A DNA stretch of 32,000 bases, taken from the NCBI RefSeq assembly GCF_000146505.1, contig NC_017448.1, positions 2,100,001-2,132,000 of the forward strand, written 5' to 3'. Within the stretch, counting starts at the first letter, position 1. Each line of letters starts with the position of its first letter. The notes under the pieces are model-generated. The model was not told where the DNA came from. It made no database searches and worked only from the letters and a program-made list of their open reading frames with translations. Source of the stretch: Fibrobacter succinogenes subsp. succinogenes S85 (GTDB lineage: Bacteria > Fibrobacterota > Fibrobacteria > Fibrobacterales > Fibrobacteraceae). This document shows, piece by piece, positions 1 through 32,000 of this stretch. A program made the translations under genes and the position numbers.

Positions 1-280
1 AAGCTTTTTCACTAGGACCTTCAGCCTTGTTCAGTTTCTGTTCGAGCTCTGCGACTTGCTTTTTGATTTCAAAGATGGCGCCCACCGCTTCGACGGCAGC
101 CGTATCATCCTTGATAGAGTCCAGACGGCCTTCCTGAATAGCTTCGTAGACTTTCTGACCGAGCAACTGGAACTTGCTTTTGAGCTTGGACTGCACCATA
201 GACAACTCAACGCGGGTAAGTACGTTAGACGCACAGTCCTTTGCTGTATTTTTCAGCTTATTTAGAGTTTTTTCGTTCAT
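1..280 (-). CDS. hypothetical protein, N-terminal part only (runs off left edge), helical/coiled-coil-like
   Basis: ATG at 278-280 on the minus strand. The frame reads MNEKTLNKLKNTAKDCASNVLTRVELSMVQSKLKSKFQLLGQKVYEAIQEGRLDSIKDD... and stays open to position 1. It is absent from the ORF track because it has no stop inside the window. No family recognised. Confidence 0.4.
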   Translation of the reverse strand, partial: MNEKTLNKLKNTAKDCASNVLTRVELSMVQSKLKSKFQLLGQKVYEAIQEGRLDSIKDDTAAVEAVGAIFEIKKQVAELEQKLNKAEGPSEKA

Positions 281-343
281 AACACCTTTCGACCTGCCTT
301 TAAAATAGTAGATTTTTCGGTATAAAACAACGGAGATTTTCCT

Positions 344-493
344 ATGAGTCGTAGCGATCGCAGAAGAGCAAAGCAAAACGTCAAAAATTTCGTTCCAAAA
401 AAGTCAAATGCGCTGGATAAACGAGTCATCGTGCTCCTCGCAATCATCGTCGTTGTATTTTTCGTAGGAACAATGATCATCCAGAGAGGCTAA
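344..493 (+). CDS. small (49 aa) basic N-terminus plus single-TM protein immediately upstream of dnaN
   Basis: My own translation is MSRSDRRRAKQNVKNFVPKKSNALDKRVIVLLAIIVVVFFVGTMIIQRG with stop TAA at 491-493. GGAG lies at 332-335, 8 nt before the ATG. It falls below the ORF-track size cut-off. No homology claim. Confidence 0.3.
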   Translation: MSRSDRRRAKQNVKNFVPKKSNALDKRVIVLLAIIVVVFFVGTMIIQRG

Positions 494-496
494 TTC

Positions 497-1618
497 ATGA
501 AGTTTACGATCCAAAAAAATGTGTTGCAGGACGCACTGCAGGCAGCGATTAGCGCCGTCCCGAACAAGTCCACCATCCAGATCCTCAACAACTTTTCGCT
601 CCGCCTCGAAGGGAACTTCCTCGAAGTGAGCGCTACCGACCTCGACCTCGGTATCAGGGTCAAGGTGGAAGTGCAGGGCGAACGTGATGGTGCAGTCGTC
701 ATCAACGCACGTAAGCTGTTCGACCAGGTGAAGAGCCTCGTAGACCCGAGCATCACGAACATCACTTTTGACGCTCAGGATTATTTGGTCAAGATCCAGT
801 GGAGCGAACGCGGTAAGGCAAGCATCATCGGCTTTGACGCCAACGACTTCCCGCCGTTCCCGGAAATTGAAAATGGCGAAACGTTGAACATCGCCGCAAG
901 CGAACTTGCATTCCTCGCCGAAAAGACATTGTTCGCCACTTCTACCGACTCCACACGCTTGAGCTTGAACGGTGTGTTCCTCGAAGCAAAGGACGGCAAG
1001 ATTTCCATGGTCGCAACAGACGGTCACCGCTTGGGCCGCGCAGCTATTGACCAGGAAGGCGCAGAACTTTCGAACGGCGTCATCATCCCGCACAAGGCTT
1101 TGCAGCACATCTTGCACATGGCTAAGGGCGATTCCACGGTTGAAGTCCGTACCTCTGCAACGCACATCCTCTTCAACACGGGTTCCATCCAGGTCATCTC
1201 GAAGCTTTACGAAGGACCGTATCCGAGCTACCGCTCTGTGATCCCGCAGCAGTTCGAACGTACCGCACAGGCCAACACCACGGAATTCCAGAACAAGATC
1301 CGCAGCGTGATTTCCATGGCTAACGCACGTACCCGCAAGATCCGTTTGCAGTTCGACGGCAACATCCTCGAACTCAGCGCAACGGACCCGGATGTCGGCG
1401 GCGATTCTCGCGAAGCACTCGCTATCACGCACAACGGCGAAGGCAGCTTCTGCATTGGCTTCAATGGCCAGTTCCTCGCAGAAATCCTCGGCATGTGCAA
1501 GAGCGAAGAAGTCATCATGAAGATGAACAACCCGCTTGGCGCCTGCATCATCGAGCCGGTTGGCGAAAACATGAACTTCTCGTTCCTGTTGATGCCGACG
1601 CACCTCACCGACAACTAA
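497..1618 (+). CDS. dnaN: DNA polymerase III beta subunit (sliding clamp)
   Basis: 373-aa ORF. The N-terminus MKFTIQKNVLQDALQAAISAVPNKSTIQILNNFSLRLEGNFLEVSATDLDLGI and the overall length and layout are typical of DnaN. Confidence 0.93.
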   Translation: MKFTIQKNVLQDALQAAISAVPNKSTIQILNNFSLRLEGNFLEVSATDLDLGIRVKVEVQGERDGAVVINARKLFDQVKSLVDPSITNITFDAQDYLVKIQWSERGKASIIGFDANDFPPFPEIENGETLNIAASELAFLAEKTLFATSTDSTRLSLNGVFLEAKDGKISMVATDGHRLGRAAIDQEGAELSNGVIIPHKALQHILHMAKGDSTVEVRTSATHILFNTGSIQVISKLYEGPYPSYRSVIPQQFERTAQANTTEFQNKIRSVISMANARTRKIRLQFDGNILELSATDPDVGGDSREALAITHNGEGSFCIGFNGQFLAEILGMCKSEEVIMKMNNPLGACIIEPVGENMNFSFLLMPTHLTDN

Positions 1619-1640
1619 TCGTAGTTCGGAAAGATTTAAG

Positions 1641-1665
1641 GGCTCTCGCGAGAGAGCCTTTTTTA
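1641..1665 (+). terminator. rho-independent terminator after dnaN
   Basis: GGCTCTC (1641-1647), loop GCGA, GAGAGCC (1652-1658), then TTTTTT (1659-1664). Confidence 0.65.
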
Positions 1666-1710
1666 GTGGGAATGTATAGGGAACCGCCGCAGACTTTGAA
1701 TAAAGTAATT

Positions 1711-2433
1711 ATGTCAAGTCAAATTCGTAAACGAGTCAATAAAAAAATCACGAAAGCCATTCACGACTTCAACTTGATTGAAGACGGCGACCGCGTGCTC
1801 ATCGCAACAAGCGGTGGCAAGGATTCTAGCGTGCTGTTGATGGAGCTCGCCGCGCGACTCGGCAAATTCGGACCAAAATGCGAACTTGCCGCCATCCACA
1901 TTCAAAGCGATTTTGCAGACAAGGCTCCTCGCGAATTTTTGCAGCGCATGGCTGAAGAATATCCGCAAGTGCCATTTTACTTTAAGGACGTCGCCGTAGA
2001 AGCTCGCCTCAAAGAAGGCCGCAAGTTGAACTGTTACTGGTGTAGCACGCAGCGCCGCACAGAGCTTATCAAGTTCGCGAGCGAAAACAACTTCAATAAA
2101 ATTGCGCTCGGGCATCACATGGATGACATCGTCGAGACGCTTCTGATGAACATGCTATACAAGGGCGAGTTCAGCGGGATGCCGCCAATGGTGCCGTACG
2201 AAAAGTATCCGTGTAGCATTATCCGCCCGCTCTGCTACTGCGAAGAAAGCGAAATCATCGCCTATGCCGAAGATGCGGACATTCGCAAGTTCACCTGTAC
2301 CTGCGAATTCTCGAAAGCAAGCCACCGCAAGACCATCCGCGAAGAAATCAAGAGCTTGACGAAAGGAAGCTCCACACTCAAGGCAAACTTGTTCGAAAGC
2401 ATGCGGAATATCAGGATGGACTATTTATTGTAA
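1711..2433 (+). CDS. ttcA: PP-loop ATPase, TtcA-like tRNA 2-thiocytidine synthetase family
   Basis: SGGKDS PP-loop motif (VLIATSGGKDSSVLL) plus Cys pairs CYWC and CTC. I place the start at ATG 1711 (MSSQIRKR...). The track ORF start at 1495 overlaps dnaN and looks spurious. Confidence 0.75.
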   Translation: MSSQIRKRVNKKITKAIHDFNLIEDGDRVLIATSGGKDSSVLLMELAARLGKFGPKCELAAIHIQSDFADKAPREFLQRMAEEYPQVPFYFKDVAVEARLKEGRKLNCYWCSTQRRTELIKFASENNFNKIALGHHMDDIVETLLMNMLYKGEFSGMPPMVPYEKYPCSIIRPLCYCEESEIIAYAEDADIRKFTCTCEFSKASHRKTIREEIKSLTKGSSTLKANLFESMRNIRMDYLL

Positions 2434-2466
2434 GACCGCTTTATTGCAAGGGGAACTGCGCGGATT

Positions 2467-3144
2467 TTATCGGACACAGCGCACGGAACGATAGTCCTCT
2501 TTCGCGAACGAATTTAAACTCGCCGCATCACTGCTGAATGACAAGAACAAATAGAACGCATTTGATTCTGGATTTTCAGGATCTTCAGTCGCACTCCAAA
2601 AATACGCATAACCGCCGATACCATTGAACTTGCCACCAGCAACAGCACCGTCATCCGCTTTTGAGACAGCACCGCGATAACCCGCCGGAAGCGCGTTGAA
2701 TCCGAAGTCATCCGTGCCGTTACCTTTTTTGAACCAACCATCGCGAGATTTCAACTTAGCACCAACCTTATTCGAGACAGCGCCGGAATCGCCATCGTGG
2801 GACTGCGCGAGGACTTGCGCAAAATCTTCATTCGTCGGGAGACGCCAGCCTTCAGGGCAAACCGTTTTTGCCTCCGCCCACGAATAAAGCCTCCCCAACC
2901 GCTTACAGTTGCGAGAATCGCCCTCCGGGCAAAAACTCCCCACTGTCTCAAAATTCAAATTCTCCGCCATCCATGTCAAATCGCCAATCTTAACAACATC
3001 ATAAGATTGCCCATCACGCGAATCCGTGAACGACTCCGAACATGACATGAGGAGGAAGGTTAAGGCGGCAAGAGCGAAAGAAGAATGGATAGTGAGATGC
3101 ATGGAGAGAATATAAATTTTCCATATTCGCAAATTTCTTTTCAT
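2467..3144 (-). CDS. lipoprotein with Fibrobacter succinogenes major paralogous domain (TIGR02145-like)
   Basis: Lipobox-like LLMSC after a hydrophobic stretch. Motifs DGQSYDVVKIGDLTWMAENLNF, RLYSWAEAKTVCPEGWRLPTNEDF, GFNALPAGYRG and YFWSATE. The start could instead be ATG 3100-3102 (MHLTIH...). Confidence 0.8.
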   Translation of the reverse strand: MKRNLRIWKIYILSMHLTIHSSFALAALTFLLMSCSESFTDSRDGQSYDVVKIGDLTWMAENLNFETVGSFCPEGDSRNCKRLGRLYSWAEAKTVCPEGWRLPTNEDFAQVLAQSHDGDSGAVSNKVGAKLKSRDGWFKKGNGTDDFGFNALPAGYRGAVSKADDGAVAGGKFNGIGGYAYFWSATEDPENPESNAFYLFLSFSSDAASLNSFAKEDYRSVRCVR

Positions 3145-3164
3145 CTCCTAAAAAAATGCTATTA

Positions 3165-4238
3165 TCACTTTTTCCTCTGTTTCTTTTTCATTTCCGCCAT
3201 AGTGCGGTCAACAACCTCTCGCAACTTATATGTAGCCACACCCAACGGTTTGTTGATGTCTTTAAGCGACCATTCCACAACAGTCTTATCTGTCGATTTG
3301 CAAATAATCAAACCCACAGAAGGATTATCGCCTTCACCCCGAAGCAACTCATCTGCGGCAGTCACATAAAAATTAAGTTTACCAGCAAATTCCGGAGTGT
3401 ACTTCACGACCTTGAGATCTATAATGACATACCTGTGCTGTGGAATAAAATAAAAAATCAAGTCCGGGAAAAATGCTTGCCCGCCAGGCATCCGAAATTC
3501 CATCTGACGCCCAACATAGGAAAATCCTTTGCCCAGCTCCAATAAAAACTGAGTAACGTTGGCAATAAGAGCATCTTCTAAATCACCTTCATCATACTTT
3601 TCTTTCATTTTCAGAAATTCAAAATGATAAGGATCCTTCAGAATTTCCTTTGCAAGTTTCTCCTGAGAGGATGTCAAAGTTTTTTTGAAATTGGTAACAG
3701 CGGTTCCCTTCGTTTGAAAAAGATTAGCATCTATATATGCATTTAAAGTGGGGCGCGACCAACCATTATCCACTACACCCTTGACATAAAACAGGGCCTC
3801 GTCTATTGATCGGCATCGAGAAACAATGTCTATATGTTGTCCCCACGGAATTTTACCAAAAGCCTTGGGCATTTCTAATTGGCCAACGGCCCGTTGGCCT
3901 TTTTTATTTCGCTCAAAATAGAACAAATACCACTGTTTCATATACTTCACATTCGTGAAAGAAAAACCAGTCTCATTAGGGAAAGAATGACGCATATCAA
4001 GCGCAAATTGTTTTACAACTCCAGCGCCCCAACGTTCTTCGGCTCGCAACGCAACTAAATCACGACCAATTCCCCAATATAACTCTAACATTTCGGTATT
4101 CACGCGAATGGAAGCTTTCACCTGGCTCTGGCGAAAACGGTTTTTAACATCGGACAACCATTCAACATAACTGCTATCAGCCAACATACCATCGCGAAAT
4201 ACAAACATCGGTTTACTCATAGACTCTTTCTTTTTCAT
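3165..4238 (-). CDS. DUF1016 / YhcG-like PD-(D/E)xK nuclease family protein
   Basis: N-terminal ...YVEWLSDVKNRFRQSQVKASIRVNTEMLELYWGIGRDL... and C-terminal nuclease core FFPDLIFYFIPQHRYVIIDLKVVKYTPEFAGKLNFYV (D...D-L-K). I place the start at ATG 4236-4238, which is preceded by GGGGAGG. The track ORF extends to 4361. Confidence 0.8.
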   Translation of the reverse strand: MKKKESMSKPMFVFRDGMLADSSYVEWLSDVKNRFRQSQVKASIRVNTEMLELYWGIGRDLVALRAEERWGAGVVKQFALDMRHSFPNETGFSFTNVKYMKQWYLFYFERNKKGQRAVGQLEMPKAFGKIPWGQHIDIVSRCRSIDEALFYVKGVVDNGWSRPTLNAYIDANLFQTKGTAVTNFKKTLTSSQEKLAKEILKDPYHFEFLKMKEKYDEGDLEDALIANVTQFLLELGKGFSYVGRQMEFRMPGGQAFFPDLIFYFIPQHRYVIIDLKVVKYTPEFAGKLNFYVTAADELLRGEGDNPSVGLIICKSTDKTVVEWSLKDINKPLGVATYKLREVVDRTMAEMKKKQRKK

Positions 4239-4239
4239 T

Positions 4240-4350
4240 TTAGACCTCCCCAATTTCTTCTTTCGAGAACCAGTTGCCCTTAATATCCAGCCATTCATAT
4301 TCATGGGGAAGAGAGAGCAAATTCCTGATAAGATCTTCGGATTTTGCCAT
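4240..4350 (-). pseudogene. 36-codon remnant resembling the N-terminus of an AlbA_2/Schlafen-type putative DNA-binding protein
   Basis: MAKSEDLIRNLLSLPHEYEWLDIKGNWFSKEEIGEV-stop, with a GGAGG RBS at 4355-4359. The pattern (E.EwLefK.n...eeIGe) matches how AlbA_2-domain proteins begin. The stop at 4240-4242 abuts the DUF1016 start. Confidence 0.35.
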
Positions 4351-4420
4351 AAAGCCTCCATATGGCCGCAAATAGCGACCGGTTAATGTTAGAGGCGTTC
4401 TTGCGAAATCAAAAAGTTGA

Positions 4421-4462
4421 TAAAAGCAAAAACGCACCTCGCCTTTGTACAGCGAGATGCGT
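4421..4462 (-). terminator. rho-independent terminator (minus strand) closing the hsd-linked gene string
   Basis: Arms at 4432-4442 and 4452-4462 (11 bp). The only imperfect position is a G-U wobble in minus-strand RNA but a C-A mismatch in plus-strand RNA. On the minus strand the stem is followed by TTTTGCTTTTA (4421-4431). Confidence 0.6.
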
Positions 4463-4764
4463 CGGCTTTTAATGTACCTAATATCGAAAAAACTGGCAAG
4501 GGGAGCAGAAAAATTTTACAAAGAGCGTTCACTTACTCATTTCATTCATCTTCATGATGCATTGAAGGCAAGCCCTTGATATACGCTGATTACAATCCTA
4601 TATTTAGACTATCTCGTCTGCAAATGTAGAAGGAGTTCATGAAGACGTTCCATCCTGTGGAGCGTCTTCTGCATTTTGGAGATGAAAGCACACAGTGACA
4701 ATTTCTTCGCACCTTGCGGAATAATTACACAACAGATTTTTCATCTAAATCTTTGCTTTCGGTT

Positions 4765-4941
4765 TCAGTAGTTCAGAAATTCTGAACAGCAAATCATGTT
4801 GAGGTATAGAAAAAATTCAAGATTCAAAAGTCTTTGACTTTCTTGCTGAATCTGTCGGAAATCCCGACAAGTTGAACATCCATCCAGTTTACCCTTTTCA
4901 TAAATGTCCTTTATATGCTCAACAACATAGGTTTTAGACAT
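4765..4941 (-). pseudogene. RhuM-family gene fragment (middle part only, degenerate)
   Basis: MSKTYVVEHIKDIYEKGKLDGCSTCRDFRQIQQE... parallels the RhuM segment ITKHLKNIYAAQELDEKTTCSVLE... seen at 16021-16515. The following LEFFLYLNMICCSEF looks like a decayed YNLDMIISVGYRV. Its ATG overlaps the stop of the upstream gene (TAATG). Confidence 0.35.
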
Positions 4942-5318
4942 TAGTACCAATAGTCGTTCTCATCGTAATCCTCAATCCAAGTTTTGACCTGATCCGGCGA
5001 GGCCTTGATGGATTTTTTCAGTTCCCGATTCAATTCACCTATCTTAAGTTCGAGATATTCCTTAAAATCTTCCTCGCCATAATCTCCAGCTTCCAAATAA
5101 TCTATGCATTTGGCGTAGATATATGCAGTACGCAGAACCTTGTACGCCTTTTTAAAAATGGCCAAAGTTTCTTTTGAATAAGGTCTAAAGCACTTCCATT
5201 TTTGGGTCTGAACGAATTCAATCCATTCCTTACTTTTATGTTTCAAGTAAGTCCGCCGTACATAATCGGCCATCCCCTCAATACGCGATTCATGATAGTT
5301 AAATGTTCCACCAGACAT
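4941..5318 (-). CDS. hypothetical protein (125 aa), acidic C-terminus
   Basis: ATG 5316-5318 is preceded by AAGGAG (5325-5330). The protein reads MSGGTFNYHESRIEGMADYV...CIDYLEAGDYGEEDFKEYL...DYDENDYWY. No family recognised. AT-rich. Confidence 0.55.
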   Translation of the reverse strand: MSGGTFNYHESRIEGMADYVRRTYLKHKSKEWIEFVQTQKWKCFRPYSKETLAIFKKAYKVLRTAYIYAKCIDYLEAGDYGEEDFKEYLELKIGELNRELKKSIKASPDQVKTWIEDYDENDYWY

Positions 5319-5564
5319 TGCATTCTCCTTGATTGTATTTTTCAAAGTTTTATATTCACCTTTAAAATACGCTCATCGCCATGCAAGCGCAAGAGGTCGC
5401 GTTGTTGCCACGAAATGGGTATTGTAGCCTTGATGTTGTATTTTGTCGGGTTTTATGTTGCCAAACCCATTTTTCATCACCTGTTCTCTGGGCAATCTCT
5501 GGGCAATTTCAGCAAAAAATGTTTGAAGTATCTTTTTTGGGGCAGGCGGTAACAGTGACTAACT

Positions 5565-7493
5565 TCATTTTCCAAAATATTTCAAGCAGAATTCCTCATT
5601 CACTTTAACAACAATCATTATAAAAACTTTTAGGGTTTCAATATATGCCTGTTGCAGCTCTTCTTCTGATCCAAAGAAAGATCCATGCAGAAAGGTATTG
5701 CGCAAATCTAAGCTGTTTGAGAATTCTTTCTTGTTCAACACAAAATTATAGTAATCGCGTTCTTGGCGAGAAAATATAGTTGATTCAACTTCAACTTCTT
5801 CTTTTTCTACTAGCTCTTTTAATATTTCCTTTTGCTTACCCTTTTGATGAGCAAAACAAACAACCTCATTCTCATACAGGTTATATAAAAGAGAACATCT
5901 ATCGATATCTATCCCTAGACTATTATCGGCTTCTAAAAGTAAAGCCCCTCTTTCTATCAACCATTTTATCCAAACTCTTGCCTGCTCTGCAAAATCAGTT
6001 ATGAAAAGATGTTCTTTGGCAATTATCTCTACTAGAGAGTTATACCCGCTCCAAGCAAAGTTCATTCCAAACAACAGGTTAAAGGAAAAAAGGAACCGCA
6101 TTTCTTTTTTAAGACTTTCCCCTTTAACATAAGCATATTTCTGTTTTAAAAAACTCTTCAATTCTCCTATACGGACAGGATTAGAAGAAATAGCCACAAG
6201 TTCCTTATCAACGCAACCGTCTTCCATATAATATTTCAGTTGCTTAAGGATTCCGTCCATCTCAATATAAAGTAGTTTTATCCGTTCCGACAACGATACT
6301 GATTTTGACGGTTTCTTGAATTCAAAATCAGAAATACCAAAATTCTCTTTTAGATAATCACCAAAGAAATAATCAAACAAATCTTCAATGCAAATCCCGT
6401 AATTTTCAAGCTCTTCCTTATATGTAGATAAAATCTTATAGTAAATCATCCTATTTTTTGTAAATTGCGAGCGTATAGGATAATGCTTTATTCCCTCACT
6501 TTCTGCAAGCAATTCATCTATTATACTTTTCTTTTTCAATACAAATTGACAACGCAGTTCCGAATCAAAGAAACCAAACAGGAAAATAAAGTTATTAAGT
6601 AGTGTCGGGAAATCGTGATGTTCCCTTACCCATTTCTTGCTGTATGTGCAATAGACATGATGGTCTGTTTCATTATACGATTCATTCTTTTCTTCATCTA
6701 TTTCCTTGAACGAGGCAATGCATCCATAAGAAAAAGACGATCTTTCTGAAAAATGCTTTTCCCAATATTTCTCCTTGGCCTTTTTAGCCTTTAATCGCAG
6801 CCTATCATCAATATTAAGCCCCGGTATTATAGGAGCATTTTCTATCAATTCCAAATAGTTCGGATGCGGTTCAAACGCCCCATCAACATAATAATTAAGG
6901 ACGCTTATTTTCTTTTCTTCGGTCAAAACCTTGGGAAATACGATGCTTTCTTTTTCTGCAAAATCTTTTACCAAGTAGTATTTGATGATTATTTCAGCAG
7001 CATCCTTATTGTCCATCATATAATCAGTTATTACCTGATTGTATTTTTTCACCCATCCTTTACATTCTAAGATACAAAACAAGGGAATCAACTTTTTATT
7101 TAGCAGATTTTGAACGCCGGAATTGGGAATGTTTTTCAACAAGTCAAAACGTTCTAATAATTTCAGCAGGTCTAACGAATAATATGTCCATATGCTCTGG
7201 AAAATATTTTCAATATCGCTTAAATCCAGTTGCTGAAAATAAGAAGAAACAAAACGGGATATCGCATCCGTTTCCTTTCTATACTCATTAAATTTTTCAG
7301 GCGTAATATTTGTTGGGCAATCAATGGACTTTACAATCTGAACGATGTTTGATAATTCTATAACTTGATTTAGGTCATAATTATTTGATGAATCAAAGGA
7401 ATCCAAAATGGGTATTGCCCTTTGGAACATGTGGTACTGATGTAGCACCGAGCGTTTATTGAATGTTATATGCTCAAGGAAATCTTTGGTCAT
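5565..7493 (-). CDS. large hypothetical protein (642 aa) with C-terminal HEPN-like R-N-x-x-x-H motif
   Basis: Uninterrupted 1929-nt ORF in very AT-rich DNA. The C-terminus is ...FSRQERDYYNFVLNKKEFSNSLDLRNTFLHGSFFGSEEELQQAYIETLKVFIMIVVKVNEEF. R598 is encoded at 5700-5702 and H603 at 5685-5687. I saw no Walker A motif, and the first ~560 aa are unassigned. Confidence 0.75.
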   Translation of the reverse strand: MTKDFLEHITFNKRSVLHQYHMFQRAIPILDSFDSSNNYDLNQVIELSNIVQIVKSIDCPTNITPEKFNEYRKETDAISRFVSSYFQQLDLSDIENIFQSIWTYYSLDLLKLLERFDLLKNIPNSGVQNLLNKKLIPLFCILECKGWVKKYNQVITDYMMDNKDAAEIIIKYYLVKDFAEKESIVFPKVLTEEKKISVLNYYVDGAFEPHPNYLELIENAPIIPGLNIDDRLRLKAKKAKEKYWEKHFSERSSFSYGCIASFKEIDEEKNESYNETDHHVYCTYSKKWVREHHDFPTLLNNFIFLFGFFDSELRCQFVLKKKSIIDELLAESEGIKHYPIRSQFTKNRMIYYKILSTYKEELENYGICIEDLFDYFFGDYLKENFGISDFEFKKPSKSVSLSERIKLLYIEMDGILKQLKYYMEDGCVDKELVAISSNPVRIGELKSFLKQKYAYVKGESLKKEMRFLFSFNLLFGMNFAWSGYNSLVEIIAKEHLFITDFAEQARVWIKWLIERGALLLEADNSLGIDIDRCSLLYNLYENEVVCFAHQKGKQKEILKELVEKEEVEVESTIFSRQERDYYNFVLNKKEFSNSLDLRNTFLHGSFFGSEEELQQAYIETLKVFIMIVVKVNEEFCLKYFGK

Positions 7494-7504
7494 TTATATA
7501 TGAG

Positions 7505-8071
7505 TCAATACAGGTTTTTATTTCGAACTTTTTTGTACTTGATTCCTTTTTCAGTTCTTTCTGCACTAAATTCAGAAATATCATCTGAACTAATGAAATC
7601 TATATAGTTCAACCAATCTTTCATTGTCACATGATATAAGCATTTATCACAATTTTCATCCGAAGAAACGCAAAATCCTTCAATACTCTTGTCGTCATTG
7701 TAAGTCAATTCAAAAATTACAGAATGTATCAGCCTATTACAAACATCTGTACCCTGTTTTGTTTGCCTTCTAGACGATTCCCAATTATGACTATCTTCGG
7801 AAATCCAATGATGCATATTATCAAAATACTTTTTAGATTCAAATATTTCCACTTTCAGTGCATAACAATCTGCTTCATCACTCAATTTAGTCTTACAATC
7901 CACCAATTTTCGAATTACAAACGCGGAATAGAAAATACTTTTCTCTAGAATTGAATAAGCATTATCCGAATCATCATCGTCATTTTGAAAATATTTTGAT
8001 GAACCATATTCAATTATTTTATCACGATAAGATAACAAATCTTCTTTCCATGGACCTGATTCAAAAATCAT
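7505..8071 (-). CDS. hypothetical protein (188 aa)
   Basis: ATG 8069-8071 is preceded by GGGAG (8079-8083). The track ORF starts at GTG 8119. The stop lies 11 nt before the 642-aa gene. It contains FYSAFVIRKLVDC and VCNRLIHSVIF (N-x-x-x-H without the Arg). No family recognised. Confidence 0.6.
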   Translation of the reverse strand: MIFESGPWKEDLLSYRDKIIEYGSSKYFQNDDDDSDNAYSILEKSIFYSAFVIRKLVDCKTKLSDEADCYALKVEIFESKKYFDNMHHWISEDSHNWESSRRQTKQGTDVCNRLIHSVIFELTYNDDKSIEGFCVSSDENCDKCLYHVTMKDWLNYIDFISSDDISEFSAERTEKGIKYKKVRNKNLY

Positions 8072-8181
8072 AATTAAACTCCCAAATGCTTTACTTTCGT
8101 CCGCTTGTTTCTTGCCCACAATTTCGGCGACTCTCGTTCAAAAAAATTATTTCCAAAGAGTCCTAGGGATAATTAAGCACT

Positions 8182-8220
8182 AATTTGGACACTTTGCTTA
8201 GCAAGGTGTCCAAATTTTTT
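8182..8220. terminator. 11-bp perfect stem-loop in the 173-nt gap between the two gene pairs
   Basis: AATTTGGACAC (8182-8192), a 13-nt loop, then GTGTCCAAATT (8206-8216). The T-run (8215-8220) follows the stem on the plus strand. On the minus strand an A-run precedes it, so its function as a minus-strand terminator is uncertain. Confidence 0.35.
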
Positions 8221-8244
8221 AGCTAGAATGTTTCCTCTCTACAC

Positions 8245-8766
8245 TCAATATGACCTAATATAACTTATAAAAGGATCCATCAAAGCGTAAAGACTAGAAA
8301 AATCAAGGATTCTCCCATTTCGCAGAACCCAGTAACGACCATGAGCCAGCCAGTGCCTATATTTAAAGACTCGTTTAATTTCGCTCATATACCCATTTCT
8401 GTAGGCACCTACATTTTGCCATGTAGACAATATATGTTCTTCTAGACTTGCTTTACGAGGATCTGGAAGACCCAAAGATCTCATAGCTCGCGATACTGGA
8501 TCTTTTAATTTTTTCCCCAATCGATTAAGATAATCAACTCTGCAAGACGCTTCTACGCAAGATAGCAAATCTAATGAAAAAAGCTTCTCCAATTCATCCC
8601 TACTTTCGTCAAATTCCTGTTCAAATTCCTGCCTAGTATAGGAAATAAATCTTGGATTAGTCGTCTGATAATAATCGTTAAGTGCATCCATTGAAACTTG
8701 GTATTTTTCTCTCACATACGCGAGAGACACGTTCTGATTAGAAAAACTAACGCTAATCCTGGCCAT
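8245..8766 (-). CDS. hypothetical protein (173 aa) with HEPN-like Rx4H motif
   Basis: ...EIKRVFKYRHWLAHGRYWVLRNG..., with R137 at 8356-8358 and H142 at 8341-8343. The start ATG 8764-8766 overlaps the upstream gene by 14 nt. Confidence 0.65.
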   Translation of the reverse strand: MARISVSFSNQNVSLAYVREKYQVSMDALNDYYQTTNPRFISYTRQEFEQEFDESRDELEKLFSLDLLSCVEASCRVDYLNRLGKKLKDPVSRAMRSLGLPDPRKASLEEHILSTWQNVGAYRNGYMSEIKRVFKYRHWLAHGRYWVLRNGRILDFSSLYALMDPFISYIRSY

Positions 8767-9268
8767 TTACAAGTTCCATAATAACATTTTGGATGCTATC
8801 TTCAGTAACGTCAATAAAATTTCTGTTATCGGGTGCAACAAAACGCCAAACCCACTGATCTTCAGGAGCAGTACCATTGTTTAAATCAGAAGGAATTTTT
8901 CCTTGTATAGAGAAATTTTTTCTCATTAAAATGATTTTCGCAAAACCCTTTGGACCTTCCATTCTTACGCGACCTTTAGAAGCGATAAGCATCGTTCCTT
9001 CAGGTTTTAACTGTATATGGATTGTATTTAGTTTTAAAGTGAGCCGAGGGACTTCGTATGTGCCAAGAGATTCCTCATTTATTTGAATGTTGTCTCTTTC
9101 AACTTGAATTTGTCCATTTTTCACATAGGGAAGCAACGATCCTTCAAAAATACTGTACAATTGATTAAGATAACTTCTATACTCCTCAATCTCTTTCTGA
9201 GGATCAAATTTTACCTCTGGATCCCCTTTTTGCGCATTGAGTTCATTTAAAAATTTTGCAAAATTCAT
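8753..9268 (-). CDS. hypothetical protein (171 aa), first gene after hsdS
   Basis: ATG 9266-9268 is preceded by AAGGAG (9274-9279). The track ORF starts further upstream at 9313. The protein reads MNFAKFLNELNAQKGDPEVKFDPQKEIEEYRSYLNQLY...LKPEGTMLIASKGRVRMEGPKGF... No family recognised. Confidence 0.6.
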   Translation of the reverse strand: MNFAKFLNELNAQKGDPEVKFDPQKEIEEYRSYLNQLYSIFEGSLLPYVKNGQIQVERDNIQINEESLGTYEVPRLTLKLNTIHIQLKPEGTMLIASKGRVRMEGPKGFAKIILMRKNFSIQGKIPSDLNNGTAPEDQWVWRFVAPDNRNFIDVTEDSIQNVIMELVNGQD

Positions 9269-9349
9269 TTTGACTCCTTTTTTATAATTTAGTTTTTTCT
9301 GATTTTCGTTCATTCATACACATTTTAACAACCATTTTTTCTAAAAATA

Positions 9350-10576
9350 TCAAACACTAATTTCGCCATTCATGATTTTGGGGAGTAGCCGATTGCGGGA
9401 TTCCGCTGCTAATTGAATTTGATCTTCCAACTTTTCAATTTTGGAAATCATAGAAGCAAATACATTATCGTACATTTCAACAATACTTTTTTCAGGGCAA
9501 AGAACTTCTATATCCGCCATATTTTCGGGTCTTAAATGAAGAACATTCGCTCCGTTTGCGAGAGGAGAAATTTTATAACTTAATCCCCCAAATCGGCATT
9601 GAGCGTAAAAAAATGTTTTGGAAATTGTTTTGGGCAATATTTTTAACAGGTCCATTGTGAAAATAGCACATTCTTTTAAATTAGGTATTAACGCGACATG
9701 TCCTACCAAACGACGTTCTTTCGTCATATCAGTACATCCCATGACCAAGTCGCCGGACTCTAAAATTCCGTTTTCTTTGTACTTACCTGTAAATCGTTTT
9801 TCCGCATTGCGCTTATAACCACCAAAAGCGTTGATGTTTTTTAGATTAACCAACAAAACGCCTTCGTTATCACTTAATTCATTTGATGTGTAAGAAGTTC
9901 CACGAACGTAATCCACAACATCACCAAGTTTCTCTTTCCACCATCCCTGAGGCAGTCCATCAACGATGGGGGTGGTTTCGTAGCCGGGGAATTTAAGGTC
10001 GATGAACCATTGTTTGTAGAGGCGTTGGGCGGCTTCTTCGAGGAGTTTGATTTGCTTCTGGTTGTTTTCAATCAGATCATCGTATGCGGAAAGGATGTCG
10101 GCTATTCGTTTTTGAGTTTCTTTATTAGGAATATTTATTTCCATATTCCTTAACGCAGTCAAGCTCACGGTTCTCTGAGCAGCACCAACAGCAACAGCAT
10201 CCGCCATCATATAAAAATCATTACTCAGCATCTTGTAATACAAGTATCGCGAATAAATTTTTGATTCGTCAGGACGCAAAATTGCAATATGCCGCTGAAA
10301 TACAAAGGGACTATCGTCTTTTATAAATACAGGCTTTCCAAAAGATCCAACAACAGAATAAAGAATATCATTTACTTTTGGTTTTCTTTTTTCATCAAGA
10401 GAATCATAATACTCTTGCGGAACAAACATCGTATTAGTAAAATCAAATTGATTCGCAGAAGTTATATTCGATATCGTTACAAACGGAATACCACAATCAG
10501 CTTTGGGTGGTGGCAAATGATCTCCATCCGCGATTGAAACGCATACATCTCCTAATTTCACTTTTTCCCAAGCCAT
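9350..10576 (-). CDS. hsdS: type I restriction-modification specificity subunit
   Basis: Two-TRD layout with the conserved central helix ADILSAYDDLIENNQKQIKLLEEAAQRLYKQWFIDLKFPGYE and the C-terminal helix IEKLEDQIQLAAESRNRLLPKIMNGE. Confidence 0.9.
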   Translation of the reverse strand: MAWEKVKLGDVCVSIADGDHLPPPKADCGIPFVTISNITSANQFDFTNTMFVPQEYYDSLDEKRKPKVNDILYSVVGSFGKPVFIKDDSPFVFQRHIAILRPDESKIYSRYLYYKMLSNDFYMMADAVAVGAAQRTVSLTALRNMEINIPNKETQKRIADILSAYDDLIENNQKQIKLLEEAAQRLYKQWFIDLKFPGYETTPIVDGLPQGWWKEKLGDVVDYVRGTSYTSNELSDNEGVLLVNLKNINAFGGYKRNAEKRFTGKYKENGILESGDLVMGCTDMTKERRLVGHVALIPNLKECAIFTMDLLKILPKTISKTFFYAQCRFGGLSYKISPLANGANVLHLRPENMADIEVLCPEKSIVEMYDNVFASMISKIEKLEDQIQLAAESRNRLLPKIMNGEISV

Positions 10577-10593
10577 CAGAGAATAACCTCCAT

Positions 10594-10694
10594 GGATCCT
10601 TTGCGTTGCTCAGGATGACATAATGACAAGGAGATTCCCGCCTTTGCGGGAATGACAAGTCGTGTGGATTCTATCGCTTCGCTCCAGAATGACA
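10594..10694. repeat. three tandem REP-like palindromic units between hsdM and hsdS
   Basis: Units are at 10594-10620 (ggatcctttgcgttgctcaggatgaca), 10631-10657 (gagattcccgcctttgcgggaatgaca) and 10666-10694 (ggattctatcgcttcgctccagaatgaca). Each can fold into a hairpin and each ends in (A/G)(A/G)ATGACA. An extra ATGACA lies at 10623-10628. Confidence 0.6.
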
Positions 10695-10718
10695 CATTTC
10701 TCTGTCTTTCATCTAATC

Positions 10719-12593
10719 TCATATCCCCAACTCCTTCATGTTCTTGGAGATGGTTTTCATGAGCGTGTTACTTTCGTCCTGGAGTTTCAGGAGTTCTTCG
10801 TGGATTTCATGCATGCGTTCGGCAAAGTCCACGCCGTCATCTTCAACGGGGGCAACGCCTACATAGGCTCCGGGAGTAAGGCTAAAGTTCTTTTCAGCAA
10901 TTTCGGCACGGGTTGCGATTTTGCAAAGACCAAGAATGTCCTTGTATTTTCCGTCACCGAACTTTTCATAGAGCCAATCGGCTTCTTTCGCCACATTCAA
11001 GATTTCATCAAATTCTGCAAGACGCGTGTCCCATTCTTCCTGAGTCTTTTTCTTGCTCTTCTTATCGGCAGCATCTACAGATGCTTTTGCTTCGGCTCGA
11101 AGCGTTTCGCGATATTCCTTGAGCAATTCTACTTGCTTTGCAATCTTGGATGTCTTGCGGAGAATCTTTTCAAGGTTGGCATCATCGGTTTCATCGGCGT
11201 AAGAAAGAAGCGTTGTGCGGTATTCTGCAAGCAAGCTTTGATACTTGTCAAGTTCTCCACGATAAAGCCATACAATAGCGTTCAAGTTTTTCAGTTGCCA
11301 TTCGCTCCATTCATTCAAGGTGCGATCCACAACAGTGTAGTAATTGCGGGCATCAATAAAAAGAACTTTGTCCTTAATATTCTTCTTTTTGCACTTGTCA
11401 AAGAACCACAGGGTGCAAGGCAAACTCTTGGTGTAAAAGAAGTTGTTGCCAACGCTTATCATGCAGTCCACATGACCTGTCGCCACGAGTTTTTCGCGGA
11501 TATCTTTGTCCTTGCTCTGACTATCCGTCGCAGAGGCTGCCATCACAAAGCCCGCACGACCTTTTTCGTTCAGGTAGCTATAGAAATAAGAAATCCAAAG
11601 GTAGTTGCCATTGCCGATTTCTTTATCCTTGTTGACGGCAGGCAAACCAAACGGCAGTCGCCCCGCACTTTGACAACTTTCTGCCTTAACCTTATCCACA
11701 TTGAACGGTGGATTCGCCATCACATAATCGCACTGCCCCGTCAAATTATGTGCATCGTGATAGAAGGAGTTCGCTTCGTCGCCAGACTTGACAACTCCGG
11801 TAAGGCCATGCACAGCCATGTTCATCAAGCAAAGTTGAGCATTGTATTCCACCTTTTCTTGGCCGTAAAAAGTCATAGTCTCGTTGCTAGCCATCCCGGC
11901 AGCATTCACAAAATCACCCGTCTGCACGAACATGCCACCACTTCCGCAAGCAGGATCCAAAAGCACACCATACGAAGGTTCTAGCACATTCACAATCATC
12001 TTCACCAATGATTTCGGGGTAAAGAAAACTCCGTCATCACTAGCAATATTCTTCGCAAACTTACTGAGGAAGTATTCGTAAATACGACCCATTACATCGC
12101 CGCCCACATCATCCAACGCATTGTTGTTGAAAGTGCGTAAAAGTTCAGCGAGAAGATTATCCTTAAAGTCGGTGTAGGTCTTAGGCAATACGCCCTTCAA
12201 TTTTTCGCTTTGAGCCTCGACTAGTTCCATGGCGTTATTCACCACTTCGCCAAGGCTGTTGAGCGGCTGACCATGCACATTCTTGAGTTTGGCAGAAGCA
12301 ATGTTCGCAGGCAAATTCACCAAATAATCAAACTGGGCTTCTTTGGGGAGGAACAAGGCGCTCTTCGAAACAAAGTCACTCGCCTCGATGGGGAGAACGC
12401 GACCGCCTCGACTCGGGCGATTTTTCAACAGTTCGGCTTCAACCTTTTTGAAGCGCCCATAGGCATAACGCAAAAACAACAGACCCAAAACAGGCATACA
12501 ATATTGATTCGAAGTCAACTTGGAATCGGCACGGAGTAAATCCGCAGATTCCCACAAATCCGCCTCAAGTTTCTTTAAGCTCTTATTATCCAT
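10719..12593 (-). CDS. hsdM: type I restriction-modification N6-adenine DNA methyltransferase subunit
   Basis: HsdM_N-like start MDNKSLKKLEADLWESADLLR, SAM motif LLDPACGSGGMF, catalytic NPPF (VMANPPFNV), and a long coiled C-terminal extension ending ...FSLTPGAYVG... Confidence 0.92.
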   Translation of the reverse strand: MDNKSLKKLEADLWESADLLRADSKLTSNQYCMPVLGLLFLRYAYGRFKKVEAELLKNRPSRGGRVLPIEASDFVSKSALFLPKEAQFDYLVNLPANIASAKLKNVHGQPLNSLGEVVNNAMELVEAQSEKLKGVLPKTYTDFKDNLLAELLRTFNNNALDDVGGDVMGRIYEYFLSKFAKNIASDDGVFFTPKSLVKMIVNVLEPSYGVLLDPACGSGGMFVQTGDFVNAAGMASNETMTFYGQEKVEYNAQLCLMNMAVHGLTGVVKSGDEANSFYHDAHNLTGQCDYVMANPPFNVDKVKAESCQSAGRLPFGLPAVNKDKEIGNGNYLWISYFYSYLNEKGRAGFVMAASATDSQSKDKDIREKLVATGHVDCMISVGNNFFYTKSLPCTLWFFDKCKKKNIKDKVLFIDARNYYTVVDRTLNEWSEWQLKNLNAIVWLYRGELDKYQSLLAEYRTTLLSYADETDDANLEKILRKTSKIAKQVELLKEYRETLRAEAKASVDAADKKSKKKTQEEWDTRLAEFDEILNVAKEADWLYEKFGDGKYKDILGLCKIATRAEIAEKNFSLTPGAYVGVAPVEDDGVDFAERMHEIHEELLKLQDESNTLMKTISKNMKELGI

Positions 12594-12624
12594 TTTGGTC
12601 CTTATAAAAATTTAAATGCAACCG

Positions 12625-15600
12625 TTACGCAACTTTGTAGTGGGTATAAACATACTCGTAAATACGCTGGCGGTATTCCGAAATAGAGAGCTCATCAAAG
12701 CTTTCAGGGAGTTCGCTCCATAGCGTATCGCGAATCAAGTTATCGACAGCAGCCTTTGTTTCTTGTTTGTCCGTCCAATGGTCAAATTCAGCAATTTTTG
12801 CTTTAACCTTTTGGAGCAAATCTACAGCCACTTCCTTAATCTTTTTAATGTCCTGCTTACTCAAATCATCTTTGAAGAGCATGTCGTAAAGCGAAAGTTC
12901 TTCGTCGTTCTTGAAGCCCTCACGTACATAGCGCTGTTCTTCCTCATTCATGCTTGCCGCAAGGTTCATCAAGTCCATGAATGTTTTTTCAATCGTTGCA
13001 CGATCCTGTTCGCTGTTGTAAGCCTCAATAATTTCGCGATAGCGGTCGTAATAATTGATGCGGAATGGATTCTGTGCAAGCATCACAGCCAAGCGATCCT
13101 TTATCAATTCTTCCAAATCGCGGAATAACAAATTTTGTCGTTTTGCCTTCGCAAATTCACGACGCAACAAATCAAAATCGATCTTGCTAATGTCGAATTG
13201 TTTAGACTTTTTCTTGTCATTCTTAACGACATCAACATACTCGTTCATAATCTGGTTCAGCTGAACCATCAAATCCACATTTGTCACATGGCGACGTTTA
13301 GTTTTCAAGTCGCGGGCAACCGCATCAATCGCTTTAAACTTCGCACGAATTTCACTTGTCACATCGTCGCGATTCGTGTATTTCATCAATCGCACAAGTT
13401 CTGCGGCATACGTGCTAAAAGTTTTCTTGTTTTCGAGCGTAGAGCAAACCGCATTTTCAACATCCTTGATTGCTGCAAGCTTATCAAAATTCTTAGACTC
13501 GATTATGCTCTTTAAATTCGCGTTGCAACCATCCAAGAAACTTTCTGCTTTAGCGACCACTTCCACAATGCGTTTTAAAAGCTCTTCTTTATCAATGGTA
13601 GGATCGTTACCGGAACCAGAAACCTTATTCGTGTAATCCGCAAGAGCCTTACGCAAAGCCTTCACAATACCTGCATAATCCACAATCAAGCCGTTGCTTT
13701 TGCCCTCATTCACACGATTTGCGCGGGCAATTGTTTGCATGAGAGTATGAGCCTTTAACAACTTGTCCAAATAAAGGCAACTAAGGCTCTTTACATCAAA
13801 ACCGGTAAGCCACATCGCACAGACAAAGACTATACGGAACTTGCTATTAGAATCCTTGAATTCCTTGTCAAGTTCGCGTTTTTCCATTTTCTTCCGATGC
13901 GGAACAATATCCAAGCCCCATTTTGCAAATGTCTGCTGTTCGTTCTGTTCGTCACTCACGACAACAGCCATCTCGGTTTCACGCATCCACTGGATTTTGC
14001 GATTCAGTTCTTGAGCCTCTTGCTGTGTAGCCTGCTTGCAAATAGATTCGAGGTTCTTGATTTCTTCTGCCCAATATTCCTGGGCGAAATTGAACATTCG
14101 AACACACGTGACCTTGTTTAGGCAAACAAACATTGCCTTTCCGCTAGTCCAAAGGTCGGAATAATGTTTGACAAAATCCTTTGCGACAGCACGCAAGCGG
14201 GGTTCAGCCGTAAGCAGGTGATATTCCTTAGCAAAATCCCTTTCCAGCTTTTCTTGGGCATCTGGGTCAAGGTCTGCTTTTTCGATGGCATCCAAAATCT
14301 TGTCCGAGATTTCAGGATTCTTTAGTTCCTTGATTTTATCGGCACGGTTTTCGTAATAGAGAGGGACCGTCGCACCATCTTCTACAGCACGCTTAAAATC
14401 GTAAATCGAAATGTAGCCGCCGAATGTGCGTTCGGTAATATTGTCGTCTTTTAAAAGCGGAGTACCCGTAAAGCCCAAACGAGAGGCATCGGGCAACAAG
14501 TTGCACATGTTTTCCGCAAAAATTCCGTTCTGGCTACGGTGTGCTTCATCCGACAAAATCAAAATATCATGATCAGGATGAATCGGCTCCAAATCCTTCT
14601 TGTTGAACTTTTGGATCAGCGTAAAGATGTAACTCGGATTAGCCTTTAGTTTTTTAATAAGGTCATTTCCGCTTGTAGCGATAAACTTGGATGCTTTTAC
14701 ACCGCCAAGCATTTTGCAATTTTCAAAAGTTTCACTGATTTGCTTGTTCAGTTCATCGCGATCGGTTAACACGACAATTGTCGGGGAACCGTCCGTACGG
14801 CGGCGAATTTTCTGCGAAAGGAAAAGCATCGAATAGCTTTTACCGCTCCCCTGCGTATGCCAAAACACACCAAGTTTACCTTTACGGAGTTTGCGGTTCT
14901 TATAAGCTTCAAAAGCCTCGTTCACGCCAAGATACTGATGATTCCTGGCAAGGATTTTTACCGTATGGCCATCGCTGTGGTCATAAAGGATAAAGTTTTC
15001 AAGCAAATCAATAAAGGTTTCTTTTCGGCAAATACCCTTGAGCATCGTAGCAAGAGCCACTGAACCAGCGTCGTCTTCTTTAAGGCGTTTCCATTCATGG
15101 AAAAATTCAAACTTGCTTCCGAGCGTTCCCACTTTTGCCTCAAAACCATTTGAGAGCATCAAGAAAGCATTGTAGTAGAACAGCTGCGGAATAGTCGACA
15201 GGTAATCGGTATAATTATCGTCGTAAGCATTTTGCACCGCCACATCGTTACGCTTGAGTTCGACAAACAAAAGCGGAATACCATTTACAAAACCAACAAT
15301 ATCCGTACGACGATGGTACAACTCGCCATGAATCTTCATCTCTTTCACGGCAAGGAAATCATTATTTGACGGATTGTTGAAATCAACTATCAACGCACGC
15401 TTTTCATCGACTTGGCCGTTCGGCTTTTTTATCGTCACCGGAATGCCATCGCGGATGAATCCGTACTTTTCTTCGTTGATTTGCAGAAGCGAAGAAGTGC
15501 TAAGCGTCGCTGTAAATTTTTGAACAGCCTCTTCAATCTGATTTTGGTTTATCCAAGGGTTCAATTTTTGAAGAGCTGCCTTAAAATAGCGAAGCAAAAG

Positions 15601-15747
15601 GACTTCGCGATACGACTTTCGCCCAAATGTGCCATTATCCCCAAGAACCTCAATATTATAGGCGAAAACAACACGCCAACCCAGCTCTTGCAGCAGGTTT
15701 CCGGCGCTCTCTTGAACAAGAATGTTTTCGCTATATTCGTAGGACAT
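12625..15747 (-). CDS. hsdR: type I restriction endonuclease/helicase subunit
   Basis: PD-(D/E)xK core (TDIVGFVNGIPLLFVELKRN), Walker A HTQGSGKS and DEAH box LILSDEAHRSQ. I place the start at ATG 15745-15747 (MSYEYSENILVQE...). The track ORF starts at TTG 15804. Confidence 0.92.
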   Translation of the reverse strand: MSYEYSENILVQESAGNLLQELGWRVVFAYNIEVLGDNGTFGRKSYREVLLLRYFKAALQKLNPWINQNQIEEAVQKFTATLSTSSLLQINEEKYGFIRDGIPVTIKKPNGQVDEKRALIVDFNNPSNNDFLAVKEMKIHGELYHRRTDIVGFVNGIPLLFVELKRNDVAVQNAYDDNYTDYLSTIPQLFYYNAFLMLSNGFEAKVGTLGSKFEFFHEWKRLKEDDAGSVALATMLKGICRKETFIDLLENFILYDHSDGHTVKILARNHQYLGVNEAFEAYKNRKLRKGKLGVFWHTQGSGKSYSMLFLSQKIRRRTDGSPTIVVLTDRDELNKQISETFENCKMLGGVKASKFIATSGNDLIKKLKANPSYIFTLIQKFNKKDLEPIHPDHDILILSDEAHRSQNGIFAENMCNLLPDASRLGFTGTPLLKDDNITERTFGGYISIYDFKRAVEDGATVPLYYENRADKIKELKNPEISDKILDAIEKADLDPDAQEKLERDFAKEYHLLTAEPRLRAVAKDFVKHYSDLWTSGKAMFVCLNKVTCVRMFNFAQEYWAEEIKNLESICKQATQQEAQELNRKIQWMRETEMAVVVSDEQNEQQTFAKWGLDIVPHRKKMEKRELDKEFKDSNSKFRIVFVCAMWLTGFDVKSLSCLYLDKLLKAHTLMQTIARANRVNEGKSNGLIVDYAGIVKALRKALADYTNKVSGSGNDPTIDKEELLKRIVEVVAKAESFLDGCNANLKSIIESKNFDKLAAIKDVENAVCSTLENKKTFSTYAAELVRLMKYTNRDDVTSEIRAKFKAIDAVARDLKTKRRHVTNVDLMVQLNQIMNEYVDVVKNDKKKSKQFDISKIDFDLLRREFAKAKRQNLLFRDLEELIKDRLAVMLAQNPFRINYYDRYREIIEAYNSEQDRATIEKTFMDLMNLAASMNEEEQRYVREGFKNDEELSLYDMLFKDDLSKQDIKKIKEVAVDLLQKVKAKIAEFDHWTDKQETKAAVDNLIRDTLWSELPESFDELSISEYRQRIYEYVYTHYKVA

Positions 15748-15767
15748 AATAATGGGCTTTTTTTGTA

Positions 15768-15797
15768 AATATAGCCTATTTTTATGCCAAATTACAA
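15768..15797 (-). promoter_or_regulatory. possible sigma70-type promoter for hsdR
   Basis: Read on the minus strand: TTGTAA (15792-15797), an 18-nt spacer, then TATATT (15768-15773), about 20 nt upstream of the hsdR ATG. This is a pattern match only. Confidence 0.3.
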
Positions 15798-15987
15798 CAA
15801 ACAAAAAGATTTAAAAGGTCAAAAGTCGAAACATTAAACCAAAGGGAATGCACAACAGTGCGTGGGTTGTTCGTACTACAAAAAACATTAATTTGGTAAT
15901 GCTTTCAGCGGACTTTAGCGAAAAATTCCCCAAATGTCACATTCTGTCACCGCAATAATTTAAATTGAATTTTGATTGTTTTAGTCT

Positions 15988-16047
15988 GCCTTTTTTGCTT
16001 GTAGGTAGTCGGAGGTAAAGATGAAGAAAGAGAAAATGTTGCCAGAA
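15988..16047 (+). repeat. 60-bp direct repeat, copy 1 (leader, RBS and first 9 codons of the RhuM-like gene)
   Basis: gccttttttgcttgtaggtagtcggaggtaaagATGaagaaagagaaaatgttgccagaa. It matches 16530-16589 at 58 of 60 positions. Confidence 0.85.
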
Positions 16048-16515
16048 AATATCAATAAAAATGAAATTATCGTATATCAGCCGGAAGGCGGGGAATTCCA
16101 CATCGAAGTCCGAGTAGAAAACGAGACTGTTTGGCTTACACAGGCGCAGATTGCGGAACTGTTCGGAACAAAGAGACCAGCAATCACAAAGCATCTCAAA
16201 AACATTTATGCAGCTCAAGAACTTGACGAAAAGACCACATGTTCCGTTTTGGAACATATGGGTAAAGACTCGGATCAAATTTACGAGACCAAATATTACA
16301 ATCTAGATGCGATTCTCTCCGTCGGCTACAGGGTAAATAGTAAAAATGCGACAGTTCGCTTGGAGAACATGCGCGAGGTCCACGATCGTTTCGTCATCGT
16401 CGATGATGTGATTTATCATGTGGGAGCATCTTTCAAAGACCTCGGAAATCAAATGACCGCGTTTTCGGTGCTGAACTTCATCACCAAGGAGCAGGTGCTT
16501 GCCATGGTGAAATAG
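16021..16515 (+). CDS. RhuM-family protein, apparently internally deleted (N-terminal ~110 aa joined to an extreme C-terminal tail)
   Basis: The N-terminal part IIVYQPEGGEFHIEVRVENETVWLTQAQIAELFGTKRPAITKHLKNIYAAQELDEKTTC...YNLDAILSVGYRVNSKNAT is RhuM-like. At about nt 16351-16377 it jumps to a tail HDRFVIVDDVIYHVGASFKDLGNQMTAFS, which normally ends much longer RhuM/ORF6N-type proteins. Confidence 0.6.
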   Translation: MKKEKMLPENINKNEIIVYQPEGGEFHIEVRVENETVWLTQAQIAELFGTKRPAITKHLKNIYAAQELDEKTTCSVLEHMGKDSDQIYETKYYNLDAILSVGYRVNSKNATVRLENMREVHDRFVIVDDVIYHVGASFKDLGNQMTAFSVLNFITKEQVLAMVK

Positions 16516-16529
16516 AAAACTCAAGATTA

Positions 16530-16589
16530 GCCTTTTTTGCATGTAGGCAGTCGGAGGTAAAGATGAAGAAAGAGAAAATGTTGCCAGAA
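16530..16589 (+). repeat. 60-bp direct repeat, copy 2
   Basis: Same leader, GGAGG and ATGAAGAAAGAGAAAATGTTGCCAGAA. Here it opens only a 28-codon ORF (16563-16649, MKKEKMLPEDSANTAKPIEKPNFSLIDS). Confidence 0.85.
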
Positions 16590-16720
16590 GATTCTGCGAA
16601 CACGGCCAAGCCGATCGAAAAGCCCAATTTTTCCTTGATAGACTCTTAAAATTCCGACCTATTGATAGCGATTAAACAATAACCTACATTAAAGTTCGAA
16701 ATTTTCGGATAGGAGCTTTT

Positions 16721-17137
16721 ATGAACGATATAACAGAAAAAGACGTAAAAAGGGTTTGGGTCGAAAAGGATGCCATTTGCGTCGAGCTCAAGGACGGTCG
16801 CATAGGGAAAGAACTCATTCGCGATTACGAGCCGCTCAAAAAAGCCACCAGAGAACAGCTGAAAAATTGCAGGGTAGATCTCGATGGCGTATGGTTTGAC
16901 GATCTAGACGAAGGGCTTGCGCTATCTGGATTTTTCTCGCCCAAGAAAACAAATCCCGTTGGTCGCATATTTTGGCTTTTCCCCGAACTGAACGCAGCCG
17001 CATTCGCGCGTCGTTTGGGAATTCCGCAACCACTTTTTGCGGCCTATGTCAATGGATCTAAGAAGCCATCCGCAGCTAGGCGTAAAAAGATCAACGACGA
17101 ATTCCATCGAATCGGTCGTGAGTTGATGCAAGTATAA
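16721..17137 (+). CDS. DUF2442-like domain fused to a C-terminal HTH-like segment
   Basis: VKRVWVEKDAICVELKDGRIGKELIRDYEPLKKATREQLKNCRVDLDGVWFDDLDEGL fits the DUF2442 pattern. The tail LNAAAFARRLGIPQPLFAAYVNGSKKPSAARRKKI looks like an XRE-type HTH. GGAG lies before the ATG. Confidence 0.55.
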   Translation: MNDITEKDVKRVWVEKDAICVELKDGRIGKELIRDYEPLKKATREQLKNCRVDLDGVWFDDLDEGLALSGFFSPKKTNPVGRIFWLFPELNAAAFARRLGIPQPLFAAYVNGSKKPSAARRKKINDEFHRIGRELMQV

Positions 17138-17167
17138 GCGCCTATTTTAAGCGCGTTGTCCCCACCC

Positions 17168-18073
17168 TTACTTGCAATGTTTCTTGAGCGCAGCGATGTA
17201 CGCTTCGGCGTAGCGTGATTTCGTGACGCCTTTGCGCATCACGTAACCGACTGTCATTTTGTCGTGGACATCGAGGCGTTTTGCGATGATGTTCTTGCCG
17301 TTGAGTTTGTGGCTAATGACACCAGAGCAAATCGTGTAGCCGTCAAGGCCGATGAGCAAGTTGAAAAGTGTAGCGCGGTCACGGACTTTGATGTTTCGCG
17401 GGCAGTCAAAATCGATGGCGGTGAGCGGTTCTTCGGCAAAATAGAACGAGTTGAAATCGCCCTGTTCGTAGGTCAAGTACGGAAACGGTTTGAGATCCGC
17501 GAGCGTGATTTTTTCTTTTTTCGCAAGCGGATTCTTTGACGACATGAACACATGAAGCGGAGTTGCGAAGAGCGGTTCAAACACGAGGTTGTTTTTTTGG
17601 ATGAGCTTCGTGATAACCTTTTCGTTTTTGTCACTGAGGTAGAGCACGCCCATTTCGCTTTTCATTTTGGCGACATCGTCAATGATTTCGTTGGTCTGCG
17701 TTTCGCGAAGCGTAAAATCGTAGCTCGGGCCGCCAAACTTACGGATAACATCGACAAATGCATTCACGGCAAAAGAATAGTGCTGGCAGCTGACGGAGAA
17801 AATCATGTTGCCGCCCTTGCCACCTTTATAGCGGTCTTCCAAGAGCGTCGCCTGTTCCAAAACCTGCCTTGCGTACGAAAGGAATTCATCGCCTTCGTTT
17901 GTGATGGTCACGCCTTTGTTGGAACGGTTGAAAATCGTCACGCCCATTTCTTCTTCGAGTTCGTGGATAGCAGCGGTAAGACTCGGTTGCGAGATAAAGA
18001 CTCGCTTGGACGCTTCGGTAATATTTCGCGTATCTGCAATGGCAATGGCGTATTTAAGTTGTTGTAGAGTCAT
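17168..18073 (-). CDS. LysR-family transcriptional regulator, divergent from metE
   Basis: N-terminal wHTH MTLQQLKYAIAIADTRNITEASKRVFISQPSLTAAIHELEEEMGVTIFNRSNKGVTITNEG, and a length of 301 aa. Confidence 0.88.
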   Translation of the reverse strand: MTLQQLKYAIAIADTRNITEASKRVFISQPSLTAAIHELEEEMGVTIFNRSNKGVTITNEGDEFLSYARQVLEQATLLEDRYKGGKGGNMIFSVSCQHYSFAVNAFVDVIRKFGGPSYDFTLRETQTNEIIDDVAKMKSEMGVLYLSDKNEKVITKLIQKNNLVFEPLFATPLHVFMSSKNPLAKKEKITLADLKPFPYLTYEQGDFNSFYFAEEPLTAIDFDCPRNIKVRDRATLFNLLIGLDGYTICSGVISHKLNGKNIIAKRLDVHDKMTVGYVMRKGVTKSRYAEAYIAALKKHCK

Positions 18074-18099
18074 AAGTTTTCCTTATCGCTGGTTATAAA

Positions 18100-18124
18100 T
18101 CACCATAGGAAAAATCTATGGTGA
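18100..18124. promoter_or_regulatory. perfect 9-bp inverted repeat, candidate LysR-type operator in the LysR/metE divergent region
   Basis: TCACCATAG (18100-18108), a 7-nt spacer, then CTATGGTGA (18116-18124). It lies 27 nt from the LysR start and about 90 nt upstream of the metE ATG. Confidence 0.45.
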
Positions 18125-18214
18125 ACGCATAAAAAATAGTATTTTACCGATGATAAAAAGTGAGGTATATTTGGAGCGTTCAAAAAAACAAAGTAAAAAG
18201 GTAGGTAAAACACC

Positions 18215-20482
18215 ATGAGCATTAAAACATCTGTAATTGGTTTCCCGCGTATCGGTAAGAATCGTGAACTCAAGTTCGCTAGCGAAAAATTCTTCAAGGG
18301 CGATATCTCCGAAGCTGAACTCCAGAAGGTCGCCGCAGAAATCCGCCAGTACGGCTGGCAGAAGCAGAAGGCCGCAGGCATCGACTTCATCCCGTCCAAC
18401 GACTTCTCGTTCTACGATAATGTTCTCGACACTGCATTTTTGCTGAACGTTATTCCAGAACGCTACAGCAGCCTCGAATTGAGCACGCTTGAAAAGTATT
18501 TCGCAGCCGCCCACGGTTACCAAGGCGCAAAGGGCGACGTGAAGGCTCTTCCGATGAAGAAGTGGTTCAATACGAACTATCATTACATTGTTCCGGAAAT
18601 TGATGACGCTACCGATCTCAAGCTCGTCGGCAAGAAGCCGGTTGAAGAATTCAACGAAGCCAAATCGGCCGGAATTGAATCCGTTCCGACGCTTATCGGC
18701 GCATACACATTCCTCCGCCTCGCCCGCTACAACGGCAACAAGAAGGCCAAGGACTTCGCAGCAGCCGCAGTCAATGCTTACGCAGAACTCGCTGAAAAGC
18801 TCGCTACCGCAGGCGCCAAGTGGATTTCTTTCGCAGAACCGGCACTCGTCTTCGACGTGACCGCAGAAGAACGCGAACTCTTCAAGACGATTTACGCAGA
18901 ACTCTTGAGAAAGATTGGCGAAAAGAAGAACCTCAAGATTGCATTGCAGAGTTACTTTGGCGACATCCGCGATGTCTATCAGGATGTGACCGCACTCGGC
19001 TTTGACGCTATCGGTTTGGATTTCGTTGAAGGTCTTAAGTCTCTCGAACTTTTGAAGACAGGCTTCCCGAAGGACACGCTCCTCTTGGCTGGCGTCGTGA
19101 ACGGCAAGAACATCTGGCGCGCTGATTACGCACAGAAGAACGCAATCCTCGCCGAAATCAAGAAGTATGTCGCTGCAGAAAATGTTGTCGTTGGCACATC
19201 TTGCTCTCTCTTGCACGTGCCTTACACGGTCGCCGCAGAACAGAAGCTTTCAGCCGACATTCTCAAGCACTTCGCATTCGCCGAAGAAAAACTCGTGGAA
19301 ATTGCAGAACTCGCTAGCGCTGACGCAGATGCACTCGCCAAGAACAAGGCTTTGTTCGCAACTGCTCGCGTGCAGGCAAACGCAAAGGTTCAGGCAGAAC
19401 TCGCAGCACTCACCGCTGCTGATTTCGAGCGCAAGCCGAGCCGCCTCGATCGTCGCGAAGTGCAGAAGGCAGAATTCAAGTTGCCGGCATTCCCGACAAC
19501 GACAATCGGCTCCTTCCCGCAGACTGCCGAAGTTCGCGCCAACCGCGCCGCATTCCGCAAGGGTGAAATTTCCAAGGAACAGTACGTCGCATTCAACCAG
19601 AAGAAGATTGCCGAATGCATCAAGTTGCAGGAAGAAATTGGCCTCGATGTGATTGTCCACGGTGAATTTGAACGCAATGACATGGTGGAATATTTCGGTT
19701 CCAAGATTGACGGCTTTGTGTTCACGCAGAACGCCTGGGTGCAGAGCTACGGAACCCGTTGCGTGAAGCCGCCTGTGGTTTGGGGCGACGTGAGCCGCAG
19801 CGCTCCGATTACGGTTGAATGGTCCGTTTTCGCACAAAGCTGCACCAAGAAGCCGGTGAAGGGCATGCTTACGGGTCCTGTCACGATTCTCAACTGGTCC
19901 TTCCCGCGTGAAGACATTTCGCTCAAGACGCAGGCTCAGGAAATCGGCCTTGCCATCCGTGACGAAGTTTTGGACCTCGAAAAGAACGGCATCAGAATCA
20001 TCCAGATTGACGAAGCCGCTCTTCGCGAAAAGTTGCCGCTCCGCAAGAGCGACTGGCACAAGGAATACCTCGACTGGGCAATCCCTGCATTCCGCCTAGT
20101 TCACGCCAAGGTCAAGCCCGAAACGCAGATCCACACGCACATGTGCTATAGCGAATTCAACGACATCGTCCGCGACATCGACAACATGGACGCCGACGTG
20201 ATTACGTTCGAAGCTAGCCGTTCTGACCTCAAGCTGCTCGACGCCTTGAACGACGCCAAGTTCGAAACGCAGGTGGGTCCGGGTGTTTACGACATTCACT
20301 CTCCGCGTGTGCCGTCCGAACAGGAAATCGTTGATGCCCTCCACAAGATCATTGCGAAGGTCCCGCAGCAGAATGTGTGGGTGAACCCGGATTGCGGCCT
20401 CAAGACTCGTGGCGAAACCGAAACGACGGCAAGTCTCAAGAACCTCGTTGCCGCCGCCAAGAAGCTGCGCGAAGAAAAGTAA
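18215..20482 (+). CDS. metE: cobalamin-independent methionine synthase (5-methyltetrahydropteroyltriglutamate-homocysteine methyltransferase)
   Basis: 755 aa. The N-terminus is [29 protein letters not shown]. The layout shows two Meth_synt domains. The C-terminal part includes [12 protein letters not shown] and ...[12 protein letters not shown]. Confidence 0.95.
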
Positions 20483-20592
20483 AAAGTTACACCTCTACTG
20501 TCGTTGCAAGGAACACCTCTCTTTACTGATAGACAGATTCCAAGTTCGCTCTAGTCTATCGCCCCACGCCTTGTAATGACGGTGAACGAAAT

Positions 20593-20630
20593 AATCCCCG
20601 TGTGCATAATGCCGCGGGGATTTCCTGTTT
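20593..20630 (+). terminator. possible terminator about 110 nt downstream of metE
   Basis: AATCCCCG (20593-20600) pairs with CGGGGATT (20615-20622), followed by TCCTGTTT. The T-tract is weak. Confidence 0.35.
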
Positions 20631-20775
20631 ATGACAAGGAAAAACGTGCACCTTCGTTATCAACAAAACCTATACCTCCCCATAAAAAAGTAGTATAGTC
20701 CTATACCTTGTGAATAACCTACCACTTTGCTATCTTTGTGCCGCATTTAAAAACGGCTCTTCAAGGAGGTGCAAC

Positions 20776-21963
20776 ATGGATAAACGCACAGGACTTTTTG
20801 CAAATGGAATTATATGGTTTGGCGTCGCCATCTCCGTTTCCGAAATCGAAGCGGGTATAGAAATTGGCGCTGCCGCCGCAAGGGATTCGCTTTGGCTCCC
20901 GCTCGTGCTCGGGCACATTTTTGGCGGCATCCTGCTCTTTTTCGTGGGCCTCATCGGAGCGCGCGTCCGCTTGAACGCCATGGAAACGACCAAATCCTCA
21001 TTCGGCAAATACGGTTCCAAGTTCTTCGCCGCGCTGAACACATTCCAGTTGCTCGCCTGGGTCGCTGTTTTGAACGCGCAAGGCGCTTCAGCATTGGCAG
21101 GGCTCAACTTGCCAATTTCGTTCCCGCTCACATGCGTGATTCTTGCCGCACTTATCGCAGCCTGGGTTTACGTTGGCATCCGCCGCTCTGCCAACGTGAC
21201 GACCGTCGTGATGGCAGCCCTCGCCGTTTTGCTCGCGATTCTTTCTGTGAAGTTGTTCGGACTCGACAGTTCACCCGCAGGCGCCGCAGGTAACACAGCA
21301 ACCGCGCTCAAGTTCTGGAACATTTTCGAGATTTCCATTGCCATGCCGATTTCATGGTTGCCCGTAATTTCGGACTACACGAAGGATGCCGAAAAGCCTG
21401 TAAAGGCAACAGCAATTTCTGCAATCGCCTACACATTTGCAAGTCTCTGGATGTACATCATCGGCATTGAAATTTCGGGCATTGGCGCAAGCAACAACAT
21501 CGCGCAAGCCATTCTCCTCGCAGGTCTTGGCATCCCGGGAATCATCATCGTGGTGCTTTCAACCGTCACGACAAACTTCCTTGCGGCAAACTCCGCTGGC
21601 GAATCTTCCAAGGCGATTTACAGTAAAATAAATCCAAAAATTGCAGGTGTTGTCGTGAGTTTCTTGAGCGCTGCTCTCGCCATTTCGGGAATCATGGAAC
21701 ATTACATCAGCTTCCTTTACCTGATCGCTTCCGTGTTCGCCCCGATGGCAGCCGTTCTCTTGGTCTCGTTCTACTTTTCCAAGGAACGTACAGAATCGCT
21801 CGGCGTTTGGCTCTGGAACATTTTCGCCTGGCTCGCGGGCTTTATCGCTTACCAAGTGGCAGAACATTTCGACTCCGTTTTCCTCGGCCCCACACTCCTT
21901 GCGGTTATCGTTTCGGCAGCATTTGCATCCGTGCGCGTACTCTCGGAAAAGAAAGATTTTTAA
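20776..21963 (+). CDS. cytX: NCS1-type permease resembling the putative hydroxymethylpyrimidine transporter CytX
   Basis: Polytopic membrane protein. GIIWFGVAISVSEIEAGIEIG...LGHIFGGILLFFVGLIGARVRLNAMETTKSSFGKYGSKFF..FQLLAWVAV matches my memory of the CytX/cytosine-permease pattern. I place the start at ATG 20776, preceded by AAGGAGG. The track ORF starts at GTG 20710. Confidence 0.6.
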   Translation: MDKRTGLFANGIIWFGVAISVSEIEAGIEIGAAAARDSLWLPLVLGHIFGGILLFFVGLIGARVRLNAMETTKSSFGKYGSKFFAALNTFQLLAWVAVLNAQGASALAGLNLPISFPLTCVILAALIAAWVYVGIRRSANVTTVVMAALAVLLAILSVKLFGLDSSPAGAAGNTATALKFWNIFEISIAMPISWLPVISDYTKDAEKPVKATAISAIAYTFASLWMYIIGIEISGIGASNNIAQAILLAGLGIPGIIIVVLSTVTTNFLAANSAGESSKAIYSKINPKIAGVVVSFLSAALAISGIMEHYISFLYLIASVFAPMAAVLLVSFYFSKERTESLGVWLWNIFAWLAGFIAYQVAEHFDSVFLGPTLLAVIVSAAFASVRVLSEKKDF

Positions 21964-21976
21964 TTTTTAGTTCGCC

Positions 21977-22807
21977 ATGTCTCAAAAGAAAATCGCGTTA
22001 ATTAATGATGTTACAGGATTTGGTCGGTGTTCCATCGCAGTCATGGCACCGATTGTTTCCGCCATGAAAATTCAAGCGGTTACAATTCCAACCGCAGTCC
22101 TTTCGGCACACACGCAGTTCCCCGAATACTACTTCGACGACTACACGTCAAAAATGCGCGATTACATTCAAACCTACAAGGATTTGAATTTATCATTCGA
22201 CGCCATTGCTTCTGGGTTCCTCGGTTCCGAAGAACAGGTGGACATCGTCATTGATTTCTTCAAGACGTTCAAGAAAAACGGCTCGTTTACCTTGGTGGAC
22301 CCCGTGATGGGCGACTACGGCAAGCTCTACGAAACGTACACGCCGACTTTGTGCGAAAAGATGAAAGCACTCGTCCATTACGCCGACATCTTGACACCGA
22401 ACTTGACTGAACTTTGCACGTTGACCGACGTTGAATACCGCACCGAAGGATTCACCGACGCCGAACTTGGCGAAATGTGCCGCAAGCTCACGGAACAAGG
22501 CCCCGAACACATCGTCGTAACCGGCATTCCGTACAACAGCAAGCAAATCATGAACTACGTCTACAGCAAAGGCGAAGAACCGCGAATCGTGATGGTGGAC
22601 CGCATCGGCGGCGACCGCAGCGGAACTGGAGACGTCATCAGTTCAATCATCGCGGGCATGTACATGAATGGTCATGATTTTTACGAATCAGTCAAAAAGG
22701 CCGCAGAATTTGTAACAAAGTGCATCCGCTACTGCGAAGACAACAACGTTCCCACGCATTGGGGACTGTGCTTCGAAATGTACCTTCGTGACTTGATGGA
22801 GGATTAA
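21977..22807 (+). CDS. pdxK: pyridoxal/pyridoxine/pyridoxamine (PdxK/ThiD-superfamily) kinase
   Basis: IALINDVTGFGRCSIAVMAPIVSAMKIQAVTIPTAVLSAHT...LVDPVMGDYGKLY...ADILTPNLTELCTL...GDRSGTGDV is typical of ribokinase-fold vitamin B6 kinases. Confidence 0.65.
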   Translation: MSQKKIALINDVTGFGRCSIAVMAPIVSAMKIQAVTIPTAVLSAHTQFPEYYFDDYTSKMRDYIQTYKDLNLSFDAIASGFLGSEEQVDIVIDFFKTFKKNGSFTLVDPVMGDYGKLYETYTPTLCEKMKALVHYADILTPNLTELCTLTDVEYRTEGFTDAELGEMCRKLTEQGPEHIVVTGIPYNSKQIMNYVYSKGEEPRIVMVDRIGGDRSGTGDVISSIIAGMYMNGHDFYESVKKAAEFVTKCIRYCEDNNVPTHWGLCFEMYLRDLMED

Positions 22808-22808
22808 A

Positions 22809-23468
22809 ATGGTTGTTTATACGGTAACAGGAAATGTTGGACAAGCAGGCTACCTCGACATCGCCAACAGCGGCGACATCACAGGCAAGAATATTTATGT
22901 GAACATGACAAACCGCTGCCCGTGCAGCTGCGTTTTTTGCTTGCGCCAGACAAAGAAAATGATGGAAGGCAACTCGCTTTGGCTCAGAGGCGGCGAACCG
23001 AGCGTCGAAGGTGTCATGAGCATTTTCGACAAGTACGACCTTTCCGTCATCAACGAACTCGTCTTTTGCGGCTACGGTGAACCGCTCGAACGTCTCCATG
23101 ACGTGTGCAAAGTCATTGACTTGTTGCACGGCAAATACCCGAAATTAAAAGTCCGCCTCAATACGAACGGACTTGCAAACCTGATCCACGGCAGAGACGT
23201 AACGCCCGATCTTGAAGGCCGTTTCAACACCGTTTCCATCTCGATGAACGCCCCGGACGCCGAAGAATTCCTGGAACTCACGCGTTCAAGATTTGGCATC
23301 CAGTCCTTTGATGCCGTGAAAGAATTCGCGGTGCTTGCAAAAGAACATGTGCCAAACGTGGTGATGACCGTCGTCGAGAAAGTGATGCCCGAAGAAAAAA
23401 TCGAGCGTTGCCGCAAGATTTGCGAAGAGCTCGGCGTCACGCTGAGAGTTCGCCCATTCGAAAATTAA
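22809..23468 (+). CDS. small radical SAM protein (TatD-associated radical SAM family-like)
   Basis: Cx3Cx2C cluster motif NRCPCSCVFC, then VFCGYGEPL and a length of 219 aa. The ATG lies 1 nt after the kinase stop. Confidence 0.7.
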   Translation: MVVYTVTGNVGQAGYLDIANSGDITGKNIYVNMTNRCPCSCVFCLRQTKKMMEGNSLWLRGGEPSVEGVMSIFDKYDLSVINELVFCGYGEPLERLHDVCKVIDLLHGKYPKLKVRLNTNGLANLIHGRDVTPDLEGRFNTVSISMNAPDAEEFLELTRSRFGIQSFDAVKEFAVLAKEHVPNVVMTVVEKVMPEEKIERCRKICEELGVTLRVRPFEN

Positions 23469-23504
23469 CTATATATAATATACAAATTTCAACTGTCATA
23501 TTTT

Positions 23505-23535
23505 GACCCTTGATAAAAGGGTCATTTTTTATTTT
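23505..23535 (+). terminator. rho-independent terminator after the radical SAM gene
   Basis: GACCCTT (23505-23511), loop GATAA, AAGGGTC (23517-23523), then ATTTTTTATTTT. Confidence 0.7.
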
Positions 23536-23568
23536 ATCATAGCCGAATAAAGGCTTAAATTTTTACCC

Positions 23569-23597
23569 TTGACAAAAAACCGAAAATTTACTATATT
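23569..23597 (+). promoter_or_regulatory. near-consensus sigma70-type promoter
   Basis: TTGACA (23569-23574), an exact 17-nt spacer, then TATATT (23592-23597). It lies 225 nt upstream of the ATG at 23822. Confidence 0.55.
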
Positions 23598-23680
23598 GCG
23601 CATCCGCTTTTTTGAGATATGATTAAATAAAATTTTTTAATTGAAATTGTCGCCCCATTAAATAAAAAAATTAAATAAGA

Positions 23681-23790
23681 TTTTTTTGTTTTTTGTCGCG
23701 TCCTTTTTTCGCCCTATAGTTTTTGTGTTCCTCTTTTTTTGCGCTCTATTTTTATCGCCTTTTTTTGTCGTCCCTTTTAAAAAGTTTTTT
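23681..23790 (+). repeat. array of about 8 degenerate ~15-nt units: T5-7 tract followed by a short GC-rich block
   Basis: TTTTTTGTCGCGTCC / TTTTTTCGCCCTATAG / TTTTTGTGTTCCTC / TTTTTTTGCGCTCTA / TTTTTATCGCC / TTTTTTTGTCGTCCC / TTTTAAAAAG / TTTTTT. The T-tracts start at 23681, 23689, 23704, 23720, 23734, 23749, 23760, 23775 and 23785. Confidence 0.6.
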
Positions 23791-23821
23791 AAATCCCAAC
23801 ATCAATCACATAGGACTATCT

Positions 23822-24409
23822 ATGAAAAAAATCAATTTCAATCAATTCCTCCAAACCACCATTTTGGAAAACTCCACCATCGAACCGAACGAATTCGATC
23901 TAACATTTGCAGAACTCATCTGCGGCAAAAATTCAAAAACATACAAACATCAATTCATTAACTATTTAAAATTACCCCAAAAATCAAACATCAAAAACAA
24001 ACAAACTAAAGAAATTTTTGCCAAATCAAGTGAAGAAAATAAAGAATTAGCCGCAAAATTCAATCTCATCATTCAACATCTCACAGCACTCCAAACAGCA
24101 ATCGACAATTTCGACATTCTATTCATCATCAACTGCAAAGTCGAAAACATCTCAACATCATCTAAAAAAGCTCAAATTCTACTCTACTGGATTCTCGAAC
24201 AATTCATTACCTGGAAACAAAAACCACATTTCAACAACGTCGAAGAAGTCAAATTCTCACTCATCTATTTTATCAACCGCGTCAAACCAGAAATCGACAA
24301 CTACATCCGTGAAATGGCTCTCCACGCCTGCAATCCAGAGCGTTTCGCAAGCATCAACGACATTCAAAAATTCCAAAAAATTTCCAGTCGAACTTTCGCT
24401 CTTGCATAA
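23822..24409 (+). CDS. hypothetical protein (195 aa), AT-rich orphan
   Basis: I place the start at ATG 23822 (MKKINFNQFLQTTILENSTIEPNEF...). The track ORF starts at 23723 inside the T-tract array. No family recognised. Confidence 0.55.
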   Translation: MKKINFNQFLQTTILENSTIEPNEFDLTFAELICGKNSKTYKHQFINYLKLPQKSNIKNKQTKEIFAKSSEENKELAAKFNLIIQHLTALQTAIDNFDILFIINCKVENISTSSKKAQILLYWILEQFITWKQKPHFNNVEEVKFSLIYFINRVKPEIDNYIREMALHACNPERFASINDIQKFQKISSRTFALA

Positions 24410-24434
24410 ACTTCAATTTATGCATTTTTAAATT

Positions 24435-24492
24435 GCTCTGCATTTTCAAAATACCAGTATTTTTTAAACGCTCTGCATTTTCAAAATACCAG
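24435..24492. repeat. two perfect 23-nt direct repeats, period 35 nt, between convergent genes
   Basis: GCTCTGCATTTTCAAAATACCAG occurs at 24435-24457 and again at 24470-24492. A weak 5-bp hairpin CCAGC/GCTGG (24489-24511), flanked by T-runs, follows. Confidence 0.7.
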
Positions 24493-24537
24493 CATTTTTC
24501 ATTATCGCTGGCATTTTTTACACGCTATTCTAGCAGG

Positions 24538-25197
24538 CTATTTTAAATTTTGCCTGCCGCGACGCATATAGTCCGCTTCAACATTTGATTTCCACGAGCG
24601 TTCATTGACACGGTTACGGCGGATATCGCTCATCAAGCAGCATTGCGCACTGTACATGACCTCAATGCCTTCCCCGTCATTGACATAATTTGCGGCACGG
24701 TCTTCACTGATACCGAAACTTTTTGCAGTTTCAACAGCATCAATGTTCGCGCCAAGAAAAATGAATTCCCATCCATATTTTTCTTTCTGGCGTTCAATCA
24801 TCTGCTTCACGCGATCAGCCGAATATTTGCGGCTTGCGTTTTCGTAGCCATCGGTCGTGATGACAAAGATGGTCTTTTCGGGACGGTCTTCTTCGCGGGC
24901 GTACTTATGTACATTGCCAATGTGATGGATGGCCCCACCGATAGCATCAAGGAGTGCGGTGCAACCGCGGGCGTAATATTCCCTGTCGGTGAGCGGAGCG
25001 ACACTTGCGAGGGGAACGCGGTCGTGGAGCACTTCCATTTCGGAATCAAAGAGAACCGTCGAAACATACGCTTCGCCCGCTTCTTTCTTCTGCTTTTCGA
25101 TAGTGCTATTGAAGCCCCCGATGGTATCTTTTTCGAGCCCGCTCATGGAGCCGCTACGGTCGAGGATGAATACGATTTCAGTGAGTCCTTTTTTCAT
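24538..25197 (-). CDS. von Willebrand factor type A (VWA) domain protein
   Basis: MIDAS motif in EIVFILDRSGSMSG, later ITTDGYENAS and WEFIFLGANIDAVE. I place the start at ATG 25195-25197 after GGAGG (25203-25207). Confidence 0.8.
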   Translation of the reverse strand: MKKGLTEIVFILDRSGSMSGLEKDTIGGFNSTIEKQKKEAGEAYVSTVLFDSEMEVLHDRVPLASVAPLTDREYYARGCTALLDAIGGAIHHIGNVHKYAREEDRPEKTIFVITTDGYENASRKYSADRVKQMIERQKEKYGWEFIFLGANIDAVETAKSFGISEDRAANYVNDGEGIEVMYSAQCCLMSDIRRNRVNERSWKSNVEADYMRRGRQNLK

Positions 25198-25293
25198 AAT
25201 TGCCTCCATGCCGCTATCAGTGCGGCTTTGGTGCGACCGCAGGCTTCATTGCCTTAGCGGTTTTGACAGAGACAATTATAGCAGCCGTATAAG

Positions 25294-25318
25294 CAAAAAA
25301 GGTCGCCCGGCAGGCGAC
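25294..25318 (-). terminator. rho-independent terminator after the macro-domain gene
   Basis: On the minus strand: GTCGCC, loop TGCCG, GGCGAC (25302-25318), followed by CTTTTTTGCTTAT. Confidence 0.6.
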
Positions 25319-25358
25319 ATTTTCAAAGGCGATTTTCGCAGTAAAAAGCTCTCACGAA

Positions 25359-26402
25359 TTACGCGCCGAGAGTCGGCTGCCCGAACTTAAACAACATACT
25401 GTTGATTTCCCAAATATCGTACTTTTTGTGCGTGATAAAATAGGAAACAATCAAGTCGCCCTTATTGGATGGCGAAAGCGCAAGTTCAGCACGCGAAAGC
25501 AAATCCTTTGCTTCGTCCAAATTTAGACGCAAAGCGATGGCAAGCGCCAAAGCTGTCTTTTTGGTAGGCCTGTAATGCAAATTGCTGCGAATCTTTGAAA
25601 AATGCTTTCGGTCAAGATTTGCCCTCTTGTAAATCTCAACATCGTCCAGATTCTTTTCGCGAATGATGCTGAAAAGCTTGCCGCAAAAAGTTTCACCGGC
25701 AGTCGCAAGCATTTCTTCAAGGCTTTTTTCCTCCTGCTCGTAAATAGCATGAGAGGCCTCCGCGCGATTAAAAACTACAAAACTATTTTCATAAAAATCG
25801 CATTTTTCAAAATCAGCCGAAACCCCATTTTCATTCCAACGAGCAGATTCACGAACACCACTGTACCTTTCGCGAACGTAATTATCATCAATATACGCTC
25901 GGATGTCATCGCAAAGCTCTTCGGAAACATCAAACGCCTTGCGGTCAAACACGACCAACTGCACATCCATTTCGTGAGATTGCAAAAACTCGCCAATTGC
26001 CTGCAACGCAATTTTCAACGCGCTGTCTTTAGGAAAACGGAACACACCGCTCGATATCAGCGGAAACGCAATAGACTCGCACCCCAGTTCCAGAGCCTTT
26101 TCAAGAGCTCTGCGGTAACAGCTCGCAAGAGCGGACGTTTCGCCTGATTCGCCACCATTCCACTTTGGCCCCACAACGTGAATCAGGTATTTCGCCTTCA
26201 ACGCAAACGCAGACGAAACCGCAACTTCGGCCACGTCAAGCACGCCGATCTTTTCACGGGCCGCCAACAGCTTGTCATACCCCGCCGCCTCATAAATATG
26301 ATATTCGGCGCCACCACCGCAAACAGGATTCTTGTTGGCGGAATTGACAATAGCGTCAGCGCGGACTCTCGAAATATCGTTACGGACAATTCTTAAAGGC
26401 AT
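25359..26402 (-). CDS. macro domain protein with C-terminal HTH-like domain
   Basis: MPLRIVRNDISRVRADAIVNSANKNPVCGGGAEYHIYEAAG, HVVGPKW and CESIAFPLISSGVFRFP are classic macro (ADP-ribose binding/hydrolase) motifs. The C-terminal ~100 aa (...DVEIYKRANLDRKHFSKIRSN...TALALAIALRLNLDEAKDLL) look XRE-HTH-like. Confidence 0.85.
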   Translation of the reverse strand: MPLRIVRNDISRVRADAIVNSANKNPVCGGGAEYHIYEAAGYDKLLAAREKIGVLDVAEVAVSSAFALKAKYLIHVVGPKWNGGESGETSALASCYRRALEKALELGCESIAFPLISSGVFRFPKDSALKIALQAIGEFLQSHEMDVQLVVFDRKAFDVSEELCDDIRAYIDDNYVRERYSGVRESARWNENGVSADFEKCDFYENSFVVFNRAEASHAIYEQEEKSLEEMLATAGETFCGKLFSIIREKNLDDVEIYKRANLDRKHFSKIRSNLHYRPTKKTALALAIALRLNLDEAKDLLSRAELALSPSNKGDLIVSYFITHKKYDIWEINSMLFKFGQPTLGA

Positions 26403-26439
26403 GGTGTAAAATTAATTAAAGAATAAATTGAAATTTTCC

Positions 26440-27333
26440 TCATTTCTTCCGGAACAACACGCGCTTCGCACGTTGCAGATAGGATCGAGTCCGCTCCGGT
26501 TCAACAAAGAACGATGCCACGCAAGCCACCATCGTTGCGTTCAAGAAACAATGGGCAATCACATTCGCCGTCGCAAAAAAGCCACCCCCACTGATATGGG
26601 TCAAATTGAGAATTTGGAACAAGCTTATAAAAATCTGAACAACCATTATGATTGCACACGCTGTCAAAATGCCCGTGTTCTTTTTCACAAGAGCAAAAAT
26701 ACCGATCATCACCGCCACAAAACTAAATAGAACATGTGGGAAAGCTAAATGCCCTAAAAACACACTCATCGAGCCGTTCAATCCGTACACAAGAAAAAAC
26801 GCCGCACAAAAACGATACAGGCCTAAATTAAAACCTTCACAAACCGCAACATCCTTATTTTCTTCGACACGCTTTCTAGGTGCAACAAAAAACGCCGCCA
26901 CAACAGCAACAAAATTAGCGTTAAAAACCATACCAATCGCTACGCTTGCAAAATCATGAGTTCCTGCTACATAATTAATAATGACTGGAGTCACGACGAT
27001 CCAAATAGTCGTAAAAACCGCCAGAATTTTCAAAGCAGTCACATTCTTTTTGACAAGAGCAAATATCGCCAGCCCTAAAAGAAAAGCAATGGCCAAAACA
27101 CTCAGCAACACCGGAAAAAAAACGCCAGACGCGATCATCATCCCGATCATTCCAATACAATCTTCAAACGACGAAGTTGTAATTGCATTCCACAGCGAAG
27201 ACAAAGTCCCGGTCTGCCCAGCCATAAAAAACATATTGATAACAAAGCCGAGCACATTCACCATGAATACTATCGCACATACCCGGAGCAATGCCAGATT
27301 GCCTTTGAATTGAGTTTTTTCTCCTTCACTCAT
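26440..27333 (-). CDS. polytopic membrane protein with internal two-fold duplication
   Basis: About 8 hydrophobic segments. The two halves share IFALVKKN(V/T)..L....I and FFV(A/E)P(R/E)(K/R). GGAGG lies 6 nt before the ATG. Confidence 0.7.
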   Translation of the reverse strand: MSEGEKTQFKGNLALLRVCAIVFMVNVLGFVINMFFMAGQTGTLSSLWNAITTSSFEDCIGMIGMMIASGVFFPVLLSVLAIAFLLGLAIFALVKKNVTALKILAVFTTIWIVVTPVIINYVAGTHDFASVAIGMVFNANFVAVVAAFFVAPRKRVEENKDVAVCEGFNLGLYRFCAAFFLVYGLNGSMSVFLGHLAFPHVLFSFVAVMIGIFALVKKNTGILTACAIIMVVQIFISLFQILNLTHISGGGFFATANVIAHCFLNATMVACVASFFVEPERTRSYLQRAKRVLFRKK

Positions 27334-27383
27334 TTTATACCTCCAATCAGAACAATATAAAAAAGTTATGCCGGCAAAAATAT

Positions 27384-28625
27384 TTACAACTGTACTAGAT
27401 AAAACAATCTGTTTAACATTTCTGAGGCATAACCTCTAGCCAAACAAAGAATTCGTTCAAGCACATCATCGGGTATATCCAGTTTTTTCAATTCCGTCTG
27501 CAAAACACCGTGCATCGCGAGGAAAACGCAGGCAAGCGTAAATCTATGAGTGCAGTCTTTGCGCATCGATTTCATCAAGCCATAACGATCAATAACTTCA
27601 TGCACTCCATCAGGAACTAATCCACACAAAGGATATGCCATGGTAAATTCTTTATAGATGTCCAGACCGAAATCCGCCCAGCCCGAATTCTCCAAGAAAG
27701 CGACTAAATTATCGTATGTAAAGGAATTCTCATAAGGTTCTTCATTAGTACGTTTACACCTTTCATTATGGACCTCATCATCCCACAAAATAATATAGAC
27801 CAGCAACTGGAACAGAAAAACACCCGAAAAAACAAAATTACGAATCGGATCCTCGGAAGCACTAGCCTGATTCCTCGCCTTGACGCGTTCCAAGTCTATC
27901 CCTCTAAGCAGCCACTTTTCCGCCGTTTCATTTTTTTCAAATATGAACTGGAGATCTTTTTTGTAATCGTTGGAGAGATAACTCTGAACAAACTCGAACA
28001 CAAAATTATCATTTATAACTTCTCCTTCTTTTTTATAATAGGCGGGAGGTTCGCCCACATCTTCCAAAGCGGAACTTCCGAACATGCTTTCCAAATTCGT
28101 CACGTTTGACATATTCCAGCGGCTGATATCACCTGTAAACCGGGACTTATCAAACATTCCCGCCATATTCCGGACTTTGGACACATCCCAGTTGCTGATA
28201 TCCCCGTCAAATAGGGATTCTCTAAACATGCCCGCCATTGTTTCCACATTCGAAACATTCCAACGGCTAATGTCGCCATTAAAATTTGAGCCACCGAACA
28301 TGTGATTCATATTTGTCACACTTGAGACGTCCCAATTGCCGATATCGAGATTGAACGGAATCCGTTCTTCTTCTTTCCCGGTATCAAGATTCAGGATCGG
28401 GCCGTCTCCAGAAAACATGCCCGCCATTGTTTCCACATTCGAGACATTCCATTCGCTGATGTTTCCCCTAAAACCTCGATCGGCAAACAAATCATGCATG
28501 TCCGTCACTTGCGACACATCGATAAAATTCAAGTCGCAATTTTCGCCTTCTTCTTCGAAAGCCTCTTCAATAAGTTGTAGCAAATGATCGCGGTCGCGAG
28601 CGATGACTTTTTCGTGCTGGTTCAT
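27384..28625 (-). CDS. DUF285/BspA-type leucine-rich repeat protein (no signal peptide) with unknown C-terminal domain
   Basis: At least four ~24-aa repeats F.GDIS.WNVSNV..M.GMF (FRGNISEWNVSNVETMAGMF, FNGDISRWNVSNVETMAGMF, FDGDISNWDVSKVRNMAGMF, FTGDISRWNMSNVTNLESMF). Residues ~200-413 are unassigned and contain DPIRNFVFSGVF. Confidence 0.8.
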   Translation of the reverse strand: MNQHEKVIARDRDHLLQLIEEAFEEEGENCDLNFIDVSQVTDMHDLFADRGFRGNISEWNVSNVETMAGMFSGDGPILNLDTGKEEERIPFNLDIGNWDVSSVTNMNHMFGGSNFNGDISRWNVSNVETMAGMFRESLFDGDISNWDVSKVRNMAGMFDKSRFTGDISRWNMSNVTNLESMFGSSALEDVGEPPAYYKKEGEVINDNFVFEFVQSYLSNDYKKDLQFIFEKNETAEKWLLRGIDLERVKARNQASASEDPIRNFVFSGVFLFQLLVYIILWDDEVHNERCKRTNEEPYENSFTYDNLVAFLENSGWADFGLDIYKEFTMAYPLCGLVPDGVHEVIDRYGLMKSMRKDCTHRFTLACVFLAMHGVLQTELKKLDIPDDVLERILCLARGYASEMLNRLFYLVQL

Positions 28626-28648
28626 ATATTTCCTTATCTCTCTATTCT

Positions 28649-28677
28649 ATTATTGCCAATCAATGCCAAAATGTAAA
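28649..28677 (-). promoter_or_regulatory. sigma70-type promoter upstream of the 413-aa DUF285 gene
   Basis: Minus strand: TTTACA (28672-28677), a 17-nt spacer, then AATAAT (28649-28654). The geometry matches the cassettes at 29927-29955 and 30588-30616. Confidence 0.45.
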
Positions 28678-28700
28678 AAGTGCGAATAATTACGCTTCTA

Positions 28701-28739
28701 AAAATAACCAAAACCACCGAACCTTATAAAGTACGGTGG
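28701..28739 (-). terminator. rho-independent terminator after the 376-aa gene
   Basis: Minus strand: CCACCG, a 14-nt loop, CGGTGG (28714-28739), followed by TTTTGGTTATTTT (28701-28713). Confidence 0.55.
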
Positions 28740-28766
28740 CAAAAAGATTTATGATTCCAATAAAGT

Positions 28767-29897
28767 TTACTGCAAAAGAGCGTCCGAAATTTCCTTAAAC
28801 ACTCTTTCTTTGCGCTCCGCCAATTTGCGTTTGAACTTGTCGCGAGCGTGTCCCAAGATATTATTCTTGTTCACGATTTCGCGGCAACGAGAGTCCATCA
28901 CATAGAAGACGCTTCCAAGAATCGTGAGGAACTGCTCTGCTTCAAATTTGGTCGGCATGAGTCCGGCCAATTCAAGATTTTTGACCGGTAAATCAGGGAG
29001 CCCGCAGTTTGCGCTCCAAGACATCCACGGCCAACCGGAGAGGCGGTAGAATTCCGTTGCACTATCAACATCCAAAACCTCTTCGACCGTGACAGCTGCG
29101 ACCAGCAAGTACGCGAACATCCCTGTAAACATGAAGTTGCGAATCGGGTTATCGCCAGCAGGGAGTTTCTTGTTCATGAACCTGTCGTGGAATCGGTACT
29201 CCAAATTGATAATGGCATAGATGTCATCCACATTACCATTTTCACCAAAATAACGATGCAAGTCGCGTTCAAATTCCCCACTGCGAAGATACAGCAACGG
29301 ATAGTTTATAGGACAACTTAAATTTTCCCGATCGTAGGTTTTCCACATAGAGTCCCGCCTATAGCGCATATTCCAAATCTCGCCTTCAAAACGGATACGG
29401 ACCCTAGTAAACACCGGTTCACTTAAATGGTCGCCGCAGTAGATAGCCGGTATCGCGGAGTTCCTCAACCTGTCGTAGATTTCGGCAAACTTTTGACTGA
29501 AAAAATGGTGAATTTTGCTAAAGCCTACAAAATTGCTCGTGTAGATGATATCGAGTCCCGTCGCCTTGACAAGCGCCGCCGTATCCATGCGCAAAAGTGA
29601 TGGAGCGAACATCGGGAATCCGCAAACAACGTGCCATTTCGCAAGCAGTTCCTCGCCCTCATCGAACAGCGATTTCTGCTCATAGATCATGAACGTCGCC
29701 ATCGAAGCAAACAACAGACGATGTTCCTTATCCCATTCGTCCCACACCGTCGAGTTCCACCCGACAATCACGCCCTTGGGGGTGTCGTATTCAATCCCCA
29801 GCGAGAACCCGGCACAAACCGTAAAGAAACGGTTCAAGTCTATTTCGAAATTATTGTCGGCGTATTCGCCAAGCTTTTGCTCGGTAATTTGGACCAT
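28767..29897 (-). CDS. hypothetical protein (376 aa) sharing a C-terminal module with the 413-aa DUF285 protein
   Basis: It has no recognisable N-terminal domain. Its C-terminal part NPIRNFMFTGMFAYLLV...SGW...GLMP parallels DPIRNFVFSGVFLFQLLV...SGW...GLVP in the 27384-28625 protein. Confidence 0.65.
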   Translation of the reverse strand: MVQITEQKLGEYADNNFEIDLNRFFTVCAGFSLGIEYDTPKGVIVGWNSTVWDEWDKEHRLLFASMATFMIYEQKSLFDEGEELLAKWHVVCGFPMFAPSLLRMDTAALVKATGLDIIYTSNFVGFSKIHHFFSQKFAEIYDRLRNSAIPAIYCGDHLSEPVFTRVRIRFEGEIWNMRYRRDSMWKTYDRENLSCPINYPLLYLRSGEFERDLHRYFGENGNVDDIYAIINLEYRFHDRFMNKKLPAGDNPIRNFMFTGMFAYLLVAAVTVEEVLDVDSATEFYRLSGWPWMSWSANCGLPDLPVKNLELAGLMPTKFEAEQFLTILGSVFYVMDSRCREIVNKNNILGHARDKFKRKLAERKERVFKEISDALLQ

Positions 29898-29926
29898 AAA
29901 AAAAATCTCCTTATCTCAACCTCCAT

Positions 29927-29955
29927 ATTATCGGAGCGAGATAAGGAAATGTAAA
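29927..29955 (-). promoter_or_regulatory. sigma70-type promoter cassette upstream of the 376-aa gene
   Basis: Minus strand: TTTACA (29950-29955), a 17-nt spacer, then GATAAT (29927-29932). It sits inside a ~36-nt block that is nearly identical to 30586-30624. Confidence 0.45.
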
Positions 29956-30011
29956 GAGCCCAAAAGTCGAGAAACTAAAAAATGGCGAAATTTCGCAAAA
30001 ATCGCCACTTT

Positions 30012-30557
30012 TCAAATTATTTGTTTGGAAAATATCGGAAAATGGACAGTTGGACTACGGAGAATTCTTTTCCTGGACCAACCGGTCGCGAACCTCGGTG
30101 ATGACCTTTCCAAGGAGATTGCGCCCCTCCAATTTGCAGGGTCGTCGATGTTCGGATTGGTCACGGACAACCCGATACCCCAAATTCTATCACGGGGCGA
30201 AGCTTCGACAAACGCGTGCCCGTCGAACTCAGGATCAAGAAGGCGGTTCTTGCAATCTTCCACCTGGCTGTACTTGGCGTAGTTGATATCAAGCATCACC
30301 TGATAACGGACGGAATCCCACTTCTCTTTGTCGAACGGGGTCACCTTGCGGCCCAGCCTCTTAGCCTCTTGCGGTGTGCTTGCGACCAAGATCTTTTCTT
30401 CCATCACCTTGTCACCGAACAGCACCGCCTTTTCCCACATGAACGCCTGTTCATTGCAAAAGAAGGTGCGTCCCTTGTATTCGAACGGAGCATTCCAGAA
30501 GTTAGAAAGCCATTCATGGTAAAAGAATACGTGTTTGTCTGTAACTTTGATAGGCAT
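30012..30557 (-). pseudogene. NADAR (DUF1768/YbiA-like) domain gene with a 1-nt frameshift near the 3' end
   Basis: MPIKVTDKHVFFYHEWLSNFWNAPFEYKGRTFFCNEQAFMWEKAV...ASPRDRIWGIGL...PANWRG is NADAR-like. After WRG (30123-30131) the annotated frame reads AISLERSSPRF... The -1 frame instead reads NLLGKVITEVRDRLVQEKNSP-stop (stop at 30055-30057), which is the expected NADAR C-terminus. Confidence 0.75.
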
Positions 30558-30587
30558 ATTTTTTCCTTTGCTAATTGTTGCTTCTAT

Positions 30588-30616
30588 ATTATCGGAGCAA
30601 GGCAAGGAAATGTAAA
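30588..30616 (-). promoter_or_regulatory. sigma70-type promoter cassette upstream of the NADAR gene
   Basis: Minus strand: TTTACA (30611-30616), a 17-nt spacer, then GATAAT (30588-30593). Confidence 0.45.
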
Positions 30617-30655
30617 ACAGAGCCCTCTCCAGTTTGCAGGGGCATTAACATACTC

Positions 30656-31279
30656 CTAATAACCTTTATCTTTATACCACTTTGGCGGATTTTTGCAAAG
30701 CGGACAATTATAAAACATATTTTCCATATTCGTTTCACTAGACACGTTCCAATTACTGATGTCACCGTAGAAAGGGGCAGAGATGAACATCCCCATCAAA
30801 CCTTTCACATGAGAGACATCCCACTGACTAATATCGCCGTTGAAAACGGACTGTTGAAACATTCCCATCATGCAAATCACATTGGAAACATTCCATTGAC
30901 TAATGTCGCCATCGAACTGGGACATCGAAAACATCATCGTCATGTCCGTCACATTGGAGACATTCCACTTGCTAATATCGCCGTTGAACAGGGAGCACGA
31001 AAACATGCACATCATATTCGTCACGTTGGACACATTCCATTTGCTGATATCGCCATTGAAAGAGGTAACATCGAACATATAGCTCATATCCGTCACTTTA
31101 GACACATCCCACTGGCTAATGTCGCCATTGAAATCCGTTCCACGGAACAAGTTCGACATATCTTTCACCTGAGAAACGTCAATAAAATTCAGGTCGCAGT
31201 TCGGTCCTTCTTTTTCAATGGTCTCTTTAATGAGCTGTTTCAGGTGTTCGCGGTCGCGGGCAATAACTTTTTCTGACAT
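30656..31279 (-). CDS. DUF285/BspA-type leucine-rich repeat protein (207 aa, repeats only, no signal peptide)
   Basis: The start MSEKVIARDREHLKQLIKETIEKEGPNCDLNFIDVSQVKDMSNLF is paralogous to the N-terminus of the 27384-28625 protein. It has seven repeats F(N/D/Y)GDIS.W(N/D)VS.V..M..MF. I place the start at ATG 31277-31279. The track ORF extends to 31450. Confidence 0.8.
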   Translation of the reverse strand: MSEKVIARDREHLKQLIKETIEKEGPNCDLNFIDVSQVKDMSNLFRGTDFNGDISQWDVSKVTDMSYMFDVTSFNGDISKWNVSNVTNMMCMFSCSLFNGDISKWNVSNVTDMTMMFSMSQFDGDISQWNVSNVICMMGMFQQSVFNGDISQWDVSHVKGLMGMFISAPFYGDISNWNVSSETNMENMFYNCPLCKNPPKWYKDKGY

Positions 31280-31475
31280 ACTTTTTCCTTTTGCGTATGA
31301 ACAACGCAAAATCTTCATTATCTTCTTTATATATACATTATTTGGGTAAAAAAATGAATCCCTCAAAAATCCATCCATAAAAGGGAGCTGTAGATACAAT
31401 AAACCCACCCCTATATATCGGTAAAGGAGTGGGATGTGTAAAGGGGGCAATTCCTTGACTAAACACCATTGCTAT

Positions 31476-32000
31476 TTACTGTGCAATATCGAGACTCATC
31501 TCGTTCACATCACAATCTACTTGTATTTTACCCAAAATATCATAATCTAAACATGCTATTCTATCACCGTCACCTTGCTTTTCCAATGCCAAAATCAGCC
31601 CATCAAAATTATAGGGCTTGAAGATTTTTCCAACAAGCAATCTAAAATATTTATCTACAAAAGACTGTTCTGCGGACATTCCATCATGAGCCAATCCGGC
31701 AATAGGCTTTATACGCCAAAATGCATATTTTTCGTTTAACAAATCCGAAAATTTTTCACGGAATAAAGCACGTGCTTCACTTTTAAATTTTTCGCACGAA
31801 ACAGAATTCTTAGATACGTAAGATTTTAAAACAAACATGAAATTGATGTTATACACCTGTAAAAAAAGTGTATCTCTATCAAAAAGCCTGTTTGTAAAAT
31901 GCCGATTACGATTTCTCCATAAATCCTGCGAATCTTTTCTAATCAATTTAGCGTTTTTTCCAGTCGTTTCTGTCCTAAAATACGGTTCTTTATATTGTTC
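31476..32000 (-). CDS. hypothetical protein, start undefined (frame open to right window edge)
   Basis: The stop is at 31476-31478. The track starts the ORF at TTG 31944-31946. I read the upstream codons (…EQYKEPYFRTETTGKNAK-L…) without a stop up to nt 32000, so the gene may begin outside the window. No family recognised. Confidence 0.45.
   Translation of the reverse strand, partial: EQYKEPYFRTETTGKNAKLIRKDSQDLWRNRNRHFTNRLFDRDTLFLQVYNINFMFVLKSYVSKNSVSCEKFKSEARALFREKFSDLLNEKYAFWRIKPIAGLAHDGMSAEQSFVDKYFRLLVGKIFKPYNFDGLILALEKQGDGDRIACLDYDILGKIQVDCDVNEMSLDIAQ

Follow-up and report, generated by a model that had tools for sequence, protein, structure and literature searches.

Probably separate cassettes, two with predicted HEPN-type RNases, behind a type I restriction-modification operon of Fibrobacter succinogenes S85

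Do the five AT-rich genes that follow a type I restriction-modification (R-M) operon in Fibrobacter succinogenes S85 form one defence system, or are they several systems stacked at one place? A first-pass annotation of the window, a stretch of 32,000 nucleotides, had proposed the former, a new five-gene HEPN-based system guarded by or cooperating with the R-M enzyme. The layout it described stands: the eight genes hsdR-hsdM-hsdS-A-B-C-D-E are all encoded on the minus strand, with the coordinates it gave, the public record of S85, CP001792.1, calls matching products (186/171, 173, 188, 642, and 125 aa for A to E), and the intergenic distances derived from the ORF coordinates are 81 nt (hsdS-A), -14 nt (A-B), 173 nt (B-C), 11 nt (C-D), and 246 nt (D-E). 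According to Pfam and PADLOC, hsdR, hsdM, and hsdS are all present, making the operon complete. The genes and the terminator that closes the run are as follows.

12625..15804, minus strand: hsdR, type I restriction subunit, 1059-aa ORF (Pfam HSDR_N, SWI2_SNF2/ResIII, T1R_D3-like; PADLOC REase_I, E 2.3e-155)
10719..12593, minus strand: hsdM, type I methyltransferase, 624 aa (Pfam HsdM_N, N6_Mtase; PADLOC MTase_I, E 1.5e-279)
9350..10576, minus strand: hsdS, specificity subunit, 408 aa, two target-recognition halves (Pfam Methylase_S in two stretches; PADLOC Specificity_I, E 8.2e-87)
8753..9268, minus strand: A, 171 aa (186 aa with the start at 9313), obligate partner upstream of B, proposed antitoxin or sensor
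8245..8766, minus strand: B, 173 aa, HEPN-like, all-helical, predicted RNase toxin/effector with a 14-nt overlap with A
7505..8071, minus strand: C, 188 aa, orphan family (513 representative clusters) usually between hsdS and hsdR
5565..7493, minus strand: D, 642 aa, large helical N-terminal region and C-terminal HEPN-like domain, PADLOC phage-defence candidate PDC-S56
4941..5318, minus strand: E, 125 aa, small protein of the block with the 58-aa ORF and YhcG, not of D; no Pfam, NCBIfam, PHROG, or PADLOC match
4765..4941, minus strand: 58-aa ORF starting on the stop codon of E (TAATG), annotated as a gene in public contigs, 98% identical in locus L001
4431..4463, minus strand: intrinsic terminator closing the minus-strand gene run before YhcG (13-bp stem with 7 GC pairs, U-run; dG -28.7, z -5.85)
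3165..4238, minus strand: YhcG/DUF1016 PD-(D/E)xK nuclease, 357-aa call (ORF to 4361), PADLOC candidate PDC-S02

The terminator had been placed beyond E at 4421-4462 and is real. The AT-richness claimed for the region was borne out, with 30-39% GC for the five genes and 34.7% over 4941-9313, compared with 43.7% window-wide and 50.6% in bases 1-3100; the 63% GC quoted for dnaN was not, the ORF as a whole having 54.8%. The region is an AT-rich variable defence island adjoining dnaN, with 3165-9313 as its cargo end, and in Fibrobacter succinogenes it is bounded by dnaN and its flank on one side and by the genes upstream of hsdR on the other. As described earlier, a Walker A motif, GxxxxGK[ST], is found in none of the five proteins A-E. 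The five had also been called unassignable, which is right for Pfam, NCBIfam, and PHROGs, where no family is assigned above cut-off, but not for PADLOC, which assigns D to PDC-S56.

The genes fall into at least four cassettes, A+B, C, D, and E with the 58-aa ORF and YhcG, whose distributions are separate. By tblastn, A, B, and C were found in 0/80 species-level D loci, and A, B, D, and E in 0/80 C loci, the latter being partly redundant (13 lineages at 70% identity). The co-occurrence of the 642-aa D with the 173-aa B, to which the first-pass annotation had looked, was therefore not seen in any of the 80 D loci. At the DNA level, blocks of blastn identity end at cassette borders, including C/D and D/E: A-B-C (7496/7515-9402) is common to L081-83, D alone (5483-7503) to L001-L003, E to dnaN (1-5351) to L001, and C alone to L094-96. 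In L001, E is 98.5% identical and D only 87%, and the two are separated by an IS and a VbhA-like ORF; L003 retains D with both flanks but has no hsdRMS, A-B-C, E, or YhcG. Where D would follow C, sister contigs carry instead a 410-aa protein with KAP_NTPase and PIN7, or FRG and PIN7. We consider it rather probable that at least four separately mobile cassettes follow the complete type I R-M operon, and not one new five-gene system, which is contradicted by the separate distributions, the absence of co-occurrence in both sets of 80 loci, and the identity breaks. The stack is best read as independent RNase-type abortive-infection or toxin modules together with one R-M-associated orphan. Two of the cassettes probably encode predicted HEPN-type RNase toxins; one of these, D, already figures in PADLOC as a defence candidate, and C is uncatalogued.

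The idea of HEPN proteins at this locus came from two motifs, both located where they had been reported.

8341..8358, minus strand: Rx4H motif of B, RHWLAH, invariant in 56 sequences
5685..5702, minus strand: R-N-x3-H motif of D, RNTFLH, conserved without exception in 29 sequences, the most divergent at 23% identity

Three Rx4H motifs occur in A-E, one of them in E, against 1.09 expected (P ~0.09), so the motif alone is not beyond chance, and what counts as evidence is that it is invariant within each family. In the B family, Y136-R137-x-W-L-A-H142-G-R-x-W is invariant among 56 homologues, R137 and H142 included, and in the D family (29 homologues) the invariant positions are E578, Y581, R598, N599, H603, K630, and N632 together with a YPTLLNNF motif. 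The HEPN idea thus holds in the conservation of both motifs and, weakly, in the fold of B, but not in the bare occurrence of Rx4H. Comparison of the two families by hhalign gave no relation.

B has 249 homologues, two of which UniRef names RiboL-PSP-HEPN. Its AF2 model consists of helices throughout (pLDDT 90.1), and HEPN proteins make up 10/11 of its top Foldseek matches in the PDB, each weak singly, the top HEPN toxins being 7ae8, 5yep, 1wwp, 1jog, and 2hsb (E 0.5-5, TM 0.3-0.46). Modelling followed by Foldseek, suggested earlier as a check of the fold, therefore spoke weakly for HEPN in B, whereas the model of whole D found no relative in PDB or BFVD. In Pfam, B matches only HEPN_MAE_28990 (E 0.084), and no Pfam HEPN model rises above threshold for the family. 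Judging from the conserved residues and the model, B is probably a HEPN RNase toxin. In 26/26 loci examined, from several phyla, the B homologue is immediately preceded by an A-like ORF, with an overlap of 8 nt in other phyla. Across phyla the A family shows 27-35% pairwise identity (E 1e-19 to 1e-30) and a conserved block, P-x-G-T...G-R-[VI]-D...G, and the start codon chosen for A earlier, M16 of the longer ORF, is supported since proteins of the family begin there. A itself has no match in Pfam, NCBIfam, PHROG, or PADLOC and no relative among PDB sequences, and having neither Pfam NTP_transf nor the motif G-S-x9-13-D-x-D it is not a nucleotidyltransferase. The pair resembles the HEPN-MNT type II/VII toxin-antitoxin (TA) systems (SO_3166/SO_3165, PDB 5yep; 7ae8) in that B is small and all-helical, carries Rx4H, and has an obligatory overlapping partner gene, and these toxins are its best, albeit weak (E >= 0.5), PDB fold matches; it differs in that the partner lies upstream and is, by motif and Pfam, of another kind. 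A and B may constitute a translationally coupled toxin-antitoxin-like or abortive-infection module, in which B would dimerise, probably forming the Rx4H active site, and A, encoded first and ever present, would restrain B or sense a trigger, so that B once freed would cleave RNA and arrest growth.

D matches the PDC-S56 models of PADLOC end to end (PDLC05039, E 4.5e-160, residues 3-638; PDLC05038, E 6e-24, residues 555-639), and is a member of that class without any difference. PDC-S56, defined as a single gene embedded in type I R-M loci, is a guilt-by-embedding candidate only (Payne et al., bioRxiv 10.1101/2024.01.29.577857), and it is not mentioned by name in the literature searched. The family comprises 96 genome loci and is enriched inside type I R-M loci, as is the C family, which upholds part of the R-M link asserted earlier; however, hsd genes lie within five genes of D in 18/80 loci, with hsdS-D-hsdR embedding in 9/80, leaving 62/80 without a nearby hsd gene. 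An integrase is found within five genes in 14/80. On sequence grounds, D is a stand-alone gene of a candidate defence class. Its AF2 model (pLDDT 89.7) has a long last helix, a feature which, with the C-terminal R-N-x3-H and a conserved upstream acidic residue, recalls the C6orf70/DUF4209 family, classed as HEPN and noted in 2013 as one that "occurs in R-M related operons" (Anantharaman et al., PMC3710099). The Pfam match to DUF4209 covers residues 548-621 (E 0.021) but at 15.3 bits falls below the 22.3-bit gathering cut-off, no other D homologue matches the model, and the 540-residue N-terminal region with YPTLLNNF is absent from DUF4209. The gene composition of the locus is thus not wholly undescribed, as had been held, given PDC-S56, PDC-S02 (YhcG), and the DUF4209-type HEPN proteins already seen in R-M operons.

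The parallel drawn earlier with PrrC and RloC applies in so far as these too are predicted HEPN-type RNases in or adjoining type I R-M operons, and the hsdS-x-hsdR slot is sometimes taken by the D family. In architecture it fails for D, which lacks an ABC-type ATPase domain, Walker A, and a PADLOC PrrC match; moreover, most D homologues are not R-M-linked, and here the genes lie 3′ of hsdS, not between hsd genes. D is closer in plan to AbiJ/SadR, being a single protein with a non-HEPN region and a C-terminal HEPN domain of R-polar-x3-5-H type, and also to HEC-08, in which the HEPN domain is N-terminal. SadR ceases to defend when R, N, or H of the motif is mutated, and HEC-08 when the motif H is. 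D has no sequence relation to these proteins, matches neither Abi_C nor DUF3644, and its N-terminal region is unlike theirs and much larger. By this likeness, D would be a self-contained single-protein effector independent of the R-M enzyme, whose helical N-terminal sensor or regulatory region may govern a C-terminal R-N-x3-H HEPN RNase domain, acting in the manner of AbiJ/SadR or HEC-08.

The C family numbers 513 representative clusters at E<=1e-3, and since its proteins begin at M17, the start codon assigned earlier is supported. Its invariant residues are R54 and H116, 62 residues apart, and among 58 members none has a Pfam or PADLOC family. hsdS lies within two genes upstream of C in 39/56 informative loci (12/20 lineages at 90% identity) and hsdR within two genes after it in 23/56, with median gaps of 14 and 15 nt, respectively. 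We favour for C the role of an R-M accessory or embedded defence gene, which may act with or watch the Hsd complex.

Could the five genes nevertheless work as one multi-gene HEPN system, guarded by or cooperating with the R-M enzyme? They are co-directional with short gaps and one overlap, no strong terminator comes before the one beyond E and the 58-aa ORF, both the C and the D family are enriched at R-M loci, and in close Fibrobacter relatives A-B-C move together with hsdS. Distribution has already largely refuted this reading, which we hold to be very improbable: besides the empty sets of 80 loci, A-B is found by itself in Alpha-, Beta-, and Gammaproteobacteria as well as on plasmids and 6 viral contigs, the identity breaks at C/D and D/E together with the other cargo in place of D argue against it, and a strong hairpin lies between B and C.

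8182..8216, no strand assigned: perfect hairpin of 16-17 bp in the B-C spacer, which may mark the end of a transcript or a site of processing between cassettes

This hairpin is identical in L081-L083; as minus-strand RNA it has z -3.4 and no U-run follows, and on the plus strand z is -6.1 and T6 follows. Read-through from the hsd promoter may transcribe all cassettes, which would give transcription in common and mechanisms apart, and some cooperation in S85 may be compatible with the separate distributions. That A-E are decaying or non-functional ORFs acquired horizontally, with Rx4H coincidental, would agree with their low GC, the P of ~0.09, and the lack of matches in curated families, and yet is scarcely credible, as the five ORFs are intact and all called in the public record, the families of B, C, and D are large, core residues are invariant down to ~23-35% identity, and AF2 gives confident models of B and D.

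More serious, if doubtful, is the possibility that A-B, and perhaps also D, act selfishly, as addiction modules that stabilise plasmids or islands, and not as anti-phage systems. A-B is the main and essentially sole cargo of ColRNAI plasmids of 3.7-4.7 kb (4.6 kb in Klebsiella), and its antitoxin-first, overlapping gene order is typical of type II TA loci. Several chromosomal contexts lie outside defence islands, in housekeeping neighbourhoods, where an addiction module fits equally well as defence. Against this, A stands outside known antitoxin families, and the S85 locus and several other A-B contexts are rich in defence genes (DpnII-MboI, nSTAND, Peptidase_C14, AAA_15). Nor need addiction and defence be alternatives: many TA modules abort infection. 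A PrrC-like guard, in which C, or less likely D, is kept inactive by the Hsd complex and set off once a phage anti-restriction factor has disabled that complex, seems unlikely to us. The closeness of C to hsdS and hsdR, with gaps of ~15 nt, its degree of embedding, which resembles that for PrrC in Payne et al., and the nine D loci in the PrrC position all favour it; however, no signature of a nuclease, ATPase, or HEPN protein can be recognised in C, which has only its two invariant residues, ~30-40% of its lineages do not adjoin hsdS, most D loci have no hsd gene near, and both genes here stand at the operon end after hsdS.

Under the preferred reading of separate cassettes, the last of them includes YhcG, which is recognised by Pfam (YhcG_C, E 1.6e-50; DUF1016_N, E 2e-31) and by PADLOC (PDC-S02, E 7.5e-122). 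E and the 58-aa ORF would be passengers of this block, and a gut phage contig encodes a weak relative of E (E 7e-5).

Downstream of the type I restriction-modification (R-M) genes, which carry all three subunits R, M and S, five further ORFs follow hsdS on the minus strand, here called A (171 aa), B (173 aa), C (188 aa), D (642 aa) and E (125 aa). The R-M genes and a small ORF past E are placed as follows.

12625-15804, minus strand: hsdR, intact by Pfam and PADLOC
10719-12593, minus strand: hsdM, intact by Pfam and PADLOC
9350-10576, minus strand: hsdS, intact by Pfam and PADLOC
4765-4941, minus strand: 58-aa ORF, starting on the stop codon of E (TAATG), a gene call in public contigs, 98% kept in the related Fibrobacter contig L001

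The public record CP001792.1 calls the same five ORFs (186/171, 173, 188, 642 and 125 aa), and homologues back the shorter starts of A (M16) and C (M17) chosen in the first-pass annotation, with which its spacings of 81, -14, 173, 11 and 246 nt were reproduced. Its coordinates for the Rx4H motifs (the HEPN catalytic signature; RHWLAH in B and RNTFLH in D) were also confirmed, as were the absence of a Walker A motif (GxxxxGK[ST]) from all five proteins, the low GC content (34.7% in the five-gene stretch vs 43.7% in the whole window; dnaN has 54.8% over the whole gene) and a minus-strand terminator after the five genes, a strong one being located at 4431-4463. The description of the five proteins as unassignable holds in Pfam, NCBIfam and PHROGs, where A-E gave nothing above threshold, but not in PADLOC, where D matched the candidate family PDC-S56, the other four being left without a family. 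Similarly, the Rx4H motifs that were read as a sign of HEPN are present, but alone they do not go beyond chance, with three seen against 1.09 expected and one of them in E. E. coli genomes searched with the DNA gave no match, and scanning the window for Rfam families and tRNAs returned nothing.

It had been proposed that the five genes and hsdRMS form one defence system of undescribed composition. This is unsupported, as the distribution of D loci, the distribution of C loci and the borders of blastn blocks, three independent tests, all agree against it. Among 80 D loci from different species, tblastn found A, B and C in none, and E, the small ORF and the YhcG gene only in the nearest Fibrobacter MAG. 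Likewise, A, B, D and E are found in none of 80 metagenome loci carrying C. Blocks of DNA identity with close Fibrobacter contigs (blastn) stop at gene borders, and comprise an A-B-C block (7496/7515-9402) common to L081-83 at 88-92%, a D-only block (5483-7503) common to L001, L003 and L002 at 90, 86 and 76%, an E-to-dnaN block (1-5351) common to L001 at 93%, and a C-only block common to L094-96. The apparent five-gene operon is best read as a stack of cassettes recombining at gene borders, and it illustrates why distributions should be used to separate the genes of a defence-island cluster before the cluster is named a system. The ideas of HEPN activity and R-M linkage were partly right. Comparison by hhalign found no relation among the B, C and D families, and on this ground two candidates were dropped, namely that C is a cryptic HEPN protein and that B and D are paralogues. 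Profile searches with the four families A-D against PDB sequences gave nothing below E 0.01, and Pfam runs on all sequences in the alignments of families B, C and D gave no coherent match.

The sister contigs differ in what they carry at the same site. L082-86 have hsdS-A-B-C in that order and then, where D would be, genes for a 410-aa protein, a KAP NTPase and a PIN7 protein, and L081 has an FRG protein and PIN7 after hsdS-A-B-C. In L001, a MORC-like ATPase and unassigned ORFs precede D, and an IS and a VbhA-like ORF lie between D and E. L003 keeps both island flanks (window 15665-17000 and 1-3122) together with D, while a KAP NTPase replaces hsdRMS-A-B-C, and E and YhcG are absent. This differing cargo, with both flanks kept in L003, indicates that the site adjoining dnaN is a cargo-swapping hotspot. 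A repeat search found no flanking direct or inverted repeats marking an integrated element. Defence-type cargo of the sister islands lies at L081:4796-6277, L082:4075-7534, L003:6175-8346 and L001:3452-5350; it includes an AAA_14/DUF4143 ATPase between hsdM and hsdS, the 410-aa unassigned protein with KAP NTPase and PIN7, the FRG protein, and a MORC-like HATPase_c_3 protein.

An A-like ORF lies directly upstream of the B homologue in 26/26 loci, ending at or overlapping the B start (usually by 8 nt, and by 14 nt in the window), so that the two are a strictly co-inherited adjacent pair of overlapping, apparently translationally coupled genes, resembling a type II toxin-antitoxin (TA) pair. The loci come from Fibrobacter, Agrobacterium, Burkholderia multivorans, several metagenome lineages and 6 IMG/VR contigs, in neighbourhoods ranging from defence-rich (DpnII-MboI, PIN, nSTAND, caspase-like, AAA_15) to housekeeping. 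Homologues of B (n=249, ~178 aa) include two with the UniRef name RiboL-PSP-HEPN, and the Rx4H residues R137 and H142 fall within a Y-R-x-W-L-A-H-G-R-x-W block that is invariant in 56 sequences, alongside which E72, R82, S92 and W116 are also conserved. No Pfam HEPN model passes threshold on these 56 members, and PADLOC gives no match for B. The AF2 model of B is all-helical (pLDDT 90.1), and in Foldseek HEPN proteins make up 10 of its 11 top PDB matches (7ae8, 7ae6, 7ae2, 5yep, 7bxo, 8xeh, 1wwp, 1jog and 2hsb among them). The structural check suggested with the HEPN claim thus places HEPN toxins at the top, but each score is weak (E 0.5-5, TM 0.24-0.46); the rank enrichment supports a HEPN-like fold for B and is not proof of it.

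For A, a word-index search yielded 3 close relatives, and the family was therefore rebuilt from the neighbours of B homologues; its N-terminus is helical, a P-x-G-T...G-R-[VI]-D...G block is conserved, and it has no relative in Pfam, NCBIfam, PADLOC or PDB sequences. The known pairing of this kind is HEPN-MNT, in which the partner is a minimal nucleotidyltransferase. That identity was rejected for A, whose family alignment is without the G-S...D-x-D signature and which has no Pfam or NCBIfam match; with a partner that is not an MNT, A-B does not qualify as HEPN-MNT. We infer that A-B would be an autonomous TA-like or abortive-infection module, in which B may be the RNase, with A guarding it or serving as a sensor. 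On the evidence of Pfam, NCBIfam, PHROGs, PADLOC v2 and PDB, A-B is an uncatalogued, predicted HEPN toxin pair. ColRNAI plasmids of Klebsiella, 3.7-4.7 kb in size, carry it as their main cargo, and it occurs on IncFIB plasmids too; the Klebsiella homologues are annotated as hypothetical proteins only (CP044379.1 3676-4627, locus L193; NZ_CP072469.1 92961-94071, locus L194), and a paper search with their protein accessions found nothing. The spacer that parts B from C holds a perfect hairpin of 16-17 bp (8182-8216), identical in three related contigs. As plus-strand RNA it is terminator-like (dG -30.7, z -6.1, followed by T6), and no plus-strand gene runs into it; a role as minus-strand terminator was ruled out, since the coding strand has no U-run after the hairpin.

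C belongs to a family of at least 513 clusters at 50% identity (513 representative clusters by phmmer), in which R54 and H116 are invariant. Pfam and PADLOC assign no family to 58 members, PADLOC giving noise only. Its commonest context is hsdM-hsdS-(Pfam-less 278-aa protein)-C-hsdR, and hsdS lies within two genes upstream of C in 39 of 56 informative loci; after de-replication this holds for 12/20 lineages at 90% identity and 6/10 at 70%. Median gaps are 14 nt from hsdS to C and 15 nt from C to hsdR, and what follows C varies between hsdR, a 338-aa unassigned protein, FRG, or, in the window, D. Such context, with the short gaps and lineage counts, marks C as by all appearances the most R-M-bound of the five genes. 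It is a putative R-M-embedded gene that Pfam, NCBIfam, PHROGs, PADLOC v2 and PDB do not catalogue. Two more Pfam-less families recur beside C in type I R-M operons at ~17 loci each, namely a ~278-aa protein between hsdS and C (L144:6140-6973) and a ~338-aa protein after C (L111:7589-8605).

D is matched at full length by the PADLOC model PDLC05039 of PDC-S56 (E 4.5e-160, residues 3-638 vs model 3-641 of 649), and its last 85 residues also match a second PDC-S56 model, so that, judged by sequence, D is a member of this already catalogued candidate family. Its nearest database entry, an F. succinogenes protein, is 100% identical. Such phage-defence candidates were proposed from their embedding in BREX, DISARM or type I R-M loci (bioRxiv 10.1101/2024.01.29.577857); a paper search for PDC-S56 and a search of the PADLOC preprint supplement found nothing. 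Across the 80 loci D is a single-gene cassette with no conserved partner gene; hsd genes lie within five genes of it in 18, an integrase in 14, and nine embed it as hsdS-D-hsdR, three of those with YhcG. In 29 sequences, down to 23% identity, R598, N599 and H603 are invariant in the C-terminus and conform to Rx4-6H; E578, Y581, K630 and N632 are also invariant, and the N-terminal part carries a YPTLLNNF motif. A weak Pfam match to DUF4209 points to the C6orf70 HEPN family, already recorded in R-M operons (Anantharaman et al., PMC3710099). The AF2 model has a pLDDT of 89.7, and Foldseek with the whole model against PDB and BFVD found no match below E 0.04 and no fold relative. D may be a single-protein effector whose N-terminal region controls the predicted HEPN RNase domain, as in AbiJ/SadR and HEC-08. 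Defence is abolished by mutation of the motif R, N or H in SadR and of the motif H in HEC-08. The results for D supply the candidate PDC-S56 with a confident structural model and with invariant residues as targets. Many Clostridia homologues of D (L006, L011-L013, L027, L055, L070 and others) adjoin a TRAM/tRNA-U5-methyltransferase-like (RlmCD-like) gene, and an integrase is often close by; these neighbours suggest a preferred integration site for a D-carrying element there.

The first-pass annotation had likened the cluster to PrrC and RloC, which have an ABC-type ATPase with Walker A, whereas D and B have neither an ATPase Pfam match nor a Walker A motif. Against the PADLOC models, PrrC and RloC included, D matches PDC-S56 and a noise-level Cas5 only, and B matches nothing. 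PrrC and RloC also lie between hsd genes, while the window genes follow hsdS at the operon end; embedding of the D family is seen in 9/80 loci. Lacking the ATPase, the Walker A motif and any match to the models, D and B do not fit the analogy in architecture, and for D it probably fails on dependence too, most D homologues having no R-M link. If C acts via the Hsd complex, it would represent a second R-M-coupled function, unrelated to PrrC. A bolder reading, which we hold to be unlikely, is that C represents a new, uncatalogued family whose function is bound to type I R-M, with C as an accessory or guard subunit reading the Hsd state and sometimes handing over to a swappable downstream effector (D in the window; elsewhere the 410-aa protein with KAP-NTPase and PIN7, FRG, or the 338-aa protein 'u338'), and that in parallel A-B is a new HEPN toxin module whose partner has a new antitoxin or sensor fold, not MNT. 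Under the preferred reading as stacked cassettes, two leads stand out, the strictly paired, predicted HEPN module A-B, found across phyla and on small plasmids, and the small orphan C, beside type I R-M genes in most loci, both absent from Pfam and PADLOC. Islands of this sort are common, and the pairing of A with B and the R-M fidelity of C are concrete leads within them.

E has no family in Pfam, NCBIfam, PHROGs or PADLOC. Its sole outside relative is on the gut phage contig MT835576.1, a weak match (35% identity, E 7e-5), and a viral scan found nothing. E and the 58-aa ORF starting on its stop codon may be a coupled pair. Past the 58-aa ORF come the terminator and then the YhcG/DUF1016 gene (3165-4238), which is PDC-S02 (PADLOC E 7.5e-122) and has both PD-(D/E)xK domains, DUF1016_N (Pfam E 2e-31) and YhcG_C (E 1.6e-50). 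In L001, the protein identity of E, the 58-aa ORF and YhcG is 98%, vs 87% for D. The Rx4H of E (4941-5318, minus strand), RTYLKH at residues 22-27, had not been listed in the first pass, and E has few homologues.

Elsewhere in the window, a 63-nt direct repeat, 95% identical, occupies 15988-16050 and 16530-16592, each copy with a GGAGG-ATG start; a small plus-strand ORF, lying just upstream of hsdR, begins at the first and has the look of a tandem paralogue. Finally, GC falls to 0.30-0.35 at 23501-24500, amid ~49% GC, with a strong skew of C over G (-0.34 to -0.41); this AT-rich patch may be a second foreign insert.

Follow-up and report, generated by a model that had tools for sequence, protein, structure and literature searches.

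A mobile, translationally coupled gene pair in Fibrobacter succinogenes S85 encodes a HEPN-type protein and a partner of an undescribed family

Two small overlapping genes lie directly behind the type I restriction-modification (R-M) operon of Fibrobacter succinogenes S85, and the question they raise is whether they serve that operon or form a module of their own, and what the two proteins might do to one another. HEPN RNases rank among the effectors that prokaryotic conflict systems employ most widely, and the mode in which they are silenced defines each system. An earlier note on this DNA had proposed that the pair joins a HEPN protein to a partner of a new type. We have followed up that proposal for the window, by which we mean the whole stretch of 32,000 nucleotides that was analysed (NC_017448.1, positions 2,100,001 to 2,132,000).

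On rereading, the layout that the earlier note gave for the pair holds, coordinates included. Both genes are on the minus strand: gene A (8753-9268) encodes the 171-aa P0001, the predicted antitoxin or immunity protein of a family so far undescribed, and gene B (8245-8766) encodes the 173-aa P0002, a HEPN-like protein predicted to be a metal-independent RNase toxin. They share 14 nt (8753-8766, minus strand), the ATG of gene B lying at 8764-8766 and the stop codon of gene A at 8753-8755. The strong ribosome-binding site claimed for gene A is there, an AAGGAG at 9274-9279 on the minus strand, 5 nt before the ATG at 9266-9268, and it is kept in close relatives; the peptides quoted at the time are likewise present. 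An ATG further upstream, at 9313, would give a gene A product of 186 aa, and we prefer the 171-aa start because both the homologues and the ribosome-binding site back it. Upstream of the pair stands the R-M operon, with hsdR at 12625-15804, hsdM at 10719-12593 and hsdS at 9350-10576, all on the minus strand, which we treat as context outside the module. Downstream of the pair are a PDC-S56 candidate reported by PADLOC (5565-7493), an unassigned 204-aa gene and a DUF1016/YhcG nuclease gene.

The product of gene B is a basic protein (pI 9.0) with the conserved residues and the order of helices of a HEPN protein. The HEPN superfamily has been defined by an up-down bundle of four helices, the second and third of which are separated by an insert, by an Rx4-6H motif with a polar N, D or H straight after the arginine, and by a conserved acidic residue further upstream in helix 2, typically within Ex3[KR] (Anantharaman et al. 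2013, PMC3710099). More than 249 homologues of gene B were found in a 90%-clustered collection, and conservation was scored on 106 aligned sequences. E72, R82, S92, W116, R137, W139, L140, A141, G143 and R144 are invariant among them and R76, D78, Y79, H138, H142, Y145 and W146 are conserved in at least 90%, the core motif of the family being YRHWLAHGRYW. The RHWLAH motif singled out in the earlier note corresponds to R137-H142 (codons 8341-8358, minus strand), is invariant or nearly so across the 106 homologues, and is an Rx4H motif in which H138 supplies the polar residue after R137. The Ex3[KR] element is E72-A-S-C-R76 (codons 8539-8553, minus strand). The AlphaFold2 model is all-helical (pLDDT 89.8, pTM 0.86), with helices at 15-32, 45-85, 124-142 and 156-172 and two short ones at 90-97 and 108-119. 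E72 and R76 fall within the long predicted helix 45-85, and the Rx4H motif occupies the C-terminal end of predicted helix 124-142, which stops exactly at H142 and is joined to the last helix by the loop 143-155. Helical inserts lie between the Ex3R helix and the Rx4H helix, so that the helix order is that of the HEPN definition as judged on the secondary-structure order of the model alone.

The sequence and fold likeness of gene B to HEPN families already in the libraries is weak: every comparison points in the same direction and each stays below significance. In a Foldseek search of the PDB the best matches of the all-helical model were the HEPN toxins 7ae8, 7ae6, 7ae9, 6m6u, 5yep and 2hsb together with the Csm6 entry 5fsh, in line with the HEPN-like fold that had been expected, at scores below significance (E ~0.5, probability up to 0.75, TM 0.38-0.43). 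An hhalign comparison of the gene B family with 12 bona fide PF18735 members from related genomes gave an E-value of 0.023, a score equalled by one of 150 column-shuffled controls, and paired E72, W116 and RHWLAH with their counterparts. Pfam returned a faint HEPN_MAE_28990 (PF18737) match over the motif region (E 0.084), and beyond that match gene B had no assignment in Pfam, NCBIfam, PHROGs or PADLOC, with the same outcome when 38 homologues were scanned singly. None of those 38 members matched PF18735 at E<=0.1, a genome-wide search for PF18735 found no match in the window's genome, and the genome search for PF18737 found only one member in the phylum. Searches of PDB sequences with the single gene B sequence and with the gene B family profile found nothing. 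Because gene B is below the Pfam thresholds of both PF18735 and PF18737, we regard it as a HEPN family of its own, still unclassified, that stands near the clade of these two families and outside its membership.

The partner is the less familiar of the two proteins. P0001 is acidic (pI 5.2), and its AlphaFold2 model is confident (pLDDT 88.4, pTM 0.78): an N-terminal helical hairpin leads into a meander sheet of five strands, after which come a variable loop of low confidence, two further strands and a C-terminal helix. E65, Y71, P89, G99, R100 and W141 are invariant positions of the family, and G69, G91, D102 and a PP motif are also conserved. A word-based search with gene A found only three close homologues, owing to the sensitivity limit of the method, since the upstream ORFs of distant gene B loci proved to be clearly homologous to gene A (phmmer E 1e-10 to 1e-31). 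A profile search of 1.84 billion representatives returned 2,663 clusters at E<=1e-3, and 1,497 of them reached E<=1e-10, which puts the family at no fewer than 1,497 clusters (50% identity); almost all are stand-alone proteins of 165-190 aa. Nonetheless, gene A has no match in Pfam, NCBIfam, PHROGs, PADLOC or the PDB sequences, nor did 63 homologues scanned singly. Foldseek searches of the PDB and BFVD with the model gave no significant match (best E 0.1-0.8, TM <0.3), and an NTF2-like or START-like fold was considered and dropped, as no such entries were among the matches. The Pfam scan of the 63 partners showed no nucleotidyltransferase or other enzyme signature, which bears out the earlier remark that the partner lacks a nucleotidyltransferase signature, and no member of the HTH, RHH or AbrB families was detected in them. 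PADLOC v2, run on the 38 HEPN and 63 partner sequences, produced nothing better than E 1e-4. For both proteins, the named clusters that were checked in NCBI and UniRef all go by 'hypothetical' or 'uncharacterised', with the exception of two gene B homologues labelled 'RiboL-PSP-HEPN domain-containing' in UniRef. A search of the literature found no paper on this gene pair. The family pair, and above all the partner, is therefore new in the sense that it is undescribed in the literature and libraries searched; HEPN toxins with adjacent neutralisers are already well known.

The two genes are strictly paired. A scan of one genome per species yielded 171 loci that encode gene B relatives, and 80 of these were retrieved, from some 15 phyla: Gamma-, Alpha- and Betaproteobacteria, Cyanobacteria, Desulfobacterota, Acidobacteriota, Bacteroidota, Latescibacterota, Gemmatimonadota, Spirochaetota, Chloroflexota, Deinococcota, Planctomycetota, Chlorobiota and Bacillota. 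A gene A homologue overlaps the start of gene B in all 82 B-seeded loci that have upstream DNA, a set in which the window and metagenome loci are counted. With few exceptions the junction reads A-ATG-NNT-AR (AATGGCTAG/A), an 8-nt overlap in the relatives that accounts for the conserved '...NG*' end of gene A and the 'MA/MS...' start of gene B. The 14-nt overlap of the window is a local variant of this near-universal arrangement, in which a TAG to CAG change has added two residues (QD) to gene A and thereby lengthened the overlap. Across 72 loci, the distances between A homologues correlate strongly with those between B homologues (Mantel r 0.84; none of 2000 permutations as high), and both genes are under purifying selection, with dN/dS at 0.29-0.36 for gene A, the faster-evolving of the two, and at 0.11-0.17 for gene B. 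The many homologues and the purifying selection indicate that both are real genes and not chance ORFs. Across the families the median pI is 5.3 (acidic) for A and 7.9 (neutral to basic) for B. There is no third recurrent gene, the largest shared family accounting for 3 of the 131 immediate neighbours at 66 loci. Among these neighbours are both defence genes (AbiP2/DRT, PtuA, DpdF, PsyrT, methyltransferases) and housekeeping genes, for instance those for tRNA synthetases and histidine biosynthesis. We also considered, and rejected, a system of three genes that would include the 204-aa gene downstream, as that gene has a counterpart only in the near-identical locus L003 (96%) and is missing from L110 and from distant loci. 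That the pair is conserved, carries HEPN-type motifs in one member and has in the other a partner without known relatives is, taken jointly, a description of which we are highly confident. The strict co-conservation of the HEPN gene with a partner that has neither a known signature nor a known fold supports the earlier designation of a new type of partner.

The pair is also a self-contained, horizontally mobile cassette. In the window's genus it occurs once, in one of 101 species genomes. The intact pair is present in 18 plasmids of PLSDB, mostly ColE1-type plasmids of 3.7-4.7 kb from Klebsiella and Raoultella, and in the one record inspected in detail, a 4.65-kb plasmid, it makes up the largest annotated cargo next to the genes for replication and Rop. 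The Klebsiella versions of both proteins are found on hundreds of contigs. Ten viral contigs of IMG/VR carry the intact pair, so that both genes are there in ten out of ten loci, with CI-like repressors, CII-like activators, terminase subunits and tail proteins as neighbours; deposited phage genomes gave no match to the pair.

The reading that we favour, and that we consider probable rather than assured, is that these features describe a HEPN RNase toxin and a protein antitoxin or immunity partner, joined in a mobile module of the toxin-antitoxin or abortive-infection type. An acidic antitoxin encoded upstream of a basic toxin, with translational coupling between them, is the canonical antitoxin-toxin layout. 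The pair has the generic features of a type II toxin-antitoxin system: a small bicistronic operon, translational coupling, mobility and partner-specific pairing. That the acidic upstream partner changes faster than the HEPN protein downstream is a further toxin-antitoxin-like trait. As we envisage it from the sequences, gene B would be a small RNase of the HEPN superfamily in which R137 and H142, together with E72 and R76, could make up a metal-independent active site, and its working form would probably be a dimer, by analogy with other HEPN toxins. The gene A protein would bind this RNase and hold it inactive. The overlap, whether of 8 nt as in the relatives or of 14 nt as in the window, is expected to couple translation, so that B would be made only together with A. 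If A were lost, degraded or titrated, free B might cut cellular or phage RNA and arrest growth, and phage infection or loss of the carrying plasmid or prophage are candidate triggers. The RNase activity, the toxicity, the neutralisation by direct binding and the trigger are predictions. As to what the module is for, we lean towards abortive-infection defence or addiction to a plasmid or prophage. Classic type II antitoxins usually carry a DNA-binding domain, and the partner described here, which has no recognisable domain of this kind and no structural analogue, departs from them in a way that counts against the toxin-antitoxin reading. Similarly, only some of the neighbouring genes are defence genes and the others are housekeeping genes, which counts against reading the pair as a conflict module.

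If gene B were harmful without gene A, partners beside HEPN stubs and an absence of intact partnerless B would be the expected pattern of decay. A partner-seeded search of metagenomes, which used a tight alignment of 12 gene A sequences as its seed, yielded 80 loci. Gene B follows downstream in 69 of these and there is no room for it in 5, and in the other 6 an intact partner is followed by a stub of B that ends after its first 10-16 codons; the stubs represent four independent cases (L133, L153/L180, L155/L157 and L198). Conversely, an intact B without partner was seen in none of the 76 B-seeded loci with room for one, the sole B-seeded locus that lacks the partner, L065, having a B that is itself N-terminally truncated. 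The asymmetry has a Fisher p of 0.014, or 0.055 when only independent loci are counted, with each set having been seeded with one partner's intact motif, the numbers being small and the metagenome contigs possibly chimeric. Because of this ascertainment and the small numbers, we take the asymmetric decay as no more than suggestive of a gene B that is harmful without gene A.

A different division of labour between the two proteins has to be weighed against a toxin and its neutraliser. In a two-component defence system, the partner would be a sensor, activator or co-effector, and B would remain inert until A had detected a phage cue. The partner matches the effector in size and its model is that of a well-folded globular protein with conserved polar residues of its own (E65, Y71, R100, D102, W141), it evolves faster than the HEPN protein, as would be expected of a phage-facing sensor, it has no detectable DNA-binding domain, and the pair is found in prophages and defence islands. 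However, the asymmetric decay suits neutralisation better than co-dependence, and the acidic-upstream, basic-downstream coupled order is the one customary for an antitoxin and its toxin, so we regard such a system as unlikely. We would extend slightly more credence, though still as a doubtful proposition, to the wider idea that the partner is a new-fold active switch over the HEPN RNase, sensing a phage protein or acting as an enzyme, and that the pair represents a widespread and unrecognised abortive-infection or plasmid-addiction system. Another rival reading would make the partner an enzyme antitoxin like those of type VII systems, one that chemically modifies the HEPN protein, its RNA substrate or its product and does more than bind to it. 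In the HEPN-MNT (HepT-MntA) type VII systems the HEPN toxin is neutralised through AMPylation by MNT, which provides a precedent; 7ae8 and 6m6u are among the top fold matches of B, and the partner has invariant polar residues in its KGRVD-type motif. Nevertheless, those residues may be purely structural, and the lack of any enzyme signature in the 63 partners and of a fold match to any enzyme makes modification by the partner, in our estimation, quite improbable.

The position of the pair behind hsdS suggests yet another arrangement, in which B would be an accessory of the R-M system like PrrC or RloC, a HEPN RNase kept latent in the Hsd complex and freed when a phage disables restriction. The gap between the end of hsdS and gene A is 81 nt, the orientation is the same and no terminator is predicted within the gap, so co-transcription of the pair with hsdS is possible at this locus; the same arrangement occurs in the close relatives L001-L004, whose gene B is 96% identical, and HEPN genes embedded in R-M loci are well known (PMC3710099). 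But the window and L001-L004 are the only loci with the pair after hsdS, and what they have in common, namely homologous hsdS 3' ends and spacers in L001-L004, a hairpin with 17-bp arms that lies 29 nt 3' of the gene B stop (8182-8216, assigned to neither strand, its T-run confined to the plus strand) and is conserved in the close relatives L001-L003 and, in L003, also the 204-aa gene, indicates one ancestral locus. In L110, the next relative and nearest outgroup (B 79% identical), the pair is not preceded by hsdS, and there is only one S subunit among the 131 genes that flank the pair at the 66 other loci. On 4.6-kb plasmids the pair stands alone, and gene B has no ABC-ATPase domain. The R-M linkage is limited to this lineage and the adjacency is incidental; the description "directly after hsdS" is accurate for this locus and does not extend to the module as such. 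A linkage that goes back to one ancestral locus and is not conserved outside the lineage makes a PrrC-like dependence on the R-M complex unlikely, and we would put the whole accessory hypothesis at close to negligible. The case also argues for caution with 'guilt-by-embedding' inference. To the same very low level we would assign the view that the pair has nothing to do with conflict and is a housekeeping pair for RNA processing or regulation, or that B is a catalytically inactive HEPN-like scaffold. The tRNA synthetase and histidine biosynthesis genes among its neighbours would agree with a housekeeping role, yet the spread of the pair is extremely patchy (one in 101 genomes of the genus, and still some 15 phyla), it is carried on plasmids and prophages, and its catalytic-type motif is invariant.

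As a predicted toxin with a neutralising partner, the pair most readily invites comparison with HEPN-MNT systems, which likewise have a small stand-alone Rx4H HEPN RNase encoded downstream of, and overlapping, the gene of its neutralising partner in a mobile and patchily distributed module, and whose proteins (PDB 7ae8, 6m6u and 5yep) are the structures that gene B matches best, if only weakly. In contrast to MNT, the gene A product is no minimal nucleotidyltransferase, having neither a GSxxxG/DxD motif nor a Pfam or fold match; in addition, gene B has a longer N-terminal helix and inserts, and its motif is RHWLAHGRYW as against Rx4HxY in HEPN-MNT. At the sequence level, the closest relatives of B are the RiboL-PSP-HEPN (PF18735) and MAE_28990 HEPN (PF18737) families, of the AbiD/AbiF-related clade of Anantharaman et al. 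2013, and the E...W...Rx4H landmarks of PF18735 align with those of the gene B family in hhalign. These families have R-N-x-x-x-H where gene B has R-H-W-L-A-H, and they have been described with L-PSP fusions or in ParB operons, not with a gene A partner. With PrrC and RloC the locus has in common a HEPN RNase inside or beside hsdRMS and the notion of a suicide defence that targets RNA as a second line; however, an N-terminal ABC/Rad50-like ATPase is fused to the HEPN domain in those proteins, whereas the 173-aa B has no ATPase domain but a protein partner of its own, and its R-M linkage is not conserved outside this lineage. The RnlA-RnlB and LsoA-LsoB, AbiV and AbiF-type systems resemble the pair in placing a HEPN RNase toxin under a dedicated, family-specific inhibitor, in their anti-phage role and in their carriage on plasmids and prophages. 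RnlA differs in being larger and multidomain, with a small antitoxin downstream, and AbiV and AbiF differ in having RNA antitoxins, whereas here the partner is itself a protein, 170 aa long, conserved and subject to purifying selection, and the Rfam search found no RNA family at the locus, and no credible RNA that might act as a type III antitoxin.

Should the pair prove to be a module of the toxin-antitoxin or abortive-infection kind, its partner would represent a new antitoxin or immunity fold, and the pair would explain the main cargo of the very common cryptic 4-5 kb plasmids of Klebsiella. It would also be a compact two-gene system that is directly testable in laboratory strains of E. coli.

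Some smaller features of the locus deserve mention. A sigma-70 promoter scan, which may not suit this host, turned up fewer sites than shuffled sequence did, and the region upstream of gene A had none. A 20-nt direct repeat around the pair (8172-8191 and 9349-9368, 80% identity) was considered as an insertion scar and rejected; it is absent as a conserved feature from L001-L003 and is therefore probably due to chance. The stretch with the pair has a GC content of 32-40%, compared with about 50% in its flanks, and stands out as an AT-rich island, a further sign of mobility.

When the pair in the window (8245-9268) is compared with its counterpart in the close relative L001 (5499-6522), dS is 0.37 for the gene of the partner, the predicted antitoxin, and 0.13 for that of the HEPN protein, the predicted RNase toxin. 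This three-fold difference hints at recombination inside the module or at replacement of the partner among close lineages. The type I restriction-modification operon of L001 is homologous to that of the window apart from one insertion, seen in this one close relative, of an AAA_14/DUF4143 ATPase gene (2796-4277 in L001) in the interval between hsdM and hsdS.

Downstream of the pair lies an unassigned 204-aa gene on the minus strand (7505-8119), which is 96% identical to the gene at the equivalent position in another close relative, L003. Beyond it, L003 carries a 410-aa gene, a KAP NTPase gene and a PIN7 gene, whereas the window has the PDC-S56 candidate there instead, and the downstream genes have therefore been swapped among strains. 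In one lineage of related loci, L006-L008, a gene for a 646-aa caspase-like Peptidase_C14 protein lies directly 3′ of the pair in the same orientation (6597-8537 in L006), and these loci also have nSTAND ATPase genes near the pair. A 20-nt direct repeat with 80% identity between its copies (8172-8191 and 9349-9368) falls exactly at both borders of the pair in the window, one copy overlapping the hsdS stop codon. This repeat is not conserved in L001-L003 and is therefore probably due to chance.

In several metagenome loci (L133, L153/L180, L155/L157 and L198) the HEPN gene behind an intact partner gene consists of no more than a 5′ stub, 10-16 codons long; these partners look like orphan antitoxins, though the loci may be assembly chimeras. 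The representative library also contains a 297-aa protein, P0201, that joins a full partner in one reading frame to the HEPN protein's N-terminal half. This protein stops short of the Rx4H motif. Frameshift or decay of a copy could account for it, as could a sequencing artefact, and it is not reliable as a genuine fusion.

The same two-gene module is present on a small Klebsiella plasmid (NZ_CP135071.1, 511-1621), with identities to the window of 40% for the partner and 30% for the HEPN protein, and in 17 further PLSDB records. It is the main cargo of ColE1-type plasmids of 3.7-4.7 kb that are common in Klebsiella and Raoultella. Both plasmid genes are labelled 'hypothetical protein', and their products are present on hundreds of contigs.
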